IMG/VR virus record: IMGVR_UViG_3300025168_000080 | Span: 615 to 64,614 of that record | DNA: 64,000 nucleotides | From: a virus | Lineage: Duplodnaviria > Caudoviricetes | Strand: one strand, 5' to 3' | Shown: positions 1 to 64,000 of the stretch, piece by piece | How the letters are laid out: each line of letters opens with the position of its first letter | Position numbering within the stretch: position 1 is the stretch's first letter | Translations under genes and position numbers: made by a program | The notes under the pieces: model-generated | The model's database searches: none | What the model saw: only the letters and a program-made list of their open reading frames with translations | Told to the model about the DNA's origin: nothing

Positions 1-356
1 AAAAAGATATTAGTACGATGCCACCATTAATTGTTTCAGGAGCATTACGTAGCTACCCTCGACAATCTAAATACGAAGAGAATAGAATTAAACGTTTAGA
101 AACAAGGAAGGATGAAATTTCTAATGCAGTTACTACACATCCATTAGATAGTGTGGTAGTAGCAGAAAACGTTAGAAGATTAACGCCTATTGAATGTGAA
201 AGACTCCAGGGCTTTCCAGACAATTGGACTTCTATGGGTGATTATGATGGAGAAATAAAACCGATTAGTAATACGCAACGATACAAAATGTGTGGTAATG
301 CTGTTACAGTAAATATTGTTAGTGAAGTAGTTAAAAATTGTAAAGCTATTTTATGA
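1..356 (+). CDS. C5-cytosine DNA methyltransferase, C-terminal part (5'-partial)
   Basis: Motifs IX/X: RRLTPIECERLQGFPD and YKMCGNAVTV; the frame is open to the window edge (KDIST before the ORF-track Met at 18). Confidence 0.9.
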   Translation, partial: KDISTMPPLIVSGALRSYPRQSKYEENRIKRLETRKDEISNAVTTHPLDSVVVAENVRRLTPIECERLQGFPDNWTSMGDYDGEIKPISNTQRYKMCGNAVTVNIVSEVVKNCKAIL

Positions 357-1582
357 TTTTAAGAGACTATCAAAAGGATATTGTAAATAAAGGTTTACCT
401 ATACTCAATAAGAATAAATTTTTATATCTTGCCATGGAGGTTCGAACTGGCAAGACAGCTACGAGTTTGAGTATGGTGAGTTCTCTGCCAGTCACGGACT
501 GTCTTTTTCTTACAAAGAAGAAAGCTATTTCCAGTATTCAGGATGATTATGATAAATTAAATCTTTCATATAATTTAACTGTAATAAATTATGAAAGTAT
601 TCATAAGTTGCCAAAAAATAAATGGCAATGTATTATCCTGGACGAAGCACACGGATTAGGGGCATTCCCAAAAGCCAGTAAAAGAGCTAAACAAGTTAAA
701 ACTTTAATTGTAAGTAATAAATCTTACGTAATACTTCTGTCTGGCACACCAACTCCAGAGTCTTACAGCCAAATGTATCATCAAGTTTATGGTATACCCT
801 CTAATCCTTACTGTCAATATAAAAACTTCTATAGGTTTTCAGATCATTACGTAAATGTTAGAATTCGTCCGATAGGGGGTATTCAAATACGTGATTATAG
901 TAGAGGATCTGAAGATATAATTTATAAAATGAAACCTTATACTATTTCTTACACACAGAAAGAAGCAGGGTTTAAAGTTGAAACTAATGAAGAAACTTTA
1001 TACGTAGATACACCATCCAAAATTAAATCTATTATAAAAAAACTAACTACAGATTTAGTAGTTCAGGGTAAAGAAGAAGTGATATTAGCAGATACCGCAG
1101 TAAAACTTATGTCTAAAACTCATCAACTTTATTCTGGAACAGTAAAATTTGAAAGTGGCAAGTCTATGGTAATTGATACCTTTAAGGCAGAGTATATAAA
1201 AAACAAATTTAAAGGAAAAAAAATAGCAATTTTTTATAAGTTTACCGCTGAGTGGGAGGCATTAAAATTAATATTTAAAGATACTATGTGTAACACTTTA
1301 GAGGAATTTAATAACACAGATAAAAACATAGCCCTTCAAATTGTTAGTGGACGTGAAGGTATTAGTTTACGTAAAGCTGAGGCTTTAGTATATTATAACA
1401 TTGATTTTAGTGCCACAAGTTACTGGCAATCAAGAGATAGAATGACAACAAAAGATAGATTATATAATAAAGTCTATTGGATATTTTCTAAGAATGGAAT
1501 TGAGGATAGTATATATAAATCTGTAGTAAAAAAGAAAGATTATACATTAAGACACTTCAAAAGAGATTTATCAAATTTGTAA
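353..1582 (+). CDS. Superfamily 2 (SNF2-like/DEAH) helicase
   Basis: LRDYQ Q-motif, Walker A-like RTGKT, DEAH, LLSGTP (motif III), GREGISL (V), QSRDR (VI). Confidence 0.88.
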   Translation: MILRDYQKDIVNKGLPILNKNKFLYLAMEVRTGKTATSLSMVSSLPVTDCLFLTKKKAISSIQDDYDKLNLSYNLTVINYESIHKLPKNKWQCIILDEAHGLGAFPKASKRAKQVKTLIVSNKSYVILLSGTPTPESYSQMYHQVYGIPSNPYCQYKNFYRFSDHYVNVRIRPIGGIQIRDYSRGSEDIIYKMKPYTISYTQKEAGFKVETNEETLYVDTPSKIKSIIKKLTTDLVVQGKEEVILADTAVKLMSKTHQLYSGTVKFESGKSMVIDTFKAEYIKNKFKGKKIAIFYKFTAEWEALKLIFKDTMCNTLEEFNNTDKNIALQIVSGREGISLRKAEALVYYNIDFSATSYWQSRDRMTTKDRLYNKVYWIFSKNGIEDSIYKSVVKKKDYTLRHFKRDLSNL

Positions 1583-1583
1583 T

Positions 1584-1805
1584 ATGAAGTTTATAAAATT
1601 TTTATTAATTTGGATTAGCCAGAATTTAGCCATACCTTTTTGGGTAGTTGGTCATATTCATCTGTCATTTCACAACTTTCATGATGTGGTTGAAATATTG
1701 TCATCAATAGGAATGAATTTAATAGTGGCAATAGGATTTATATTAGATTACAGAAATGACAGAACAACAGATTCAAGCGAAAAGAATAAAACAACTGGAA
1801 AGTGA
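1584..1805 (+). CDS. Small membrane protein, hypothetical
   Basis: 73 aa with two hydrophobic segments; starts 1 nt after the helicase stop. Confidence 0.6.
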   Translation: MKFIKFLLIWISQNLAIPFWVVGHIHLSFHNFHDVVEILSSIGMNLIVAIGFILDYRNDRTTDSSEKNKTTGK

Positions 1806-1995
1806 AGGTTATTACGTTATTAAATTAGTTAAGACTAATAAAAATGGCATACCTGATTTAATAGCTATTCCACCAAACTGTAAAGTTTTATTTTCAGAAA
1901 TTAAAAAACCTAATGGTATAGTTTCTGAACTTCAAAAATATAGAATAAAAGAATTAAAAAGTTATGGGTTCAAGACAGAAATATATAAAGGATAG
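1756..1995 (+). CDS. VRR-NUC / Holliday-junction-resolvase-like PD-(D/E)xK nuclease
   Basis: MTEQQIQ...GIPDL...FSEIK...SELQKY, the typical stand-alone phage VRR-NUC pattern. Confidence 0.85.
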   Translation: MTEQQIQAKRIKQLESEGYYVIKLVKTNKNGIPDLIAIPPNCKVLFSEIKKPNGIVSELQKYRIKELKSYGFKTEIYKG

Positions 1996-2356
1996 TGGAT
2001 ATGAAATGGAAGATGATTTTACTGATGCACTTCATAAAATGCCTCCTTTATTAGCTTTTAAAATTGGAAAATATATAGAAAACAATTTAATCAATCCACC
2101 TATTAATAGTTTAGTTGCTTATGTAATAGCTGGAGTAGTTAAATATGAAGGTGAACCGTATTATTTTGTTGTAGAAATAATAAAAGATGGTAATTTTCTA
2201 CCTGTACTATCTAATTTACTTACTATTAGTTCTGACGAATATTTAGATTTTATTAACCTAAATCAATACATTAAACCAAATGGAAGAGATACAAAAATTA
2301 AGAGAAATAACCGCGAAGCACTTCTCAATACCAGACATACAAAATCCAACACGTAA
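1964..2356 (+). CDS. Hypothetical protein
   Basis: 130-aa ORF in an operon with overlapping neighbours; the true start may be an internal Met. Confidence 0.55.
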   Translation: MGSRQKYIKDSGYEMEDDFTDALHKMPPLLAFKIGKYIENNLINPPINSLVAYVIAGVVKYEGEPYYFVVEIIKDGNFLPVLSNLLTISSDEYLDFINLNQYIKPNGRDTKIKRNNREALLNTRHTKSNT

Positions 2357-2927
2357 GATAAAGTATGTAGAAGCCAGAGCTTTAATGTATACCTTAATAC
2401 GAAAATATTTAGGTTATACTTATTGGAAAATAGCTGATATGTTTAATCTGACACACGCAAGTATTCGACATGGTGTAGAAGAATTCCCTCATATGGTTGC
2501 TTATAATAAAGAATTAAAGGTAAAATATGATGATATACTCCATGAGTGGGTGGGTGGTGAACCTCAAGATTCTAATAATGAGCTAAATTTATTACAAAAA
2601 AAGCTCAAAGATTTGGAAAATGAAAACAAATTGCTTAATTTGAGCTTTAAGGACTTAAAAAAAAGTGTAGAAAATATGGTTTCGGTTAAAGATGATTTAA
2701 ATTATAACATTGACGATGTCACTAAAATATTTAATCATTCCTCCTGGACTGATAAAAAAAAGATTGACACCTTGTTGCAAATTGATTGTAATCAATATTG
2801 TAATTTAGGTAGTACTTCAACTGACGATGAAAGAAATGAAGTAAAAAGAAATTCTAAAATTATATATAGAACAATCCGACAGATAAATAGTTCAATTGGG
2901 AAGTTGTTACTAACATCAATGGATTAA
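2280..2927 (+). CDS. DnaA C-terminal (domain IV)-like HTH protein with coiled coil and additional C-terminal domain
   Basis: TRKIKYVEARALMYTLIRKYLGYTYWKIADMFNLTHASIRHG resembles the DnaA domain IV pattern R..IV.ARQIAMYL.R......L..IG..F..DH.TV.H. Confidence 0.7.
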   Translation: MEEIQKLREITAKHFSIPDIQNPTRKIKYVEARALMYTLIRKYLGYTYWKIADMFNLTHASIRHGVEEFPHMVAYNKELKVKYDDILHEWVGGEPQDSNNELNLLQKKLKDLENENKLLNLSFKDLKKSVENMVSVKDDLNYNIDDVTKIFNHSSWTDKKKIDTLLQIDCNQYCNLGSTSTDDERNEVKRNSKIIYRTIRQINSSIGKLLLTSMD

Positions 2928-2930
2928 TTA

Positions 2931-3122
2931 ATGGCTCAAATTTCGAAAGATGATTACCAAGCTATTGGTCATATTAACTATGTAACCAATCATCTTCACG
3001 ACTCAGTAGATGAGCTTTACGAAGACTTAATGGATCGTGACAACGATAGTGCTAAAGAAAAAGCACAACTAATATGTAAACTTTGTGCAGAGATTATACA
3101 ATCTCTGACGCATGAAATATAA
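2931..3122 (+). CDS. Hypothetical protein
   Basis: 63-aa ORF tightly packed in the operon. Confidence 0.6.
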   Translation: MAQISKDDYQAIGHINYVTNHLHDSVDELYEDLMDRDNDSAKEKAQLICKLCAEIIQSLTHEI

Positions 3123-3127
3123 ATGAA

Positions 3128-3448
3128 ATGAATAAATCAATTGCCGTAGAATTACAAGAATTTACAGAAACTATTGCTGAAAGATATTCTAAAACAAATA
3201 GGGTTGGAAATGTAAATAACGAAACGTTTTCAGTAGAAGAAATTATTCCCACTTCTGATCACACTGCTTGTGTTAATTTTGTAAAGACAGGAGGAAAAGT
3301 TGCCGTAGCTTTTTTTTATTACATAAATAAAGGAAGATCACAAGGATGGAAATATTTTTTTCCTACAGACTCTCATTTAAATGGCTTTCATGCTTTTTTA
3401 TATTATAAATTAGAAGCTGAAAGAAGAAATTATACTAAAAACTTTTAA
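3128..3448 (+). CDS. Hypothetical protein (last gene of the + strand arm)
   Basis: 106-aa ORF whose stop overlaps the stop of the convergent gene. Confidence 0.7.
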   Translation: MNKSIAVELQEFTETIAERYSKTNRVGNVNNETFSVEEIIPTSDHTACVNFVKTGGKVAVAFFYYINKGRSQGWKYFFPTDSHLNGFHAFLYYKLEAERRNYTKNF

Positions 3449-3714
3449 TAAAGTTGTATCATAAACTCTTTACTTATTTTTAATTCAGAACATTTTTCAT
3501 AATCTTCGTGTTCTGCAAAAAAATCCATTAATATATCATAAGCATCATCTTCTAAGGGCACAACAGCTTTTGTTGGATTAAATATAAAGCCTGCACCCTC
3601 TTCTCTGTTTAGTATTGATTCATATGTTTCACGACCTGTTAATATCAAGTAGCTATTATACATACAAGTATATTCATCAAAGTCATCCATACTAAACCCT
3701 TCTAACCTCATCAA
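3445..3714 (-). CDS. Hypothetical acidic protein (UVR-like C-terminal motif)
   Basis: 89 aa; FAEHEDYEKCSELK resembles the E.YE.A..L UVR-type motif; start overlaps the stop of the giant gene. Confidence 0.65.
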   Translation of the reverse strand: MMRLEGFSMDDFDEYTCMYNSYLILTGRETYESILNREEGAGFIFNPTKAVVPLEDDAYDILMDFFAEHEDYEKCSELKISKEFMIQLY

Positions 3715-6700
3715 TTAAATCTATCTTGTAACATTTGTTCTCTACGCTCTTTTTGTTGACGTTTTAACTCTTCTAATCTTTGATAAGATGGATTAGATTC
3801 TCTACGTTCTTTAAGTTTACGCTCTCTTTCCATTTGCTTTTTATAGATTTCTGGTCTGTATTTTTTTAACTCAGATCTGGTCAAAGGTTTAACTTTAGGT
3901 GGTCCTTTACGCTCTGTTTCACGGTCTTCATTACTTTTTATTGCAAAATCAGAAAACTGTAGTATACGTAAAATCATTTCTTCTGGACTTGCGCCTCCAG
4001 CACCTAACTCTATTAGATTATTTACAAGTCTATCAACTTGAATTGCAGGTAAACCACCTAATCCAAGCATTGTATACAAAGCTTTTTTGTATTGTGCTTG
4101 AGCACCTGCTATTGATTTATCAATACTTGCTTGACTACGTAGTTTACCATTTTTATCAACTGGAGTTACGTTATATTGTCTTGCTTTAGCAAGTTGATCC
4201 AGTGCTTTTGCACTTTGCTCTAATATTGGAAGCGATGAAACTGCTCCAGCCCAAGGTTTTCCAGTAATTAAATCTGCTGTTCCATCTAATAATGAGCCTA
4301 TTATAAATATAGCATTTAAGTTACCTAACACCCCAGCTCTTAGTAAATCATCTTTATCATCGTCATCCATTGTAGATAATAAACCAGGTAGCCCCGAAGC
4401 CACATATTGGAATATTACTGGAAGCATAGTATGATATACTGCAAGTGTTCTTAGGTTTTGATATACGGTTCCTTTACCTTCAGTTCCACCAGACAGAACC
4501 TTACGTTTTAAGTTTACCAATGCCACAAATTCCTTTCGCATATACTGTTTAATAGATGTTTGAAACATATTTAATGCTCTTTGAAAAGTACCACCTGTTT
4601 GAAATCTATCTTTATCTTGTAAATCACTTGACTGTTGTGCTCTTTTAGTATCTCTTTCAAATCTTTTTATAGCATAGTCAATAGCTTGTTTTTCAGTAGC
4701 TTTAGGGTTCGCTTTTTTAAAGTTATTTTTATAAATAATATAATTTGGGACACCACCAATAATAATAGCACCTTTATCACCTTGTTTAACTAAATACATC
4801 ATAACACTAACAAGAGTGTTTAATTTTGACGATGGGACAAGACTTTCTACTTTGCTCGGAGCGTAAGTTTCTATCGTGTTTAAAATTCTTTCTCCATATC
4901 TATCTTGTATATATACAGAATTAGATTGAATTTCTTTCCATGTGCTAATTAATTTTGGTGCATTCATAGTTGCTGTTGCAGTCCATTTTCTAAATCCTAT
5001 TTCTGGTGAAGCTGCATACGCGGGAAATGAAGTTAACTGCTTAATAAATATAGTTGGATTAATTGCTAACTTACCAATAACAAAAGCACTTGTCATACCA
5101 TTTATCCAGTCTAATCCAGTTTCACTTTTGACACCACGGTTTGCAATTTTATCAATCATATCATTTACGTTAGTCATACCACCCTCACCATATGCGTCCG
5201 TTATTGCTCGTCTTACTGAAACATTGTTAAACATTTTGCTTAAATCATTAATAGGTTCAGACATCGCTGCAAACCAGTTCATGTCATTAACATAAGTTAA
5301 TAGTGCATTCATCTGATCAACATCTGCTATAGATTTTGCGTTTTCCATTCTAATTTTTGTTGATGCAGGTGCAGCCATAGTTTTGTAGGAATTTTTATCT
5401 GCTAACAAATCTATAGCATCAGATTGTTCTAAACCATCTCGATAAATTCTACCTGCATAATATTGATTCCAAGGCATTGATGTTCTGTACACTTTTTTGT
5501 AAGCTTCATTATAGGTTTCGTACATAGCTGGAAAAAACTCTTCTACTTGCCAACGACCTAATTCTCGTACCTCATCGTTAAGTTTAGATTCCATCTCTTT
5601 CATAATTCTTTTGTACTGTTTCTCACCATACTTTGTTTTAAAAGAATTTTCATTAGCTGGATCTTTAAACTGATTTACTAAGTAAGACATTTGATTTTGG
5701 CTTAATACTAAAGGAGTTGTACCATCCATACCTTCAAAAACAATACCTGTATCATACGCCTTACTATCTTTTTGCGCTTTACTTTGCCATTTTTTACCGT
5801 AAACTTCTTGTAATTTTAAATTAATCATTATAGTAGTTTCCATCTTACGTCTCTTGTAATCTAAAGTACCCTCATCAATTTTAAATGTTGATATTTCTTG
5901 TAGTTTACCACCAAACAATTCCCCTGGTATTCTGGATAATGTGGATACTAAAGATGCTAAATCTAAGTTACCCATAAGAAAATCCTTTACACTTCTGTTA
6001 GCATTAGTAAATATTTTAGGTACTCGTTTTTTTAACCCTGCTCGTTTTGCGGCAGAAACAACTGCTTTCTCAGCAAGTATATCTTTTGCTTTTGGGTTTC
6101 TAATTTTACGTGGATTAGATTTTGACTCAGGAAGCAATTCATCAAACTCTGGGTTCTCTATATAAAGATTTAGTTTTTTACCAGTAATTTCAAAATACGC
6201 AGTTTCAGCATCTTCTACATATTGCATATGTTTAATATATCGTTGCTGTTCTAATGCAGATTTACCAGTTTCAACTAATGCATTTAAATCTTCTATCACT
6301 GAAGCTAACTCAATTGTTTTATCTACTTCATAATCCATCATTAACTGTGCATTTATGAAGTTTAATACTATCTGTAAATTTGCTGCATCGACTCTTTGCT
6401 CGTCTGTTTGAAATGACTCTTTTTCTATTTCAGATATTTCATTACCTAACTTTTGTTGAAGTGTAGTGATTATAGATCCGTCTGTTTTAGAGTTTATACC
6501 ACCTATAAGATTTTTTATGTTTTCTAATCTTTTTGCTATTTCATCAGAAACTTTATATGCAATTTTTCTACCACCAGATATGTCAACATACTTACCGTTT
6601 AAAATTGTGTTTATTTTCTTTGTAAGATTTTCGTTTGTTTTTTTATTTACAAACTCTAAAACCTCCTCTTTTATATTCTCAATGTTTTTACTATCAGCAT

Positions 6701-9700
6701 CAGTAACTTTTTTAATAAGATTATTAACGTCTGTTATACTAAATACATCTGGTTCTAAAGCCATACGAATATAGTTTCGTAAATCTTTTTTTAATTTTTG
6801 TAATCCTTTTATACCTCTTTCACGTTCTCTAAGTATTTGTCTGGCTAATCTAATTCGACCAGCCGCATCACCACGCATAGGTCTACCATTAAAAGCATTC
6901 ATCATTTGTGAAAGCATTTGAGCTTGTTGATTAGTAAACTTGCCTTTATCAGATTCGTTTTTATATTCTTGAGTAGATTCTAAAAAATCTAAAGTCTTGT
7001 TATCTATTTCAGATTGTGTCAGTTTATATAAACCCTTACCTTTTGCTTTAGCTTCATCTTGTAGTTTTTTTAATTTAGCTTTTGCTTTAGCTATTTGTTT
7101 ATTAGTTTCATTAAATTTTAATTCTCCTTCAAGTTGGTCTATTTCATTTTGTGCTTTAATAATTTTTTTACCTATAGGAGTTATATTATTGTCCAATAGT
7201 TTTTTTCTAAAGTTATATACTTTATTAAATAAAGTTATGCCTTTAGCCATACCACCTTCTATATTTCCAAAAGCAGATGGCACATTTTGTAAAACAAAAT
7301 TCTGTACCTCAAGTATTGGTTTTATTTCAGAAACTTTTTTCCCTGCTTTACGCAAGTAAGTTATTATGGTGTTGTCTGTAAAATTATTTTCACGAGCAAT
7401 ACGTACTACATCTACAATATTTTGGTTTTCGTCACCAATCTGTTGCATTGACTTTTTAGGACCTCTTACACGTGGGTTATATAACCTTGGCTTACCATTT
7501 CTTCCTATACCATCAGAAAGAAAATACCCAGTTAATTCACCTCTTCTAAAGCCTTCTCTAATTCTACCTTCAACAACTGTTAAACCTAAATTTCTGGCTG
7601 CAGTTCTAAGAGGCCCAATATTAATATTTACATCAAAAAATCCTTTAGAAGACATATTATATAAATCTCCTAATTTGTTAGCAGATTCACGAGTTTTCTT
7701 AGCAATCTTAGGAGCTCCTTCTGTTTCTACATTTCCTGGAACTGGTGCCGTATATTGCCCACCCATTGCTGAACGTGCAGCTTGTGGTTTAGCTCTTTGT
7801 CCTATTGGTGTTTGATTGGCTGTTTTAGATTTTGGTTTTGATTTTGGGAAAACTTTTCTAATATCTGGTGCTTCATTAAATACCATTATAGGTTTACCTT
7901 CTAATACAAATGGATATGATGGATGAAAGTTTGGTTCACCCTCTCTCACTTCTCTTATTTTTGCACCTTTTTCAAATTGTATTGCAGATACTATATCTCC
8001 ATAACCAACTTCAGTAAGTGATGGATCGTTTACATAATCCAACACACCTACATCGCTCTTAGCTGTTTTATTAAGTGGTGGAATACCAAATTTTTGTAAG
8101 GACTCTGCACTAAAAAACTGTTTTACAAAACTACCTCTTTCAACATAACTAAAACTATTATTACCCTCAAACGGCATTAATGTATTTAGTTCTTCTAAAC
8201 TTGTTATTTGTGTTGGTAGCCCAAGCTTTTTTAATTTTGATGCCTGTTCACCTACTTTTAGTTTAGAGTTAACATACGTTAATAATTCTTGCGGACTTGC
8301 TCCTTTATTTATTGCGTGTGCAATTTCAGCATTTAAATATTCAAACATTCTATAACTGCCAGCAATACCATCATTTTCTTGAGACATCACTAATCCAATT
8401 CCATCACTGTTATCTATTCGTTGTTTTAATTGATTCGCACTTTTCTCATTTGTTGCTGCCCAACCAATTCCTGTTCCATAAGGATATAAATAACCCCCAA
8501 AGAAGTCAAACTTTAATCCTGTAGGACTTTCTATTTCACCATAAGTTGCTTTATCTCCAGCAAATACAAATGCATTGGCTCCAGACAAGTCGTTTATTGA
8601 ACCACGTTTTATTTTATCTATATCTATACCACCTCTATTGATTTGATACTTAGATTTTTTAGTTTTTAAATTTATTTTAGGTGCACCCTCTAAATCAATA
8701 TTGTTTGGTATAACTCCTCCGTCATCTATTACAGTACCTTGTTCTAAATTTGTTAACCCTTCAATATCTTTGTCGGTAATAGTTTCACCAGTGGCTATTT
8801 TACCTGCTAATCTGTTCAATAAGTCTATTACATCTTGTGATGATTGTCCTATTTCTATACCAAACTTTGTAGCTATACGTTCAAGAAACCTTCTAATAAC
8901 TCCTTTATCTTTAGCGTTTAAGTTTTTATACTCGCCTGCTATTCTACCAAATATCTCAGCTAATTTTTCTTCATTCTTTTGATTTGATTCGTAAGATGAT
9001 GCAAAGTTTTCTAAATCAGTTTTTAACTTTTTACTTAATGAACCAGAACGTGATAGTGCTTGAATCATTTTTTTAGTTAAACCATTAATTGCTTTATCTC
9101 CAGCTTTTATAGAATTATACAGTATACCATGAAATATTTCATGCGCTACAAGTCTTTTAGTTGAGTCTTGTAAATTTATATGAATAGTATTATCATTAGC
9201 ATTAAAAGTTCCTCTATCTATTGTACCTTCTGGTACTTGATAACCTAAATACTGTTCGTAAGATGCACGTGTGTTGTGCACTATAATATTTAATTTTGGA
9301 AATCGTTTAGCTATAGATTTAGCAGCTCTTTTTGCTTGACGTAATACCAATTTTTGTAAAATAGTTTTAGGTGCACCGTCATCTGTAGTCACAAATAAAT
9401 TAGACTCAATTTGTGTTCCTTCTAAATCAGTATTTTCATTAGTAGTATTTTCAACTAATACTTTTTTCTTTCCTTTTTTACCCTTAGTAATAGCCTCATT
9501 TATTTCAGTGTCTTCAGCCGCTTCTGGATCGAGCAAGGTTTCTAAATCGCTTACCTCTTGATCTATTTCCTCTTGGGTCTGTACCCTGTTTTCATTACTG
9601 TTTTCGCTTGTGGAGTCACCCTCTCTGGAAGGTTCTGGTTGGGATACATTGTCTCCCACTTCTTCGCTAACTGTGGTAGATTCTTCCTCAACCACCGTTT

Positions 9701-12380
9701 CTGTGCTTGGCTTCTTATTCGCATCGTTTTTATTATTTATATCGTCATCTTGTTCGGCATTAGCAACTGGATTTTTAGCAGCTTCAAAAGCGTTTCTACT
9801 TAAAGCTTCTAATTGAGTATCTATATCTGATATTTGTTGTAGTCTACCTTTAATAGTTGCAGGATCTTTTCCTGCAATTTCTGTTTCTAATCTTTGTTTA
9901 CTAAGCAATAATCCTAATGCTATTTTTTTTTGTGCAGTATTATAATCAGATGGTATTCTACCATATACACCTTGTAGTTCATTTAACTGATCATCTATAT
10001 ATTTTGCTTGTTTTTTTGTAAGTGCACCAAGATTAATTTTATTTTTTAAATCTATAATTGAAAAGTTAAAGGGATCACTATCTTTTGTTATTGCTTCAAA
10101 TACCTCAAACATTCCATCGTCTAACTTTGTAAAGTCAGCAGATGATGCGGCATTAGACATAGCTCCAGGTGCACTTAACATAAAGCCACCTACCATTTCT
10201 AATGCACCTGCATTTAACAGTTGTAAGGTAAGAGCTGACATAGTTTCTGGAGTGTGAAACATTTTACTAACCTCATCACTTTTAGATCCGTAGTTATTAT
10301 ACAATGTTTTAGCAATAATATCGGCAGCTTCTTGAGCTACACCTGTTTCAAATTCTGCCGCGCCTGCAGCAGCTAAGGTTGCTCCACCTTTTGCTAAAGC
10401 TCCTTTAAATCCTGGTTGAACCGTTTGTCTTACAAGTTCTGGAAAAGTATACTTAGATAAATTTCGTTGAGTAGATTTACCTATTGCACCCACAAACACT
10501 TTATTCACAAAACCAGTTCCAAGTCTCATATTTCTAAAACCTATACGTTCTAATGTACCTACTGTTATAGCTAATGGTAAAGCCACTGCCATTTTTTCAT
10601 TCTCAGATATAGTATTAAAATTAGGGTTATTACGCATCTGTTCGTTTGTGTGGTCATAAGATGATGCTACTAATTGAGCAGTTCGTTGCCCTGCCGCAAT
10701 TATTCTGCCAGATTTACCTGGGCCTGCCCATGCTATTAAGTCTGGAATAGTTTCCATAGCTCCTAAGTAGGCTGTTGCCCACCAACTGTCTTTTTTTAAT
10801 TGTTTAGAAAACTCTGGGGTTGTTTCTGCATCACCCCATAACTCTTCTGTTCCTTCTCGACCAAAATCTACCATACCCTTATTATTAGGATCAGACTTCC
10901 ACGCTTGATAAACTGCATCTGAATAATTATATCCAGCACCAGGAGATTTCATAACTGCTCTTCCTTGTTTATCAAAATCAAACATATTAAACTTTGCGTC
11001 TTTTTTTAAGATGTCTTTTGTAGCAGATGTCAACTCATTACGTTGTTCTTTTGTAAGTCGTGCTGTATAATCATCCCAATTTTTAAAACGTGATTTTTTA
11101 ATTTGAATACCTTCTTTATCAGTGGAATTCTGTGGCTTTTCATACAAGGAAGGTAATCCATACTTTTGTTGTGCTAATCCAGCATAAATATCCCTAAATG
11201 CTTTTTCACCTGCAAGTCCAGTATCTGAAAACTCAACTGCCGCATCTATACCTAATCCTACTTCAGACGCAGTACGTCTTCCTATAGTTCTTAACATACC
11301 ATCTACTGTAGCACCAAACAAAGTTCCTTGTTCAGCTTTCATAGCAAAATAATCACCAGTCAATGCATCTATCGATGCACCTTTTTGTTTTAATTGTAAA
11401 TCTCGTGAGATGATATTTTGTTTTTGTTTTCCAACTGAAATAGACTTCTGTTGAAGTTCTTGAAATAACAATGCGTTTTCAGGTAAATTCATTTCTTCTG
11501 AAGACATTCCACTAAAGTATTCTCTTAATCTTTGTACTTCGTTTTTTTCTGCAAGGTATTGTTGTATAGTAGTATTAAAAGCATTAGCTTCTATGTTTAA
11601 TAACTTAGCAGACAAATCTATTTGATCTTGCCCTTGAATTTTTCTTTCTAAGGCTGAGTAGCCTTTTTCTTCTAACATTAAACGTCTACTCGCTGCTTTA
11701 TTCTTAGCTAAAAAAACTTTTAACGCTTCTGCTTCTGATTTTTTATTAATACCAAAAATAGGATCAAGTTCAACCGATAGTTTTTCACCATTAGCCGCAG
11801 TAACATTCATAGCATCATCAATACCTGTTTGTTCAAATGTAAAACCGTATTGGTTAAAGTTATAATTCATTAAAGGAACAACAGCCTCTTCTTGACGCTC
11901 AATCATTTCACCATCTATAAGTTTTATAGATTGCGCAAACGGATCTTTAGTTTCTTTGTTAAGTTGTGATTGAGTATCTGAATAATCAATAAATGTTTCT
12001 TGATTTACCTCACTCCCATCAATAACAAAACTCTGTTGTACTTCTTCTACGTTTGGTTCTGGAGCAGGGGTTTCTACTCCTACTGGAGGTGCAACGATGG
12101 GTTCATCTGGAGAGTCCAAAGAACCATCTTCCGAATCTGATTCCATAACGTCCTGAAGACCACTCTGCAAAGATTCGGCAGGACTGGGTTTTTTTTTTAC
12201 TCCAATTAAGGATTTATAAGCATCAAAATCTCCGCTATAACCGCCACTGGTAAATAATTCAAATGAATCATTTAAAGCGTCTGGATTAGAGTTTATTAAA
12301 GTTTGAAACTCATCTATTGATCCGCTATAACCATTTGATGCAAACATGTTATAAGCATCTTGTAAAGCCTTTTCGTTCAT
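3711..12380 (-). CDS. Giant internal virion / DNA-ejection protein with zincin-like metallopeptidase motif (polyvalent-protein-like)
   Basis: 2889 aa, mostly helical; last of a small-medium-giant triad after the tail genes; contains IHINL...LVAHEIFHG...EEKLAE (HExxH plus downstream E). Confidence 0.75.
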   Translation of the reverse strand: MNEKALQDAYNMFASNGYSGSIDEFQTLINSNPDALNDSFELFTSGGYSGDFDAYKSLIGVKKKPSPAESLQSGLQDVMESDSEDGSLDSPDEPIVAPPVGVETPAPEPNVEEVQQSFVIDGSEVNQETFIDYSDTQSQLNKETKDPFAQSIKLIDGEMIERQEEAVVPLMNYNFNQYGFTFEQTGIDDAMNVTAANGEKLSVELDPIFGINKKSEAEALKVFLAKNKAASRRLMLEEKGYSALERKIQGQDQIDLSAKLLNIEANAFNTTIQQYLAEKNEVQRLREYFSGMSSEEMNLPENALLFQELQQKSISVGKQKQNIISRDLQLKQKGASIDALTGDYFAMKAEQGTLFGATVDGMLRTIGRRTASEVGLGIDAAVEFSDTGLAGEKAFRDIYAGLAQQKYGLPSLYEKPQNSTDKEGIQIKKSRFKNWDDYTARLTKEQRNELTSATKDILKKDAKFNMFDFDKQGRAVMKSPGAGYNYSDAVYQAWKSDPNNKGMVDFGREGTEELWGDAETTPEFSKQLKKDSWWATAYLGAMETIPDLIAWAGPGKSGRIIAAGQRTAQLVASSYDHTNEQMRNNPNFNTISENEKMAVALPLAITVGTLERIGFRNMRLGTGFVNKVFVGAIGKSTQRNLSKYTFPELVRQTVQPGFKGALAKGGATLAAAGAAEFETGVAQEAADIIAKTLYNNYGSKSDEVSKMFHTPETMSALTLQLLNAGALEMVGGFMLSAPGAMSNAASSADFTKLDDGMFEVFEAITKDSDPFNFSIIDLKNKINLGALTKKQAKYIDDQLNELQGVYGRIPSDYNTAQKKIALGLLLSKQRLETEIAGKDPATIKGRLQQISDIDTQLEALSRNAFEAAKNPVANAEQDDDINNKNDANKKPSTETVVEEESTTVSEEVGDNVSQPEPSREGDSTSENSNENRVQTQEEIDQEVSDLETLLDPEAAEDTEINEAITKGKKGKKKVLVENTTNENTDLEGTQIESNLFVTTDDGAPKTILQKLVLRQAKRAAKSIAKRFPKLNIIVHNTRASYEQYLGYQVPEGTIDRGTFNANDNTIHINLQDSTKRLVAHEIFHGILYNSIKAGDKAINGLTKKMIQALSRSGSLSKKLKTDLENFASSYESNQKNEEKLAEIFGRIAGEYKNLNAKDKGVIRRFLERIATKFGIEIGQSSQDVIDLLNRLAGKIATGETITDKDIEGLTNLEQGTVIDDGGVIPNNIDLEGAPKINLKTKKSKYQINRGGIDIDKIKRGSINDLSGANAFVFAGDKATYGEIESPTGLKFDFFGGYLYPYGTGIGWAATNEKSANQLKQRIDNSDGIGLVMSQENDGIAGSYRMFEYLNAEIAHAINKGASPQELLTYVNSKLKVGEQASKLKKLGLPTQITSLEELNTLMPFEGNNSFSYVERGSFVKQFFSAESLQKFGIPPLNKTAKSDVGVLDYVNDPSLTEVGYGDIVSAIQFEKGAKIREVREGEPNFHPSYPFVLEGKPIMVFNEAPDIRKVFPKSKPKSKTANQTPIGQRAKPQAARSAMGGQYTAPVPGNVETEGAPKIAKKTRESANKLGDLYNMSSKGFFDVNINIGPLRTAARNLGLTVVEGRIREGFRRGELTGYFLSDGIGRNGKPRLYNPRVRGPKKSMQQIGDENQNIVDVVRIARENNFTDNTIITYLRKAGKKVSEIKPILEVQNFVLQNVPSAFGNIEGGMAKGITLFNKVYNFRKKLLDNNITPIGKKIIKAQNEIDQLEGELKFNETNKQIAKAKAKLKKLQDEAKAKGKGLYKLTQSEIDNKTLDFLESTQEYKNESDKGKFTNQQAQMLSQMMNAFNGRPMRGDAAGRIRLARQILRERERGIKGLQKLKKDLRNYIRMALEPDVFSITDVNNLIKKVTDADSKNIENIKEEVLEFVNKKTNENLTKKINTILNGKYVDISGGRKIAYKVSDEIAKRLENIKNLIGGINSKTDGSIITTLQQKLGNEISEIEKESFQTDEQRVDAANLQIVLNFINAQLMMDYEVDKTIELASVIEDLNALVETGKSALEQQRYIKHMQYVEDAETAYFEITGKKLNLYIENPEFDELLPESKSNPRKIRNPKAKDILAEKAVVSAAKRAGLKKRVPKIFTNANRSVKDFLMGNLDLASLVSTLSRIPGELFGGKLQEISTFKIDEGTLDYKRRKMETTIMINLKLQEVYGKKWQSKAQKDSKAYDTGIVFEGMDGTTPLVLSQNQMSYLVNQFKDPANENSFKTKYGEKQYKRIMKEMESKLNDEVRELGRWQVEEFFPAMYETYNEAYKKVYRTSMPWNQYYAGRIYRDGLEQSDAIDLLADKNSYKTMAAPASTKIRMENAKSIADVDQMNALLTYVNDMNWFAAMSEPINDLSKMFNNVSVRRAITDAYGEGGMTNVNDMIDKIANRGVKSETGLDWINGMTSAFVIGKLAINPTIFIKQLTSFPAYAASPEIGFRKWTATATMNAPKLISTWKEIQSNSVYIQDRYGERILNTIETYAPSKVESLVPSSKLNTLVSVMMYLVKQGDKGAIIIGGVPNYIIYKNNFKKANPKATEKQAIDYAIKRFERDTKRAQQSSDLQDKDRFQTGGTFQRALNMFQTSIKQYMRKEFVALVNLKRKVLSGGTEGKGTVYQNLRTLAVYHTMLPVIFQYVASGLPGLLSTMDDDDKDDLLRAGVLGNLNAIFIIGSLLDGTADLITGKPWAGAVSSLPILEQSAKALDQLAKARQYNVTPVDKNGKLRSQASIDKSIAGAQAQYKKALYTMLGLGGLPAIQVDRLVNNLIELGAGGASPEEMILRILQFSDFAIKSNEDRETERKGPPKVKPLTRSELKKYRPEIYKKQMERERKLKERRESNPSYQRLEELKRQQKERREQMLQDRFN

Positions 12381-12392
12381 AATTTTTTATTT

Positions 12393-14555
12393 TTAATCGC
12401 CATCATCTTCTGTTTCTGTGGTATTATATATTGATGTGTCAACAGATCCAGCCGATCCAACACCACCGAAGTTTTTATCTTTATTAGCTTGGTTGTAATT
12501 ACTAATTACACTGTTAGCATATTCTTCAACCTTAGAAATTAAATTAGCTACATCACCATCATATCTAATCTCTCGATTAATTGTTTCATTAAGAACTGGA
12601 TCAAATATTTTTACATTAATAGTTCCATCTTGTCCAAAAGTATCTTCATCTACAGTTATTTCAGCAGTTGCTTGATTGTTGTTTATAGATATATTTCTAA
12701 AGGCATTTTTAAACATATCACCAACTATAACTCCAGCTTCCTCAGAATCTTCATTTTTTGCAGTAAGTTGAAGTTTTTGTGCCGCAGACATTTCGTCTAA
12801 ACCAATAATGTCATTAGAAGCATTATAATTCTCTAATACTTCAAACTTTTCTACTGTACTTGTTAATTCATTACCCTTAAAATTAGGATTTTTAATTTGT
12901 TTAGCATTAGTACCACCGAATGGAGTTTCAGCTACTGGTTTTTTATTAGCATCTTGTGTTATAAAGTCTGGGTTATCTATTAAGTGAGGTGTAAACATAT
13001 TTGGATCTTCCTCAATTGCTTGATCGTACCACGCATCAAACGATGTGTTCTGAGTAATACTGTTTGGTATTAAATCTCTAAATATTTCTTTAGCAATTTC
13101 TTTAGCGGGTCTTGGTTTAGTTAAGTCTGCTTGTCCATCTTTTTTAAAGTAATAAGAAATAAACGTATCGTCTTCCTTATTATTTTTAGTTCTTTCTATA
13201 GATATACCATTTGCTTGTCTGTCAATTTGATTAATCACAATACCCCTTGCTTCATTGAAAGTGTCAAGGTTAAGTTCTTTAATTGTATCCTCCATATCAG
13301 AGGTAGCCGTAAGAGCATCAGCAGACATAATATTGTTAATACGTCTTGCATATCCTATTTCTTTTTCCTTCTGACGAGTTCTATCACCTGCACCTGTGTC
13401 TTCATTAGGCTCATACGATTGACTTGTTATTTTTCTTGAACCACCTAATTGCATAGCTACATTTTCATCTATGTTAGCTTTAACTTGACTTTCAACAAAT
13501 TCTTTATTACCAAATGTGGTTGATAAACCATTTGGATTTTCAGGATCAATAATAATCATATACTTTTTATCAACACCTGCATGTTTTTCTTCAAACTCTG
13601 CTGCACTTAAAACCACTTTAAAATCTGAATTCATTGTAGCCGCAGTTTGTCCTAATCCATTATCCCCTTGAGCAGTTACTTTTTGATAAATAGTATCTTT
13701 AAGCCCATCTATGTCAGCTTTAAATCTTGGATCATTAGCCATTATAGTATAGTCTTCGGTAGTCATTACATATCTCCCCTGTCTATCTCCTTGTTTACCA
13801 AATTTAACTTGATAAGAATTTGTAATTGTTCCTAATAAATCTTTTTCTTGCTTTACACTGTTTTGAATATCAAACTGATCTCTATCTTGTTCGTAACTCA
13901 TGTTTGCTTTAAAACTATCTATTGAAGTAAATAACTCTGGGTTTTTCTTGAAGTTAGGAACGTTACCATTTTTATCTCGTTTATAAGAAAATGCTTGTCC
14001 AGATACACCATCTAAATACATACTATTTTGAGTTGACTTTCCAAAACCGTGAACACTTTCTCCGATAGTTACCTCATACGGAGATGCTAACATATTACCT
14101 GTAGCTTCACTTGTTGTATTAATTCTTTTTTTAGACTTATCAACATAAGCACCAAAAGTTTTAGTAACTCCATTCCATGTACTCATTTGAGTTTTAACAC
14201 GTTGAAGATATTTTTTGTATTGAGATGCAGTTGTTTTACCTGATTCTAATGCTTTATTATATGTCATTAAATTGTCTCTCGCTTGAGAAGCCATATCAAT
14301 AACACCATCACTGAAAACACTATCTGAGTTGGTTTCAATGTTGCCTAATTGTTCTACTAAACTATCAGTATTATCATTGATGTCTTTTTTAATTCCATCC
14401 CTACGTTTCTGCTCAGTGTCTAATAATACACCAACATTATCAGCAATTTTACTATAATCAATTTGATTATTACTTTTAAAAAATGCTCGGTATTGTTTCG
14501 GATCAACTATTTGTTGGTTTATATTACCAAAGTCTACTCCACTTTTATCTGCCAT
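12393..14555 (-). CDS. Putative internal virion (ejection) protein
   Basis: 720 aa; lies between the small Ala/Gly-rich and the giant ejection candidates, as in the T7 gp14-15-16 layout. Confidence 0.6.
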   Translation of the reverse strand: MADKSGVDFGNINQQIVDPKQYRAFFKSNNQIDYSKIADNVGVLLDTEQKRRDGIKKDINDNTDSLVEQLGNIETNSDSVFSDGVIDMASQARDNLMTYNKALESGKTTASQYKKYLQRVKTQMSTWNGVTKTFGAYVDKSKKRINTTSEATGNMLASPYEVTIGESVHGFGKSTQNSMYLDGVSGQAFSYKRDKNGNVPNFKKNPELFTSIDSFKANMSYEQDRDQFDIQNSVKQEKDLLGTITNSYQVKFGKQGDRQGRYVMTTEDYTIMANDPRFKADIDGLKDTIYQKVTAQGDNGLGQTAATMNSDFKVVLSAAEFEEKHAGVDKKYMIIIDPENPNGLSTTFGNKEFVESQVKANIDENVAMQLGGSRKITSQSYEPNEDTGAGDRTRQKEKEIGYARRINNIMSADALTATSDMEDTIKELNLDTFNEARGIVINQIDRQANGISIERTKNNKEDDTFISYYFKKDGQADLTKPRPAKEIAKEIFRDLIPNSITQNTSFDAWYDQAIEEDPNMFTPHLIDNPDFITQDANKKPVAETPFGGTNAKQIKNPNFKGNELTSTVEKFEVLENYNASNDIIGLDEMSAAQKLQLTAKNEDSEEAGVIVGDMFKNAFRNISINNNQATAEITVDEDTFGQDGTINVKIFDPVLNETINREIRYDGDVANLISKVEEYANSVISNYNQANKDKNFGGVGSAGSVDTSIYNTTETEDDGD

Positions 14556-14575
14556 ATTATATTACTTTAAACTTA

Positions 14576-15250
14576 CTAAAACATTTGAAATATTCCATTT
14601 CCCATATTAGATGATGACTCTTCTTCTTGAGCAGTGCCCATTCCTAATATTCCTAAATATTTTTCAAAAGCCTCATCATCCATTTTTTCACCACCAAACA
14701 GTGGTGCCGCCATACCAAGAGCTCCTACAAGAGCTTTACTACCAGCGTTAAATCCTTGTGCTTTAGCTTGAGCTGCTTGTTCTTTTAGCATAGCAGATTC
14801 TTCTAAAGCGTCTTGCCCTCCAGCTACATCCATTGAAATAGTCTGTTGTTTTATTTTTTCTTGAGAATCTGCTTTTAATTTATCTAATTTAGTCATCGCA
14901 GTGCCCTCTGCAATTCTTGTACTTTCAGCCGCTTCATTACTCATACCCGCAACTTTACCAATACCTGCCACTAAACCTCTTTGCCCACTACCTTGTAGTG
15001 AATCAACTAATTGTGTAGTAGTTTGTCGATTTTGACGATATTGCTCATTAAATGCGTCTAATGGTAATTTTAGTTTAGCATATATATCTTTTTCTGCACG
15101 TTCTCGTGCTTCTCTCATAAGTTTTTCGCCACGTATTTGTGCGTCATTAGCTTTTCGTTTTGCTCCAGCCGCTTGTCCAAAAGACATTAAACTTGAACCT
15201 GCTTGAGAAGCTATGCCAACTCCCGCAGCTATTGCTGTAAATCCTGCCAT
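14576..15250 (-). CDS. Putative small ejection protein (T7 gp14-like position)
   Basis: Ala/Gly-rich hydrophobic N-terminus (MAGFTAIAAGVGIASQAG), coiled-coil middle, second Gly/Ala hydrophobic patch. Confidence 0.65.
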   Translation of the reverse strand: MAGFTAIAAGVGIASQAGSSLMSFGQAAGAKRKANDAQIRGEKLMREARERAEKDIYAKLKLPLDAFNEQYRQNRQTTTQLVDSLQGSGQRGLVAGIGKVAGMSNEAAESTRIAEGTAMTKLDKLKADSQEKIKQQTISMDVAGGQDALEESAMLKEQAAQAKAQGFNAGSKALVGALGMAAPLFGGEKMDDEAFEKYLGILGMGTAQEEESSSNMGNGIFQMF

Positions 15251-15251
15251 T

Positions 15252-15662
15252 TTATATTCTTTTAATTAATTCTGTATTGTATGCATCTCCTTGAATGTAA
15301 CCCATCTCTACATATGTATTAATAAGACTTTGGTTTTTAACAAGTGCATACATAATGTTTTTATTTAATTCTTTTGCTTTTATTTCAAGAGACGATATTA
15401 AAGTTTCTATTGCAATCTTTCGATTTTTTTTGTTTTTATATTCTAAATTAGAAACAACCCAATCAACCCAGGCTACATTAGAATTTGTAATGTATAAAAA
15501 ACCTGCGACTACTGGAATATCGCCATCATAAATTATATAACCACCGAGACCATTCTCTGGTAAAAAATCTTTCGGAGGTGGTGTCCATCTCCAATCTTTC
15601 CACCATTTACAAAGAACATCTTCATAATCTGTGGTTTTAAGTGGTTGTAAATTTAATTGCAT
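15252..15662 (-). CDS. GNAT-fold acetyltransferase-like protein (T7 gp13-like position)
   Basis: PVVAGFLY...AWVDWVVSN.EY...LINTYVEMGY matches GNAT motif A/B spacing; precedes the ejection genes. Confidence 0.7.
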   Translation of the reverse strand: MQLNLQPLKTTDYEDVLCKWWKDWRWTPPPKDFLPENGLGGYIIYDGDIPVVAGFLYITNSNVAWVDWVVSNLEYKNKKNRKIAIETLISSLEIKAKELNKNIMYALVKNQSLINTYVEMGYIQGDAYNTELIKRI

Positions 15663-15668
15663 TTACAA

Positions 15669-15676
15669 CAAAGATA
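15669..15676 (-). promoter_or_regulatory. Bacteroidota -7 promoter box TATCTTTG
   Basis: Exact TAnnTTTG in the intergenic gap, 6 nt before the ATG at 15662. Confidence 0.65.
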
Positions 15677-15684
15677 ATAAAATT

Positions 15685-16488
15685 CTATGGATAACTTTTC
15701 ATCACACTACTACCGACTGAAAATAGTTCAACTGGAGTTATATCATTATTAGATAAAGTAAATTCTAAGTAATATCCTCGTGCACCATGAGATTCGGCAA
15801 CACTGTTTTTAATGTTAGTCATAAACTGTCCAGTTACTGGCACAGTAGATGTGGCAGCAGTAGTGTTAATTGTAATTGTAAAAGTAGGATCAATGTTAGA
15901 TATTGATACAATTGTTCCTGCTTGAACTGGCGCATCAGATGTTGAGCCTGTTAAATTAGAAGCAAATAAAGTATCACCTATACTAATTGTTTGACTGAAT
16001 GCAGAAGAAAAAGTTACAATTACTGCGGCTGGAGCTGCAGCATTTACGTTTGTATTTACACCTATTCCTGTTGTTGAACGATCTCTATAATTTATAGTAC
16101 CATCATTATTTCTAATATATGTAAACCACTCTCCCTCTTTTTGAACAAAATAAGTTTCTAACATAGAACCTGGGCTACCGTCAGTTAAATCTGTATTTAG
16201 AGCTGTACACTCCCATGCTTGATTACTTTCGTATGTTAAAGTTTTAAATAATTTAACGTCAACGACTGGTCTTGGGGATAGTACACTTGTAATAGTAGAC
16301 GGAGCTTGATCTCCTGGAACTCCATAATATTCATTTCTATTAGGACTTGTGTTATGGCGATATAGATTGCCATTTTTAAATGTATAAAAATAACTATTCA
16401 TTCCTATCATATAGTCTGGAAAGAAAGAATAAAAAGAAGGCCATCCTTCTGCTTTGTCACTATATGATAATGTATAATTTGTTGGCAT
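15685..16488 (-). CDS. Structural protein, probable C-terminal half of the tail nozzle/muzzle
   Basis: Begins TLSYSDKAEGWPSFYSFFPDYM...FYTFKNGNLYRHN and includes KLFKTLTYES, FVQKEGEWF and RGYY, recalled as the C-terminal part of crAss-like nozzle proteins. Confidence 0.6.
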   Translation of the reverse strand: MPTNYTLSYSDKAEGWPSFYSFFPDYMIGMNSYFYTFKNGNLYRHNTSPNRNEYYGVPGDQAPSTITSVLSPRPVVDVKLFKTLTYESNQAWECTALNTDLTDGSPGSMLETYFVQKEGEWFTYIRNNDGTINYRDRSTTGIGVNTNVNAAAPAAVIVTFSSAFSQTISIGDTLFASNLTGSTSDAPVQAGTIVSISNIDPTFTITINTTAATSTVPVTGQFMTNIKNSVAESHGARGYYLEFTLSNNDITPVELFSVGSSVMKSYP

Positions 16489-16498
16489 AATTTAAATT

Positions 16499-17788
16499 TT
16501 ATGTTGGAACGCAATTACCTTGACTTGCAACAACTCCATTTCCTCCATTAACTTGTATGAATGTTCTTTGAAAACCTGTAGTATAAAGATAATAAAAACC
16601 ATCATTAAGAGTTACAGTACCTGCACTGTTTGAATATACAACATCTCCTGCAATTGGATAGGTTCCTGTTCCATTATGAAAATATAATTGATCTGCTGCT
16701 GGTGTGCCAAATTGGTTACATATTACTGCTACTAAATTTGGATATAATACACTTGTTGAATAACTAATTAATCCACCACCACCACCACCAGTACATGCTG
16801 CACTGCTTATTACTACTCCATTTCTAATACCTAATGCAGTACTATTGTTTACTATAATATATTGTAATGTATTAGTATCGTTTAGATAAGTGCCACCATT
16901 TACATCGGTAAACACAAAATTTCCTATTTCAGGAATGATGTTAGTATCAACAGTATAAGGAATAGAAGTTCCAACTGCATTTCTTACAAAGTAATAAGTT
17001 GCCGTGTTTGAAGCGCAAGTAATATTTGACTGTAATGTAGAACCTGAAAAAGAAGGTAATGCTGCTGGACAAGCTATTTGCCAATTAAACACTGTGCCAC
17101 TCATAGGGGCAAAAAACTGAATATTAACAGTTGTAACAGCCGCTAAAGTTTTTGGAACTACCATTGTGAAAACAGGAGAACTTGTTGGTGTAGACGAATC
17201 AGTAGCAAAACCAACTTGATTGTTTACAACACTAAAGTCTCGTGATGTTCCTTGACTAACATAAGTATTAGAAGCAGCAGAAAAAAGATATTCTGGAACA
17301 GTTGTATAGCTACCAATTAACCCTGCATTTTGATTTCCTACATAAGTAGGAAGTCCAGTGTTTTGATTGTTTATACCTGCATAATCCACTTGTGTTCCTG
17401 CGGCATCAACTAAAGTAACACTGCTATGATTATATTTTGATGTAAGTCTATTATAGTTAACGCTGTTATAATTAACAATTATACCATCAGGTACGGAAGA
17501 TGTTAAATAACAATATATTACAGTAGCACCAGTGCTATTAGCTAAATTTACAGTAGCATCAAACCACCCATTAGCACTCACATTTGCAGAAACACCTGAA
17601 CCACAATCTACAGCACAAGAACCACAAGGTTGAGCATTTAGTAAAACGCCATTAAGTTGTTGACGAACTGTTGATTCATTTGAATAAAATCCATCTGCGG
17701 CAAGTGTAGTTAGTGCAACATCTGTGTAAACAGCAGTTGCAAAGCTAAAACTTGTTCCGTCAAAATAATATATTCCTAATGTAGCCAT
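16499..17788 (-). CDS. Beta-rich tail-associated protein, paralogue of 36136-37338
   Basis: Thr/Ser/Gly/Asn-rich; shares VPDG..YN.LTS, CPA.LPSF, TYYF.RNA.G and P..GD.VYS blocks with 36136-37338. Confidence 0.7.
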   Translation of the reverse strand: MATLGIYYFDGTSFSFATAVYTDVALTTLAADGFYSNESTVRQQLNGVLLNAQPCGSCAVDCGSGVSANVSANGWFDATVNLANSTGATVIYCYLTSSVPDGIIVNYNSVNYNRLTSKYNHSSVTLVDAAGTQVDYAGINNQNTGLPTYVGNQNAGLIGSYTTVPEYLFSAASNTYVSQGTSRDFSVVNNQVGFATDSSTPTSSPVFTMVVPKTLAAVTTVNIQFFAPMSGTVFNWQIACPAALPSFSGSTLQSNITCASNTATYYFVRNAVGTSIPYTVDTNIIPEIGNFVFTDVNGGTYLNDTNTLQYIIVNNSTALGIRNGVVISSAACTGGGGGGLISYSTSVLYPNLVAVICNQFGTPAADQLYFHNGTGTYPIAGDVVYSNSAGTVTLNDGFYYLYTTGFQRTFIQVNGGNGVVASQGNCVPT

Positions 17789-17797
17789 ATTTTTAAT

Positions 17798-20700
17798 TTA
17801 ACAATTTGAAACATTTAATACTAATCCGTTAGTCCCTATTTGTATATATTGATTTGGAGATGTGGATATTTTATAAAACCCAACAGAAGCATAACCTACT
17901 GTCCCTAACAAATCATCAGCACAATTTGAACTTGTATATACTAAATCACCCGGTGCGGGTAATGCGCTTGAACCATTGTGGTAATTTGTATTTGTAATTG
18001 CTCTGGTACATGCTTCTATAGATGTATCAGCAAATGAACTTATACTAAATGCAGTACAAGTAAATGTACAATCACAACACGCTTCAGCAACGGCAGTTGC
18101 GTCATAACATAATTGTTGAGAAGTAATAGACCTTAAATCATATATAAGATAAAGATATTGATTCCCTATAGGTAAAGATAAACTATTTACTGTAGCTTGT
18201 CTTAAATTAGGTGAAGGGGTTGTTACCTCTGAGTTTGCTATTGTTGTTGACGCAGCTAAAAGAGCTGCAACATCAGTAGCATTATTTTGATACAAAGTAT
18301 TAGATGATAAATATTTAAAGTTATTAGAAGGATATATCCAATTATAAGTGTCAAAATTTATTTTGTTTAGTCTAATACTAAAGTTTACACCATCATAAGG
18401 GAAAACACCTTGCGATCTAACGCCTGTTTGAGAAAAATACTCACTAAATACTGAAGAGTTAGTCCCTAATACAGCTAAGTCACTATCTACTGGACTTACC
18501 GTTACACTATCTGCCCATTTATATTCTGGATGAATAGTTTGTGAATTATCATTACCACTGTTTATAACACATTTAATAATAGTGATTGGTACTTTTGGTA
18601 TACAGTCTGGAGTTATAGTAGCACTTACTGTTCCAGTAGGTGTTATTGTTATTATAGCCGTTTGTGGACTATTTGCAGTTTTGTTCCAAGTAAAAGAACC
18701 TGAACCAGTAACAACACCAGAAGTAGTGGTTACTCCATTCCAAAGAATAGATATAGTTGCATTTCCAGTTACGTTATAATTAATTGTCCCTTGTCCTACA
18801 ATAGAACCAAAATTAAAAGTAAAGTTTTTTGCAGTAGTTATTGATGTTAAATTTAATTCTATTCCACAACCTAAAACTTGTTCTGGTATTGGTACATTAA
18901 AATTGTTAGTGCTTAATACGTATTCATCCATATAAGGATCAAAACCACCTAATTTTTGTGTGTTTAGTTGTTCTATAAAAGTGTCTCTAAACCAAGATCT
19001 CATTCCAGTGTCTGATATAACTGTTAAGTTACTTGATACTGCGTTACCAGCAGACGATAGGCGTAATACAGCTAAACGTTTAGTATCTGTAAAATATAAA
19101 TATTGTCCCCACTGAATAAAACTTTCTGGATTAAAACTAATACCATACTCTTCTATTCGTGCAATCTGTTTACCTAATACTAAAGGTGTAGAAACAATTG
19201 CTCCACCACCAACCGCATCACTTAATAAATCTTTTCCAGATTGTACAATACTTATTTTATCTTCTTGTAAACAAAGAACATCTGTTTCTCTTGCATTAAG
19301 AATCATTATAGGTCCAAAAGAAGTTTCAATATCTTTAAAATTAACTAATCCTAAATTAAATTCATTTAAATTGTTTACACCACTATTAAAACTATATAAA
19401 CCACTATATGTAATAGAAGCAAATCTATTTACTTCTTTAAAGTCTTGATTTGAAACTGCTAATGCTCTTTGTCCCATTACTACTGAACGAGCTGCAATAC
19501 GATCTAATATTTTAAAACTTTCTACTCCGTTTCCAAAAACATAGCTATCCATAAAGTCTAATGTAACAATAGCGTCTTGTGATGTGGTTTGGTTTTGTTC
19601 TCCAGTGTCAACATCACCACCTGATTGGTGTAGGTAATTTCCTGTAGCAGCATCTCTGACAATATCAAAAGATTCTGAAGCGTCAAAATATATATCTTCA
19701 TTTGCATCTCGTGGTTGAGTTTCAAAAATTATTGTAGAATCGGCACGTTGTACAACTATATCCACAAAAGCAGTCATTTTTCTTCCACCACCACCAAAAA
19801 ATATCTCATCACTACAACCTTTACCACCACACCTAAATCCAAAATATAAAGGACTATCAGCTTGACCAGGAATAGCTTGAACAAAATTAATATCAAACTT
19901 GAAGTTTTCACCTTGACATTCTATGTTATTCCCACGAGCTGCAACAAGATCATTATTTGGATCTGTTACTGAACCAACTGGTTGTACAACAGTACTGTTA
20001 TATCGTCCTTGTGGAGTTCCGTTAAATGGATTTACTCCCGCAAATTCATCTATATCAGCAACGTCAATATTTGTATCATTCCACCAATCACGGAAGTCAG
20101 TATAGTCTTGTCCTGCTACAAAGTTTTTATCAAAAAGAACTCTACGTTCTGGACAGTTTAAAAAATTATTAGCACGTCTTCTAAACCCAAATTTTATATC
20201 TATTATTGAACCACCAGGAATAGTATAATTCTGTGTTGCCTCAAGTATTGGTGGACTTACAGTAGTATTTGCTGCGGTATAATTATATAAAGGATATGTA
20301 ACTGTATACAAAAAACTACACGTTGGGGCGTTTTCTGAACCTCTTGTAAATTCTCCGTAATCAATAATAGAATCTTCTTTTATAGAAGCATTAAAATTAG
20401 AAACTTTTAATTGCATATATAAACCAGCTAATTGTTCTGAATCTTCACCTAATTCATTTGCGTTATTTAAAAAATTACTGGATTGTGCTTCAATATCTAA
20501 AACAGTTGTTTCAACTAAAGAACTTAATGCTCCGTCCGCATCTTTTTTTACAATTAATCTATCTCCTATTTTTACCTTAGATTGATTGTCACCATCTAAT
20601 TTAAAATGTGTTACATTGTCAAACGGATTATTATAAAAGAAATTTGTATAAATAGTTTCATAAGCTGTTTTACTTGGTTTTACTACAAATTTATATTTTT

Positions 20701-22651
20701 TTGCCCAAGAAGGTGCATAATTTTGAATTGTACTTTGTATTCTATTTTTAAATACACTATTTTCTGGTGGAATAAATACAGTATTATATTCTGAAACTAA
20801 AACTGTTGAAGCTCGTGCGTATTCATCTAAATATACTATACCAGTTTCAAAATCTCTATTACTGTGCAATGTAGATTTGTCACTAATTTCGGTAAAAATA
20901 GCAGTAGCTCTAAGTAATTGATAGTACTCATACATGTCTGTTGTTTGAGCATTATCAGTACTACGAAATTGCATTGCTAATAATTGTATAGAAAATGAAT
21001 CTGAACCAGGTGTAGCAGAAATTTTTAAACCTTGTTGATTAGTACTATCAGTCACACTACTTAAAACTGATGTAAATGTACATTGGTTTTGAGGAGGATT
21101 AATTGCAGAGTTAAAAGCATCAGTTAATGAAAATCCACTTGCTGCTGTAGCTATAGGTTGAAAGTTTGTACCCTCAATAGTTCCTATTTGATTTTCAAAA
21201 TCTGCACTGGTTACTAAATCATATATACTTGAATAATCACTTGTTAAAGTAATTGTTGTATCTATACTTATATCTGGAGATTGAAAAGATGAATTTTCAG
21301 TATAACAAGTTGTTGTTGTTGTCCCGTTTATTAATGAGTGTTCAAATCGTAATTGAATAGTTAACTGTGCACCACGTACTAATTTATCAGCTACATTAGT
21401 TAAATTAAAAGTTGCCGTAGAATTAGGTACGGTAGTAGTTACTGAAGGATTAATCGTGTAAGATACTCCATTAGAAAAAGTACCGGGAGGTAAATTTATT
21501 AAATTAATTAGTTCTGAAATTAAAGATGTATTGTAATCAACAGCTATATCTTGCCCATTTTCATTTGTAATATTAAAACCATCTGTATAGTTTCCATACA
21601 TTAGTCGGTTACCCATAATAGTTTGTGCTTGGGCAATTAAAGGTACATTGTCATATAAACGTAATAATTCATCAGAACCTAAAACAGTATATATTTTGCT
21701 GTTTGTAAAAACATATTCTTGTTGCTGATTGTTACCCCACCCATAATCAGATTTTTTAAATCTTTCAATTACATAAATACTATTTGTGTTTGAATCTTTA
21801 TATAATAAATCTACTTCTTGCACTCGGCTACTACCTGTGCTAAAATTAATTCGTGCTCCATTAAAATTGTTTTCCATACCCGCATTATCATAATTACGAG
21901 TGTCAAACCTAAAGTTACCTGGCTGAAATGCAGGATTAGAAAATAATGAAGTTGCACTATATTCACCATTACCATATCTATATCTATAAGCAAAACTTAT
22001 AAATCTGTCTTTTAAGTAGTTCTCACCACCTGCAGCAGTTATTAAAGTAAATGTAGGCGCTGTTAAAGGGGTATCTCCTCCTGTTACAAGGTCCTCAAAT
22101 CCTGGTGGTTTTAAAACAACCGAAAGATCTTCTTCTTGAATACCATCAACACCACCACTTGGAAATGAATAAAAATCATTCACGTTAATTCTTCTTGGTG
22201 GGTTTTTGTCATCTGTAAAGAATAATAAATTTTCTATTTTATTAACACCAGTTATTAAAAATTTTGGATCGAAATTTAAAACCGATTGAGTAATAACGTG
22301 ATATCTTAAAACAGAATTGTTAGTATTAAAAGAGACAATCAAATCAAGTTTTATATTACTAACTCCATATTCTGGATCATGTACAAACCAATATAAAGTT
22401 TCTTCTGAACCATCTTCTAAAGCCCCTATACATGTAGCTGTTGTAGATAAATTTACACCATTAAAAGATAAAGTAGTTAATTGAGAATTACCTCGTGAAT
22501 TTTCTACCGCACCAATTTCAGTGGTTTCAGTAGAACCTAAGCGCACGTTCATAGCATCAATGTATTCACCCTCTGGGAGTAAACGCTCATCAATAGACTT
22601 GTTCATTCTTCCTTTTACAAAGGAAACGTAATCTAATTTAGTTTGTGCCAT
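17798..22651 (-). CDS. Tail nozzle / stabilisation (tubular B-like) protein with C-terminal extension
   Basis: N-terminus FVKGRMNKSIDERLLPEGEYIDAMNVR, LFFTDDKNPPRRIN, YGISFNPESF, YFTDTKR, LGGFDPYMDEYVL: beta-propeller nozzle motifs of crAss-like/flavobacterial podoviruses. Confidence 0.8.
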   Translation of the reverse strand: MAQTKLDYVSFVKGRMNKSIDERLLPEGEYIDAMNVRLGSTETTEIGAVENSRGNSQLTTLSFNGVNLSTTATCIGALEDGSEETLYWFVHDPEYGVSNIKLDLIVSFNTNNSVLRYHVITQSVLNFDPKFLITGVNKIENLLFFTDDKNPPRRINVNDFYSFPSGGVDGIQEEDLSVVLKPPGFEDLVTGGDTPLTAPTFTLITAAGGENYLKDRFISFAYRYRYGNGEYSATSLFSNPAFQPGNFRFDTRNYDNAGMENNFNGARINFSTGSSRVQEVDLLYKDSNTNSIYVIERFKKSDYGWGNNQQQEYVFTNSKIYTVLGSDELLRLYDNVPLIAQAQTIMGNRLMYGNYTDGFNITNENGQDIAVDYNTSLISELINLINLPPGTFSNGVSYTINPSVTTTVPNSTATFNLTNVADKLVRGAQLTIQLRFEHSLINGTTTTTCYTENSSFQSPDISIDTTITLTSDYSSIYDLVTSADFENQIGTIEGTNFQPIATAASGFSLTDAFNSAINPPQNQCTFTSVLSSVTDSTNQQGLKISATPGSDSFSIQLLAMQFRSTDNAQTTDMYEYYQLLRATAIFTEISDKSTLHSNRDFETGIVYLDEYARASTVLVSEYNTVFIPPENSVFKNRIQSTIQNYAPSWAKKYKFVVKPSKTAYETIYTNFFYNNPFDNVTHFKLDGDNQSKVKIGDRLIVKKDADGALSSLVETTVLDIEAQSSNFLNNANELGEDSEQLAGLYMQLKVSNFNASIKEDSIIDYGEFTRGSENAPTCSFLYTVTYPLYNYTAANTTVSPPILEATQNYTIPGGSIIDIKFGFRRRANNFLNCPERRVLFDKNFVAGQDYTDFRDWWNDTNIDVADIDEFAGVNPFNGTPQGRYNSTVVQPVGSVTDPNNDLVAARGNNIECQGENFKFDINFVQAIPGQADSPLYFGFRCGGKGCSDEIFFGGGGRKMTAFVDIVVQRADSTIIFETQPRDANEDIYFDASESFDIVRDAATGNYLHQSGGDVDTGEQNQTTSQDAIVTLDFMDSYVFGNGVESFKILDRIAARSVVMGQRALAVSNQDFKEVNRFASITYSGLYSFNSGVNNLNEFNLGLVNFKDIETSFGPIMILNARETDVLCLQEDKISIVQSGKDLLSDAVGGGAIVSTPLVLGKQIARIEEYGISFNPESFIQWGQYLYFTDTKRLAVLRLSSAGNAVSSNLTVISDTGMRSWFRDTFIEQLNTQKLGGFDPYMDEYVLSTNNFNVPIPEQVLGCGIELNLTSITTAKNFTFNFGSIVGQGTINYNVTGNATISILWNGVTTTSGVVTGSGSFTWNKTANSPQTAIITITPTGTVSATITPDCIPKVPITIIKCVINSGNDNSQTIHPEYKWADSVTVSPVDSDLAVLGTNSSVFSEYFSQTGVRSQGVFPYDGVNFSIRLNKINFDTYNWIYPSNNFKYLSSNTLYQNNATDVAALLAASTTIANSEVTTPSPNLRQATVNSLSLPIGNQYLYLIYDLRSITSQQLCYDATAVAEACCDCTFTCTAFSISSFADTSIEACTRAITNTNYHNGSSALPAPGDLVYTSSNCADDLLGTVGYASVGFYKISTSPNQYIQIGTNGLVLNVSNC

Positions 22652-22652
22652 A

Positions 22653-23567
22653 TTATTTTATCCATTTATCCTGTCCTCGCATATTCATTAAGAGTCTGCC
22701 AGGATGAATATTACTTAATCTTAGTTTGGCATTTCGCAACAAAGATGATTTATCTTTTCGTGCTCTATTTATTATATATTCTTGGACTCCATATCGACCA
22801 TTTAAAATAGAATAACGTATGTATGCGTAAATAAATTCTTCAAATAGTTTGTTTACGCTAACTTGAGAATCATTCCCGTTTTCCATACCATCCGAAACAT
22901 ATTCTAATACCATAGAATCAGCACCAGTAACAGTATCAAAATGAATAATTCCATTTTGTTTATCAATTTTAAAAGTAGGGTTTGCATTTGCAGTTTCAGG
23001 ATTTAACCCAAAACGAGCACCGACTGCAAAATCAAAATACCAACAACCATCAACACAAGTTCCTTCTTGTCCATTAAACAAACTATTACGATTTAAATAT
23101 ATAGATCTTTGACCTCTACTTAAATCTACTTGAGATTCTTGTGGACTTAAAACATTACCATCTTGATCAAATAATAAATTAGAATTATTATCTTGTAAGT
23201 ATGCAGAAGAAAAATTAGTTTGAATGTTTTCTGTTAATGGAAATAATATACCATTTTTATATTGAGATATTCTAACCCAATTAACATAATCAGATGGTAA
23301 CACCATAGAGTTGGTGTGATTTAAGGTCAACTGTAATATTTTAATTTCTTTCATCGCATCATAATTCAATTCTTGAATTCCTCTTTTAGCGTGAAACAAT
23401 ACTTGATACCTATCTAAATTATTTACTAACTCATGGTTTCCTTGCATCATTAACATAAAATTATTTACTATGTCTTTTAAAGAAACGTATTGATACGAAC
23501 CTTGATTTGCATCTGTTGGATTTGTATCGTTATTTTGGTAGTACGTATATTGACTTATATATGCCAT
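22653..23567 (-). CDS. Structural protein (tail ring/adaptor)
   Basis: 304 aa; LPSDYVNWVRI motif; located between the capsid and nozzle genes. Confidence 0.65.
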   Translation of the reverse strand: MAYISQYTYYQNNDTNPTDANQGSYQYVSLKDIVNNFMLMMQGNHELVNNLDRYQVLFHAKRGIQELNYDAMKEIKILQLTLNHTNSMVLPSDYVNWVRISQYKNGILFPLTENIQTNFSSAYLQDNNSNLLFDQDGNVLSPQESQVDLSRGQRSIYLNRNSLFNGQEGTCVDGCWYFDFAVGARFGLNPETANANPTFKIDKQNGIIHFDTVTGADSMVLEYVSDGMENGNDSQVSVNKLFEEFIYAYIRYSILNGRYGVQEYIINRARKDKSSLLRNAKLRLSNIHPGRLLMNMRGQDKWIK

Positions 23568-23569
23568 AA

Positions 23570-24580
23570 TTATCCTTGTATTGCGTTATCATTTTTTTCT
23601 TGTGCTGCACCAAATTGGTAAACATCACCCTCTCTTATTTCAACTCCAATGTACTGACATATTTTAGCTATTAACGCTGGTTCATCTGACAATGGTAATT
23701 CAAAGTCTTGATAATCAGCAGCAGAATCATTAAACAATGGTTCTCCTCCAACTAAATTTACAAAAGTCCATCTCGGTGTTAAAGGATATCTTATGTATTG
23801 TACTTTTACTGCACCTTTTTGTCTTATTGTACTTGGATATACTGTAATAGTATTACCAAGACTTCCTGCTCCAGGATTAGTATTTGAACTTGCCCCACCT
23901 AAAACATATGCTGGGAATTGTGTTGTTGGTGCAGTTAAGTTTGAACTAATTAACTCAAATATTTTATTTTGATTTACTCTTTCTACTTCAGTTATATTAA
24001 CACCACTGTACACTATATAATTTTGTCCATTCGCCATTATGTCTGCGGATGTACTTATTGTAGTAGCACTATCTACGGCTGTAACATAAGCTTGTGAAAT
24101 TGGTGCAGAAGACGTATTAACTATTATACTGCCTATAGGTGGGTTCTGTAAAAATGTTGGATTAGCTGGGGAAGCTACAAAACCACCTGTACTATCTATT
24201 AACTTATAACCTTGTTGCGCAGTAGTAGTACCAGCAAAAGTTGCTGTGGGATAATAAAATATTTTATTAACTAAATAATAATCATTAGGTAAACTATATA
24301 AATTTGCGTTATTTAAATTTGCAACTGATTGATCTAAAAATACTTCAGCTGAAAAACTATCTATAACTTCCTCTAATCCTTTTACAATATTTGCATAACC
24401 AATACCAGACTGTCTTGCGTTTTCTTTTAAAATCCAACTGTTATACTGATAAAAATAATTTTCAAATATATCTAATTGTGCTTGTTCACAATAAAGATTA
24501 AAATCTTGTGGTGAGATATAGCCATAGTTATTTTTGTTAGCAATTGCTAATACTGTATCTCTAACTTCATTGATTGGCAT
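23570..24580 (-). CDS. Structural protein (tail ring / tubular A-like adaptor)
   Basis: NKNNYGYISPQDFN..AQ, YSLPNDY, YIRYP, DFELP pattern of ring proteins; synteny. Confidence 0.7.
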   Translation of the reverse strand: MPINEVRDTVLAIANKNNYGYISPQDFNLYCEQAQLDIFENYFYQYNSWILKENARQSGIGYANIVKGLEEVIDSFSAEVFLDQSVANLNNANLYSLPNDYYLVNKIFYYPTATFAGTTTAQQGYKLIDSTGGFVASPANPTFLQNPPIGSIIVNTSSAPISQAYVTAVDSATTISTSADIMANGQNYIVYSGVNITEVERVNQNKIFELISSNLTAPTTQFPAYVLGGASSNTNPGAGSLGNTITVYPSTIRQKGAVKVQYIRYPLTPRWTFVNLVGGEPLFNDSAADYQDFELPLSDEPALIAKICQYIGVEIREGDVYQFGAAQEKNDNAIQG

Positions 24581-24595
24581 AATAATATCTTTTTA

Positions 24596-24603
24596 CAAAG
24601 ATA
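24596..24603 (-). promoter_or_regulatory. Bacteroidota -7 promoter box TATCTTTG
   Basis: Exact TAnnTTTG just downstream of a terminator and upstream of the ATG at 24580. Confidence 0.65.
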
Positions 24604-24605
24604 AT

Positions 24606-24640
24606 AAAAAAAAAAGAGGCTACTTTATTTGTAACCTCTT
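24606..24640 (-). terminator. Rho-independent terminator
   Basis: Minus strand AAGAGGTTAC-loop-GTAGCCTCTT followed by a long U run, downstream of 24666-25082. Confidence 0.75.
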
Positions 24641-24665
24641 CTTAGTTAGTTAGTAATTTTAATTA

Positions 24666-25082
24666 CTATGATAATGCTCCTGCAGCTTTTACTCCTAATT
24701 CAATAGCAGTAATAGTCACCGCTACATAAGCAGAAGCAGCCGAAACTGGTAATCCTTGAGGCGTGTAAACAGGTTGTTGCCAAGATAATTGTAAAGATTT
24801 CTCAACAGCATCATTTAACCAATTCTTCATTGAAGAAGAATTAGCTACAACAGCATCGTGAGTAATTTTGTACGCTTGTACAACATTAGTTTGTGCTGTA
24901 ACTGAAGCTGAACCATCACTTGCAATAGCATAACCTGCTTGTGCAGTTGAATTTCCAGCGTAAAAGATATTGACAACAGTGTCACTTTCTTGTTTGATTT
25001 CAACAATTCCAGCAACTGGAATTAAAATGTCACCTTTGTTTTGTCCAGTACCAGACTTAAATAATTTAATAAACTTTTCCAT
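24666..25082 (-). CDS. Hypothetical structural protein (possible capsid decoration)
   Basis: 138-aa Ala/Val-rich ORF with its own -7 box (25123-25130) and terminator, which suggests high expression. Confidence 0.55.
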   Translation of the reverse strand: MEKFIKLFKSGTGQNKGDILIPVAGIVEIKQESDTVVNIFYAGNSTAQAGYAIASDGSASVTAQTNVVQAYKITHDAVVANSSSMKNWLNDAVEKSLQLSWQQPVYTPQGLPVSAASAYVAVTITAIELGVKAAGALS

Positions 25083-25122
25083 AAGTAAAAATATTAATGG
25101 GTTAATGAGAAAATTCTCTCTG

Positions 25123-25130
25123 CAAAGATA
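25123..25130 (-). promoter_or_regulatory. Bacteroidota -7 promoter box TATCTTTG
   Basis: Exact TAnnTTTG in the intergenic region upstream of 25082. Confidence 0.6.
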
Positions 25131-25134
25131 TAAA

Positions 25135-25890
25135 TTATTCTTTTTCTTTTTTAAGCTTATTTTTTAACAACTTATAAATTTCTATACCTTCATCACTTTG
25201 AAAATGAGACGCTACAATAAAAAATGCATCTTCTCCAAATGGAACAGTTAAAAGTTTCTTTTTGTTTTTAGGCAAATTAAAATACACTTCTTTGTTACCA
25301 TTTCTAAATGTTAAAAATCCATTATCAAAAAATCGATACACATCATCTTGTAAAGCCAACATAGGATCATTTAATGTGTCTATAAATTCTAAAGGATATT
25401 GTCTTGCATAAAGAAGTATGTCTCTTCTTAATTCAGTAGTTGTCATTTTATCAACATTTTTACCAAGCAATACTCTTGCTACAGAAATAATTTGATCTAT
25501 ACTTAATTCTTTAGCAGCAATTAATGCATCTAATTCCATTTCCACTACTTCTAATTCTTCAGCAGCATCTTTGGCAGAATTTATTTCTTCAAAGACTTTG
25601 TCTCTTTGTGGGTGATAATATAAAAATTGTTGTAATATTTGGTTTTGTTTTGATACATATAAAACACCATCGTCAAAAGTAACGGGTTCTAAAATAGCAT
25701 TTCCGTCTTGTTCATCCTCAAAAGGAGAGCGTTGGTTTTTAGCGTATCGTAAAGGTCTATTAACACCTTTTTCATCATCGAACCACAATAAAGGGTATCG
25801 ATTTGAGTGACGTGTAGGCAACATATAACATAATGGTGCAGTGTCTCTCTTTAATCTGTAGAACTTGTCTTCGTATTTTTCTTTTTTCAT
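25135..25890 (-). CDS. Hypothetical protein downstream of the major capsid gene
   Basis: 251-aa ORF, charged and helical; head module position. Confidence 0.7.
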   Translation of the reverse strand: MKKEKYEDKFYRLKRDTAPLCYMLPTRHSNRYPLLWFDDEKGVNRPLRYAKNQRSPFEDEQDGNAILEPVTFDDGVLYVSKQNQILQQFLYYHPQRDKVFEEINSAKDAAEELEVVEMELDALIAAKELSIDQIISVARVLLGKNVDKMTTTELRRDILLYARQYPLEFIDTLNDPMLALQDDVYRFFDNGFLTFRNGNKEVYFNLPKNKKKLLTVPFGEDAFFIVASHFQSDEGIEIYKLLKNKLKKEKE

Positions 25891-25913
25891 TATAATATAA
25901 TTTAATTTGATTT

Positions 25914-25953
25914 AAAAAAAATAATAACTACCCTCGTCAATACAACGAGGGTA
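25914..25953 (-). terminator. Hairpin terminator/attenuator after the major capsid gene
   Basis: Perfect 9-bp stem TACCCTCGT (25929-25937) / ACGAGGGTA (25945-25953) followed on the minus strand by U-rich sequence. Confidence 0.7.
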
Positions 25954-25973
25954 ACTATTACTACTATTTACTA

Positions 25974-27431
25974 TTAATCTTGAAATATAAAGAAGTTGTT
26001 TGCACCTAAAGTACATACAGCTCTTTCACTCAAGAAGTTAACTTCCATTGCATCAAGATCAGAAGTTCTTGCACCACCAGCAGAACCAGTAATCCAAGTT
26101 TTGTAACGTCTGTCTTCAGTTTCAGAAGCTCTATATCTTACGTGTAAGAATGGTCTTTTAGCGTTCTTACCTAAGATTTGGTCATATACAGTTGTTGAAC
26201 CAGCTGGGACTAAAAGTCCATTTACTTTTCCACCAACAATACCACCTCTCATAGTAGGATCGTTTAAGTATTTCCAATCAGACTTGTAAAAGTCATAACC
26301 TCTTCTGAATCCTGTAAATCCAAGATTTAAAGCCATTTCTTCATCATTGTCAAATAAACCATATGATGTACCACCAGCTCCATAAGAGTTTTGAGCAGCT
26401 AACATATCGTCAATATCAAATGAGAAGTTTCTATTTAAGAAAATTACATTCTCTTCAATAGCACCTTGCTTGTCTAATCTTTGAATTACATTATCAAAAT
26501 CAGCTAATACTTGTGGATTTCCTCCACCGTATACATTACCTCTTTGTCCAACAACAAAAAAGATTCCATCAGAACCATTTAAGTTTGCCGCAGATAATCC
26601 AGCTCCAGTTCCTTGTAAAAAGTCACCAGCTCCAGAACCTGCTACTGCAGGAACAGCTTCAATCATTGCAGTCTCAAGATAGTCTTCAAAACGAAGTCTT
26701 GTTTCGTGCTCAGATTTTAAATACCATAAGTATCCAGAAGCTCCATTTTCAGTTGTAACTTCAATCCATCCAATTTGAGCCATGTCAGAACCAGAAACAG
26801 AATACTTGTCTTTGATTATAATTGGCTTGTTACTGAAAATAAAGTCATCAGCTTCTAAAGAACCTTGCATTCCAAGAGTTCCTTTGTTAAATTCAGAACC
26901 ATATATAAAAATATCACACTCTGCATTTGGAGCAATTTGTTGCGTCAATTCATAGTATGCTATTTTTACAACATTAACTCCAAGACCTCCAGCGGAAGGT
27001 GCTTCTTTAACAATACCTTTAACGCTCAAAGTAGAACCAGGAGTGTTATCAGATATCATTACAGTTTGTCCAACTCTAAGAGCTGCTAAACTACCACCAC
27101 CCAATGCAGGGTTAAAGTTAGTAATGTTGTTTGGAATTGTCCAATCAGCTTCAATAGCAGTGCTTGCTGATGCTGTTGTACACTTAGTGTATTTAGTGTG
27201 TAATCTTCCTTGCTCTGCCCATTTGATAAGGTCGGAGTTAGAAGGCATTTCAGCTCCTACCATTCTAAGGAAGGAAGCTACAGATCGATTGCCATATCTT
27301 TCAAATTCTTTTTCATATGTATCAGGTAAATACTGATTCAAGAAATCAAAATTTGTAATATAATTGGTAGACAACGGTACTTGTTGACTACTTGGTTGCA
27401 AATCAAAACCAGGGGCTACATTTACTGCCAT
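25974..27431 (-). CDS. Major capsid protein
   Basis: 485 aa; follows portal and scaffold; codon usage typical of high expression; downstream terminator. Confidence 0.85.
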   Translation of the reverse strand: MAVNVAPGFDLQPSSQQVPLSTNYITNFDFLNQYLPDTYEKEFERYGNRSVASFLRMVGAEMPSNSDLIKWAEQGRLHTKYTKCTTASASTAIEADWTIPNNITNFNPALGGGSLAALRVGQTVMISDNTPGSTLSVKGIVKEAPSAGGLGVNVVKIAYYELTQQIAPNAECDIFIYGSEFNKGTLGMQGSLEADDFIFSNKPIIIKDKYSVSGSDMAQIGWIEVTTENGASGYLWYLKSEHETRLRFEDYLETAMIEAVPAVAGSGAGDFLQGTGAGLSAANLNGSDGIFFVVGQRGNVYGGGNPQVLADFDNVIQRLDKQGAIEENVIFLNRNFSFDIDDMLAAQNSYGAGGTSYGLFDNDEEMALNLGFTGFRRGYDFYKSDWKYLNDPTMRGGIVGGKVNGLLVPAGSTTVYDQILGKNAKRPFLHVRYRASETEDRRYKTWITGSAGGARTSDLDAMEVNFLSERAVCTLGANNFFIFQD

Positions 27432-27457
27432 AATTTTTAATTTTTAAATTTTGTTAA

Positions 27458-28576
27458 TTATTTATTTTTAATACTTCTAATTTTGAGTCCTCGTCCACTA
27501 CTGTCGTTTTGTACTGCTCTAATTTGCAAACCATCTTTTGCATTCATTCTTGGAGCTTGTCTCACATCCATATTAATGTTTTTAGATTTTCTACTAACAT
27601 CATCTACGGTTTGAGATACTCCTAAATCATAAAAATGTTTTGCAAACTTATCAGGATTTAATGCAACTGAAATAGCTTTATGATAGGATTTAGCATCCTT
27701 TATTAAGCCATCATCACCTACAAATTTACCGACAAAATTACCAAAATCCTTTTGGACATTGTATAATTCATTTGCTTCTCCTGGTTTATAGGTAATATTA
27801 TTATCCCCAACACTAAAATCAAAACCTTTGAAATCATTGTTAAAAACCTCTTGGCTTTTTTGGGAAAAATAATCTCGCCTTTTCTGGGAGATTTCTTTGG
27901 AAGATTTAGATTCCTCTATGTAACTCTTATAAGCATTAAGTTCTTTTTCTTGATTTTCAGATAACCCACCCCCACTTGACTCAAGAGGAATTTTATATTT
28001 ATCTTTTTCTTCGTTAAAAAACTTTTTTGCTTTTGCAAGTTCTCGTTTTTTAGCTAACTTTTTCTTCTTAATATCTTTAGGTTCGTCTAAGTCTTCATCA
28101 AACCCAAACTTATCTTCTATGATATCTTGAATGTCTATTGCATCTAAACCTTCTTCTTGGTTTGCAATATAGTCAGCCAGTACAGCATCTTCGTCCATAG
28201 TATCATAATCTCTTTGTAAATTATAGAAATCACTAATACCACGTCCAGTTTCTTGCTTGTACTTTAAATACATAGACACATCTTCAGGTAATGGTTCGTT
28301 TGCCTCTTTTTCCGCAAACAGTTCTTCAACTGAATTTATATCTTTGTTATATCTATCTTTAATATAAGAAAGAACGTGTTCGTCATTTAACTCTGACGAT
28401 GGAGTATTTTCTTCAGAGGTGTTATCCTCTTCTTTGTTAACTATAGTAGAATCAACTACATTAGTTTGGTTGTCTGCCTCTTGCAACTGAGCCTCGTGTT
28501 CTTTTAAAAGTTGTTCTTCTATTTGAACTTTAGACTTTGTTTCGTTGCCTTCTACGGCTCTTACTTTTATTTCCAT
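27458..28576 (-). CDS. Capsid scaffolding protein (putative)
   Basis: Highly acidic N-terminus and coiled-coil body, immediately upstream of the capsid gene. Confidence 0.7.
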   Translation of the reverse strand: MEIKVRAVEGNETKSKVQIEEQLLKEHEAQLQEADNQTNVVDSTIVNKEEDNTSEENTPSSELNDEHVLSYIKDRYNKDINSVEELFAEKEANEPLPEDVSMYLKYKQETGRGISDFYNLQRDYDTMDEDAVLADYIANQEEGLDAIDIQDIIEDKFGFDEDLDEPKDIKKKKLAKKRELAKAKKFFNEEKDKYKIPLESSGGGLSENQEKELNAYKSYIEESKSSKEISQKRRDYFSQKSQEVFNNDFKGFDFSVGDNNITYKPGEANELYNVQKDFGNFVGKFVGDDGLIKDAKSYHKAISVALNPDKFAKHFYDLGVSQTVDDVSRKSKNINMDVRQAPRMNAKDGLQIRAVQNDSSGRGLKIRSIKNK

Positions 28577-28598
28577 TAGATTAAATTTTAATTTAGTA

Positions 28599-28606
28599 CA
28601 AAGTTA
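28599..28606 (-). promoter_or_regulatory. Bacteroidota -7 promoter box TAACTTTG
   Basis: Exact TAnnTTTG upstream of the scaffold-capsid unit. Confidence 0.65.
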
Positions 28607-28626
28607 TACATTTATTTAGTTAATAT

Positions 28627-29166
28627 TTAAGCGTTATTTAAATAGTGTTTATATAAATCATTACCTAATTTAATACCTACATCAATATCAGATTGGTAAT
28701 GAACATGAGCAACAAGTCTACTGTTACCAATATGTTTAGCTTCCTGCATAAACTCAGAAGTATATCTGGGGTATTTATCTGATAAAACTTGTGCTATTAA
28801 TTGCGATTGAGCTGCGTGTCCTGAAGGAAATGAAGGTGTTTTAGCACTCTCCATGTTATTGTATTTTATACTAATTCCTAAGTTTAAAGCTGCTTGATGT
28901 GGTCTTAGACGATTATGATAATCTTTAATTTTTTTTATTATTGATGCAGATTCTTTAATTAAAGAATAAACTAATTCACCTGGAAACTCAACATTTCTTT
29001 TTTCTAAAATTCTTTCAAAGACACCATATATATTATCATATCGATTAGCATAATTATTATCTAACGGAACAGTATTAACTTTCATTACCTCTTTAAGCTC
29101 TTTTATTGAACCAGGTGCTGAATATTTATAAGACTTGTATTTGTTTATAGAAAACTTATCAAACAT
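28627..29166 (-). CDS. PAP2-superfamily phosphatase / haloperoxidase-like protein
   Basis: All three catalytic motifs are present: KDYHNRLRP (Kx6RP), PSFPSGH, SRLVAHVHYQSD (SRx5Hx3D). Confidence 0.88.
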   Translation of the reverse strand: MFDKFSINKYKSYKYSAPGSIKELKEVMKVNTVPLDNNYANRYDNIYGVFERILEKRNVEFPGELVYSLIKESASIIKKIKDYHNRLRPHQAALNLGISIKYNNMESAKTPSFPSGHAAQSQLIAQVLSDKYPRYTSEFMQEAKHIGNSRLVAHVHYQSDIDVGIKLGNDLYKHYLNNA

Positions 29167-31601
29167 TATCTTGGATCAAATTCTGCCAAGTCAAAACCAT
29201 CTAATGTGTCTTCGTTAGATTCAAAATTTATAGGAGGTAAATCTCTTTTTTTCTGTTGAATCATTTTAGATGTTTGCGTAGACTGTTGGCTAATTCTTTG
29301 AGACTTGCCATCTTCTTTTTCTTTTTCACGTGCATCTATTTGCGTTTGTTCCACACCTTTTAATTGCATATTAAAGTTAAATTCTTCTTGCATAAGAGCA
29401 AGTTTTAATTCTTTTTCTGCTGTAAGTTTAGCTACTTCATATTGATTTTTAGCTTGTTCAAGTTGCATTTTAGATTCTGTTTGCATTTGAATTTTAGACA
29501 TTTCTATTTGAGCTGTAGCTTGTTGTTGAGCCATAGCTTGTTGAGCTTGAGCTGCTTGTTGTTCTGCAATCTGTTGTTGCTCTAACTCTTGTTTTTGTCT
29601 ACGCTTAACTTTCAACAATTGGTTAGCCATTTTAAGATTATGTATTTCTCTTATATCTATAGCATCTTCTAAATTAATATCTTTTTGAGCTAAAGCCATT
29701 TGAATGTTTTGTTCAAGCATAGCTTTTTGTTCTTCATCTGGAGCTAATTCAAGAAAAATACCAAAATCATAAATATATAAATCTTTAATTTCATCTAAAA
29801 TTCCAGTATTGTATTTTCCTATTTGCATAGCAAACTCATCTTTAAACTCTGCATACTTTAAAACATCAGCAGTTCTGATTGTTAATGCTTCTGCTAACGT
29901 CCTTGTTATATATAAACTGGAATCTAAAATATGTCGTGTTGCTACGTTGGAATTTAAAGCTGCTAACTTTTGAACACCAACTAATGATCTTGAATCTGGA
30001 GTTGAACCATCTCTGGCTTCATTTAAACCAGTTACAGTTCTAATCATATCTAAGTAATGATTATAGTTAGCTATAAGCATTTGTAGTTTAGAAGAACCAC
30101 TATTTGAGGTTAATTGAGTAATAGGTACTTTAGCATTATTAAATTCACCATCACCTGTATAACTTCTACCTACAACACTACCCGTTTGAAAATATAAACG
30201 TAATGCATCTTCAGGATTATAAGCGTTACCAGTTCCTAAATCAACTTCATTCAATCCATCTGCATCTATAAACACACCATCTGGAACTACACGAGAAACA
30301 ACTTGTTGAATTTTTAAATGAGTTATTTGAATTAAATCTGCAAAAGGAATCATTCTTTTACATAAAGACTCCATCATACCCTTATAACTTCTTGGTGCAC
30401 ATGCTACATAGTTTGGCATTGCAAATTGATTTGCTGACTTTGGTCTGACCATATTCTCCATCATCTTCCATTGCAAAACAATATTAGTCCCCATAACCAT
30501 TACACCTTCATACCATACATCAATAGTTTTTTCTACTTTTTCAAATTTGCCTTCTTCCTGCATTTTTTGAGGAGGATTAAACTCATCATCTTTTTGTACT
30601 GTTTTAAAAGTACCATCAGCCATTTGTTTCTTTTTGTATACAAAAGAATTTGTTGATTTGTAATTAAAGTATAATAATGTAGCAGTATCTTTATAAAACA
30701 TACTGTTTTCATAGTACTGAGCATTATTATAATAATTATACCACGACTGACTATATTTAGATATTTCTTCTAAATCTTCATTTGTTAAATCAGGATCAAT
30801 TTTAATTAACTCCGTCATTGGAACAGTTTTAACTTCACCCCAATAAAAACAATCTTTAAAATATGGATCTTCTGTATAACTATACACAACATTTACTGGA
30901 TCAACATAATCTAATTTAACACCTTGTCCAAGTAGAAATTCATGTTTAGCAATACCAATACCTATAGTAGTAATATCATAGTCTACTCTTTTTCTTATAT
31001 CGTTATAATGATTTTCGTCAAACAAAGTATTTATAGCTACTTCACATGCTATTTCAACCGCTGGTTTATATTTTAAATTCATATATAACTCCAGTTCTTC
31101 ACTACTTCCAGGTAATTCTTCTTCAGGAGTATTAAATAAATCAATACCAAAATCTTGTGTCATTTGACTTAAAACTGGCTTGGCAACCATATCAGCTTCA
31201 ATCATATCTTGAAACTCATTTCTTTTTTCTGCTGACAAAACGTCTTGAGCATAGGCATTAACTTTAAACATCCTATCGGACATACCGTTAACCACAATAT
31301 CAATAAACTTTGGAATTATAGGAACAGGAGTCCAATCTAAATTTAAATAACTTAAATCACCATCAATTGCTAATTCGTTTTTATATTTAGCTATTGATTG
31401 TTCTCCACGTGCATATAGCCGTAGTTTATGGAACTCTGCCCATTGGCTATAGAACCGACAAGAATTGCCGTCTCTTCTAAACCATTCATACTGTATTGCT
31501 TGTCCTACTTGTAAACCATATTCATTTGTTTTCTTTTGAGAATCAGAAACAAATTGATCTGGAAATGCAGCAGCCTTTATATCTATTTTTACTTTTTTCA
31601 T
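29166..31601 (-). CDS. Portal protein
   Basis: 811 aa directly after terminase; PVPIIPKFIDIVVNG, TGLNEARDG; Gln-rich C-terminal barrel. Confidence 0.85.
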   Translation of the reverse strand: MKKVKIDIKAAAFPDQFVSDSQKKTNEYGLQVGQAIQYEWFRRDGNSCRFYSQWAEFHKLRLYARGEQSIAKYKNELAIDGDLSYLNLDWTPVPIIPKFIDIVVNGMSDRMFKVNAYAQDVLSAEKRNEFQDMIEADMVAKPVLSQMTQDFGIDLFNTPEEELPGSSEELELYMNLKYKPAVEIACEVAINTLFDENHYNDIRKRVDYDITTIGIGIAKHEFLLGQGVKLDYVDPVNVVYSYTEDPYFKDCFYWGEVKTVPMTELIKIDPDLTNEDLEEISKYSQSWYNYYNNAQYYENSMFYKDTATLLYFNYKSTNSFVYKKKQMADGTFKTVQKDDEFNPPQKMQEEGKFEKVEKTIDVWYEGVMVMGTNIVLQWKMMENMVRPKSANQFAMPNYVACAPRSYKGMMESLCKRMIPFADLIQITHLKIQQVVSRVVPDGVFIDADGLNEVDLGTGNAYNPEDALRLYFQTGSVVGRSYTGDGEFNNAKVPITQLTSNSGSSKLQMLIANYNHYLDMIRTVTGLNEARDGSTPDSRSLVGVQKLAALNSNVATRHILDSSLYITRTLAEALTIRTADVLKYAEFKDEFAMQIGKYNTGILDEIKDLYIYDFGIFLELAPDEEQKAMLEQNIQMALAQKDINLEDAIDIREIHNLKMANQLLKVKRRQKQELEQQQIAEQQAAQAQQAMAQQQATAQIEMSKIQMQTESKMQLEQAKNQYEVAKLTAEKELKLALMQEEFNFNMQLKGVEQTQIDAREKEKEDGKSQRISQQSTQTSKMIQQKKRDLPPINFESNEDTLDGFDLAEFDPR

Positions 31602-33877
31602 TTATTAAGTAATTGACTTACTGAACTGTTGTTATTGTACCTTGCAAAGTTAATGCTAATTTTCGACTTTTCTTTTGTCGGTGTATAGAGGTGTTTTTGA
31701 TTAGCCATAATTGCTAAACCAGAACTAATAGAGGCATCATATTTAGTTCTGTTGTTAATATCAAATTTTGCCCAATCCTCTAAAGTTCTTTGAAAGTGCA
31801 TTGAACCAACATCATCTCTTTCTCTAAAAATCCCTTCCATATCAAACCCAACATGTTTTTCTATATATGATTCTATAGCTGATGCATGTGCTTGTTTAAC
31901 ATCTTGAGATGTATTAGGAATACCACCTAATTCTTTTTCAGTTTTAGATAGTTTATTAAATACTTTATCTGGTCTATTTAAAGAAAACCCACGATACCCT
32001 CTATTTTTTAAATGATACAATAATCTTGGTTTATTATTTTCAACTAATATTGGCATTCCATAAAAAACACATGCCATTAATACTTCTTCAAAAAATATCT
32101 CAGCGGTTTGAGGTCTGGCAATATATTCTAAAATAAATTGGTTACTTGGCCATTCATCCATATTAAATTTTGTCATTCCGTGTAAAGAACCATTTGAACC
32201 TTTCCCTACAACAACACCAGATATATCATAAGAATCACATCCAAAACAACCAACATGTTCATTGCCAGGGTATTTCCTTCCGTTTCTGGTTATTACATTA
32301 TTTTGATAATTCTTTGTTGGTAAGAAAGATACGAAAAATCTTCCTCTTTTATCTGGAGTCCATATTACCTTACTATCTTTTATTCCATTAGCCCAACTAA
32401 AACGACCTTGAACTACATGTCGTTTCATTAACAATGATTCGTTGTAGTCTATTTGTTGATATATTTTAGTTAAATTAAATAATGATTGTTTGCTTTCATC
32501 ACGAAATGCGTGAGATTCACTTCTTGGAAATTGACGATAAAATTCATTTAAAGCATCTGGATCTTGAGTTAAAGATTCAACTTCATTTTCCCAATAATTT
32601 ATTGCTCCTTGAAATATTTTTTCGCCATCTATACCTTTAGTATATGTTAATGGATTATAAAATACAGGCATACCATATCTATCGATAAATCCTTCCATAT
32701 TCCATTCCATAGGAATAAATAAATTATATAGTCCACTTTTTGTTTGACCATTTTGATTTCGTTCTTGAGGATTTGAATCGTTATATAACTTTTTAAAATT
32801 AGAACCACCTTTATCTAATGCATTTGATGTAGAACCCATCATGCATTTGCCTATAATCTTGCTACCTAAACGAAGACATGTTTTTGTAACTCGCCAGTTA
32901 TTTAATATATTATCTGGTTTTTCCCACTTACCACTTTCATCGTGCAATAGTAATTGTAGTTTTTCACCATCATAAGAGTTATCTCCAGTATTTTTCCAGT
33001 CAATTGTAGTATCTAAACCTTCAAGTTCTGTGTCCTCTATTAAATACATATTTTTTTTAGTAATCTTAGATGCTGGAACTCTATATGCTAATTCAGTTTT
33101 AGGTTTATCCATACCATCTTGTATGGGTTTAAAAAAGAAAGGATAGTTGTTAGAGATAGGAACTACTTTATCAGTAAACATTTTTTTTGCATCAGAACCA
33201 GATTTAGATAAAATTCCAACACGAGAATCTTTAGATATTGTAGCGGTATTAACACCTTCACAAGAACCCATAAATGAAAACCCAGAACGTCTTATTTTTA
33301 GATAACACATTCCAAAACTTCTTTTATCTACTTTAGATGCTTCCCAATAAATATAAAAAATTCTATTTGCTTCTCTAAAATCTGGATGACCAACATCTAT
33401 TTTAGTCCATTGCAAATACATATAATGAGTCCCTGTAATGTAAGTAGGTTGTCCGTTATTTAAAAACCAATATCCTTGTTCTCTTTTATCAAATTCAGTT
33501 TCAATATATTCTACCCATTTTGATTTAAAATTAGGAGTAGTATTATGCCATTGAAATATGCTTTGAATTTTACTTAACTCTTTTGGAATATCAGATGCTG
33601 ACCAAAATTGATCATCTTTTTTTTTAGTAGATTTTAATATAGGAGTTTTAGGTAAGGCTATTTTAAGACCATTTATTTCATAAATATCTCCAATGGTTCC
33701 ATTTTGTGAAATAACAACTATGTCGTATTTTTCATTATATCCAGGTTTCCAAGTGTAAGCTTTATTTTTAGTAGCAATTACATTTTGTGGAATAAAGTTT
33801 TTTAATACTACATATAGTTTATCTTGATCTTGATTCTGCAAACCCTTTTGGAGTTTTTGATTTTGTATCTGTGCCAT
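31598..33877 (-). CDS. terL: Terminase large subunit
   Basis: LKIRRSGFS (Walker A-like), LLLHDESGK (Walker B), GSTSN, nuclease GCDSYD, ENNK and late KYD acidic residue. Confidence 0.9.
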   Translation of the reverse strand: MAQIQNQKLQKGLQNQDQDKLYVVLKNFIPQNVIATKNKAYTWKPGYNEKYDIVVISQNGTIGDIYEINGLKIALPKTPILKSTKKKDDQFWSASDIPKELSKIQSIFQWHNTTPNFKSKWVEYIETEFDKREQGYWFLNNGQPTYITGTHYMYLQWTKIDVGHPDFREANRIFYIYWEASKVDKRSFGMCYLKIRRSGFSFMGSCEGVNTATISKDSRVGILSKSGSDAKKMFTDKVVPISNNYPFFFKPIQDGMDKPKTELAYRVPASKITKKNMYLIEDTELEGLDTTIDWKNTGDNSYDGEKLQLLLHDESGKWEKPDNILNNWRVTKTCLRLGSKIIGKCMMGSTSNALDKGGSNFKKLYNDSNPQERNQNGQTKSGLYNLFIPMEWNMEGFIDRYGMPVFYNPLTYTKGIDGEKIFQGAINYWENEVESLTQDPDALNEFYRQFPRSESHAFRDESKQSLFNLTKIYQQIDYNESLLMKRHVVQGRFSWANGIKDSKVIWTPDKRGRFFVSFLPTKNYQNNVITRNGRKYPGNEHVGCFGCDSYDISGVVVGKGSNGSLHGMTKFNMDEWPSNQFILEYIARPQTAEIFFEEVLMACVFYGMPILVENNKPRLLYHLKNRGYRGFSLNRPDKVFNKLSKTEKELGGIPNTSQDVKQAHASAIESYIEKHVGFDMEGIFRERDDVGSMHFQRTLEDWAKFDINNRTKYDASISSGLAIMANQKHLYTPTKEKSKISINFARYNNNSSVSQLLNK

Positions 33878-34091
33878 CTAATTCGGATTTTTCGTCTTCT
33901 ATTCGTTTTAGTATTTCAAAAGCATCAAAAATTGCTAATTTTTTTGTTGCAGCAGCATTTTTTAATCTATCAGCAGCTAACTCATCTTCTGGATCAGGCT
34001 TTATTATTTCTTCTTTAGCAACTTTAATAAGTTGACGTACGGCATTTTCTCCAGCTTTAATAATTTCTAATTTAATTTCTTTAATATCCAT
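33819..34091 (-). CDS. Putative terminase small subunit
   Basis: 90-aa helical protein directly upstream of and overlapping terL. Confidence 0.5.
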   Translation of the reverse strand: MDIKEIKLEIIKAGENAVRQLIKVAKEEIIKPDPEDELAADRLKNAAATKKLAIFDAFEILKRIEDEKSELDGTDTKSKTPKGFAESRSR

Positions 34092-34092
34092 T

Positions 34093-34656
34093 TTATAAAA
34101 CCATTGTTATGTTGTTAGTATACATTCTATAAACTATCTCATCTTCTATATTAAATTCATATTCTGAATCTGGTTGAAATGAAACTTCATCACCTACAGA
34201 TAATCCTAACTTTTCAAGTTCTTTGTTTATGTATTTTATTTCACCCATCAAAGGCTCAACACTTCCAGATTTTTTTAAAAATGAATCTTTTTTACATATT
34301 GGTTTTACAAAACAATATTTACTATATCCTCTCCAATCGCCATCTCTTTTATAAAGATAAAATTGATCTGGATCAACTAAAAATAAATTTCCCATAAGAA
34401 AACTTTTACCACTTTTTCTTCTACCTTTCATATCGTTATAAAATTTAAAAACGTTATGATGAACAAGAAGTGTGTCTCCTTTTTTTACTTCACCTTTATA
34501 ACCCAAAGGAGTTTCTACAACAGTTGCAAAACGATTAGATGCTTTATGGTTTTCTTCAGAAGTGCTAATAATAAAGTCTATGCCACCAATTTCTTTAGTA
34601 TTTACATACCTTTTATTATCAATTGGAGTGACTAAAAATGAGTGTGGGGATTTCAT
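34093..34656 (-). CDS. Tandem GroES-like (two-domain) co-chaperonin-fold protein
   Basis: Two GroES-like halves: FLVTP...GGIDF...ATVVETP...VKKGDTLLV and CFVKP...GEIKY...LSVGDEVSF...FNIEDEIVYRM. Confidence 0.6.
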   Translation of the reverse strand: MKSPHSFLVTPIDNKRYVNTKEIGGIDFIISTSEENHKASNRFATVVETPLGYKGEVKKGDTLLVHHNVFKFYNDMKGRRKSGKSFLMGNLFLVDPDQFYLYKRDGDWRGYSKYCFVKPICKKDSFLKKSGSVEPLMGEIKYINKELEKLGLSVGDEVSFQPDSEYEFNIEDEIVYRMYTNNITMVL

Positions 34657-34874
34657 TAAAAATTTATATTATATTCAAGTGATATTGGCATTGTGGTTTT
34701 AAATTCTTTCCACAATAAAACCTCTTCGCTTTTTATAATCCAAATTTTATATGATGTGTTTTCTTGTTGTATTAAATGAATCTTATAAGTGCCGCCTAAA
34801 ACATCTTGCCCTACAATGTAATGCATTGCTCCAGACTTATAGTCTGCACCTATAGAAATTTTTCTTATGTCCAT
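34656..34874 (-). CDS. Hypothetical protein
   Basis: 72-aa ORF translationally coupled to the next gene (TAATG overlap). Confidence 0.7.
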   Translation of the reverse strand: MDIRKISIGADYKSGAMHYIVGQDVLGGTYKIHLIQQENTSYKIWIIKSEEVLLWKEFKTTMPISLEYNINF

Positions 34875-34878
34875 TTAA

Positions 34879-35406
34879 TTAAAATGATGTTCCTACTGTA
34901 AGAACTCTGTAAAATACATTAAAATATAATACACCTGTTCCTTGCGTAGGATTAGAAACAGCAGTTAAAGTTAACGCAGTATTTTGAGCTATAACTTCAT
35001 TCGACTGAGGTACTTCAGGTTTAAAAACTATATCTGTAGCTGAGTTAACACTTGAGTTTGATACTGAAGCAATAGATTCAGTACCTATTGTTACTGGTAG
35101 TGCAGGAGTAAAATTATAAACTACTGAACCAGTATCTAAATAAACCATTATACTTATTACATCAATAACTTTCCCTACACCTGGTGCTGGAATTAAAATT
35201 GCTGGAGTACTTCCTAAAGCAAGTAAAGAGGCGCTATTAAGAGTAACATGTGCTACCAACGTATCTATTCCAAATAAATTTTGAACATCTCCTAAAGTGC
35301 ATGTTTTTGTTATTAAATTATCTGACTTGTCAGTTAATATTAAATAATCTGATGATACAGGAGTTCCTATATTTGGATACGCAGATGTGTTACTTATTCT
35401 CGCCAT
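34879..35406 (-). CDS. Structural/fibre-associated protein
   Basis: MARIS N-terminus and D.....D......TK..T.GDV segment shared with 45371-46114; beta-rich. Confidence 0.6.
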   Translation of the reverse strand: MARISNTSAYPNIGTPVSSDYLILTDKSDNLITKTCTLGDVQNLFGIDTLVAHVTLNSASLLALGSTPAILIPAPGVGKVIDVISIMVYLDTGSVVYNFTPALPVTIGTESIASVSNSSVNSATDIVFKPEVPQSNEVIAQNTALTLTAVSNPTQGTGVLYFNVFYRVLTVGTSF

Positions 35407-35668
35407 CTTTTTCTTCTTTTTCTGGGTGTGTTACCTTGCCTGTAGCTAAATCTATAACAGCATTATCACCGTACTCTTCAATTAGTTTTTTCTCTAAATC
35501 TGCAAACTCAACTTGTATAACTTCTAAATCTTTTAAAGATTTATTTTTGTTAATTTCTGCATCAGCTATTTGAACTTTAGTAGCTAAAAATTTTCCATTT
35601 AACTCCTTAACTTGTTTTAACTGATCTTCTGTTAATTTTTTTTCGCTAATAATTTTTGCGTCTTCCAT
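35390..35668 (-). CDS. Coiled-coil protein (possible fibre assembly chaperone)
   Basis: 92 aa heptad pattern ending LIEEYG...IDLATG. Confidence 0.6.
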   Translation of the reverse strand: MEDAKIISEKKLTEDQLKQVKELNGKFLATKVQIADAEINKNKSLKDLEVIQVEFADLEKKLIEEYGDNAVIDLATGKVTHPEKEEKDGENK

Positions 35669-35698
35669 TTTATTATATTTAATTTATTAATATTTAAA

Positions 35699-35706
35699 CA
35701 AATATA
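35699..35706 (-). promoter_or_regulatory. Bacteroidota -7 promoter box TATATTTG
   Basis: Exact TAnnTTTG upstream of the unit running to terminase and portal. Confidence 0.6.
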
Positions 35707-35732
35707 CAAAAAAGATTTTATAATCTTTAATG

Positions 35733-36092
35733 TTATTCCTCTATTGGAGGAGCTGGATTTTGCCAAGTGAAATATAAATCCTCATTTACTGGTGTAATTT
35801 GAGATTGTATGTTTGCAGCTATAGACGATTGCATTGCTGGAACATCTAAAGAACCTTCTAACCACCCAATAACTACAGCTTCAAAAGCTTCAGTATCTTC
35901 GTAAGGTACAAAAGGATCACCAGCTACATACGTGTAACTTTGCGTTCCAATATTAGTGTTAGAGTAAATAATTCCCCCAGATTCTTCAGAACCTGTGTAT
36001 CTGTAATGTACTGTGTAGATTACATTGTCTTGCCCATCTGCTTGAATGTGAGCGTTCATTTGTGGGATGTCCCATTTGTAAATAACTGCCAT
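35733..36092 (-). CDS. Tail-fibre-associated small protein
   Basis: 119 aa acidic; Y.W.I..M...NVIYTVHYRYTG...FVPYED...V.GW pattern of small genes following fibres. Confidence 0.6.
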   Translation of the reverse strand: MAVIYKWDIPQMNAHIQADGQDNVIYTVHYRYTGSEESGGIIYSNTNIGTQSYTYVAGDPFVPYEDTEAFEAVVIGWLEGSLDVPAMQSSIAANIQSQITPVNEDLYFTWQNPAPPIEE

Positions 36093-36135
36093 TTGTTTTT
36101 TTTTGTAAAGTTAGTATTTATTTATTTAATTATTT

Positions 36136-37338
36136 TTAACATATGAACACTTGACCAACTACTCCATTAGCGTCAACCCTGTAACGTGTAGATCCAGCTC
36201 TGTAGTGACCAATACTTAAAAATGTTGTACCTGCTGAATCTGAATAAACAACATCATTTGCAACTGGGAATGTACCAGATCCATCATGATAATATGTTTG
36301 ATTTATAGTTGCAGTACATGCATTTTCTGGTCTTGCTGATAAAGAACTTGCATATGAAGTTAAACAAGCAGAGCATCCAGTGCTTATAGAATCAACGACT
36401 CCATTAACAACATATATAGCTGTATTAGAAGTAATTCTATAATATCCGTTTGTTAAAACACTCGCACCATTTGAGTCTGAAAAAACAAAATTACCAACTT
36501 GCGGTAAAGTATTTGTGTCAACCACAAAACTACCTCCTGCATTTCTGGCGAAATAATATGTTCTATCTTGCGCTGCACAACAAGATCCTTGGAAAGTACT
36601 ATTAACACCATTTGTTGTAAAAGAAGGTAATGTTGCAGGACATAATACTTTAACATTCCAAGCCGTACCAGAACAAGGTCCTACTACTTTTAAAGTTCCA
36701 GTTGTAGGTGTTAAACTTGGTTTAGGAATTACTAACGTATAATATATGTTTCCATTTGTTCCATTTAAGTTTGTATTAGTGGTTACCACACTTGTCGATC
36801 CACCATTCAAACCAAAAGAACTACCATTCCATACCGAAGTAGGTAATGTTTTTGGACTTTGAGATGCTAAAGTAGATGCTGTACAACCTGTTCTATCATC
36901 ATCACCTACAATATTTAAGTTATTACCTGTTCCAGCTGCATATCCATACGTATTTGAAGTTAAATCATTATATGTTGTACCATTAAACTCATAAGCAACC
37001 CCATCTGGCACACCTTGTGGGTAAAAATATACTACAATAGCACCTGTTGGGTTTCCACTTGTTATGGTTGCCTCAAAGTATCCAGTACCACTACCTGCAG
37101 ATAATGTGCCGCCACAAGGTATGTCTGGAGACGTAAATGATTTGCCATAAAATTCAGAGTAAGCGTGGGGAGCGTTTTGATCCACTGGCGTAGGAGTAGC
37201 ATCGTCATATCTTTTTACTAAAGAATCATCTTGAGGTGTACTACTACTTCCTGATAACGGAGCGTTGGTAGTACTTACTGTTGCAGACTCTGTATTTATC
37301 ATACTTGCTGATATGGTTCCTGAACTTGGTAATCCCAT
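36136..37338 (-). CDS. Tail tip/fibre-associated protein, paralogue of 16499-17788
   Basis: MGLPSSGTISASMIN...SEFYGKS N-terminal module typical of genes after S74-containing fibres; shares domains with 16499-17788. Confidence 0.7.
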   Translation of the reverse strand: MGLPSSGTISASMINTESATVSTTNAPLSGSSSTPQDDSLVKRYDDATPTPVDQNAPHAYSEFYGKSFTSPDIPCGGTLSAGSGTGYFEATITSGNPTGAIVVYFYPQGVPDGVAYEFNGTTYNDLTSNTYGYAAGTGNNLNIVGDDDRTGCTASTLASQSPKTLPTSVWNGSSFGLNGGSTSVVTTNTNLNGTNGNIYYTLVIPKPSLTPTTGTLKVVGPCSGTAWNVKVLCPATLPSFTTNGVNSTFQGSCCAAQDRTYYFARNAGGSFVVDTNTLPQVGNFVFSDSNGASVLTNGYYRITSNTAIYVVNGVVDSISTGCSACLTSYASSLSARPENACTATINQTYYHDGSGTFPVANDVVYSDSAGTTFLSIGHYRAGSTRYRVDANGVVGQVFIC

Positions 37339-40300
37339 TATTTTATCTTCTTTTTAAGATCTTCTATTTCCGCTTTTAATTCTTTTATGGCTTCTATTAG
37401 TAATCCAGATATGTTACCGTAAGCAACAGACTTCATACCCTCATCGTCTTCTTTTACAACTTCTGGAATAACTTTTTCTATTTCTTGAGCTATAACTCCA
37501 ATAGACTTTTCATTATCACCTATTTTATTAAACTCTACACCTCTTAATTTACTTACTTTTTCAAGTGAATTATCAATAGTTTTAATATTTTCTTTTACTC
37601 TAATATCTGAATAAGCTATAATATCTCCTGTAGCTCTAATAGTTCCACCGACATCAAGCTTATAACTTGGTCCAGTAACATTAATTCCTACATTACCACT
37701 ATTAAGAATAACCATTGTTTGACTTCCAACTGTATTTGTTCCATTAAAGAACTTAATACTATCACCTGCAAGTCTTAAAGTTTCTAAATTATTATTGTTG
37801 TTTTTTGCACTTAAACTTACTGCACTTTCTTCATAACTTGAGGTTAAAAATCTACTGCTTGTGTGAGTTACTACAAAAGGACCTGTAACACTGCTACTTG
37901 CCGTTTCAGTAGGTCCAATATTTACATTTCCACTTGAAAGTATTTGCATTACTTTTGTAGAACTTGAACCTGTGTAAAATGCAATTGAAGTGGTTGTTAT
38001 AAGACTTATTTGATTTGGTGTACCAAGTCGCGTACTACCATTTACAGTAATATAAGCGGTTGAATCACTATTTAATAAATTTAAACTACCTGCAGTTGTT
38101 CCACCTTTTATATTTGAGGTTGCAGTTGGTAAAACTAAATTACCTGTAGAATCTATACGCATTCTTTCTGTATCTACACCATTGTTTGTTCTTGTGTGAA
38201 ATGTTAATTTTCCACCAAAATCTCCATCTGTAGTATTGTCTTTTCCACCCCTAACAGAAGCCATATCAGTTACACTACCGCCAGAAGTATATTTTCCATT
38301 AAAAACAATACCATTATTTATACCTGAGTCGTAAGCAGCGGTATTGCTAAGCTTTATAGAATAAATTGTTGCATCACTAATGTCTAATTTAGCTCCAGGT
38401 CCAGTCGTTCCGATCCCAACGTTGCCAGGAATTGTTACATCACCATTATGGCCAACAACCATTCTTGAAGCAGAGTTAAGACGATCATAAATTTGGTAAT
38501 CTGTACCAGCACCTATATTGCAACCAGTTTCCCATTGATTATTTCCATCTGCTTTATACCATGTGCTACAATTTTGCCCACTTGTTGTAGATTCAATTGT
38601 TAATACGGAATTTGCGCCACTAACATGGAATACTGAGGTAGGAGAAGTTGTCCCGACCCCGACGTCGCCGCCGTGTAGAATAGTAACAGCTACTCCACCT
38701 GCTGTACTTGTTCCATTATCATTAAGGGGTTTTATTGTATATTTAGTATCGTCTACACTTGTAGCAAAAACCCTTTGATTAGCAGTTGCTCCATTGTCAG
38801 ATAATACAATTCCTGCAAAAGAATCTCCTTCAATTATCATTTGTCCTCTATCAGTGCCACCGTCTATGTGTAGCCTTGTAAAACCATAAGATGCACTATG
38901 TAAAGTTCCAGGACTTGTCGTCCCAATACCAACATTTCCAGTTTGCTTTATTACCATTTGCATTCTTGACGTGATAGCTCCACCTGCTATTCCGCTTGCA
39001 GTAGAACATAAAAAAGAATGCTCACCTACCTGTTGTTGATATAGATTAGCATAACCTGGATCTGAAGTAGTACCATTTATAAACTGGGCACCTGATGTTG
39101 AAAATTTCCAATTAGTAGTAACACACGTAAAAGAATCTTGACCAACTCCGTCTGTATGGCCTTGAATTGCGCTTTGTTCACCTATTCTTAATTGAGCAAC
39201 ATAAGTAACCATTCCAGTCTCTGGCGTAATACCAAGACCAATATTTTGATTAGCTACATCTTGTTTTAAAACACTATTACCTAAGGTATCACCATCTGGC
39301 GTCCACATAGGAATAGTTCTTAATGTACCTGATCCACCTGGTACACCTGGTATATCACCACCTAAAACTTTAACTACATTACCAGAAGCGTCGGTACCTA
39401 ACATGTAAGTTGGAGTACCTGTGTTGTTTGTGGAATTGTAAGCATTGAATTTAATTGCGCCAGTACTACCAATATTTAAAACTTCTATACCTGCAATTGC
39501 ATCATCTAACATTCTAATAGCAAAAGTAGGCTCTCCATCTCCTGTACCCTCTCTTTTACCACCAAGAGCAACTCCATAATTATTAGTTGTTGAAGTACCA
39601 AAAAACATATTTGTAAAACCGCCATCGTCTGTAGTTGCGGATGGGTGTAATCTTAAAAAACAATCTCTATCAAATTGAGTTGTAACTTGTGATCTTTGAA
39701 CTTCTAACTTTCCTGTAGGCCCAGTTGTCCCAATCCCGACGTTACTTCCTGGTAACAATAATAAATCAGAAGTTGCATTTATTTTTAAATCAATACCAGT
39801 TGTTTGTATACTTCCCATAGTAGACTCGCTGCCAGCAGAACCATACTTAAAGTTCATAAATCCAACACCTGAAGTATTTACTGTAATATCACCACCTGTT
39901 ACATCAAGTTTAGAATCAGGATCATCCGTCCCGATACCTACGTTGCCAGAACTCTCTATAACCATTCTTTTTACTCCTGCTGTTGTTCCATTAGGAGCAG
40001 TCATAAAGTAAATTTCTCCACCATCAGCACCTGTGGCGACTTGCTCTAAATGTATAGAAGCTAAATAACCCCTATTACTTTTTCCTGTTAATCTACCACC
40101 TGCTGTTGCTACATCTAATTTTTGATGTGAGAAAATTTGACCTGCTTCATCAACCTCGATTGTTCCTGCTGTTGTACCAATAGTAATTGCATCATTTGTA
40201 CCACCTATTGATTCACATTTAAAAGCCCAAGCTTCATTTCCTGTATGATTTATATTAAAAAATGTACTATTGTCAGTAACATTAAAACTTTGTACAAATG

Positions 40301-43300
40301 ATGTAGCAGTTGATGTAATATTTCCTGTTGTAGTTATAGCACCTGAGTCTATTGTTCCTGCAAAAGTTGCGTTAGCGCCTGTTAAAGTTAAAGTATCACT
40401 TGTTCCTAAAGATGCACTATTAGATATTCTAAATGAATTATCAGTACCATCTTTTCCAATAGTCCATTGTGTTGTGTTTGTACCGCTGCCATTGTCTGTT
40501 CCAAATTCTAACTCAGCATCACTACTTGCTGATATTAACATACTCGTAGCACCGTTTGACCTTAGTAATTTAAAGCCTAATGCGTCGCCAGTTACCTGAG
40601 TTACTTGACCATTAAACACATGGTCATCTGTAGTTGCGTTACCTAAAGTAGCATTTCCATTAACGTTAAGATTTCCTGAAAAAGTTGCGGTACCTGCATC
40701 GGTTAAATGCATTCCAGTAACAGCTGGAGATGCTGTATTTTGAAAATACCAACCATTTGATTGAAATACTGTTGCTCCTTCCCCGGTTTCTCTCAAATAT
40801 GTATTTTCTCCAGCAGCATGCCAAATTTTAAAATCTCCGCCACCACCAAACTCTAATTTTTTATCATCAAGTAGTACCACAGCACCTGCAAAAGTTGTGT
40901 TATTACCACTAACTGTTATTGGTGCATTACCTAAAGTTTCTGAATCTGTAACAGAACTTGGTCCTTCCCATAAAGCTACAGTTTGCCCTGTACCTGCGCC
41001 TGATAGTACAGATGAGTTATCTACTTTTTGCCATTCACCAGAACCAACATCATCATTCCATATTACCCAATCACCAACACTCCAAGTGTTAGGCTCTGTG
41101 CCTGCTCCATTAGGTGTTGCGCTACCTGCTTCACTACAGATATAGTAGTATCCAGATGTTTGTGTTACACCACTTAAATCAGGGGCTCCATATATTGGGG
41201 AAAATATGTATGCGCTTGCTGTTGCACTTATTGCTGTGTCTAATTCGTAAACTGTAGAAGAAGTAACGGATGCTACTTTTACAGTACCTGTTATTCCAGC
41301 TCCTGTAACTACAGCTCCAACCAAAGTAGGTGTATTACCAGCAGCATCAAGTATAGCTGCAGAAACTGTTAATGTCGTACTGGAAGAAGTTGTCCCTGTT
41401 GATGTAGCGGATATACCTGCCTGCCAGGTTCCTCTATATATTGTAGCTCCAGTAATTAAACCGTCTACATAACCTTTTGTTGTTAGAGTAGATGATGCGT
41501 TTCCAGTAGATGTAGCTGTTGTTGCAAATGCCTGTGTTCCAAAAGTTGCGTTTTGAAGATTATCAAAACCTAATACATCTGTAAAAGTTCCACTAATTCT
41601 TTTTTGAAGTTTAAATGAACCCGCACCAGTGTTAACTACTTGTCTATATGTATTGTCTGTTTGACTATCATCAGCTCCAATATATAATTGTCCTGCGTCA
41701 ACAAACATATTATCTCTTGAGGTAACCGTGAGAGCACTTGTGTTTCCCGCAAAATTTGCGTCGTTATTTGCTCCTATTGTTATTGCAGTGCCATCATTAG
41801 TTATTATTTTAAAAGTATCATTGGATATTGTTCCTAAGTAAACATCTGAATTATTAGATTGATATGCACCAAAAACCGATGTACCTCTTGTGCTTCTAAT
41901 TATATTACCACCTGTTGGAGCAATATCTACCATATAACCATTAGCAGGTGTTATTCCACCAATACCAATAGCACCTGCAAAAGTTGCATTTGAAGAAGTG
42001 TCTAAAGTTAAAACCTCTGTGTTGTTAGTACCAAATCTTAAAGCTTGACCATCTTGTGTACCAATACCAAAAGCTGCTCCTGTGCTTTGTATTATACTTG
42101 AGCCTGCCCCTAATCCAAACCTTGCATTAGCAGAAGATCCTACATAAATATTTTGTGTACCATCAGTAACCCTGTAGTTTTGTGCTGAAGTTCCTACTAT
42201 TGAGACATTGCCTGCAAAAGTTGTATCTCCTGAATTTAATATTTCAAAAACATCTAATCCATTTCTACCAATTCTAAATTTACCTGATGCACCTATGTTT
42301 TCTATAAACCAAGTGCTATTACTATAAGTAGTATCAGAAGTTCCAAAATATATAGCTGGTCTACCTGCGCCAAAACTTCCTATTTTAACTTCATCAACTG
42401 AACTACTTGCAGCAGATGTGGCAGCTAAATTACTAAACGTAACCCCTAAGTCTGTTGTTTCAAACTTTTTAGAATTGTCGTAATATAATTCAACTGCTGC
42501 GTTTTGAGCAGCTCTAATAATGCTTTCTGTACCACTGGCAGATCTAACTATAAAATTAGGCGCATCAATTCTTAAATCTGAACCTGAACTAACAATATGA
42601 CTTGCGGTTCCATCGTGAAATAATTGCATATCTCCACCACTTCCAAACTTTAATCTATCATCTGTAGATCCGCTTGAATCTAAAAAAGTAACAACAGCTC
42701 CTGCAGTCATTGTACCACCAGCAAGTGGTAAGAAAGGTCCGTTCCAAGTTCCTCCCTCTGCTGTAATATTTCCAGATGCATCTGATACCAAAGTACCTGC
42801 CCCGTAAGTGTTGAATTTAATAGCACCGTCTGAAGCAATACGCATTTTTTCTGCTGCGTTAGTCCAAAATCTCATAGAATTATCACTATGTTGGTACCTT
42901 AAACGACCAACATCAGCATCACTTCCATCTCCAAAAACTACTTGACCATTATCATCTGTTCCAGATATTATTGACATACCTGAATTATTAGTGTTGGAAA
43001 TTGTAAAAGGGTGTGAACCACTTAGAGTAGGTATTGTGGTTGAACCACCTGACACGTGTAGTACACTACCAGGAGTAATCGTACCAATCCCAACTTTGCC
43101 TGAGCTATCAATGACCATTCTTGCTGTACCACCTGCGCTAACGTCGTTAAATGTTAAATAACCACCATCAGTCTCAATTTTATAATATCTTTCACTATTT
43201 TGAATACCTAAATTAATAGGTTCACTGCCAGTAGTAGAAAGATGTAGTTTAGCAGTAGGATTAGTCTCCCCGATACCGACGTTGCCTGAACTATCAATAC

Positions 43301-43589
43301 GCATTCTTTCAGAACCTTGAGTAAACCACCTGTGATAGTTAGCACCTAATGCGTCTTTAACAATTTGATAATCTGTTGAAACAAAAGCGCCATCTGAACT
43401 TCTTCTTGTATCAAAAGTTAAATTATTACCACCTGAGATTGTTGTAATATTGTATGTATTAGTAGCATCGGTATCTTCTATATAAATTGAAGGTGACGTG
43501 CTTGATAAGTGAAGCAAACCCGAGGGCGTAGTCGTCCCAATACCTACCTTACCATCTACTGAAAATCCACTTAACCATGTAAAAGCCAT
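37338..43589 (-). CDS. Long modular tail fibre with C-terminal intramolecular chaperone (peptidase S74)
   Basis: 2083 aa; repeated RM.I...GNVGIGT..P junctions; C-terminal SDIRVKENI...GVIAQEIE...VAYGNISGLLIEAIKEL plus coiled coil. Confidence 0.92.
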   Translation of the reverse strand: MAFTWLSGFSVDGKVGIGTTTPSGLLHLSSTSPSIYIEDTDATNTYNITTISGGNNLTFDTRRSSDGAFVSTDYQIVKDALGANYHRWFTQGSERMRIDSSGNVGIGETNPTAKLHLSTTGSEPINLGIQNSERYYKIETDGGYLTFNDVSAGGTARMVIDSSGKVGIGTITPGSVLHVSGGSTTIPTLSGSHPFTISNTNNSGMSIISGTDDNGQVVFGDGSDADVGRLRYQHSDNSMRFWTNAAEKMRIASDGAIKFNTYGAGTLVSDASGNITAEGGTWNGPFLPLAGGTMTAGAVVTFLDSSGSTDDRLKFGSGGDMQLFHDGTASHIVSSGSDLRIDAPNFIVRSASGTESIIRAAQNAAVELYYDNSKKFETTDLGVTFSNLAATSAASSSVDEVKIGSFGAGRPAIYFGTSDTTYSNSTWFIENIGASGKFRIGRNGLDVFEILNSGDTTFAGNVSIVGTSAQNYRVTDGTQNIYVGSSANARFGLGAGSSIIQSTGAAFGIGTQDGQALRFGTNNTEVLTLDTSSNATFAGAIGIGGITPANGYMVDIAPTGGNIIRSTRGTSVFGAYQSNNSDVYLGTISNDTFKIITNDGTAITIGANNDANFAGNTSALTVTSRDNMFVDAGQLYIGADDSQTDNTYRQVVNTGAGSFKLQKRISGTFTDVLGFDNLQNATFGTQAFATTATSTGNASSTLTTKGYVDGLITGATIYRGTWQAGISATSTGTTSSSTTLTVSAAILDAAGNTPTLVGAVVTGAGITGTVKVASVTSSTVYELDTAISATASAYIFSPIYGAPDLSGVTQTSGYYYICSEAGSATPNGAGTEPNTWSVGDWVIWNDDVGSGEWQKVDNSSVLSGAGTGQTVALWEGPSSVTDSETLGNAPITVSGNNTTFAGAVVLLDDKKLEFGGGGDFKIWHAAGENTYLRETGEGATVFQSNGWYFQNTASPAVTGMHLTDAGTATFSGNLNVNGNATLGNATTDDHVFNGQVTQVTGDALGFKLLRSNGATSMLISASSDAELEFGTDNGSGTNTTQWTIGKDGTDNSFRISNSASLGTSDTLTLTGANATFAGTIDSGAITTTGNITSTATSFVQSFNVTDNSTFFNINHTGNEAWAFKCESIGGTNDAITIGTTAGTIEVDEAGQIFSHQKLDVATAGGRLTGKSNRGYLASIHLEQVATGADGGEIYFMTAPNGTTAGVKRMVIESSGNVGIGTDDPDSKLDVTGGDITVNTSGVGFMNFKYGSAGSESTMGSIQTTGIDLKINATSDLLLLPGSNVGIGTTGPTGKLEVQRSQVTTQFDRDCFLRLHPSATTDDGGFTNMFFGTSTTNNYGVALGGKREGTGDGEPTFAIRMLDDAIAGIEVLNIGSTGAIKFNAYNSTNNTGTPTYMLGTDASGNVVKVLGGDIPGVPGGSGTLRTIPMWTPDGDTLGNSVLKQDVANQNIGLGITPETGMVTYVAQLRIGEQSAIQGHTDGVGQDSFTCVTTNWKFSTSGAQFINGTTSDPGYANLYQQQVGEHSFLCSTASGIAGGAITSRMQMVIKQTGNVGIGTTSPGTLHSASYGFTRLHIDGGTDRGQMIIEGDSFAGIVLSDNGATANQRVFATSVDDTKYTIKPLNDNGTSTAGGVAVTILHGGDVGVGTTSPTSVFHVSGANSVLTIESTTSGQNCSTWYKADGNNQWETGCNIGAGTDYQIYDRLNSASRMVVGHNGDVTIPGNVGIGTTGPGAKLDISDATIYSIKLSNTAAYDSGINNGIVFNGKYTSGGSVTDMASVRGGKDNTTDGDFGGKLTFHTRTNNGVDTERMRIDSTGNLVLPTATSNIKGGTTAGSLNLLNSDSTAYITVNGSTRLGTPNQISLITTTSIAFYTGSSSTKVMQILSSGNVNIGPTETASSSVTGPFVVTHTSSRFLTSSYEESAVSLSAKNNNNNLETLRLAGDSIKFFNGTNTVGSQTMVILNSGNVGINVTGPSYKLDVGGTIRATGDIIAYSDIRVKENIKTIDNSLEKVSKLRGVEFNKIGDNEKSIGVIAQEIEKVIPEVVKEDDEGMKSVAYGNISGLLIEAIKELKAEIEDLKKKIK
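38403..43553 (-). repeat. Eight dispersed 24-bp GC-rich junction repeats (consensus GGC AAC GTN GGK ATY GGG ACG ACT)
   Basis: Copies at 43530-43553, 43263-43286, 43077-43100, 39924-39947, 39723-39746, 38916-38939, 38646-38669 and 38403-38426. Confidence 0.8.
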
Positions 43590-43604
43590 AAAATTTTATT
43601 TAAA

Positions 43605-45359
43605 TTATACAGCTTTAGAGACCATTACTCTCACTCCATTGGTTGCTATAGCTGTAGTTGTTGTTATTGTTATGTTATTAGCATCTGTTCTTATAACTTC
43701 TGCATAAACTGTATCATAAGTTGTATTATCATACATTTGAATAATAACATCCCTTGTATTTAGAGCGTGATTTACAACATAAGTAGTTGCTGAGTTATCC
43801 CCAATATTATCTGCATATGTTAAGTTAGCATCTACACATGTAGAAACTGCCGCACAGAAATCAGTTACCTGAGATGCTGTAATAGCAATTGCTTGTTCTG
43901 ATGCCGCTGTTGCAACACCAAACTTGTCAAATGTTATAGTAGGTGTTTCACTTGCCGATCCATAAGTACCAGTAGTACTATTATCTATTAATTGTATATA
44001 ACCATTTACCGTTGCAGTAAAACTTGCAGAGTCAAAACCAGCTACACCTTTTTGTGCGCCTGCATCTGTTGCTCCAACACCAGCTATATTTTGATCAGCA
44101 ATTACTGTTGTATAATCTGATTCAGGTGGAGTAGAATTTGCTAAAATTGCTGTGTTAGCAAAAATTAAATCTCCTACTTCAAGCACCGTAGTGTAAAAAG
44201 CACTACCTGCTACAGTAACTACAAAGAAATCTCCTTGATCTAAAGCAATGTTACTTGCTCCATCTAAAGAACCGTTACCAGCCCCTAAGTCTGTTGTTAA
44301 ACCCGTGGTTGCATTATATCCTCCTTTAAATAGTCCAACACCACTAACTGCACTTTGAAGCTGACCGAAGTTAACCGCATCATTAGCACCTGATCCATTT
44401 GCAAGATTAATAATTTTATTACTACCCATTGAAGATTCTGCGCCCGCAGTAAATCCTCCAGTTAATGTAGAAGCTCCTGAGACACCTAATGTAGTTCCAA
44501 CACTTACAGATCCTGCAAGGCTTATACTATCATCAAGATTTACTGTAAGAGTATCTGTTGCACTTGCAACAGTATTTATATTAGTTCCACCAGCAAATTC
44601 TGCTGTATTAGTATCTGTTATAGATTGATCAGGACCACTATCTCCAGACAATGTCCAACTACTCATAGTACCAGTTCCACCAGTATATGCTATTGTAACA
44701 GTTCCATTTCCGTTATTAGTAGTGGTCATATTTGCACCAGCCGCTAAAGTTAATGTTCCTGAGTTTACAATTGTAGAGTCAGTGCCAGTTGTAGATGCTA
44801 CTGTTATACTATCAAAAGGTTTTACGTTTGTAATAGTTAAAGTGTCTGTTGCAGATGCTACAGTTGTAATACCATTACCTTGTAAAAAGCTAACAGTGTT
44901 AGAATCAGTTATTGTTTGCGATGTACCACTTGAGCCAGCTAATGTCCAAGAAGTCATTGTACCACCACCACTATTTGAAGCAGCCGTAATTCTACCTTGA
45001 GCATCTACTGTAATATCAGCTGATGTATAACTTCCAGCAACAACTGATGTATCGTCAAGATTTATAGTTATTGTAGATTTGTTACCTGCAGTAGCAATTA
45101 CCGAAGAAAGAGCTGTACCACCAGCAATATCAACTTCTTGACCGTTTGCAATTACATCATCAGTTCCTGTATCGGCTCCTAATGTCCATGAAGTCATAGT
45201 TCCAGCGCCAATATCAGATCTTATCTGTGTTTTGGTTCTGGTTTTAAGTAATCCACTTTCAGAAACAACTATACCTGTGTACGTTGAGTCTGCATCGGCT
45301 GCTAATGTACCCGAAATGGATCCATCTACCGTAATTGCTTTTAAAAATCTTATTGCCAT
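43605..45359 (-). CDS. Tail fibre/adaptor protein with internal repeats
   Basis: 584 aa Thr/Gly/Ala-rich; three GTM[TS]SWTL repeats; ITVDAQGRITAA fibre motif; C-terminal VNHALNTRDV domain. Confidence 0.75.
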   Translation of the reverse strand: MAIRFLKAITVDGSISGTLAADADSTYTGIVVSESGLLKTRTKTQIRSDIGAGTMTSWTLGADTGTDDVIANGQEVDIAGGTALSSVIATAGNKSTITINLDDTSVVAGSYTSADITVDAQGRITAASNSGGGTMTSWTLAGSSGTSQTITDSNTVSFLQGNGITTVASATDTLTITNVKPFDSITVASTTGTDSTIVNSGTLTLAAGANMTTTNNGNGTVTIAYTGGTGTMSSWTLSGDSGPDQSITDTNTAEFAGGTNINTVASATDTLTVNLDDSISLAGSVSVGTTLGVSGASTLTGGFTAGAESSMGSNKIINLANGSGANDAVNFGQLQSAVSGVGLFKGGYNATTGLTTDLGAGNGSLDGASNIALDQGDFFVVTVAGSAFYTTVLEVGDLIFANTAILANSTPPESDYTTVIADQNIAGVGATDAGAQKGVAGFDSASFTATVNGYIQLIDNSTTGTYGSASETPTITFDKFGVATAASEQAIAITASQVTDFCAAVSTCVDANLTYADNIGDNSATTYVVNHALNTRDVIIQMYDNTTYDTVYAEVIRTDANNITITTTTAIATNGVRVMVSKAV

Positions 45360-45370
45360 GTTTTTTTATT

Positions 45371-46114
45371 TTAATTAAATATTGCTACACCCGTGAAATT
45401 ATTTGTAAAATCTAATTTTACTTGGTTTAAGTTTATATACGTTGTTTGACACTCTACAATTTCTAATGGTATAGTTGGAGTTCCCAAACTTACAGTTACA
45501 GACGCAAATTTATTAAGGTTGTGAGTTACTATATAGCTATCAGAACCAGTCAATTGTGCGCTAACTGCATTCTTGTCTCCTGCGTTTCCCGCGTACTGAA
45601 GCAAAGATATAAAATAATCTTTATCATCACTCAAGCCACCATTACCATTCGCATAAGTTAACCCAATATTATAAAAAGTATTTTCCCCAGCTTTTTGTGA
45701 AGAGGAATTCCATTTATAAATAGCCCACTGAGTTATATCATCACACTGAGTAATTAAAACGTCTGAAGATAAAAGAGGACTTGTGTACCATGTAGATACA
45801 TTTATTGAAAGTCCACCTTGATTTAATGCGTATTGACTTAAGACAAATTGACTTATACCACTAAATGGAACAGTAAGTGCACCACCGTTTGTAAAAGTTA
45901 TAGATTCATCTGGTCTAATTATTGCACCACCAGGACTTACATTACTATATTTATATCTAAATAATTGGGATTCTGATGCTGTAGTATTAATAAATTTAGC
46001 AACATCACCTGCAGTAAAGTTTTTTGTTTGAAAGTTGTTTTGAGAATCTGAACCAATCCATTTATCATCAGCGACAATATTTTGATCTGTTACGTATGTT
46101 GAAATTCTTGCCAT
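45371..46114 (-). CDS. Structural/fibre-associated protein
   Basis: MARISTY N-terminus; C-terminal VTHNLNKFASVTV domain similar to the end of 43605-45359. Confidence 0.65.
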   Translation of the reverse strand: MARISTYVTDQNIVADDKWIGSDSQNNFQTKNFTAGDVAKFINTTASESQLFRYKYSNVSPGGAIIRPDESITFTNGGALTVPFSGISQFVLSQYALNQGGLSINVSTWYTSPLLSSDVLITQCDDITQWAIYKWNSSSQKAGENTFYNIGLTYANGNGGLSDDKDYFISLLQYAGNAGDKNAVSAQLTGSDSYIVTHNLNKFASVTVSLGTPTIPLEIVECQTTYINLNQVKLDFTNNFTGVAIFN

Positions 46115-46120
46115 TAAACT

Positions 46121-46525
46121 TTATTTTTTTATTGATTTACCTTTTTCGTAACTACGACCTCCAAAGTATGCCGCTGTAATTGTAATAAGAAGCATTTTTA
46201 AGAGTTCTTTCCATTCATCATCAACTGCAAAGTTAATAAATCCTGAGTCAATAAAGATAAGCAACACTGTAGAAACAAATAAAAATATAAGAGTTAGTGG
46301 TCGAACTGATTTTGACAATTTATTATCACTTGCCATATCTGACTTCCATCTTTCAGTTACATTTTTTTGTTGCTCTGCTTCTGCCTGAATAAAAATCTCA
46401 GTCATTTCTTTTTCAAACTGAGCTTTTTCATCTTTTGTTCTAACAAACTTATCTACTATATTACTAAGCTTTCCAGCAACACCTTCAGCTGCACCACCAA
46501 ATATTTTTGTTAAAATCTCTTTCAT
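46121..46525 (-). CDS. Holin (3TM gene-transfer-agent-type holin family-like)
   Basis: RWKSDMASDNKLSKSVRPL followed by two TM segments and AYFGGRSYEK. Confidence 0.8.
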   Translation of the reverse strand: MKEILTKIFGGAAEGVAGKLSNIVDKFVRTKDEKAQFEKEMTEIFIQAEAEQQKNVTERWKSDMASDNKLSKSVRPLTLIFLFVSTVLLIFIDSGFINFAVDDEWKELLKMLLITITAAYFGGRSYEKGKSIKK

Positions 46526-46866
46526 TTTCCTTTTTTTACTATAATAGGCTTAGATATTGGTGTTGGTAATATTATAGGTTTAATCGGTGTTGGTCTAACC
46601 ACAGGTGGCGTTGGTATTATTACAGGTCTTGTTGGTCGAATAATAAATTGAGGACTTAAAGGTATATAATTATAATATGGTACAGAATTTCTGTACTGAT
46701 AAGTATTATATACTCTTGGTCTAAGTGAATTAATATCTATAAGTACTGTATCACCAGCATGTGTAACTCCTAATACTTTAACAAAGTGAAATGGCTCGTG
46801 AGTTGTTGCACAACTTGTAATAATAATAATAGATAGTATTGCAAATAACAAGAGTATATATTTCAT
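46522..46866 (-). CDS. Proline-rich lipoprotein (spanin candidate)
   Basis: Signal peptide MKYILLLFAILSIIIITSC with lipobox Cys; Pro-rich C-terminus; overlaps the holin start. Confidence 0.6.
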   Translation of the reverse strand: MKYILLLFAILSIIIITSCATTHEPFHFVKVLGVTHAGDTVLIDINSLRPRVYNTYQYRNSVPYYNYIPLSPQFIIRPTRPVIIPTPPVVRPTPIKPIILPTPISKPIIVKKGK

Positions 46867-46869
46867 AAT

Positions 46870-47124
46870 TTATTTTTTAGATTTTTTTCCAACACATTTC
46901 CATCTCTTACGAGATAAATTATTTGGAGTGTTAGGATCATTTTGTTTTTTCTTAGATAGTCTTTTTTTTATTCCAAAACTTCTTGCACAATATGAATCTC
47001 CTTTAGACGTTCCAGGCTTTACCCTTGGGCCACCACCTTTTGCTTTACCAGCTTGTCCGTAACTAACTCTTTTTCCTGAAGATGTTACTTTTACTTTAGC
47101 TTTCCCTTTTCTTGGTTTTGCCAT
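46870..47124 (-). CDS. Small basic protein
   Basis: 84 aa Lys/Arg/Gly-rich with VSYGQ, SYCARS and RKRWKC. Confidence 0.75.
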   Translation of the reverse strand: MAKPRKGKAKVKVTSSGKRVSYGQAGKAKGGGPRVKPGTSKGDSYCARSFGIKKRLSKKKQNDPNTPNNLSRKRWKCVGKKSKK

Positions 47125-47147
47125 TATTTAATTTATATTGTCTTATG

Positions 47148-47486
47148 TTAGTCGTGTTGTTCCCAAGGTAAACTTCTGTCGTAAGTATTTATTTCACTTG
47201 AGGGTATTACGTTGATAGGTGATTTAGCGTCTTTTCTATAATAATAATTATTATGATCAAAACGTAAAATACCTTTTTGTATTTGTTCTAAATGATGTGT
47301 TTCGTGCGTAACTGCTTTTCTTTTTTGTGAAGGAGTTGCACTGTTATTAATTTCAATTACTCCGTTAGGATTTATTTGTCCTAAAACTTTTTTCGGTAAT
47401 TTAACTTCATTTACAATTCTATCTCCATTAGAAAATTCTGCATTATGACCAAACACTTCATATATGTTGTTTAGTTTAAAAGACAT
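47148..47486 (-). CDS. Small zincin-like metallopeptidase
   Basis: LGQINPNGVIEIN...AVTHETHHLEQ (HExxH)...LPWE. Confidence 0.7.
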   Translation of the reverse strand: MSFKLNNIYEVFGHNAEFSNGDRIVNEVKLPKKVLGQINPNGVIEINNSATPSQKRKAVTHETHHLEQIQKGILRFDHNNYYYRKDAKSPINVIPSSEINTYDRSLPWEQHD

Positions 47487-47693
47487 TTATTTTTTTTTCT
47501 TCATTGACAACATAGGTTTCTTCATTGCCATTTTAGGTTTTTTGTTTTTCATTATTTTAGCCTGTACTTTTGAAGGTAAAGAATCAAATCCCTCATTTAA
47601 TTTAGGTTTTTTAACACCAGCCATTTTAGGTTTTGAATAATACAATTTTGGCTTTTCAATTGCGCTTAACATTTTTGGTTTTTTTGACATCAT
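47487..47693 (-). CDS. Small basic protein with KPK[ML] repeats
   Basis: KKPKML, EKPKLY, SKPKMA, KKPKLN, KKPKMA, KKPML. Confidence 0.65.
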   Translation of the reverse strand: MMSKKPKMLSAIEKPKLYYSKPKMAGVKKPKLNEGFDSLPSKVQAKIMKNKKPKMAMKKPMLSMKKKK

Positions 47694-47809
47694 TTTTTTT
47701 TCTTTTTAGGGACACAGTTAGGAACTTTTTTTCCGTTTTTTGTTTTTAAACCGTATGCTATAAATCCTCTCCAGCAAGGGTTTTTCATTTTCTTCTTTTT
47801 CTTTGCCAT
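47690..47809 (-). CDS. Tiny basic protein (39 aa, not in ORF track)
   Basis: MAKKKKKMKNPCWRGFIAYGLKTKNGKKVPNCVPKKKKK; stop overlaps the next ATG (ATGA); own -7 box at 47814-47821. Confidence 0.75.
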   Translation of the reverse strand: MAKKKKKMKNPCWRGFIAYGLKTKNGKKVPNCVPKKKKK

Positions 47810-47813
47810 AATA

Positions 47814-47821
47814 CAAATTTA
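47814..47821 (-). promoter_or_regulatory. Bacteroidota -7 promoter box TAAATTTG
   Basis: Exact TAnnTTTG 4 nt before the ATG at 47809. Confidence 0.55.
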
Positions 47822-47847
47822 CAAAAATTAATTATTGAACTTTTAAG

Positions 47848-48309
47848 CTAAATAATCTTATATTTAGTTTTACCTTTTTCTTTATAAGCTTTTAAGCATT
47901 TATTTCTATTATCTTCCTTAGAAACATATGATACATGTATCCAATTAGGATTCATGTCCGTACCAAATTCCCAAATTAAATTATCAAAAGATAAATTTTC
48001 TTTAATCCAATGATACATATCGGCATTAGATTTGTTTCCGTAAACATCATCTAAGTCCATAGCTTGTCCTTTTAAATGTTGACTTGTAGAGCTACTACCA
48101 CCTAATGCTTCATTAAGAGAAACAGATCGAAACATACTTGTAATTTTAATAGGACCTCCAACAAATTCTCTTAATGGTTCGAAAATTTCTTGTGCTATTA
48201 ATTTCATATTTTCTACTTGAGTAGGATTTGGAGTATTATCAATTCCTTTTCTTTTTGCCGTATTTGAATGAATAGCTTCGGCATAAGTTATGTGTTTGCT
48301 TATTTTCAT
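47848..48309 (-). CDS. Endolysin, peptidase M15 family
   Basis: PIKITSMFRS...SQHLKGQAMD...WIHVSY (Zn ligands H, D, H). Confidence 0.9.
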   Translation of the reverse strand: MKISKHITYAEAIHSNTAKRKGIDNTPNPTQVENMKLIAQEIFEPLREFVGGPIKITSMFRSVSLNEALGGSSSTSQHLKGQAMDLDDVYGNKSNADMYHWIKENLSFDNLIWEFGTDMNPNWIHVSYVSKEDNRNKCLKAYKEKGKTKYKII

Positions 48310-48321
48310 AATATTTTATAT

Positions 48322-48346
48322 AAAAAAAGCAGTCGATTGACTGCTT
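48322..48346 (-). terminator. Rho-independent terminator between holin-like gene and endolysin
   Basis: Perfect 8-bp stem AAGCAGTC/GACTGCTT (48327-48346), 4-nt loop, U run on the minus strand. Confidence 0.75.
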
Positions 48347-48369
48347 ATAATAAATTTATTTATTTAAAA

Positions 48370-48537
48370 TTATTTGTCATTTTTTTTTTCATTATAGTTT
48401 ATCCATATTCTTTGAGCTGTATAAACTATAGAAGCTGTCAATAAAATTAACTTTAATATCATTTCTATTTCCGTAAAAGAAATTAATAGGCTTACCGTGT
48501 TAATGGCGTAAATCTTTAAGTCTTGCACAGTCATCAT
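48370..48537 (-). CDS. Small membrane protein, holin/antiholin candidate (55 aa, not in ORF track)
   Basis: MMTVQDLKIYAINTVSLLISFTEIEMILKLILLTASIVYTAQRIWINYNEKKNDK: hydrophobic core, charged tail, upstream of the endolysin. Confidence 0.65.
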   Translation of the reverse strand: MMTVQDLKIYAINTVSLLISFTEIEMILKLILLTASIVYTAQRIWINYNEKKNDK

Positions 48538-48603
48538 TTTTTTATAAGTGTATATGTAACATCTAAATCTATTAAAAAACTATTTGTTTGTGTCCATTCC
48601 ATA

Positions 48604-49398
48604 TTACCAAATTGCTATTAGTCTGTCAGCGGTTGTTCCTGAAGCCATTACCTGTACAACTTGTATAGGTAAATAAGTTCCAACTTGACAATTGAAAAAA
48701 GTTATTATGTCTCCTGAAATTGTTCTAACAGTTACATTATAGAACTGTGTAGCTACAGTAGTTGCCGCAGTTGAATCACCTATATAGATTAAACAACCTT
48801 GATTATTTGAAGTAGTTGCTACTCCACCATTTAATCCTCCATATGCAGGATAATTAGAACCACCTTCAGCTTGTGAATAAATTCTAAAGTTGTCATTATA
48901 TGTTGTATTGCTTCCAAATATATTTGCACTTAGTGTTAATTCATCTGAATTTACAACAGCAGTTACAGTTGCAATACTTAAATTATCAGTATTTAACACT
49001 ACATCTCCACTTTTTACTCCTTTTGTAAGAAAATTAATTTCATCATCTACAAGTGCATTTTGTCTAACTATTAAATAGTTTTCTGGAGTTGCTTGAAATA
49101 TATTACTGCCAAATGCTAATTGTGTTGCAGAGTCTACTGCTGTTACTGGAGCATTAGCTGGAGTTGTGGTATTATAAACCACATCACCAACAACCACTGG
49201 TAGTGGTGGAGTTGTTCCAGTCCATGAAGACAAAGAGTCAATAAGTTTATTAGTAGCTATTGCTGAATTAACTCCAGAGTCAACCTTGTTTCCTACTCCA
49301 GTCGCTGCTAAAAATCCAGGATTTGGAATTGGAATTGTGTCACTTGGCACTACTATAAGTGCTTGACCTGTGTTTACTGTAATTTTTGGGTATGCCAT
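48604..49398 (-). CDS. Structural protein (beta-rich)
   Basis: 264 aa; duplicated ..GDVV.NT....A.VTAV.....L module, with a similar module in 23570-24580; ends GTYLPIQVVQVMASGTTA..LIAIW. Confidence 0.65.
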   Translation of the reverse strand: MAYPKITVNTGQALIVVPSDTIPIPNPGFLAATGVGNKVDSGVNSAIATNKLIDSLSSWTGTTPPLPVVVGDVVYNTTTPANAPVTAVDSATQLAFGSNIFQATPENYLIVRQNALVDDEINFLTKGVKSGDVVLNTDNLSIATVTAVVNSDELTLSANIFGSNTTYNDNFRIYSQAEGGSNYPAYGGLNGGVATTSNNQGCLIYIGDSTAATTVATQFYNVTVRTISGDIITFFNCQVGTYLPIQVVQVMASGTTADRLIAIW

Positions 49399-49428
49399 TT
49401 ATTTTTTTTTGAGGGTTAAAAATCTCTT

Positions 49429-49584
49429 TTATTTATTATAAGGAAAAACACGGTTTAGGGTGTCTTTTCTGTCGTTACATCCACATCCTGTTCCTACTTT
49501 TTCTGCTATTTTAGTTACTACTGTTTTAATACCTGTAGCCTTGGTAAATTTTTCTATACTATCGCCCAATCCTCTTGATTTCAT
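49429..49584 (-). CDS. Tiny basic protein with CGC motif (51 aa, not in ORF track)
   Basis: MKSRGLGDSIEKFTKATGIKTVVTKIAEKVGTGCGCNDRKDTLNRVFPYNK. Confidence 0.75.
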   Translation of the reverse strand: MKSRGLGDSIEKFTKATGIKTVVTKIAEKVGTGCGCNDRKDTLNRVFPYNK

Positions 49585-49588
49585 TTAA

Positions 49589-49729
49589 TTATTTTTTACA
49601 AGAACATAGTTGATTAGGGCAACTTTCAACTTTAAAAATTAATTTTGCCATTATTGAATTATGAAAACAACAGTATTTACACCATTGTTTTGAAATCCAC
49701 AATCCTATTTTTACAAACAACTTGCCCAT
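49589..49729 (-). CDS. Tiny Cys-rich protein (46 aa, not in ORF track)
   Basis: MGKLFVKIGLWISKQWCKYCCFHNSIMAKLIFKVESCPNQLCSCKK; tightly packed with neighbours. Confidence 0.65.
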   Translation of the reverse strand: MGKLFVKIGLWISKQWCKYCCFHNSIMAKLIFKVESCPNQLCSCKK

Positions 49730-49734
49730 TTTAT

Positions 49735-49902
49735 TTATTTATTTATTGGTGGTGGTACTCTATCTATTTTTCTTGGTTTATGAGGTACGTATTGAATTGT
49801 ATTTCCTACTGTAACCTCTACCGTAGTTTTAGAATTGTTAACCACTGTTTCTTTTGTTGTTGCCTTTTTTTTAGGCGCAACTTTTTTTTTAGTTTTTGCC
49901 AT
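49735..49902 (-). CDS. Tiny basic protein (55 aa, not in ORF track)
   Basis: MAKTKKKVAPKKKATTKETVV...HKPRKIDRVPPPINK; histone-H1-like N-terminus. Confidence 0.65.
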   Translation of the reverse strand: MAKTKKKVAPKKKATTKETVVNNSKTTVEVTVGNTIQYVPHKPRKIDRVPPPINK

Positions 49903-49919
49903 TTGATTTTATTTGATTA

Positions 49920-50099
49920 CTATCTTTTACAACCGAAGTTGTTGGCATAGTTAGCCATTGATACTACCTTTTTAGTGTGCTTGTTTTTGTTTTTCATAAC
50001 TGAAGAAGCAGCACTACAAGCATCTTTAAATCCATTATCCTTAGCCCATTTTGTAAATGCACCTTGACGGGATTTTTTTATTTTAGGAAACGCTGCCAT
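49920..50099 (-). CDS. Tiny basic protein (59 aa, not in ORF track)
   Basis: MAAFPKIKKSRQGAFTKWAKDNGFKDACSAASSVMKNKNKHTKKVVSMANYANNFGCKR; TAATG-coupled to the upstream gene. Confidence 0.7.
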   Translation of the reverse strand: MAAFPKIKKSRQGAFTKWAKDNGFKDACSAASSVMKNKNKHTKKVVSMANYANNFGCKR

Positions 50100-50302
50100 T
50101 AAAATTTATGCGTTTTCCAACTTGACTTATGTCTGTACGACATGCTTGAGTCAGCTCCGTAAGAGTGACCATACATTTTTTTAGACATAGCTTTTGATTC
50201 ATCTCTTCTATCTTTTAAAGATTGAGACTTCTTTCCGTTTCTTGAACCCAATGACTCATCGAGTCTTGAATTATATCCTTGTGATTTCATTGGTTTTTTC
50301 AT
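50099..50302 (-). CDS. Small basic protein
   Basis: 67 aa Lys/Ser/Arg-rich; -7 box at 50310-50317. Confidence 0.7.
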   Translation of the reverse strand: MKKPMKSQGYNSRLDESLGSRNGKKSQSLKDRRDESKAMSKKMYGHSYGADSSMSYRHKSSWKTHKF

Positions 50303-50309
50303 AATACTA

Positions 50310-50317
50310 CAAATATA
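50310..50317 (-). promoter_or_regulatory. Bacteroidota -7 promoter box TATATTTG
   Basis: Exact TAnnTTTG 7 nt before the ATG at 50302. Confidence 0.55.
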
Positions 50318-50327
50318 AATAAATTAA

Positions 50328-50504
50328 TTAATTATTTTTAGAGCTATTGACAATATTACTATAACCAACAGCGTTTCTGTTACCAGTATTAAAGCTTCCA
50401 GCTTGTTTTGCTAATTTTTTTTGAGCTCGGCTTTTTTTTCTTGAAGCCTTATTTGCTTTTCGTTTAGCTTTTATTTCTTTTAATTTAATTTTAATGCTTT
50501 CCAT
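50328..50504 (-). CDS. Tiny basic protein (58 aa, not in ORF track)
   Basis: MESIKIKLKEIKAKRKANKASRKKSRAQKKLAKQAGSFNTGNRNAVGYSNIVNSSKNN; -7 box TATCTTTG at 50547-50554. Confidence 0.6.
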   Translation of the reverse strand: MESIKIKLKEIKAKRKANKASRKKSRAQKKLAKQAGSFNTGNRNAVGYSNIVNSSKNN

Positions 50505-50568
50505 TTTGGAGCTTTTATTTTTTTTAAATACCTTGTGGTATTAGTACAAAGATAATTAATTTAATTCA

Positions 50569-51042
50569 ATGAAATTTAAAGGTCTAAATATTCAAAAAGC
50601 AAGGAACCGTGTTATGCCAGATAACGATTACCTTAAGTACTGGAGGGTTATAAGATATTGGGTTAAAGCAACTTATGATGTTGGTACTCCAGATTTAGAA
50701 ATGCTTTTATTTTTATATAGCGAACAAATATTCAACAAATCTAAATTTGCAGAATTTAATGAACTTATGTCTTGGGATGAAAAAAGATTCAGAATGCTTT
50801 TACGAGACGGTTGGATTCATGTTTGGAGAAAACGTAATGGTAAAGAAGCTACCTTGTACGAATTAACTTACAAAGCTAAACGTATGATTAATAACGTTTA
50901 TAAAAAATTAAATGGTGAAGAGATACCTGAAGTTACTAATCCTTTGTTTAGACACGATGCGTCTTATATGGATAAAGTTTTTAAGAATTATATAAAGAAA
51001 TTAAATAAGACTATAAAACAACAACAACATCCCTCTCGGTAA
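50569..51042 (+). CDS. Winged-helix (MarR-like) DNA-binding protein, putative regulator
   Basis: DLEMLLFLY...FRMLLRDGWIHVWRK...TLYELTYKAK wHTH pattern; only credible + strand gene in the late arm. Confidence 0.65.
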   Translation: MKFKGLNIQKARNRVMPDNDYLKYWRVIRYWVKATYDVGTPDLEMLLFLYSEQIFNKSKFAEFNELMSWDEKRFRMLLRDGWIHVWRKRNGKEATLYELTYKAKRMINNVYKKLNGEEIPEVTNPLFRHDASYMDKVFKNYIKKLNKTIKQQQHPSR

Positions 51043-51268
51043 TTACTGTATAAGTTTCATTTTTAATAAACATAGTGTGCCCAGCTGATTTATCAAAAAA
51101 TATAATGTCATTTGTTTTAATACATTCAACTTGTGTTCCTGCTTCAACAACTTTAGCTTTATGATAACGGTAAGAATCTACGTCATCGGCAGATAAAATT
51201 AATCCTGAATCAGTTTTCTTTTCTTCGTTTATTTTTCTAATAATAATGTATTTACCTATTGGCTTCAT
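51011..51268 (-). CDS. groES: Co-chaperonin GroES
   Basis: MKPIGKYIII...KTDSGLIL...AKVVEAG...DIIFF...VITERDVV. Confidence 0.9.
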   Translation of the reverse strand: MKPIGKYIIIRKINEEKKTDSGLILSADDVDSYRYHKAKVVEAGTQVECIKTNDIIFFDKSAGHTMFIKNETYTVITERDVVVVL

Positions 51269-51273
51269 ATTAT

Positions 51274-51480
51274 TTATTGTTTACGAATTTTATTGTATCT
51301 AATATTTGGGAAAGGTTTTGTATTATCATCTATATTAAATTTAGTAATTACTTGACCTTCTAAATCAATAAGAGTATAACCTTGTCTTGCTAATAGAGTT
51401 ATAGCCTTATGTATTTTCTGTGCTTCTACTCTATAGTTTTCAAAAATTTCATTTTCAAAAGCGTGTGGTATATGTCCCAT
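51274..51480 (-). CDS. Hypothetical protein between groEL and groES
   Basis: 68-aa ORF with 3-5 nt gaps to both neighbours. Confidence 0.65.
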   Translation of the reverse strand: MGHIPHAFENEIFENYRVEAQKIHKAITLLARQGYTLIDLEGQVITKFNIDDNTKPFPNIRYNKIRKQ

Positions 51481-51483
51481 AAT

Positions 51484-53106
51484 TTAACTTGTTTTAATTC
51501 TTGCGTGTGTAACAATAGCGTTTGTGCTTAAAATTGTAGTAGCAACAGATACTGCATTAGTCAATGCATTTTTAGTAACCTTACAAGGATCGATAATTCC
51601 TAACTCATACATATCACCATACTTCTCATTTTTAACATCATATCCGAAGTGTGCGCTCTTGTCTTCTAATTCATCACAAATATTTCCAGCTTCAATCCCA
51701 GCGTTTTCTAATATCTGATAGAATGGTTCTTGTATAGCTTGAGCTAATATAATAGTAGCAACATCATCCTCATTATAAAAATCTGAAGGAATCTGTGATA
51801 ATTTATCTATCATATAGTCTCCAATATTATACAAAGCTAATCCTCCTCCTGGAATTGTACCACTTTCAAGTGCAGACTTGACTGCACATACCGAGTCATC
51901 GACTCGGTCAAATTTTTCATTCTGCTCTACATCTGAATCACCACCTACATAAATACATCCAATTGCACCACTAAGATTAGCAACACGTTCGTCTATAAAT
52001 TTACGTTCACTTAAGTTACTGGTGTTTTGTTGTTGTTCTTTAAGTTCAGATATTCGTTGTTGTATTTCTTCAGTTAGTTGGTTATGCTTTATAATTACAG
52101 ATGATTGTTTACCTACTATAATTTTATCAACGTGTCCAAGATCAGAAGTTTTTATTAAACTTAAATCATCACCAGTCTTTTCAGAATAGTAAGTTGCTCC
52201 AATAGACACGGCAATGTCTTGCATTAACTCGTGTTGTTTAAATCCAAAGTTTGGTGGAACTATATTACAAAACTTTAATCCATTACGAACAACGTTAGCT
52301 GCAAGTGTGTTGACAACATTTGTGGATAAATTACCTATGATTAAAAATTTCTGATTGTTTTGTATAATTGGTTTTAGAATATTTTCTATTTGCAATATAT
52401 TACTTACATCAGTATCACACACTAAAACTTTTACGTCTTCCAGGATACACTCATCTTTTCTTTGGTTATTAATAAATAACGTTGAGGTATACCCACGATC
52501 AATTCTAATTCCATTTGTAACTTCCGCATATGTTTCTGAAGTCATTGATTTTTCTACAGTAACAATTCCGTTAGGACCTACCTTGTTGTAAGCCTGTGCA
52601 ATTATAGAACCAATTTCTGAATCATTGTTTGCAGATATTGTTGCTACATCTAATAATCTTTTCTTACTTACTTTTTTAGAAAGTATATCTAATTTTTTAT
52701 TTACTTCTTTTGATTTAGATAGTATGTGTTTTACAACCTCAATGGTATTGCTTTTATGTTTCTCTATTAACTCAGTGCCTCTGTTTATTAAACACTCAGT
52801 TAAAACAATTGCAGTAGTTGTTCCATCACCAGCTGTGTTTGCAGTTCTATTAGCTGCGTCCTTCATCATTTGTATAGAAAGGTTCTCAATTGGATTATCT
52901 AAAAATACGCTCTTAGCTACAGTAACTCCATCTTTTGTAATAGTCATTCCTCCTACATGTTCTGGGGATTCTATTAAAACGGTTTTACCGCGTGGGCCTA
53001 ACGTACTCTTAACTGCTTTTGAAATTTTTGTGATTCCTGAAATAAGTTTATTTCGTGCTTCAGAATCAAATGATAAGTCTTTAGGTATGTAACCTTGTGT
53101 GCTCAT
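51484..53106 (-). CDS. groEL: Chaperonin GroEL
   Basis: AVKSTLGPRG, ITKDGVTVAK, AGDGTTTA, GGGLAL, GIIDPCKVT; 540 aa. Confidence 0.97.
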   Translation of the reverse strand: MSTQGYIPKDLSFDSEARNKLISGITKISKAVKSTLGPRGKTVLIESPEHVGGMTITKDGVTVAKSVFLDNPIENLSIQMMKDAANRTANTAGDGTTTAIVLTECLINRGTELIEKHKSNTIEVVKHILSKSKEVNKKLDILSKKVSKKRLLDVATISANNDSEIGSIIAQAYNKVGPNGIVTVEKSMTSETYAEVTNGIRIDRGYTSTLFINNQRKDECILEDVKVLVCDTDVSNILQIENILKPIIQNNQKFLIIGNLSTNVVNTLAANVVRNGLKFCNIVPPNFGFKQHELMQDIAVSIGATYYSEKTGDDLSLIKTSDLGHVDKIIVGKQSSVIIKHNQLTEEIQQRISELKEQQQNTSNLSERKFIDERVANLSGAIGCIYVGGDSDVEQNEKFDRVDDSVCAVKSALESGTIPGGGLALYNIGDYMIDKLSQIPSDFYNEDDVATIILAQAIQEPFYQILENAGIEAGNICDELEDKSAHFGYDVKNEKYGDMYELGIIDPCKVTKNALTNAVSVATTILSTNAIVTHARIKTS

Positions 53107-53136
53107 AAGAATTAAATTTAATTAAATTTGTTAGAA

Positions 53137-53144
53137 CAAATATA
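53137..53144 (-). promoter_or_regulatory. Bacteroidota -7 promoter box TATATTTG (groEL operon)
   Basis: Exact TAnnTTTG; the same TACTATATTTGT context recurs at 53635-53642 upstream of 53617. Confidence 0.65.
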
Positions 53145-53166
53145 GTATAATTTTATTAAAGTAAGT

Positions 53167-53308
53167 TATGTTGATTATGTTAAAGTTTTTACTTCTACTT
53201 ACTACTATAGTAATCTATTCTTTTTTTTATTTTTTTATTTCTACAATTTGATTCTTTTTTTAACATAACTAACATAATAAATATAAATAACTAATAATCA
53301 ATAAGTTA
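53167..53308. repeat. Origin-like element copy 1 (inverted repeats, AT-rich spacer, IHF-consensus site)
   Basis: TATGTTGATTATGTTA (53167-53182), CTATAGTAA (53205-53213), T tract, TAACATAACTAACATA (53261-53276), AATCAATAAGTTA (53296-53308). Confidence 0.7.
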
Positions 53309-53425
53309 AACTATGTTGATTTAATGTTATACTATGTCAATGTACTTTATATATGTTGGTTTAACAAAAAAGAGACTTTGTTTTACGAAAGCCTCCCTTT
53401 ATCAAAACAGAACAATTGGGAAATT

Positions 53426-53617
53426 TTAATATTCAAAAATATTTTTACTGCCATCCATACGCATCTTAGCTCTTTCAATACCATCTGCTATAGAGTCAAT
53501 CTTATATTGTTTTTTCATTTGCTTTTTATATAAAGCTGCTTCAGCTATACCCGAAAGTCCATCAGGACGATTGTTTATTAGCCTACCATTTTTTACTGTT
53601 AATCCAGAATAATCCAT
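53426..53617 (-). CDS. Hypothetical protein (first gene of the minus-strand arm)
   Basis: 63-aa ORF preceded by a TATATTTG box at 53635-53642. Confidence 0.7.
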   Translation of the reverse strand: MDYSGLTVKNGRLINNRPDGLSGIAEAALYKKQMKKQYKIDSIADGIERAKMRMDGSKNIFEY

Positions 53618-53649
53618 ATCTATTTTATTTATTACAAATATAGTAAAAA

Positions 53650-54060
53650 TTTTTTAGAACGTCAGACATACGGAACCTTAGTGTTATTATATGATATGCG
53701 CAACGTACCCCCCATTGGGAAAGTCAAATGTTTTTCTCTCGAAGGGACATTTCCTTTTTTTTTTCTGCAACTTTTTCAGAATTCTATGTGCCACTACCCT
53801 TGCCTCCACCTATACTTATGTGTACACTACATAGCCTACCATCATGACTATGATTAGATACAGATAACGGACGTATTGTAGCCTTCCCTTGTTCCACCTT
53901 CCCCTAAACAGAGAGAAGAGAGACAGAGAGCCTTCCCTTAGCACCCCAACGGACACTTAAACTAATAAACATTTGCACCCCAAAAGCTGCGAGTTGCGTT
54001 TAGTCTAAGTAACTGTATCCCAGGAACTTACAAATAGAATTAGAACAATAAAAGAAATCA
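53650..54060. other. Non-coding strand-switch region; candidate genome terminus/packaging region
   Basis: About 400 bp with no ORF, locally higher GC, short repeats CCTTCCC x3 and GCACCCCAA x2, between the divergent arms. Confidence 0.5.
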
Positions 54061-54073
54061 AATAGAAAGGACG

Positions 54074-54105
54074 TTTGTGTATGTAAAGAATTAGTATTAT
54101 ATTAG
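54074..54105 (+). promoter_or_regulatory. Early promoter (Bacteroidota -33/-7 type)
   Basis: TTTG (54074-54077), 20-nt spacer, TATATTAG (54098-54105; one mismatch to TAnnTTTG), upstream of the first early gene. Confidence 0.65.
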
Positions 54106-54134
54106 AGTATTATTAATATTTAAATAGAATTATT

Positions 54135-54506
54135 ATGAACACTAAAAACAGTACAATTATGAACAATTCAACAACAGAAGCAAAGCATGTTTCTACACCA
54201 TCGGACTACTCACAATGTAAGTCAGATGCAATTATTAAGTTTACTTATTTCGCTAACAACTTCCACCACAATTTCATTGAAGAGGTATGGGGAACACACG
54301 CTTTAGGACAACACTTAAGAGATAAGTGGGATACGCTTGGACATCAATTGATGGCATTCAAAACGGCATCACAACACATCAAGGATGGCAACTACTACGG
54401 ACATGCTTTGAGTGGAACTACGAACTTCTACAAGTTCTATATGATGCTTGATAGCTACAACAAAGAGTTGCTTAACAATTACATTTCAAACAATTATAAT
54501 CACTAA
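54135..54506 (+). CDS. Early hypothetical protein
   Basis: 123 aa; an alternative start is preceded by ACAATT. Confidence 0.7.
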   Translation: MNTKNSTIMNNSTTEAKHVSTPSDYSQCKSDAIIKFTYFANNFHHNFIEEVWGTHALGQHLRDKWDTLGHQLMAFKTASQHIKDGNYYGHALSGTTNFYKFYMMLDSYNKELLNNYISNNYNH

Positions 54507-54525
54507 TATTAAAACACACACAATT

Positions 54526-54759
54526 ATGAGTAAATTAATCGTAGTAAACGGTAGTGAAGATGGGATACAAGGAGTATTCACAAACAAGAAGTTAGCATTT
54601 GAATGTGCAAGGAGTTATGCAGAATCTGGAGCAGAGAATTGTCTAAAGGGTATGACATATGCAAAGTTTTGCAAAGAGATGACTGCAAATATGTATTGTC
54701 AAGTTGGTGAGGGCTATGGGGTTGCATATTGTACATCTTACTTTAAAAACGAGTGGTAA
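54526..54759 (+). CDS. Early hypothetical protein
   Basis: Likely start MSKLIVV after ACACACAATT; the ORF-track start at 54448 overlaps the upstream gene. Confidence 0.65.
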   Translation: MSKLIVVNGSEDGIQGVFTNKKLAFECARSYAESGAENCLKGMTYAKFCKEMTANMYCQVGEGYGVAYCTSYFKNEW

Positions 54760-54762
54760 GTT

Positions 54763-54811
54763 AGTTAACTGATGAGTCCATAAGGACGAAATGCCGAGAG
54801 GCATCTTAACT
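54763..54811 (+). ncRNA. Type I hammerhead ribozyme
   Basis: Stem I AGUUAA/UUAACU; core CUGAUGA (54769-75); stem II GUCC-AUAA-GGAC; GAAA; stem III UGCC-GAGA-GGCA; cleavage triplet AUC ending at 54805; intergenic. Confidence 0.95.
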
Positions 54812-54828
54812 TAAAAAAATACACAATT

Positions 54829-55497
54829 ATGAACACAGTAAAACAAAAATCAACAGTAAAACACAAAACATTCTCTATTCTTGTAGATAAGATGAACAAA
54901 AGATGGAAATCAGATGGACGTCCTCAAGATAACCACACACACTATGAACACAAAACCTTCACACGTCAAGACATACACAAGGCAATATGGGTTGCTCAAG
55001 GCAATGACATAGAGACTTACGTGGTTCGTCAAGGTAACTACGGTACGTCAATCAAGTCTTGGATAGATGACGAAGGACTACTTGAGCGTATCGGTAGAGG
55101 AGTCTATCATCTAAGCGACAATGGTTATAAGTTTGGTAATCGTTCATATGAAGAAGGGGTTAAACTCATCCGTAGTATCAATGAAGATAAAATAGAGGAA
55201 AGACGTAAAGCAGTTGAAGAGCGAAACAATCTACCACACTTTAAACATGCAAAGGAATTCCAACACTTAGTTGGGTTGTCTATAGTTAAGGTTAGATACT
55301 GTACACCAGAAGAAAGAGATAGTTTAGGATGGTATAACCAACCAATTATATTACATATGTCGGATGGTTCTTTAATGTTTCCACAAACAGATGATGAAGG
55401 GAATGATGGTGGTGCATTAGCGTTATTTAACGACAGAGGTAATTCAGATTGTGCTTACACCATTAGTGAATTAGATTATAAATATGGTGATGTATAA
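54829..55497 (+). CDS. Early protein with wHTH-like N-terminal part
   Basis: 222 aa; GLLERIGRGVYHL wing-like motif; C-terminal DDEGNDGGAL domain. Confidence 0.7.
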   Translation: MNTVKQKSTVKHKTFSILVDKMNKRWKSDGRPQDNHTHYEHKTFTRQDIHKAIWVAQGNDIETYVVRQGNYGTSIKSWIDDEGLLERIGRGVYHLSDNGYKFGNRSYEEGVKLIRSINEDKIEERRKAVEERNNLPHFKHAKEFQHLVGLSIVKVRYCTPEERDSLGWYNQPIILHMSDGSLMFPQTDDEGNDGGALALFNDRGNSDCAYTISELDYKYGDV

Positions 55498-55503
55498 TAC
55501 AAC

Positions 55504-55545
55504 GGTATGCATGGTGCATTGGGGAGTTCGATTCTCCCCATACCA
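55504..55545 (+). ncRNA. tRNA-like mini-element (acceptor stem plus T arm, no anticodon arm)
   Basis: GGUAUG/CAUACC closing stem, T stem GGGAG/CUCCC with loop UUCGAUU, short UGG-containing linker; intergenic. Confidence 0.65.
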
Positions 55546-55578
55546 CGACAATAATGTCAAACAATTAAATACGCAATT

Positions 55579-55983
55579 ATGAAAAATTCAGTAGAGTCCT
55601 TTGATGACTTAAACTTCAACAAACACAAAGCGTGTAAAGGCGTTCAAGCGTTTCACGAGTTCCCTAACGGCAACACAATCTCAGTAGTAGGTGGTGAGGG
55701 CTTATATGGTGATGGTGTAGTCTCATTTGAGGTTATGACTAACATTGAATCAATGAACGGTGAATCTGGTGTCTTAGGATGGCAATCACGAGTACAAGTA
55801 AGTGAGATTATGAATTCACTTCGTTATAGAGGAGGGCTAACACCCAAAGCTGCGTTTGATCTTTTAGAACAAGCGATTGACAATCTACTAAGATTAGAAC
55901 AATTAGGTGAGTCAAATGCACACTTCCAAAGTGCTAAATACACACACACACAAATCAAAAAAGCAATTAAAAACTTAAGATAA
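55579..55983 (+). CDS. Early hypothetical protein
   Basis: 134 aa; GCAATTATG start context. Confidence 0.7.
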   Translation: MKNSVESFDDLNFNKHKACKGVQAFHEFPNGNTISVVGGEGLYGDGVVSFEVMTNIESMNGESGVLGWQSRVQVSEIMNSLRYRGGLTPKAAFDLLEQAIDNLLRLEQLGESNAHFQSAKYTHTQIKKAIKNLR

Positions 55984-55988
55984 TAATT

Positions 55989-56405
55989 ATGGAAAACACA
56001 TTTAAACACAGACAAACACAGTTGACAAAAGAGTCAACACTAATGGAAGCATTTCAATATAATCTTGACTGTTATGACGATGAAGTCATTGACAAAGAAG
56101 ATTTTATCAATGCTATGGAACAGTGGATATCACATCTCACACTACCAAATCTTAAACGAGAAATTGACGTTGTAATAGATAAAGTAAAAGAAGAGATAAT
56201 AGACGTGTTCAGTGACGATGATGTTCTGCCTAAAAACTGGGTAGAAATGCAAAAACACATTGATACAAATGAGTTCTTTGCAGACTACTTAACAGACTTG
56301 AGTTTTGACTGTGCAACAGTCATTACAAATAAAGTTGATGAGTGGTTGAGAGAACAACGAAATCAAATAAATAGTATTAACAATTGGAAACAAAAAGATA
56401 ATTAA
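55989..56405 (+). CDS. Early hypothetical protein
   Basis: 138 aa acidic; tightly packed. Confidence 0.65.
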   Translation: MENTFKHRQTQLTKESTLMEAFQYNLDCYDDEVIDKEDFINAMEQWISHLTLPNLKREIDVVIDKVKEEIIDVFSDDDVLPKNWVEMQKHIDTNEFFADYLTDLSFDCATVITNKVDEWLREQRNQINSINNWKQKDN

Positions 56406-56407
56406 TT

Positions 56408-56629
56408 ATGGAAATTGAAAATTCAAGAGTATTAGAATGTGTATGTGATATTGCATCAATGATTACACACGAAAAATTTGGTGCAAGAGCCACCAAAGAA
56501 ATACAGGATGGACTAAGTGAGTCCCAATGTATAGTATGGACAGATGATGCACAAGAGTGCTACAACGATATGTTTGATTATATCGAAACCATAATAATTA
56601 ATAAATTAAAACTTAAAATAAAACCATAA
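56408..56629 (+). CDS. Early hypothetical protein
   Basis: 73 aa; 2-nt gaps to neighbours. Confidence 0.65.
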   Translation: MEIENSRVLECVCDIASMITHEKFGARATKEIQDGLSESQCIVWTDDAQECYNDMFDYIETIIINKLKLKIKP

Positions 56630-56631
56630 TT

Positions 56632-56823
56632 ATGCCTAAAAAATCAAGACAAGAATTGGAAGATGAATTTATGAATGAATTCACTCCATCAAATTTAATT
56701 GAGAAAATCTCGTTAACATTTGGCGACAGACACGAACACATAAGTTCTGACTTTATGCCTATGAAAGAACACATGAAAAAATGTGAAGAAATAATAATCA
56801 AATCAATTAATAAAAAACAGTAA
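56632..56823 (+). CDS. Early hypothetical protein
   Basis: 63 aa; tightly packed. Confidence 0.6.
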   Translation: MPKKSRQELEDEFMNEFTPSNLIEKISLTFGDRHEHISSDFMPMKEHMKKCEEIIIKSINKKQ

Positions 56824-56825
56824 CT

Positions 56826-57071
56826 ATGAAAAAGTACAGAAAAGTAAACGGATGGAATTTCGAATTTGTAAGTCAAAATGATGGTGACGACGAATTCTAC
56901 CAATGTAGAGGTGACGTTATGTATGATGACGAACACGACGAGATTCCAGAACCTTCCTTATGGGAGGCATCAAATATATTACAAAAACAATTAAACCAAG
57001 AAGGATACAACTGCGAAGCAAACCACTCAGAAAAGGGTTGGGTAGAAGTAACTATATATTCTAAAAAATAA
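56826..57071 (+). CDS. Early hypothetical acidic protein
   Basis: 81 aa, D/E-rich, ends HSEKGWVEV. Confidence 0.65.
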   Translation: MKKYRKVNGWNFEFVSQNDGDDEFYQCRGDVMYDDEHDEIPEPSLWEASNILQKQLNQEGYNCEANHSEKGWVEVTIYSKK

Positions 57072-57075
57072 AACT

Positions 57076-57372
57076 ATGAAAGATTTAAAAAGAATTAAAG
57101 CAATAGCAAAGGATATTATATCCGATAGAGAGTGGGTAAACGATAGTCACTCTGAATCAGAACACAAAGGTGTTGTATACGGTTTAGAATCGTTATTATG
57201 GCGTCTTGAAACAACTGATGATACCATTGAAAAAGATTCAGTAGAAGAAATGGTAAAAGAAATTAGATTTTATCTACTATGTTTTTCAGACGGTTCGATG
57301 AGAGGTGATAATTTAGCTAATGCTATTACAGAAGTAATTAATCACTATAACTTAGAAGACTTAAACTTATGA
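57076..57372 (+). CDS. Early hypothetical protein
   Basis: 98 aa; stop overlaps the next start (ATGA). Confidence 0.65.
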   Translation: MKDLKRIKAIAKDIISDREWVNDSHSESEHKGVVYGLESLLWRLETTDDTIEKDSVEEMVKEIRFYLLCFSDGSMRGDNLANAITEVINHYNLEDLNL

Positions 57373-58037
57373 ATATATTAGAACTATTTAGTGGTAGTCG
57401 TAGTATCGGCAAAGTAGGAACGGATAGAGGACACAATGTGTTCTCTTCCGATTTCACTGATTTCCCTAACACAAACTATGTTGTGGACATATTAGAATTT
57501 GATGTAAGCAAGGTACCATTTGTTCCAGATATTATATGGGCAAGTCCACCATGTGAATCATTTAGTGTAGCGTCCATTGGGCGACATTGGGTGAAGGGTA
57601 AGGTGTTTACACCAAAGACTGAAAACGCTCAATTAGGCATCAAGATACTAATGAAAACAATGGAAATTATTGAACACTTTCAAAGTGTTAATAGTAAACT
57701 TATTTGGTATGTAGAGAACCCACGTGGAAAAATGAGAAAGTCACCTCATTGGGCAAACGTAAAACATAAATTAAATGGTGTTACGTATTGTCAGTATGGT
57801 GATGATAGGATGAAACCTACTGACATATGGAATAATAACCCTATGTGGGTACCACGTCCTATGTGTAAGAACGGTATGCCGTGTCATACATCTGCACCTC
57901 GAGGATCTTCGACTGGCACTCAAGGACGCTCATCGTATTACGATAGAAGTAAAGTCCCTTCTGAACTATGTGAGGAAGTAATCAAAGCAAGTGAAATTAT
58001 GAATATAATATTATACAAAAACTATGAAAATAATTAA
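57369..58037 (+). CDS. Short C5-cytosine methyltransferase-like protein
   Basis: Motif I ILELFSGS, motif IV WASPPCESFS, motif VI VENP, YCQYG...KPT; only 222 aa. Confidence 0.85.
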   Translation: MNILELFSGSRSIGKVGTDRGHNVFSSDFTDFPNTNYVVDILEFDVSKVPFVPDIIWASPPCESFSVASIGRHWVKGKVFTPKTENAQLGIKILMKTMEIIEHFQSVNSKLIWYVENPRGKMRKSPHWANVKHKLNGVTYCQYGDDRMKPTDIWNNNPMWVPRPMCKNGMPCHTSAPRGSSTGTQGRSSYYDRSKVPSELCEEVIKASEIMNIILYKNYENN

Positions 58038-58221
58038 AGAAAGCAAAGCAAAGCTGCCACAATACAAGGTGCAGTATTGGTACTTAGTTTTTTGTGGTGA
58101 TGACGATATGGGCTACGATTTTGATGTTGTCCAGGTTAGTGCTATCAGTCCAAAACAAGCCATACTCAAAGCAAAGCAAAGCGCACCACGAGGTGCAAAA
58201 AAGTTTGAAGTAATAAAATAG
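58024..58221 (+). CDS. Hypothetical protein
   Basis: 65-aa ORF overlapping the methyltransferase stop. Confidence 0.6.
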   Translation: MKIIKESKAKLPQYKVQYWYLVFCGDDDMGYDFDVVQVSAISPKQAILKAKQSAPRGAKKFEVIK

Positions 58222-58273
58222 ATTTGGAATTGTAATGGAAAAAAGTTATCTTGCCACTGTTTATTTTTGTTAC

Positions 58274-58325
58274 GGTAAACCTGGGACAACCAAGGATTGA
58301 GAGTGAATCCGTCCCAGAGTTTATC
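58274..58325 (+). ncRNA. Candidate structured RNA (nested stems)
   Basis: GGUAAAC/GUUUAUC and CUGGGAC/GUCCCAG enclosing an AACCAA bulge and a GGAUU-GAGAGUG-AAUCC hairpin; intergenic; no long U tract. Confidence 0.55.
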
Positions 58326-58353
58326 TATTTAATTAACTCTAAAAAATTATACA

Positions 58354-58533
58354 ATGATTGAAACAAAAAAATATAAGCGATACGAAAAAGTGAATAAAGA
58401 ATTAAGTCAAAGACAGTTTAGAAGTAGACAAGGTCGTAGTGATAAAAAGTATTCAAGAGACATGCAAATGTCATTTATATGTTATATAGGCTTTATATTA
58501 CTTTTTGCAATTCTTTTAATTTCTAAAATATAA
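58354..58533 (+). CDS. Small basic protein with C-terminal TM helix (59 aa, not in ORF track)
   Basis: MIETKKYKRYEKVNKELSQRQFRSRQGRSDKKYSRDMQMSFICYIGFILLFAILLISKI. Confidence 0.65.
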   Translation: MIETKKYKRYEKVNKELSQRQFRSRQGRSDKKYSRDMQMSFICYIGFILLFAILLISKI

Positions 58534-58546
58534 AATACAACTAAAA

Positions 58547-58843
58547 ATGAAAAAACCAATATTTGAGCAGTATGCAACACAAGTTGCAAAACATTTCCAT
58601 TTAAGTATGGATAGTTTGTTTGAGAAAAGCAAACGAAGAAATCAAGTAGATGCTCGACAAGTTTTATATTTATTATGTATGGAACGACCTATACAACTTA
58701 TACTTATAAAACAATATTTAGAAGACCACGGTTATGTGGTTCCTATGTCAACAATATCCCACGGTTATGAACGAGCAAAGAAATTAGTTGAAAGCGATGA
58801 GGATTATGCTCACGTAGTTAATGAGATAAAAAACAATGTATAA
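58547..58843 (+). CDS. DnaA domain IV-like HTH protein
   Basis: VAKHFHLSMDSLFEKSKRRNQVDARQVLYLLC...STISHG pattern. Confidence 0.75.
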   Translation: MKKPIFEQYATQVAKHFHLSMDSLFEKSKRRNQVDARQVLYLLCMERPIQLILIKQYLEDHGYVVPMSTISHGYERAKKLVESDEDYAHVVNEIKNNV

Positions 58844-59243
58844 CCCATCCGACATATGGTTTCAAGCCTTAGATGATGAACAGTCACATAAGCAAATTGC
58901 TAAAAAAGTTACAGTTATATTAGGCAAGTCTGTTAGGCTTCAAAAATTTGAAAACTCATATCATATAGAGTTTTATAACTTAAACAAGGGTGGTGATTAC
59001 TATAAATTATTAGATGAGCAAGAGTTGCAATTGTTTTTAGACCACGGTTGGAAAGCTGGACAAATTCACCTTGTCATATTGAACTGTATATTTAAATTAA
59101 ATCTAATAGAACAAAAAATTAAAACTGAGGTGAATACACGTAAAAATGATAAACACATTCAGAATCTTAAAACAAGACGAGAAGGTATGCTCGTGAAATA
59201 TACCAAGAATCAACGTAAATTAAATAAACTTAAATTAAATTAA
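58836..59243 (+). CDS. Hypothetical protein
   Basis: 135 aa, overlapping operon arrangement. Confidence 0.65.
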   Translation: MYNPSDIWFQALDDEQSHKQIAKKVTVILGKSVRLQKFENSYHIEFYNLNKGGDYYKLLDEQELQLFLDHGWKAGQIHLVILNCIFKLNLIEQKIKTEVNTRKNDKHIQNLKTRREGMLVKYTKNQRKLNKLKLN

Positions 59244-59244
59244 A

Positions 59245-59847
59245 ATGAACAAAACAGAAAATTATTTTGAAGCATTAGCCAAGGTTAATGTCAAAGACAA
59301 AGTAGAAAAAAAAGGTAATTTCAATTACTTATCGTGGGCCAATGCTTGGGCATTGATTAAACTTAAACATCCTAATGCACAAAGAAAAGTGTATGAAGAT
59401 CAAGCAAGTGGATTAAACTTTTTTACTGATGGGCGTACTGCTTATGTAAAGGTAGGTATAATAGTAAACGAGATAGAACATATTGATTATTTACCTATAA
59501 TGGACTTCAGAAACAATTCTATCTTAATAGATAAAATTTCATCTATGGACGTTAATACTGCAATTCAAAGATCTACTGCTAAAGCAATAGCTATGCACGG
59601 TCTTGGATTATCACTATGGGTAGGTGAAGATATTATTAACCAAACTACTAAGACAACTCCTGTAGTTAAACAAGCTGTGACTTATACTTTAAACGTAGGT
59701 GACGATAATTGGGATAAAGTCTTAAAATATGTGGTTGCCAATAAAACTATTGGTTTAGAAAAAATAGTTAAAAACTTATCAGTCAAGTATAAAATCTCTG
59801 CTACAGTAAAAAAAGAGATATCTAAATTATTGACTGATGCCAAGTAG
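59245..59847 (+). CDS. Sak/Rad52-like single-strand annealing protein (DUF1071-like)
   Basis: VEKKGNFNYLSWANAW...LPIMDFRN...DVNTAIQRSTAKAIAMHGLGLSLWVGED. Confidence 0.88.
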   Translation: MNKTENYFEALAKVNVKDKVEKKGNFNYLSWANAWALIKLKHPNAQRKVYEDQASGLNFFTDGRTAYVKVGIIVNEIEHIDYLPIMDFRNNSILIDKISSMDVNTAIQRSTAKAIAMHGLGLSLWVGEDIINQTTKTTPVVKQAVTYTLNVGDDNWDKVLKYVVANKTIGLEKIVKNLSVKYKISATVKKEISKLLTDAK

Positions 59848-60583
59848 TTTAGATACAAGAATAGACATTATAGAGAAACTTCGTGATGACAAGGAGTATT
59901 ACGGAAGCTATGGTAAACAGTTTTTGTCTAATTCAGATATAATTAAACTTCTTAAAGATCCTACTCAATTTAGAGTTAGACAGGCACCAACCAAACCAAT
60001 GGTTGTAGGCTCGTATTTTCATACTGCAATGTTAGAGCGTGATAAGATAGACAACTTCAAAATAGTTGACGTTTCTTCCAGAACGACTAAAGCATATAAA
60101 GATGTATGTCCACCAGGAGAAATACTACTTCTTAAAAAGGAAGAGGAAGAGGTATTAGGATGGGTAAATAAAATGACAAGTAATCTTGAAATGCACGAGT
60201 ATATTTATGCAGACAACAATCAATTTGAAGTTCCTGAAGTAGATTCTATTATGGGTAATATGTGGAAGGGTAAAGCTGACATAATACACGATGATTTTAT
60301 CATTGATATTAAAACTTCAGGAGATATTGATAAGTTTATGTACAGTGCAAAAACTTACAATTACGACAGTCAAGCCTACATATACCAACGCATGTTTGGT
60401 AAGCCAATGGTGTTTTTTGTTATATGCAAAACCACTGGGCGTTTAGGTATATTTGATTGTTCTAATGAATTTATAATGTCTGGCCAACGAAAAGTTGAAG
60501 AGGCAACAGAAATTTATAACAAATATTTTAGCGATGAAGCAACTGAAGATATTAATGTATTTATTCATAGACAAACTTTATAA
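59837..60583 (+). CDS. PD-(D/E)xK exonuclease (RecE/DUF3799-like)
   Basis: LSNSDI...GSYFHTAMLE...KGKADI...IIDIKTS...YNYDSQAYIY; adjacent to the SSAP. Confidence 0.85.
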   Translation: MPSSLDTRIDIIEKLRDDKEYYGSYGKQFLSNSDIIKLLKDPTQFRVRQAPTKPMVVGSYFHTAMLERDKIDNFKIVDVSSRTTKAYKDVCPPGEILLLKKEEEEVLGWVNKMTSNLEMHEYIYADNNQFEVPEVDSIMGNMWKGKADIIHDDFIIDIKTSGDIDKFMYSAKTYNYDSQAYIYQRMFGKPMVFFVICKTTGRLGIFDCSNEFIMSGQRKVEEATEIYNKYFSDEATEDINVFIHRQTL

Positions 60584-60716
60584 AAGTTTTAATACTACGG
60601 ATAAAAGTAAAGCATGGGTGGAAGTTCCAACCACCTGTGATTGTAGACGTGATAAGGATGATATTATTATAGCTATAATAGAACATTTGGAATTAATAAT
60701 TAAAATTAAAAAGTAA
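60555..60716 (+). CDS. Small hypothetical protein
   Basis: Probable start MYLFIDK; TAATG-coupled to the next gene. Confidence 0.45.
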   Translation: MYLFIDKLYKSFNTTDKSKAWVEVPTTCDCRRDKDDIIIAIIEHLELIIKIKK

Positions 60717-61009
60717 TGAGTGAAAAAAAGAAGTACATTAAAGTGGGTAATGGGGTAGAAAAATTTGACGGGAATCTTATAGAGGTTTCGTTATGTCTTT
60801 CTGACATACCACAAGAACACCGTTTTCAGTATGAAAAAAAATGGTACACTAAATTAAAAGTAAACAAAAACATTGATGGTCCAAGTGAATATGGGAAAAC
60901 ACATTACGTGACTATTAATGAATGGAAACCAGAAACTAAAGCTGTTGAGCCTGGTACAGTTGTACAAGAGCCAACTGCTATAGAGCCAAGTGGAGATCTT
61001 CCATTTTAG
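60716..61009 (+). CDS. Single-stranded DNA-binding protein (putative)
   Basis: Small beta-rich protein with YGKTH and C-terminal GDLPF tail; next to the recombination genes. Confidence 0.7.
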   Translation: MSEKKKYIKVGNGVEKFDGNLIEVSLCLSDIPQEHRFQYEKKWYTKLKVNKNIDGPSEYGKTHYVTINEWKPETKAVEPGTVVQEPTAIEPSGDLPF

Positions 61010-61026
61010 TTAGTAGATTAGAAAAT

Positions 61027-61054
61027 AAAGGGGGCATACGTCTCCTTTTTTTTT
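61027..61054 (+). terminator. Rho-independent terminator
   Basis: AAAGGGGGC-ATAC-GTCTCCTTT followed by a T run, after the SSB gene. Confidence 0.75.
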
Positions 61055-61062
61055 CTTTTTCG

Positions 61063-61202
61063 TATGTCAGTTATGACTAAGTAGAGACTGTAAACAGTCT
61101 ATAGTAAAAAACATTCTTTCTTTTTATTTTTATATATATAATACTACTTTTTTATAACATAACTAACATAAATAGAATAAAGTATTAAAAATCAAATAGT
61201 TA
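61063..61202. repeat. Origin-like element copy 2
   Basis: TATGTCAGTTATG (61063-61075), CTATAGTAA (61099-61107), T tract, TAACATAACTAACATA (61155-61170), AATCAAATAGTTA (61190-61202). Confidence 0.7.
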
Positions 61203-61224
61203 CATTAAATTAAATCAACACAGA

Positions 61225-63633
61225 ATGAACATAACAATATTTAAGGATATAAAAGACACAAGTCAACCCTTTTATCGTCCTGCCGATTTTATATTACAAA
61301 GAATAAAAGATGGCTCAAGCAAAGAACTTGTTAAAAAAATAAGAGCTGCTAAGGATAAAGAGAATAAAAACAAATTAAAACAAGGTCTGCCTGCTATATG
61401 TTTCAGTGGTACGTTTACAAAGAGAAACGACAACTCTTTAAATCAACATAGTGGCTTAATATGTTTAGATTTTGATGGTTATCCATCTAATAAGGAAATG
61501 CTACAAGAAAAAGAGCGACTGACTAAAGCTAAATTTACTTATAGTGTTTTTATATCTCCAAGTGGTAAAGGATTAAAAGCATTAATTAAAATACCTGCTA
61601 CTCCTGAACTACATAAATCTTACTTCCAAAGTTTACAAAAGTATTTCGACTCCGACTATTTTGACACTACAAGTAAAAACATATCCAGAGTGTGTTATGA
61701 ATCTTATGATCCATTAATTTATATAAATGAAACTTCAAGTATATGGGACAAAATAGAAGATGAAGAGTATACTGAAGTAATCAAGCAGGTAGATTTACCT
61801 ACAATTCCTGTTACTGATGAGAATAAAATTGTAAAAATTCTTGTAAAGTGGTGGGAGAAAAAATACCCAATGAATGAGGGTCAAAGAAATCACCATGCTT
61901 ATATATTAGCCGCGGCTTTTAATGATTTTGGAGTTACACAAACCTTGGCAGAATATATATTAGGAAGTTATGAGTCCAGGAACTTTACAAAGCATGAAAT
62001 TAAAAAAACTATACAGTCTGCATATATACAGAAACAAAACTTTGGCACAAAGTATTATGAAGATCAAGATAAAGTAAATCAAATAAGACATAAACTAAAA
62101 CGTGGTGTTTCTAAAAAGGAAATAAGAACAGAACTTAAAAACTTTAATATCGATGAAGTTTCTATTGACAATGTTATTAATAGAATTGAAGAAGAACAAT
62201 CTAACCATAAGTTTTGGACTAAAAACGACAAAGGGACTATTAAAATAGTTCATATACTTTTCAAACATTTTTTAGAAGAGAATGGGTTTTACAAATTTAA
62301 TCCTGAAGGCAGTAAGAACTATGTGTTTGTAAGGGTTACTAATAATTTAATCGATCATACATCTGAAAAAGAAATTAAAGATTTTATCTTAAACTATCTT
62401 TTAGATGTTGATGATTTATCTATATATAATTATTTTGCAGAAAACACACGATATTTTAGAGAAGAGTTTCTTACACTTTTAAATTCTATAGATGTATACT
62501 TTATAGAAGACGATAAAGACACTGCTTATCTGTACTATAAAAACGGAGCTGTAAAGGTTACACACGAGGGTATATTACTTATTGATTACCTTGATATTGG
62601 TGGTTACGTTTGGAAAGATCACGTAATCGATAGAGTGTTTATAGAGTGTCAACAAAAAGGTTGTGACTATAGGTCTTTTATTACCAACATATGTGGTCAA
62701 AGTGAAAGCAGAGTTAAAAGTATGATGTCTACGATTGGATATTTGCTACATGCATATAAAAACTTAGCTTACTGCCCAGCTACAATATTAAATGATGAGG
62801 TTATTTCAGACAATCCAGAGGGTGGTACAGGAAAGGGTTTGTTTATTAATGGTATAGCTAAAATGAAAAAAGTAGTTGTTATAGATGGTAAGTCATTTAA
62901 TTTCGACAAGTCTTTTGCTTATCAATTAGTAAGCGCAGACACGCAAATACTTTGTTTTGATGATGTAAGTAAGTCATTTAATTTCGAACGATTGTTTTCT
63001 GTAGTGACTGAAGGGTTAAGCCTGGAAAAAAAGAATAAAGATGCAATTAAGATACCATTTAGTAAATCTCCAAAAGTAGCTATTACAACTAACTATGCTA
63101 TTAAAGGTAAAGGTTCATCATTTGAAAGAAGAAAATGGGAATTAGAATTAGCACAATATTATACAAAAGATTTTACACCATTAAAAGAGTTTAAGAAAAT
63201 GATGTTTGCTGAGTGGGATGACGATGAGTGGTGTCAGTTTGATAACTACATGATTGAGTGTTTACAATTGTATTTAAAGTTTGGGTTAATCAAAAGTGAC
63301 TTTGTTAATTTAAAAGTAAGAAAGCTTTCAGCTGAAACATGTCACGAATTTATAGAATGGTGTGGTGTTGTAGGTGGATCGATAAATCATAAATTAGTTT
63401 TAGATACAAAATTATATATGAATGATTTGTATTTAGATTTTGTAGAAGACAATCCAGATTTTGCGCCTAAATCAAAAATGACTGTATCACGTAGAAGATT
63501 TTATAAATGGTTAGAAGCCTATGGGGAGTTTAAATATGACTGTAATCCTGAAGAAGGTAGAGAAACAGTTGGTAAGTGGATAAGGTTCCGTAAAAAGAGT
63601 GTTTCCGAGAATCAGTCTTACATGGAATTTTAA
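61225..63633 (+). CDS. Primase-helicase (BT4734/VirE-N-like primase domain, PriCT, SF3-like helicase)
   Basis: KQGLPAICFSG...SGLICLDFD...FISPSGKGLK...SRVCYESYDP; EGQRN; Walker A GGTGKG; Walker B LCFDD; ITTN. Confidence 0.88.
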   Translation: MNITIFKDIKDTSQPFYRPADFILQRIKDGSSKELVKKIRAAKDKENKNKLKQGLPAICFSGTFTKRNDNSLNQHSGLICLDFDGYPSNKEMLQEKERLTKAKFTYSVFISPSGKGLKALIKIPATPELHKSYFQSLQKYFDSDYFDTTSKNISRVCYESYDPLIYINETSSIWDKIEDEEYTEVIKQVDLPTIPVTDENKIVKILVKWWEKKYPMNEGQRNHHAYILAAAFNDFGVTQTLAEYILGSYESRNFTKHEIKKTIQSAYIQKQNFGTKYYEDQDKVNQIRHKLKRGVSKKEIRTELKNFNIDEVSIDNVINRIEEEQSNHKFWTKNDKGTIKIVHILFKHFLEENGFYKFNPEGSKNYVFVRVTNNLIDHTSEKEIKDFILNYLLDVDDLSIYNYFAENTRYFREEFLTLLNSIDVYFIEDDKDTAYLYYKNGAVKVTHEGILLIDYLDIGGYVWKDHVIDRVFIECQQKGCDYRSFITNICGQSESRVKSMMSTIGYLLHAYKNLAYCPATILNDEVISDNPEGGTGKGLFINGIAKMKKVVVIDGKSFNFDKSFAYQLVSADTQILCFDDVSKSFNFERLFSVVTEGLSLEKKNKDAIKIPFSKSPKVAITTNYAIKGKGSSFERRKWELELAQYYTKDFTPLKEFKKMMFAEWDDDEWCQFDNYMIECLQLYLKFGLIKSDFVNLKVRKLSAETCHEFIEWCGVVGGSINHKLVLDTKLYMNDLYLDFVEDNPDFAPKSKMTVSRRRFYKWLEAYGEFKYDCNPEEGRETVGKWIRFRKKSVSENQSYMEF

Positions 63634-63705
63634 GAGATACTTAGGTATCAAACACTAAGAGAAAGTCTCTTAGGACGCATTTATGAAAGAAAAATTTTTA
63701 ATAAA

Positions 63706-64000
63706 ATGAAGAAAATCAACGTTTTAGACTTATTTTCAGGAATCGGTGGATTTCACTTAGGCTTAGAAAAAGCAGGTTATAAAGTAAAATCTTACTTTTC
63801 TGAAATAGATAAACACGCAATTGCAGTATATAAAAACAACTTTAAAAATAGCACATATGTCGGATCAGTTACAAATGTTCGAAAAGAACAATTACCAAAA
63901 ATCAATATTATTACCTTTGGAAGCCCTTGCCAAGACTTTAGTGTTGCTGGAAATCGTAAAGGGATGGGAGGACAACGTTCAAGCCTTATCCTTGAAGCCA
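63706..64000 (+). CDS. C5-cytosine DNA methyltransferase, N-terminal part (3'-partial, not in ORF track)
   Basis: MKKINVLDLFSGIGGFHLGL...SEIDKHA...FGSPCQDFSVAGNRKG...RSSL, motifs I-IV; open to the window end. Confidence 0.92.
   Translation, partial: MKKINVLDLFSGIGGFHLGLEKAGYKVKSYFSEIDKHAIAVYKNNFKNSTYVGSVTNVRKEQLPKINIITFGSPCQDFSVAGNRKGMGGQRSSLILEA

What the first reader, a model, noticed from the sequence alone, without database searches (positions are those of the whole stretch)
38403..43553. Tail-fibre module junctions encoded by conserved, codon-atypical, quasi-palindromic DNA: candidate shuffling sites
Seen: eight G[NKD]VG[IV]G[TE]-type junctions use codons that look rare elsewhere in this AT-rich genome. 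The first Gly is GGC in 5/8, the Gly after Ile/Val is GGG in 6/8 and Thr is ACG in 5/8, giving consensus GGCAACGTCGGKATYGGGACGACT. The consensus core CGTC-N8-GACG is an inverted repeat around an 8-bp asymmetric spacer. Two other junctions near the 3' end (about 37670-37700 and 37910-37930) use ordinary AT-rich codons. Established: inverted arms around a 6-8-bp spacer is tyrosine-recombinase site geometry, and Sak-type SSAPs recombine short homologies. Inference: selection acts on the DNA, making in-frame crossover points for exchanging, adding or deleting fibre modules as a host-range diversification system. No recombinase gene is recognisable here, so the enzyme would be host-encoded or the Sak/exonuclease pair.
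Basis: partly seen in the sequence, partly recalled or inferred. Interest (0 to 1): 0.8.

Follow-up and report, generated by a model that had tools for sequence, protein, structure and literature searches.

The report
Recombination joints in a phage fibre
A marine phage's giant tail-fibre gene spells one short structural motif in rare GC-rich codons that many unrelated phages share, and module swaps between related phages begin and end at that motif, a variant of a known way phages rebuild host-recognition fibres.

Summary
The codon observation is real. In the 2083-aa fibre gene (37338-43589, minus strand), 34 of 64 motif codons end in G/C against 7.2 expected (P about 4e-17). The excess is confined to the seven codons G-N-V-G-I-G-T.

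The claimed palindrome CGTC-N8-GACG occurs in no actual copy. No integrase or resolvase is present, so the site-specific-recombinase reading fails.

The motif matches the capping loop between trimeric beta-helix modules of S74-type fibres (PDB 8OND relative).

In an unselected IMG/VR sample (79 loci, 137 copies), the same position-specific spelling is over-used whatever the GC content: GGC..GTC..GGG ACG.

A 246-nt module of the window is 95% identical to another phage exactly between two motif copies, with about 39% identity outside. That phage switches to a third parent at the second motif.

Block ends cluster within 10 nt of motifs but are not confined to them.

Best reading (0.65): short-homology recombination at the motif, plausibly by the phage's Sak/exonuclease pair, shuffles modules in frame. 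Why the spelling is GC-rich remains inferred.

This is a new variant of T-even-type conserved-motif recombination. This scan has reported the same phenomenon on other DNA several times.

The parts
37338..43589 (-). Tail-fibre gene, 2083 aa, a chain of modules ending in an S74 intramolecular chaperone
   Evidence: ORF. Peptidase_S74 at aa 1994-2046, E 3.8e-15. PDB relatives 6F45, 7DC3 and 8OND.
43530..43553 (-). Motif copy M1 (GKVGIGTT)
43263..43286 (-). Motif copy M2 (GNVGIGET)
   Evidence: Aligned to the 8OND chain motif.
43077..43100 (-). Motif copy M3 (GKVGIGTI)
39924..39947 (-). Motif copy M4 (GNVGIGTD)
   Evidence: Metagenome contigs of 613 and 1147 nt match 39937-40229 and then diverge here.
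39723..39746 (-). Motif copy M5 (SNVGIGTT)
38916..38939 (-). Motif copy M6 (GNVGIGTT). Upstream edge of the block shared with L102.
38646..38669 (-). Motif copy M7 (GDVGVGTT). Downstream edge of the block shared with L102, and the point where L102 switches to L038-like sequence.
38403..38426 (-). Motif copy M8 (GNVGIGTT)
38638..38954 (-). Module (CDS nt 4636-4952) 91% identical in DNA to IMG/VR locus L102, with no DNA similarity in the flanks
   Evidence: Per-segment identities are: 234/246 between the motifs, 35/90 on either side.
37908..37931 (-). Degenerate copy (GNVNIGPT), ordinary AT-rich codons
37674..37697 (-). Degenerate copy (GNVGINVT), ordinary AT-rich codons
40356..42227 (-). Central zone with 7 copies of a second junction motif (N/D)ATFAG in ordinary codons. 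Copies lie at 42210-42227, 41973-41990, 41745-41762, 41535-41552, 40884-40901, 40674-40691 and 40356-40373.
   Evidence: Shared DNA blocks start or end at or near copies. Codon identity among copies is 0.759 against 0.549 expected, P=0.004.
37452..37610 (-). Peptidase_S74 chaperone domain
59245..59847 (+). Sak-like single-strand annealing protein (candidate enzyme, link inferred)
   Evidence: phrog_659, E 1.2e-45
59837..60583 (+). Exonuclease, partner of the annealing protein (link inferred)
   Evidence: phrog_412 exonuclease VIII, E 2.1e-24

Best explanation
The eight motifs encode the capping loops that separate successive trimeric beta-helix modules of an S74-type tail fibre. These seven codons are the only stretch of DNA that otherwise unrelated modules share. 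Short-homology (homeologous) recombination between motif copies, in one genome or between co-infecting phages, therefore joins modules in frame and swaps, adds or removes them. The likely enzymes are the phage's own Sak-like annealing protein with its exonuclease, or the host's RecA pathway. The GC-rich spelling is one shared by many phages whatever their base composition. It is most likely kept away from the genome's AT-rich equilibrium by repeated exchange or biased repair at the joint, by second-order selection for a good annealing site, or by both.

Shown: the codon skew, its sharp limits, its recurrence in other phages, and block ends at the motif.
Inferred: the enzyme, the direction of cause between spelling and recombination, and any benefit for host range.
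For: - Codon skew: 34 of 64 against 7.2 expected, P 4e-17, confined to 7 codons.
- An internal control motif shows no skew.
- In an unselected IMG/VR sample found with a fully degenerate pattern (79 loci, 137 copies), several codons are over-used against each ORF's own usage. Position 0 GGC: 54 against 29.1. Position 2 GTC: 41 against 17.9. Position 5 GGG: 35 against 13.1. Position 6 ACG: 48 against 17.1, with ACC 7 against 18.2. This also holds with one copy per locus (GGG P 7e-6, ACG P 2e-8) and in ORFs with GC3 of 0.45 or more.
- It is not a dipeptide effect. Gly-Thr outside motifs uses ACG 13.6% and GGG 7.3% (n=1673); inside, 35.2% and 22.8% (n=219).
- The exact 21-mer occurs in at least 120 IMG/VR stretches. 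The 80 loci read had 33-64% GC and always held it in frame.
- The cultured Synechococcus phage S-CRES1 has 12 copies, 11 with ACG.
- Window against L102, in order from upstream of M6 to downstream of M7: 35/90, 18/24, 234/246, 20/24, 35/90. L102 against L038: 26/90 before M7 and 272/300 after it.
- All-against-all comparison of 312 loci with strict scoring gave 153 block ends. 13 lie within 10 nt of a motif against 6.4 expected; 11 lie at 11-150 nt against 39.6 expected. For blocks of at least 150 nt and 88% identity: 13 against 3.5. These come from about 7 independent pair junctions.
- Motif copies within a locus share more identical codons than codon usage predicts in 22 of 38 loci with 4 or more copies.
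- Structure: the region around M2 aligns to PDB 8OND (Bd2133, E 9e-11). Caulton et al. 2024 (PMC10769870, passages read) describe such motifs as capping loops on beta-helix edges.
- Sak plus exonuclease are present.
Against: - 129 of 153 block ends lie more than 150 nt from any motif, so the motif is not the only boundary.
- With looser scoring, the excess within 60 nt is only 39 against 31.6 expected (P=0.079). Part of the near-motif peak could therefore be alignment extension into a conserved patch.
- Blocks also end at the (N/D)ATFAG motif, which has ordinary codons. A GC-rich spelling is therefore not needed for a joint.
- Distant relatives and cultured pelagiphages spell GNVGIGT in ordinary codons.
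- The window's own copies are not homogenised (0.443 against 0.442).
- The motif 24-mers at the edges of the shared block are only 75% and 83% alike, which is short and imperfect homology.
- The main mosaics come from metagenome assemblies. Among four cultured pelagiphages, only 1 of 29 shared blocks had ends within 11 nt of a motif.
- No recombination event was observed directly.
Confidence: 0.65

Rival explanations
1. Passive boundary marker. Modules are exchanged by any recombination, but only chimeras joined at the capping loop fold, so surviving junctions cluster there. The GC-rich spelling then has an unrelated cause and plays no part in recombination.
For: - The motif sits at structural domain edges.
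- Block ends also fall at a second motif with ordinary codons.
- Many lineages keep the motif without the GC-rich spelling.
Against: - Illegitimate joins would rarely be in frame and precise to 10 nt or less.
- This reading leaves the position-specific, GC-independent codon pattern unexplained.
Confidence: 0.15
2. Translation-level signal. Rare or especially accurate codons at the capping loop slow or secure decoding, so that each beta-helix module folds or trimerises co-translationally.
For: - The atypical codons are rare in this genome.
- They sit at domain edges.
- No phage tRNA compensates.
Against: - The same amino acid, Gly, prefers GGC at position 0 and GGG at position 5 in the same genes.
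- ACG is preferred over ACC even in GC-rich phages, where neither is rare.
- A second conserved motif in the same gene shows no skew.
- Relatives with the same loop use ordinary codons.
Confidence: 0.08
3. The mosaic pattern is an artefact of metagenome assembly, with contigs of different strains joined at a shared repeat. The codon skew would be real but unrelated.
For: The window, L102 and L038 are all assembled from metagenomes. Conserved repeats are classic sites of chimeric joins.
Against: - The motif copies at the junctions differ between the partners (18/24, 20/24 and 16/24). No long exact word is therefore shared there as the sequences stand.
- Contigs of four further runs from four studies show pieces that start, stop or diverge at the same motifs.
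- Two cultured pelagiphages of different morphotypes share a 260-nt block at 93% identity with ends 10-11 nt from motif copies.
Confidence: 0.05
4. Site-specific recombination at an inverted-repeat core site, by a tyrosine recombinase or an invertase.
For: The consensus sequence, though no real copy, contains CGTC-N8-GACG (finding text).
Against: - 0 matches in the window.
- The arms would be only 4 bp.
- No Phage_integrase or Resolvase match is in the 64.6-kb record, which CheckV rates complete.
Confidence: 0.02

Closest known systems
Recombination between conserved motifs in T-even distal tail-fibre and adhesin genes: gp37 motifs and gp38 glycine-rich motifs. Tetart et al. 1996 and 1998 as cited in Trojet et al. 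2011 (PMC3157838, passages read).
   Same: Short, highly conserved, glycine-rich motifs separate variable segments of a host-recognition protein. [quoted passage not shown]
   Different: - No sequence relationship was found: Pfam gives only Peptidase_S74.
- Here the motif is a beta-helix capping loop that separates whole modules of 60-110 aa or more.
- Its spelling runs against the genome's codon usage and is shared by phages of 33-64% GC.
- The evidence here is comparative, not from crosses.
Conserved DNA motifs flanking receptor-binding domains of coliphage tailspikes, proposed as recombination hotspots. Pas et al. 2023 (PMC10408124, passages read). See also the Klebsiella RBP preprint 10.64898/2026.05.12.724579 (passages read).
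   Same: Short DNA stretches conserved across phage genera are proposed to promote exchange of receptor-binding parts.
   Different: - Those motifs (44, 95 and 20 bp) sit around a single RBD, not as an in-frame array inside one gene.
- No synonymous-site or codon-usage analysis appeared in the passages I read.
- Those authors found no correlation between motif presence and the number of events.
MAT (mosaic adhesive trimer) and S74 fibres: Bdellovibrio Bd2133 and Bd3182, K1F endosialidase, T5 L-shaped fibre. Caulton et al. 2024 (PMC10769870, passages read).
   Same: A C-terminal S74 chaperone, intertwined trimeric beta-helix modules, and a repeated capping-loop motif (their consensus is V-G-G/N-pi-x-x-P-x-x-x-L). 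Direct sequence match to 8OND.
   Different: That work is structural and cell-biological. In the passages I read, 'recombination' appears only in the methods, and nothing is said about the DNA spelling of the loop.
Relaxed homologous recombination by phage Rad52-like/Sak annealing proteins as a source of mosaicism. De Paepe et al. 2014 (PMC3945230) and Neamah et al. 2017 (PMC5499656); search listing and start of abstracts only.
   Same: A Sak-like protein with an adjacent exonuclease is encoded here. Such enzymes are reported to recombine diverged substrates.
   Different: Nothing here links this enzyme to the fibre joints. That step is inferred.

Membership tests
Conserved-motif recombination in tail-fibre genes (T-even gp37/gp38 type): works like it | Short conserved motifs separate variable segments within one fibre or adhesin gene | tested here: met
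   8 GNVGIGT-type and 7 (N/D)ATFAG copies lie between dissimilar modules.
Conserved-motif recombination in tail-fibre genes (T-even gp37/gp38 type): works like it | Motif conserved at nucleotide level among otherwise divergent phages | tested here: met
   Position-specific codon excess in 79 unselected loci. The exact 21-mer occurs in at least 120 stretches; the 80 loci read had 33-64% GC.
Conserved-motif recombination in tail-fibre genes (T-even gp37/gp38 type): works like it | Exchange junctions map within or next to the motifs | tested here: met
   Window/L102/L038 three-way switch. 13 of 153 block ends lie within 10 nt against 6.4 expected, with depletion at 11-150 nt. This is comparative evidence only; no cross was done.
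Conserved-motif recombination in tail-fibre genes (T-even gp37/gp38 type): works like it | Sequence homology to gp37/gp38 motifs (membership proper) | tested here: not met
   Pfam finds only Peptidase_S74 in the fibre. PDB hits are 8OND, 6F45, 7DC3, 8ON4 and 8OML. Not filed as a member, only as working alike.
S74-chaperone trimeric beta-helix fibres (MAT / endosialidase-type) | C-terminal Peptidase_S74 intramolecular chaperone domain | tested here: met
   PF13884, E 3.8e-15, 56.3 bits against a cut-off of 22. 6F45 E 1.2e-8 and 7DC3 E 3.2e-7.
S74-chaperone trimeric beta-helix fibres (MAT / endosialidase-type) | Repeated capping-loop motif at beta-helix edges | tested here: met
   aa 90-133 align to 8OND residues 10-53 through the motif. 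The loop is described in PMC10769870. The match of chain positions 152/153 to the authors' E813/N814 domain border is my inference.
S74-chaperone trimeric beta-helix fibres (MAT / endosialidase-type) | Intertwined trimeric beta-helix fold of the modules | not tested
   No structure prediction was run.
Tyrosine-recombinase or invertase crossover site | Inverted arms around a 6-8-bp spacer in the actual copies | tested here: not met
   CGTC-N8-GACG has 0 matches in the window.
Tyrosine-recombinase or invertase crossover site | Cognate site-specific recombinase gene | tested here: not met
   PF00589 and PF00239 have no match in the 64,614-bp record, with positive controls ringing.

The most novel reading that the evidence does not exclude
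The GC-rich 21-mer is an actively maintained 'universal adaptor'. Under this reading, synonymous sites of the capping-loop codons are held by second-order selection (evolvability), or by a self-reinforcing exchange and biased-repair loop, to one spelling across phages of 33-64% GC. The same spelling was also seen in one contig labelled as a giant-virus MAG. Fibre modules could then be traded in frame between lineages that share no other DNA. AT-rich phages such as this one would pay a codon-usage cost to stay compatible with that common pool.
Probability: 0.3. Interest if true: 0.75.

Novelty: new variant of a known kind. Interest (0 to 1): 0.55.

Why it matters
Tail fibres decide which cells a phage can infect, and how they diversify so fast is a standing question. 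This case gives a concrete handle that can be measured in sequence data. It has three parts:
- a 7-codon structural loop whose silent positions sit far from the genome's mutational equilibrium;
- the same position-specific spelling shared across very different phages;
- module swaps that begin and end at that loop.

If the spelling itself promotes exchange, it would be a clear case of selection on synonymous sites for recombination. It would also be a natural design rule for in-frame fibre engineering in laboratory phage-host pairs. If it is only a footprint of exchange, such as biased repair, it still serves as a marker for finding recombination joints in uncultured phage genomes.

Tried and rejected
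- Megablast of the gene against 50,697 phage records found no match. tblastn found only relatives below 60% identity in 192 records. No close cultured relative was therefore available.
- A full-text search for the motif strings (NVGIGT, GNVGIGT-type words) found 0 papers. Searches found the general idea of motif-mediated fibre recombination, but nothing on this motif's DNA spelling.
- Translation by phage tRNAs: no tRNA gene in the window.
- S-CRES1 against S-CRES2 as an isolate test of breakpoints was uninformative, with 14 differences in 3954 nt.
- Four cultured pelagiphages gave 29 shared blocks of at least 80 nt. Only the Jormungand/Kolga 260-nt block has ends near motif copies. The pelagiphage fibre N-terminal block ends near query nt 1826-1890, not at a motif.
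- Metagenome contigs (runs X1-X4):
  - Of the 15 joints listed, by my count 11 have at least one end within 10 nt of a motif copy and 6 have both ends there.
  - The shorter sides are only 19-50 nt and likeness was set to 90, so by the tool's own warning these may come from other organisms or repeats.
- The first breakpoint test (megablast) could not exclude extension of alignments into the conserved patch. It was repeated with +1/-3 scoring and small X-drop.
- One search was an unfinished script that only printed counts.
- Not tried: structure prediction, complex prediction, protein-atlas and large protein-database searches.
- Not pursued: host identity.

Full report
**What is there**

The window is nearly all of a 64,614-bp IMG/VR virus record with about 30% GC. 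The region of the finding is one ORF, 37338-43589 on the minus strand, of 2083 aa. Its C-terminus is a Peptidase_S74 intramolecular chaperone (aa 1994-2046, E 3.8e-15). Neighbouring ORFs include a YadA-stalk-like fibre, portal, large terminase and virion proteins. tblastn finds only distant relatives (below 60% identity) in 192 phage records, mostly marine cyanophages, vibriophages and pelagiphages, annotated as tail fibres. Host identity was not pursued.

**The observation**

- Eight copies of [GS][NKD]VG[IV]G[TE] lie at aa 13, 102, 164, 1215, 1282, 1551, 1641 and 1722. Two degenerate copies lie at aa 1887 and 1965.
- 34 of the 64 motif codons end in G or C. The rest of the gene predicts 7.2 for the same amino acids (exact Poisson-binomial tail 4e-17). 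51 other ORFs of the window predict 8.8 (3e-14).
- Aligned on the motif, the excess covers codon offsets 0 to 6 only, and the flanks are ordinary. An unguided scan shows that the six richest 8-codon windows of the gene all lie on or overlap motif copies.
- More than half of the gene's GGG codons (10 of 18) lie in the 56 motif codons.
- The palindrome does not hold. CGTC-N8-GACG has 0 matches in the window and is a property of the consensus only.
- The eight copies are not homogenised. Their pairwise codon identity is 0.443 against 0.442 expected. The copies lean towards one GC-rich spelling without being locked to it.

**A control inside the gene**

The repeat finder showed a second repeated element. 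It encodes (N/D)ATFAG seven times between aa 455 and 1078. Its codons are ordinary: 7 of 42 end in G/C against 4.7 expected, P=0.18. They are more alike between copies than codon usage predicts (0.759 against 0.549, P=0.004). A conserved repeated motif in this gene is therefore not GC-rich as such.

**What the motif is in the protein**

phmmer against PDB sequences aligns aa 90-133, through motif M2, to chain 8OND_A (Bdellovibrio Bd2133, E 9e-11). Other copies align to further parts of that chain and to 8ON4 and 8OML.

Caulton et al. 2024 (PMC10769870, passages read) solved these 'mosaic adhesive trimer' fibres. They are intertwined trimeric beta-helix modules related to the K1F endosialidase and the T5 L-shaped fibre. 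[quoted passage not shown]

If chain residue 1 is N662, chain positions 152/153 (E/N, just after a motif copy) coincide with the authors' E813/N814 border between two beta-helix domains. This last point is my inference. The amino-acid conservation is therefore structural, and 'module junction' is a fair description. I ran no structure prediction.

**Is the spelling peculiar to this phage?**

- Among 80 loci fetched by protein similarity, with no bias on codons, 106 motif copies were found in 29 loci. The GC-rich spelling (GGC AAC GTC GGG ATC GGG ACG) is strong in the closest relatives. Observed against expected G/C endings: L009 73 against 18.0; L014 28 against 6.2; L038 26 against 6.0; L008 8 against 1.8. 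It is absent in more distant ones: L011, L016, L032, L039 and L084 are close to expectation.
- Cultured pelagiphages also use ordinary codons.
The 80 loci read had 33-64% GC and always held it in frame as GNVGIGT in fibre-like ORFs.
- For an unselected sample I scanned with the fully degenerate pattern. This gave 79 loci and 137 copies.
- Against each ORF's own synonymous usage there is a position-specific excess. Position 0 GGC: 54 against 29.1. Position 2 GTC: 41 against 17.9. Position 5 GGG: 35 against 13.1. Position 6 ACG: 48 against 17.1, with ACC 7 against 18.2. Position 1 AAC is not significant (61 against 51.9, P=0.11).
- The pattern holds with one copy per locus (GGG P 7e-6, ACG P 2e-8). 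It holds in all three GC3 classes, including ORFs with GC3 of 0.45 or more (ACG 14 against 5.7, ACC 2 against 5.5).
- Gly-Thr dipeptides elsewhere in the same ORFs do not show it: ACG 13.6% and GGG 7.3% (n=1673), against 35.2% and 22.8% in motifs (n=219).
- The cultured Synechococcus phage S-CRES1 has 12 copies, 11 with ACG.
- Within loci, copies share more identical codons than expected in 22 of 38 loci with four or more copies. Many of those loci had been fetched by the exact 21-mer.

One amino acid prefers different codons at different positions, and the preference ignores base composition. tRNA adaptation, rare-codon pausing and decoding accuracy therefore do not explain the pattern. A constraint or a homogenising process acts on the nucleotide sequence itself.

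**Do breakpoints fall in the motif?**

In the window's own gene, CDS nt 4636-4952 (window 38638-38954) is 91% identical to locus L102, with no DNA similarity outside.

| Comparison | Segment | Identical / total |
|---|---|---|
| Window against L102 | 90 nt upstream of M6 | 35/90 |
| Window against L102 | M6 | 18/24 |
| Window against L102 | between M6 and M7 | 234/246 |
| Window against L102 | M7 | 20/24 |
| Window against L102 | 90 nt downstream of M7 | 35/90 |
| L102 against L038 | 90 nt before M7 | 26/90 |
| L102 against L038 | 300 nt after M7 | 272/300 |

L102 is therefore window-like up to the motif and L038-like from the motif on.

Other pairs show the same:
- L038/L102 have a replaced cassette between two motif copies.
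- L151/L122 share a 612-nt block at 93.6% identity that runs from motif to motif.

In the central zone, shared blocks start or end at or near (N/D)ATFAG copies. Examples are CDS nt 2034, 2705-2708 and 2904 at copies, and 3203 and 1350 within 14 nt of copies. Block order also differs between the window and L009.

**Statistics on 312 loci, all against all**

- Megablast gave 225 block ends in motif-bearing ORFs. 14 lie inside a motif against 4.8 expected (no shuffle reached this). Within 60 nt the count is only 39 against 31.6 (P=0.079), so extension into the conserved patch could contribute.
- I repeated the test with +1/-3 scoring, small X-drop and 8 redundant loci dropped. This gave 153 ends in 36 loci.
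  - 13 ends lie within 10 nt of a motif, against 6.4 expected.
  - 11 ends lie at 11-150 nt, against 39.6 expected.
  - 129 ends lie further away.
- For blocks of at least 150 nt and 88% identity, 13 of 74 ends lie within 10 nt against 3.5 expected (P 0.0075 and 0.002 for the two zones).
- The 13 ends represent about 7 independent pair junctions.

Inside module arrays, ends sit on the motif. The motif is far from the only place where similarity stops.

**Independent material**

- Twenty marine or seawater metagenome runs from 13 studies hold parts of the gene, with shares from 0.69 down to 0.12.
- Contigs of four of them, laid on the gene, give pieces that begin or end at motif copies. Examples are 43280-43553, 40675-40897 and 41742-41976. 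Contigs of 613 and 1147 nt match 39937-40229 and then run on unlike the window at M4. The joints are too short-sided to count as more than a hint.
- Among cultured phages, podovirus Jormungand and siphovirus Kolga share a 260-nt block at 93.5% identity with ends 10-11 nt from motif copies. It is the only one of 29 shared blocks among four isolates with that property.

**Enzymes**

No Phage_integrase or Resolvase match exists in the record. A Sak-like annealing protein (59245-59847, E 1.2e-45) overlaps the start of an exonuclease gene (59837-60583, E 2.1e-24). Such proteins are reported to recombine diverged substrates (PMC3945230 and PMC5499656, listing and abstract starts only). Their link to the fibre joints is inference.

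**Reading**

- Most likely (0.65), the capping-loop codons are the crossover points at which fibre modules are exchanged in frame by short-homology recombination.
- The GC-rich spelling is a pool-wide DNA-level state kept away from AT-rich equilibrium by exchange, by biased repair, by selection for a good annealing site, or by a mix of these. Which of them applies is open.
- Four results weigh against a necessary role for the spelling:
  - the ordinary-codon NATFAG joints;
  - the ordinary-codon relatives;
  - the lack of homogenisation in this window;
  - the imperfect identity of the junction motifs themselves (75% and 83%).
- Rivals: a passive boundary marker (0.15), a translation signal (0.08), assembly artefact for the mosaics (0.05), and site-specific recombination (0.02).

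**Comparison with what is known**

Recombination at conserved motifs in fibre and adhesin genes is established for T-even phages (Tetart et al., as cited in PMC3157838, passages read). It has been proposed for coliphage tailspikes (PMC10408124) and for Klebsiella RBPs (preprint). The loop's structure is known (PMC10769870).

I did not find in print the synonymous-site, GC-independent, position-specific spelling of this loop, or its coincidence with module swaps in marine phages. The finding is therefore a new variant of a known kind.

Earlier notes of this scan describe the same phenomenon on several other genomes. They are AI notes that I did not test, apart from seeing the same CCTGCAAAAGTTGC word here.

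Noticed in passing
window 40356-42227 (7 copies): A second in-frame junction motif, (N/D)ATFAG, is spelled mostly AAC GCA ACT TTT GCA GGA. Its codons are more alike between copies than expected (0.759 against 0.549, P=0.004). Blocks shared with L007-L010 start or end at or near its copies.
   Followed up: partly
window 42453-42505 (CDS nt 1085-1137, aa about 362-379, LYYDNSKKFETT): A 50-nt patch matches more than 30 divergent loci at 80-93% DNA identity. Metagenome contigs have loose ends at 42452/42453 and 42491. The loci were partly selected through this peptide, so the conservation is not an unbiased result. It may be a third kind of joint.
   Followed up: no
window 38140-38175 and 42832-42853: Two modules keep the upstream strand (ERMRIDS, EKMRIAS), but the loop is replaced (GNLVLPT, DGAIKFNT). 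Several metagenome joints end at these places.
   Followed up: no
window 51484-53106: A phage-encoded GroEL chaperonin (phrog_5725, E 1e-128). Earlier notes of the scan mention GroES-like genes nearby.
   Followed up: no
window 57369-58037: A DNA methyltransferase (phrog_757, E 6e-28) lies in the early region next to the Sak/exonuclease pair.
   Followed up: no
L101 (IMG/VR contig labelled GVMAG), 1970 on the minus strand: The exact GC-rich 21-mer also occurs in frame in a 1146-codon ORF of a contig labelled as a giant-virus MAG.
   Followed up: no
L321 2790-3049 and L324 4803-5062: Cultured pelagiphages of different morphotypes on the same host strain (podovirus Jormungand, siphovirus Kolga) share a 260-nt fibre module at 93.5% identity, bounded by motif copies.
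   Followed up: partly
L319 4090-8043 (Synechococcus phage S-CRES1 gp108): Nt 267-407 of this fibre gene match minor tail protein genes of many Gordonia and Arthrobacter phages at 72-78% DNA identity. This is an unexpected cross-phylum DNA match that I did not examine.
   Followed up: no

Follow-up and report, generated by a model that had tools for sequence, protein, structure and literature searches.

A predicted type I hammerhead ribozyme between two genes in the replication arm of an uncultured marine phage, probably of Flavobacteriia

The window analysed here, a stretch of 64,000 nucleotides (positions 615 to 64,614 of IMG/VR record IMGVR_UViG_3300025168_000080), comprises nearly the entire record, which is 64,614 bases long, is rated 100% complete and has a G+C content of 32.5%. 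Three very long ORFs on the - strand (3711-12380, 17798-22651 and 37338-43589, encoding 2889, 1617 and 2083 aa, respectively) belong to the leftward arm, which is presumably structural. The same strand carries, at 51484-53106, the gene of a full-length GroEL-type chaperonin (PHROG 5725, E 1e-128; Pfam Cpn60_TCP1), homologues of which are encoded, at 48-83% identity, by 36 viral contigs. The + strand arm, in which the element described here is located, also encodes a DNA methyltransferase and an exonuclease, as well as a primase/helicase whose closest homologues in isolates belong to phages of Flavobacterium, Nonlabens, Polaribacter, Cellulophaga and Maribacter. The host of this marine phage is probably a member of the Flavobacteriia, and the genes of the arm can reasonably be regarded as early or middle genes.

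Two co-directional + strand genes flank the site. The upstream ORF (54526..54759) encodes 77 aa from a probable ATG at 54526; a mechanical ORF list extends it to a TTG at 54448, and the ATG is the most likely start because the homologue in a related contig (L124, 3019..3252, also 77 aa) begins at the corresponding ATG. The downstream ORF (54829..55497) encodes 222 aa. Neither protein has a match in Pfam, PHROG or NCBIfam, or a usable match in the Atlas. Consecutive small genes were observed to share an A/C-rich leader ending in ...ACACAAUUAUG, whether or not a hammerhead is present (window 54507-54528 and 54806-54831; L125 ~2975-3003; L124 2990-3021), and this shared leader is probably a translation-initiation region in a host that lacks Shine-Dalgarno pairing.

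In the divergent gap between the two strands, TAAATTTG at 53123..53130 (+) is a possible -7 promoter element of the Bacteroidota type, and from 52500 to 55127 the + strand has no other match to that consensus. This -7-like motif could mark the start of a rightward transcript bearing the ribozyme, and between 52900 and the ribozyme no terminator-like site was found on the + strand; since the motif lies upstream and no such site intervenes, the arrangement is consistent with a polycistronic transcript across the site. A scan for sigma-70-type promoters gave 13 sites, with 13.9 expected. Contigs from three sequencing runs recorded as RNA and one guessed to be RNA (0.05-0.07 of words each) come from relatives and have no coverage of 54614-54916, the stretch around the site.

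The 69-nt gap between the stop codon of the upstream ORF (TAA, 54757-54759) and the ATG at 54829 holds a hammerhead motif at 54763-54811 (+), whose helices I, II and III comprise 6, 4 and 5 bp, respectively, all of them perfect Watson-Crick pairs. The 5' strand of stem I (AGUUAA, 54763-54768), within which lies a second in-frame UAA of the upstream ORF (54766-54768), pairs with the 3' strand UUAACU (54806-54811), and its partner covaries in relatives. It is followed by the catalytic core strand C3-A9 (CUGAUGA, 54769-54775), identical in homologues except at the variable position 7, and by stem-loop II (54776-54787), in which GUCC (54776-54779) and GGAC (54784-54787) enclose the loop AUAA (54780-54783). 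The core bases G12 A13 A14 (GAA, 54788-54790) then lead into stem-loop III (54791-54804), in which AUGCC (54791-54795) and GGCAU (54800-54804) enclose the loop GAGA (54796-54799) and which includes the A15.1-U16.1 pair (A54791-U54804). A hammerhead core requires C3 U4 G5 A6 N7 G8 A9, G12 A13 A14, the A15.1-U16.1 pair and H17 (not G), and all of these bases are present here: CUGAUGA, GAA, A54791-U54804 and C54805.

Stems II and III are capped by loops and stem I is open, the topology of a type I hammerhead, as the original prediction had proposed; the complete core, the three perfect stems, the 69-nt gap and the 23-nt leader that it described were likewise correct in every coordinate and count. 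Hammerheads cut themselves at a specific site in a Mg2+-dependent reaction, the ends of which are a 2',3'-cyclic phosphate and a 5'-OH. By the class numbering and the sequence, the scissile bond is predicted to lie directly after C17, between C54805 and U54806, with the cyclic phosphate on the upstream and the 5'-OH on the downstream side; the position and ends named in the original prediction thus agree with the established chemistry of the class. UUAACU would then constitute the first 6 nt of the downstream product, and the 23 nt from the predicted cut to the start codon (54806-54828) would form an A-rich leader that is predicted to be unstructured. The U at position 1.7 (54812) is unpaired, lies opposite U54762 and is a candidate tertiary partner of A54783, the last base of loop II.

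A purpose-built descriptor detected exactly one motif over both strands of the window, and a search of the window with models R1 and R2, filters off, gave no second hammerhead, the next best scores (13.1 and 12.3 bits) falling on sites that are not hammerheads; the 64.6-kb genome has one copy. The chance expectation was estimated from 2000 dinucleotide-preserving shuffles of the window, in which type I or type III motifs were counted by per-stem minima: a motif with all stems of at least 3 bp arose in 324 shuffles, one with all stems of at least 4 bp in 27, and one with stems of at least 6, 4 and 5 bp in two. A cruder measure, requiring at least 15 base pairs in total and at least 2 in each stem, was reached in 20 of 1000 shuffles; it was dropped in favour of the per-stem minima because single long hairpins in the shuffles suffice to reach its threshold. 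By itself, the motif is moderately improbable, at about 1e-3 per window, and not decisive in a large scan; it is its conservation with compensatory changes that marks it as real beyond chance.

The comparison with Rfam covariance models that had been suggested for this site produced no family, within the hammerhead clan CL00010 or outside it, at its gathering score, for either the whole window or the local 181 nt. The whole window returned nothing from Rfam at E<=1, and RF00163 (Hammerhead_1) returned nothing from the genome at E<=10. Within the local 181 nt, Hammerhead_3 scored 23.9 bits (gathering score 48.5) in the wrong register, while RAGATH-1 (RF03152) scored 18 bits (gathering score 56.3; E 0.73) in the right topology, so that the element falls short of membership in RAGATH-1, whose gathering score includes the upstream hairpin of that family. 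No defining base is missing, and the sub-threshold scores are a limit of the models for short forms with an open stem I.

Folding of the 181-nt context gave base-pair probabilities of 0.99 for stem II and 0.8-1.0 for stem III. Stem I, with five A-U pairs and one G-C pair, is weak, with a pair probability of ~0.03 in the same context. It competes with a shifted 8-bp register, UAAGUUAG/UUAACUUA (window 54757-54813), which nearest-neighbour rules favour by 2.3 kcal/mol (-15.3 vs -13.0), and the minimum-free-energy fold is a three-way junction with stem I in this shifted register. The possibility that the 8-bp register serves as a conserved switch was considered and rejected, as this register, which L003 shares, is impossible in L123. 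The triplet that precedes the cut, AUC, is also rare, being present in only four of the 154 type I motifs in the loci compared, three of which are the copies of the window, L003 and phi19:3. AUC is described as essentially absent among natural hammerheads (PMC1636495); according to the same account, which concerns a single viroid context, AUC and GUC ribozymes were equally active when purified, and AUC was the less efficient during transcription (PMC1636495).

Conservation was examined by a blastn search of 50,697 phage records with the 4 kb at window 53000-57000 as the query. The sole match was to Cellulophaga phage phi19:3 (two database records of one genome), and it covers window 54765-54819, which is the hammerhead. 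In phi19:3, the element occupies 21769-21817 on the minus strand of record KC821608. It is flanked by the co-directional genes gp051 and gp050, shares their strand and sits a few hundred bases inside a rightward block that diverges from a leftward block. Relative to the window copy, it has one additional stem I pair, C at position 7, AGAA as loop II and GUGA as loop III; one stem III pair is changed on both sides (C-G to U-A), and the core bases are otherwise unchanged. A second relative, L123, was found through the upstream protein (78% identity), the gene of which is directly followed by the hammerhead; here two stem III pairs are changed on both sides, and loop II is 5 nt long. Across the window, L123 and phi19:3, every stem difference is compensatory.

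Further relatives share one side of the locus. L003 and L124, which are one contig, carry an identical hammerhead 3' of the same upstream gene, followed by a different gene. Homologues of the downstream ORF were found in seven viral contigs. In one of them, L127 (35% protein identity), a type I hammerhead whose stems II and III differ from those of the window stands directly before the gene; in another, L125, the gene is 77% identical and is preceded by a similar leader that starts at the stem I 3' strand, by no hammerhead, and by a different upstream gene.

For a quantitative comparison, a covariance model built from 19 other phage hammerheads, with the window and phi19:3 excluded, gave the window site 61.5 bits and the next best site in the window 12.3, a separation that is partly circular as the seeds were gathered with an 18-base pattern taken from the window. 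A sample that is independent of the motif was obtained by anchoring on the chaperonin: 36 viral contigs encode a GroEL homologue, 25 of them with at least 2.5 kb of upstream sequence. Model R1 gave 20 matches in 13 of the 36 loci, one match (L134, 19 bits) being doubtful; all lie upstream of the GroEL gene and on the opposite strand, as in the window. Among the 25 contigs with sufficient upstream sequence, 11 have a match at E<=1e-3. The alignment of the GroEL-anchored matches (A5) has 97.9% of its 243 cells paired and shows two-sided changes in 12 of its 15 pairs; for a second set of relatives (A4), the values are 100% of 147 cells and nine of 15 pairs, and both alignments, being fitted to the model, lean towards structure. 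Covariation in the seed alignment (A2) was not counted, its rows having been chosen for pairing, which would be circular.

The search for covariation in related genomes that had been put forward as a check was therefore borne out, with compensatory changes in all three helices and a core kept as that of a hammerhead. Taken together, these comparisons indicate that the RNA fold and all the catalytic bases have been maintained by selection, while the DNA on either side is no longer recognisably similar. The hammerhead is nevertheless dispensable, given that L125 is without it and only 11 of the 25 GroEL relatives have a match. Furthermore, the L124 junction that precedes the homologue of the upstream gene has a hammerhead whereas the matching junction of the window has none, and this difference indicates that hammerheads are gained and lost junction by junction between close relatives.

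The window copy is one of an abundant and already described class of intergenic phage hammerheads. The 18-base pattern CTGANGAGTCCNNNNGGACGAAA, taken from the window, matched at least 120 viral contigs, and classification of 132 of the pattern matches, among the matches listed, gave 82 of type I, 41 of type III and nine that are neither. From these listed matches, 75 distinct type I motifs were obtained, 46 of which are intergenic by crude ORF calls. Where an upstream gene was called (43 of the 46), it is co-directional in 36 cases, and where a downstream gene was called (42 of the 46), in 38; three motifs have no called upstream gene and four no called downstream gene. Stem I of the intergenic motifs is often overlapped by the upstream stop codon, and the distance from cut to start codon has a median of 32.5 nt and is mostly 19-47 nt. 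The window copy, 3 nt past the stop codon and with 23 nt from cut to ATG, is typical of the class.

A regularity that may reflect tertiary structure emerged from 66 distinct type I motifs of loci L001-L122, selected by the pattern from among the matches listed. Position 1.7 complements the final base of loop II in 56 of these motifs (A-U 32, G-C 13, U-A 11), compared with a mean of 24.2 upon permutation, and none of 10000 permutations reached 56; as many of the motifs are mutually related, the count stands for fewer independent events than it suggests. In 53 of the 66, stem I measures exactly 6 bp, and 51 of these 53 obey the rule, to which the window conforms with A54783 and U54812. This covariation looks like a one-pair tertiary contact that varies isosterically. 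Contacts between loop II and stem I give hammerheads fast cleavage at physiological Mg2+. A conserved A-U Hoogsteen contact between loop II and a U next to position 1.6 has been described in crystal structures of natural hammerheads (PMC2553840; PMC2632901), and because A54783 and U54812 are the two bases of that pair, the window element looks, on sequence grounds, like an 'extended', physiologically active hammerhead rather than a minimal one. As those reports describe them, the hammerheads of sTRSV and Schistosoma (Chi et al. 2008, PMC2553840) and of CChMVd (Dufour et al. 2009, PMC2632901) also share with the window copy a 4-bp stem II with an A-ending tetraloop, a stem I of 6 bp and, immediately past position 1.6, a U (PMC2553840; PMC2632901); they differ from it in that their stem I is closed by a loop, whereas that of the window is open (PMC2553840; PMC2632901). 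In addition, the pair in the phage class, covarying as A-U, G-C and U-A, looks Watson-Crick, in contrast to the A-U Hoogsteen pair of the known structures.

More than one hammerhead is carried by 29 loci, and the copies within a contig lie on one strand in 29 of 29 cases (six copies in L064, seven in L078 and five in L003/L124, for example; L136, L151, L154 and L162 are further such loci). In L124, five one-strand type I hammerheads lie within 1.8 kb (2890-4704; at ~2890, 3256, 3555, 4024 and 4651) and separate three single ORFs, of 77, 79 and 133 aa, from one another and from a pair of 90 and 94 aa. Among non-identical pairs within a contig, stem I is identical in 17 of 96, stem-loop II in one of 96 and stem-loop III in four of 96; among other pairs, stem I is identical in 88 of 7654. 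One contig has six copies with what is essentially a single stem I, two of them with a G-U pair, and stem I sequences recur between phages whose stems II and III differ. That stem I stays identical among the copies of one genome as stems II and III drift raises the thought, which we regard as unlikely, that phage hammerheads are the boundaries of RNA 'cassettes' rather than mere cut sites, and that the lone copy of the window would be a remnant or half-site. If this were true, the RNA of a single gene, once cut on either side, could rebuild a complete hammerhead from its own two termini, and ligation could then close it into a circular mRNA or link it to a further cassette.

We consider it probable that the motif is a functional type I self-cleaving hammerhead and that the RNA in which it is embedded is a polycistronic + strand transcript of the phage's replication/early arm; self-cleavage of this message is the likely mechanism. 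Stems II and III would fold first during RNA synthesis; UUAACU (54806-54811), once emerged, would close the weak 6-bp stem I, and the contact between A54783 and U54812 may aid docking of stems I and II. The 2'-OH of C54805 would then attack its own 3' phosphate. The upstream product, with the 77-aa gene, would carry the entire ribozyme body at its 3' end, terminated by a 2',3'-cyclic phosphate, the downstream product, from the 222-aa gene onward, would begin with a 5'-OH and the 23-nt A-rich leader, and the two halves would separate thanks to the AU-rich stem I. The effect would be to separate the fates of the neighbouring cistrons with respect to decay and perhaps translation.

The original prediction had gone further in expecting the 5'-OH end to stabilise the downstream mRNA, and had likened the process to the maturation of T7 early mRNA. 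The glmS ribozyme of Bacillus, by self-cleavage, places a 5'-OH on the coding fragment that marks the mRNA for decay by RNase J1; the element predicted here resembles it in that self-cleavage within an mRNA would put a 5'-OH on a coding fragment. As the glmS case illustrates, a 5'-OH does not imply stabilisation, because the direction of any such effect depends on the RNases of the host. T7 early mRNA is processed by a host protein, RNase III, which cuts a duplex and leaves a 5'-phosphate and a 3'-OH. The predicted event resembles this processing in that an early polycistronic phage transcript would be cut between cistrons and the upstream product would have a structured 3' end; unlike in T7, the window RNA would cut itself, leaving a 5'-OH and a 2',3'-cyclic phosphate.

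The short and fairly constant distance from cut to start codon across the class (mostly 19-47 nt, and 23 here), together with the A-rich leader predicted to be unstructured, would also suit a ribozyme whose main role is to switch on downstream translation, in that a short leader with a 5'-OH might load ribosomes better where Shine-Dalgarno pairing is absent, as a bacterial equivalent of the translation that depends on ribozymes in reports on RNA viruses. A precedent of a kind is the 5'-UTR of a fungal chrysovirus, where self-cleavage is reported to be essential for translation initiation (PMC13725137), but that system is eukaryotic and cap-related. The comparison of junctions also speaks against such a role: L125 has the homologous gene and a similar leader without a ribozyme, and the upstream gene of the window has a leader of the same type without one, although its L124 homologue is preceded by a hammerhead. 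Moreover, 17 nt separate the uncleaved hammerhead from the ATG, and the start codon is left unoccluded. We think it improbable that translational activation is the main function.

Two readings would assign cleavage little or no importance. The hammerhead may mainly be a selfish or modular boundary, that is, a conserved recombination point for the exchange of cassettes, from the cleavage of which the phage gains little or nothing. Homology indeed breaks at the element, with L003/L124 sharing the upstream gene and the identical hammerhead but not the downstream gene, and L125 sharing the downstream gene and the leader from the stem I 3' strand but neither the upstream gene nor the hammerhead; its presence among relatives is patchy, and stem I recurs between phages while stems II and III differ. 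Strict conservation of the core and compensatory changes in all helices, however, show selection on the RNA fold and not on DNA identity only, and a role in recombination would be compatible with cleavage; we hold an element serving chiefly as a boundary to be distinctly unlikely. It is highly improbable, finally, that the site matches by chance or survives as a decayed and inactive relic, with two hairpins that have another role or none. An equally good motif did arise in two of the 2000 shuffles, the Rfam scores are sub-threshold, and stem I is thermodynamically weak and faces a competing register; yet this is the only segment of the 4 kb that is conserved with phi19:3, the stem differences between the window, L123 and phi19:3 are all compensatory with no core base differing, and the motif occupies the same strand and position in the GroEL-anchored relatives.

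The cutting of a transcript by phage hammerheads, the reading that we prefer for the window, is not a new idea (PMC3088659; PMC6765202). Perreault et al. (2011) described hammerheads in phage intergenic regions, including multiple copies that flank single prophage genes (PMC3088659), and proposed that long phage transcripts are processed into gene-length mRNAs (PMC3088659), while a 2019 review, in its remarks on such ribozymes, stated that more work was needed to define their purpose (PMC6765202). As far as the 2011 account describes them, those hammerheads resemble the window copy, and equally that of phi19:3, in having a complete core and an intergenic position and in being co-directional with small flanking phage genes. 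The clustering reported there has its likeness in the relative L124, where five hammerheads flank single genes or a gene pair. The window differs from such clusters in that its genome has a single copy, which has the rare AUC triplet and remains sub-threshold in Rfam models built on such data. A search of full-text literature for hammerhead and Cellulophaga together returned no paper; supplementary alignments of earlier surveys, which lay outside this search, may already list the element.

The Rfam hammerhead models thus overlook a type I class that is both compact and large; one 18-base pattern matches at least 120 viral contigs. Two regularities of this class are worth testing, namely that a base of loop II covaries with position 1.7 and that the copies in one genome have matching stem I sequences. 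The window adds one example, from a marine phage lineage that probably infects Flavobacteriia, to this class, and the copy in phi19:3, a phage with a cultured host, offers a tractable system in which to establish what an intercistronic hammerhead does for a phage.
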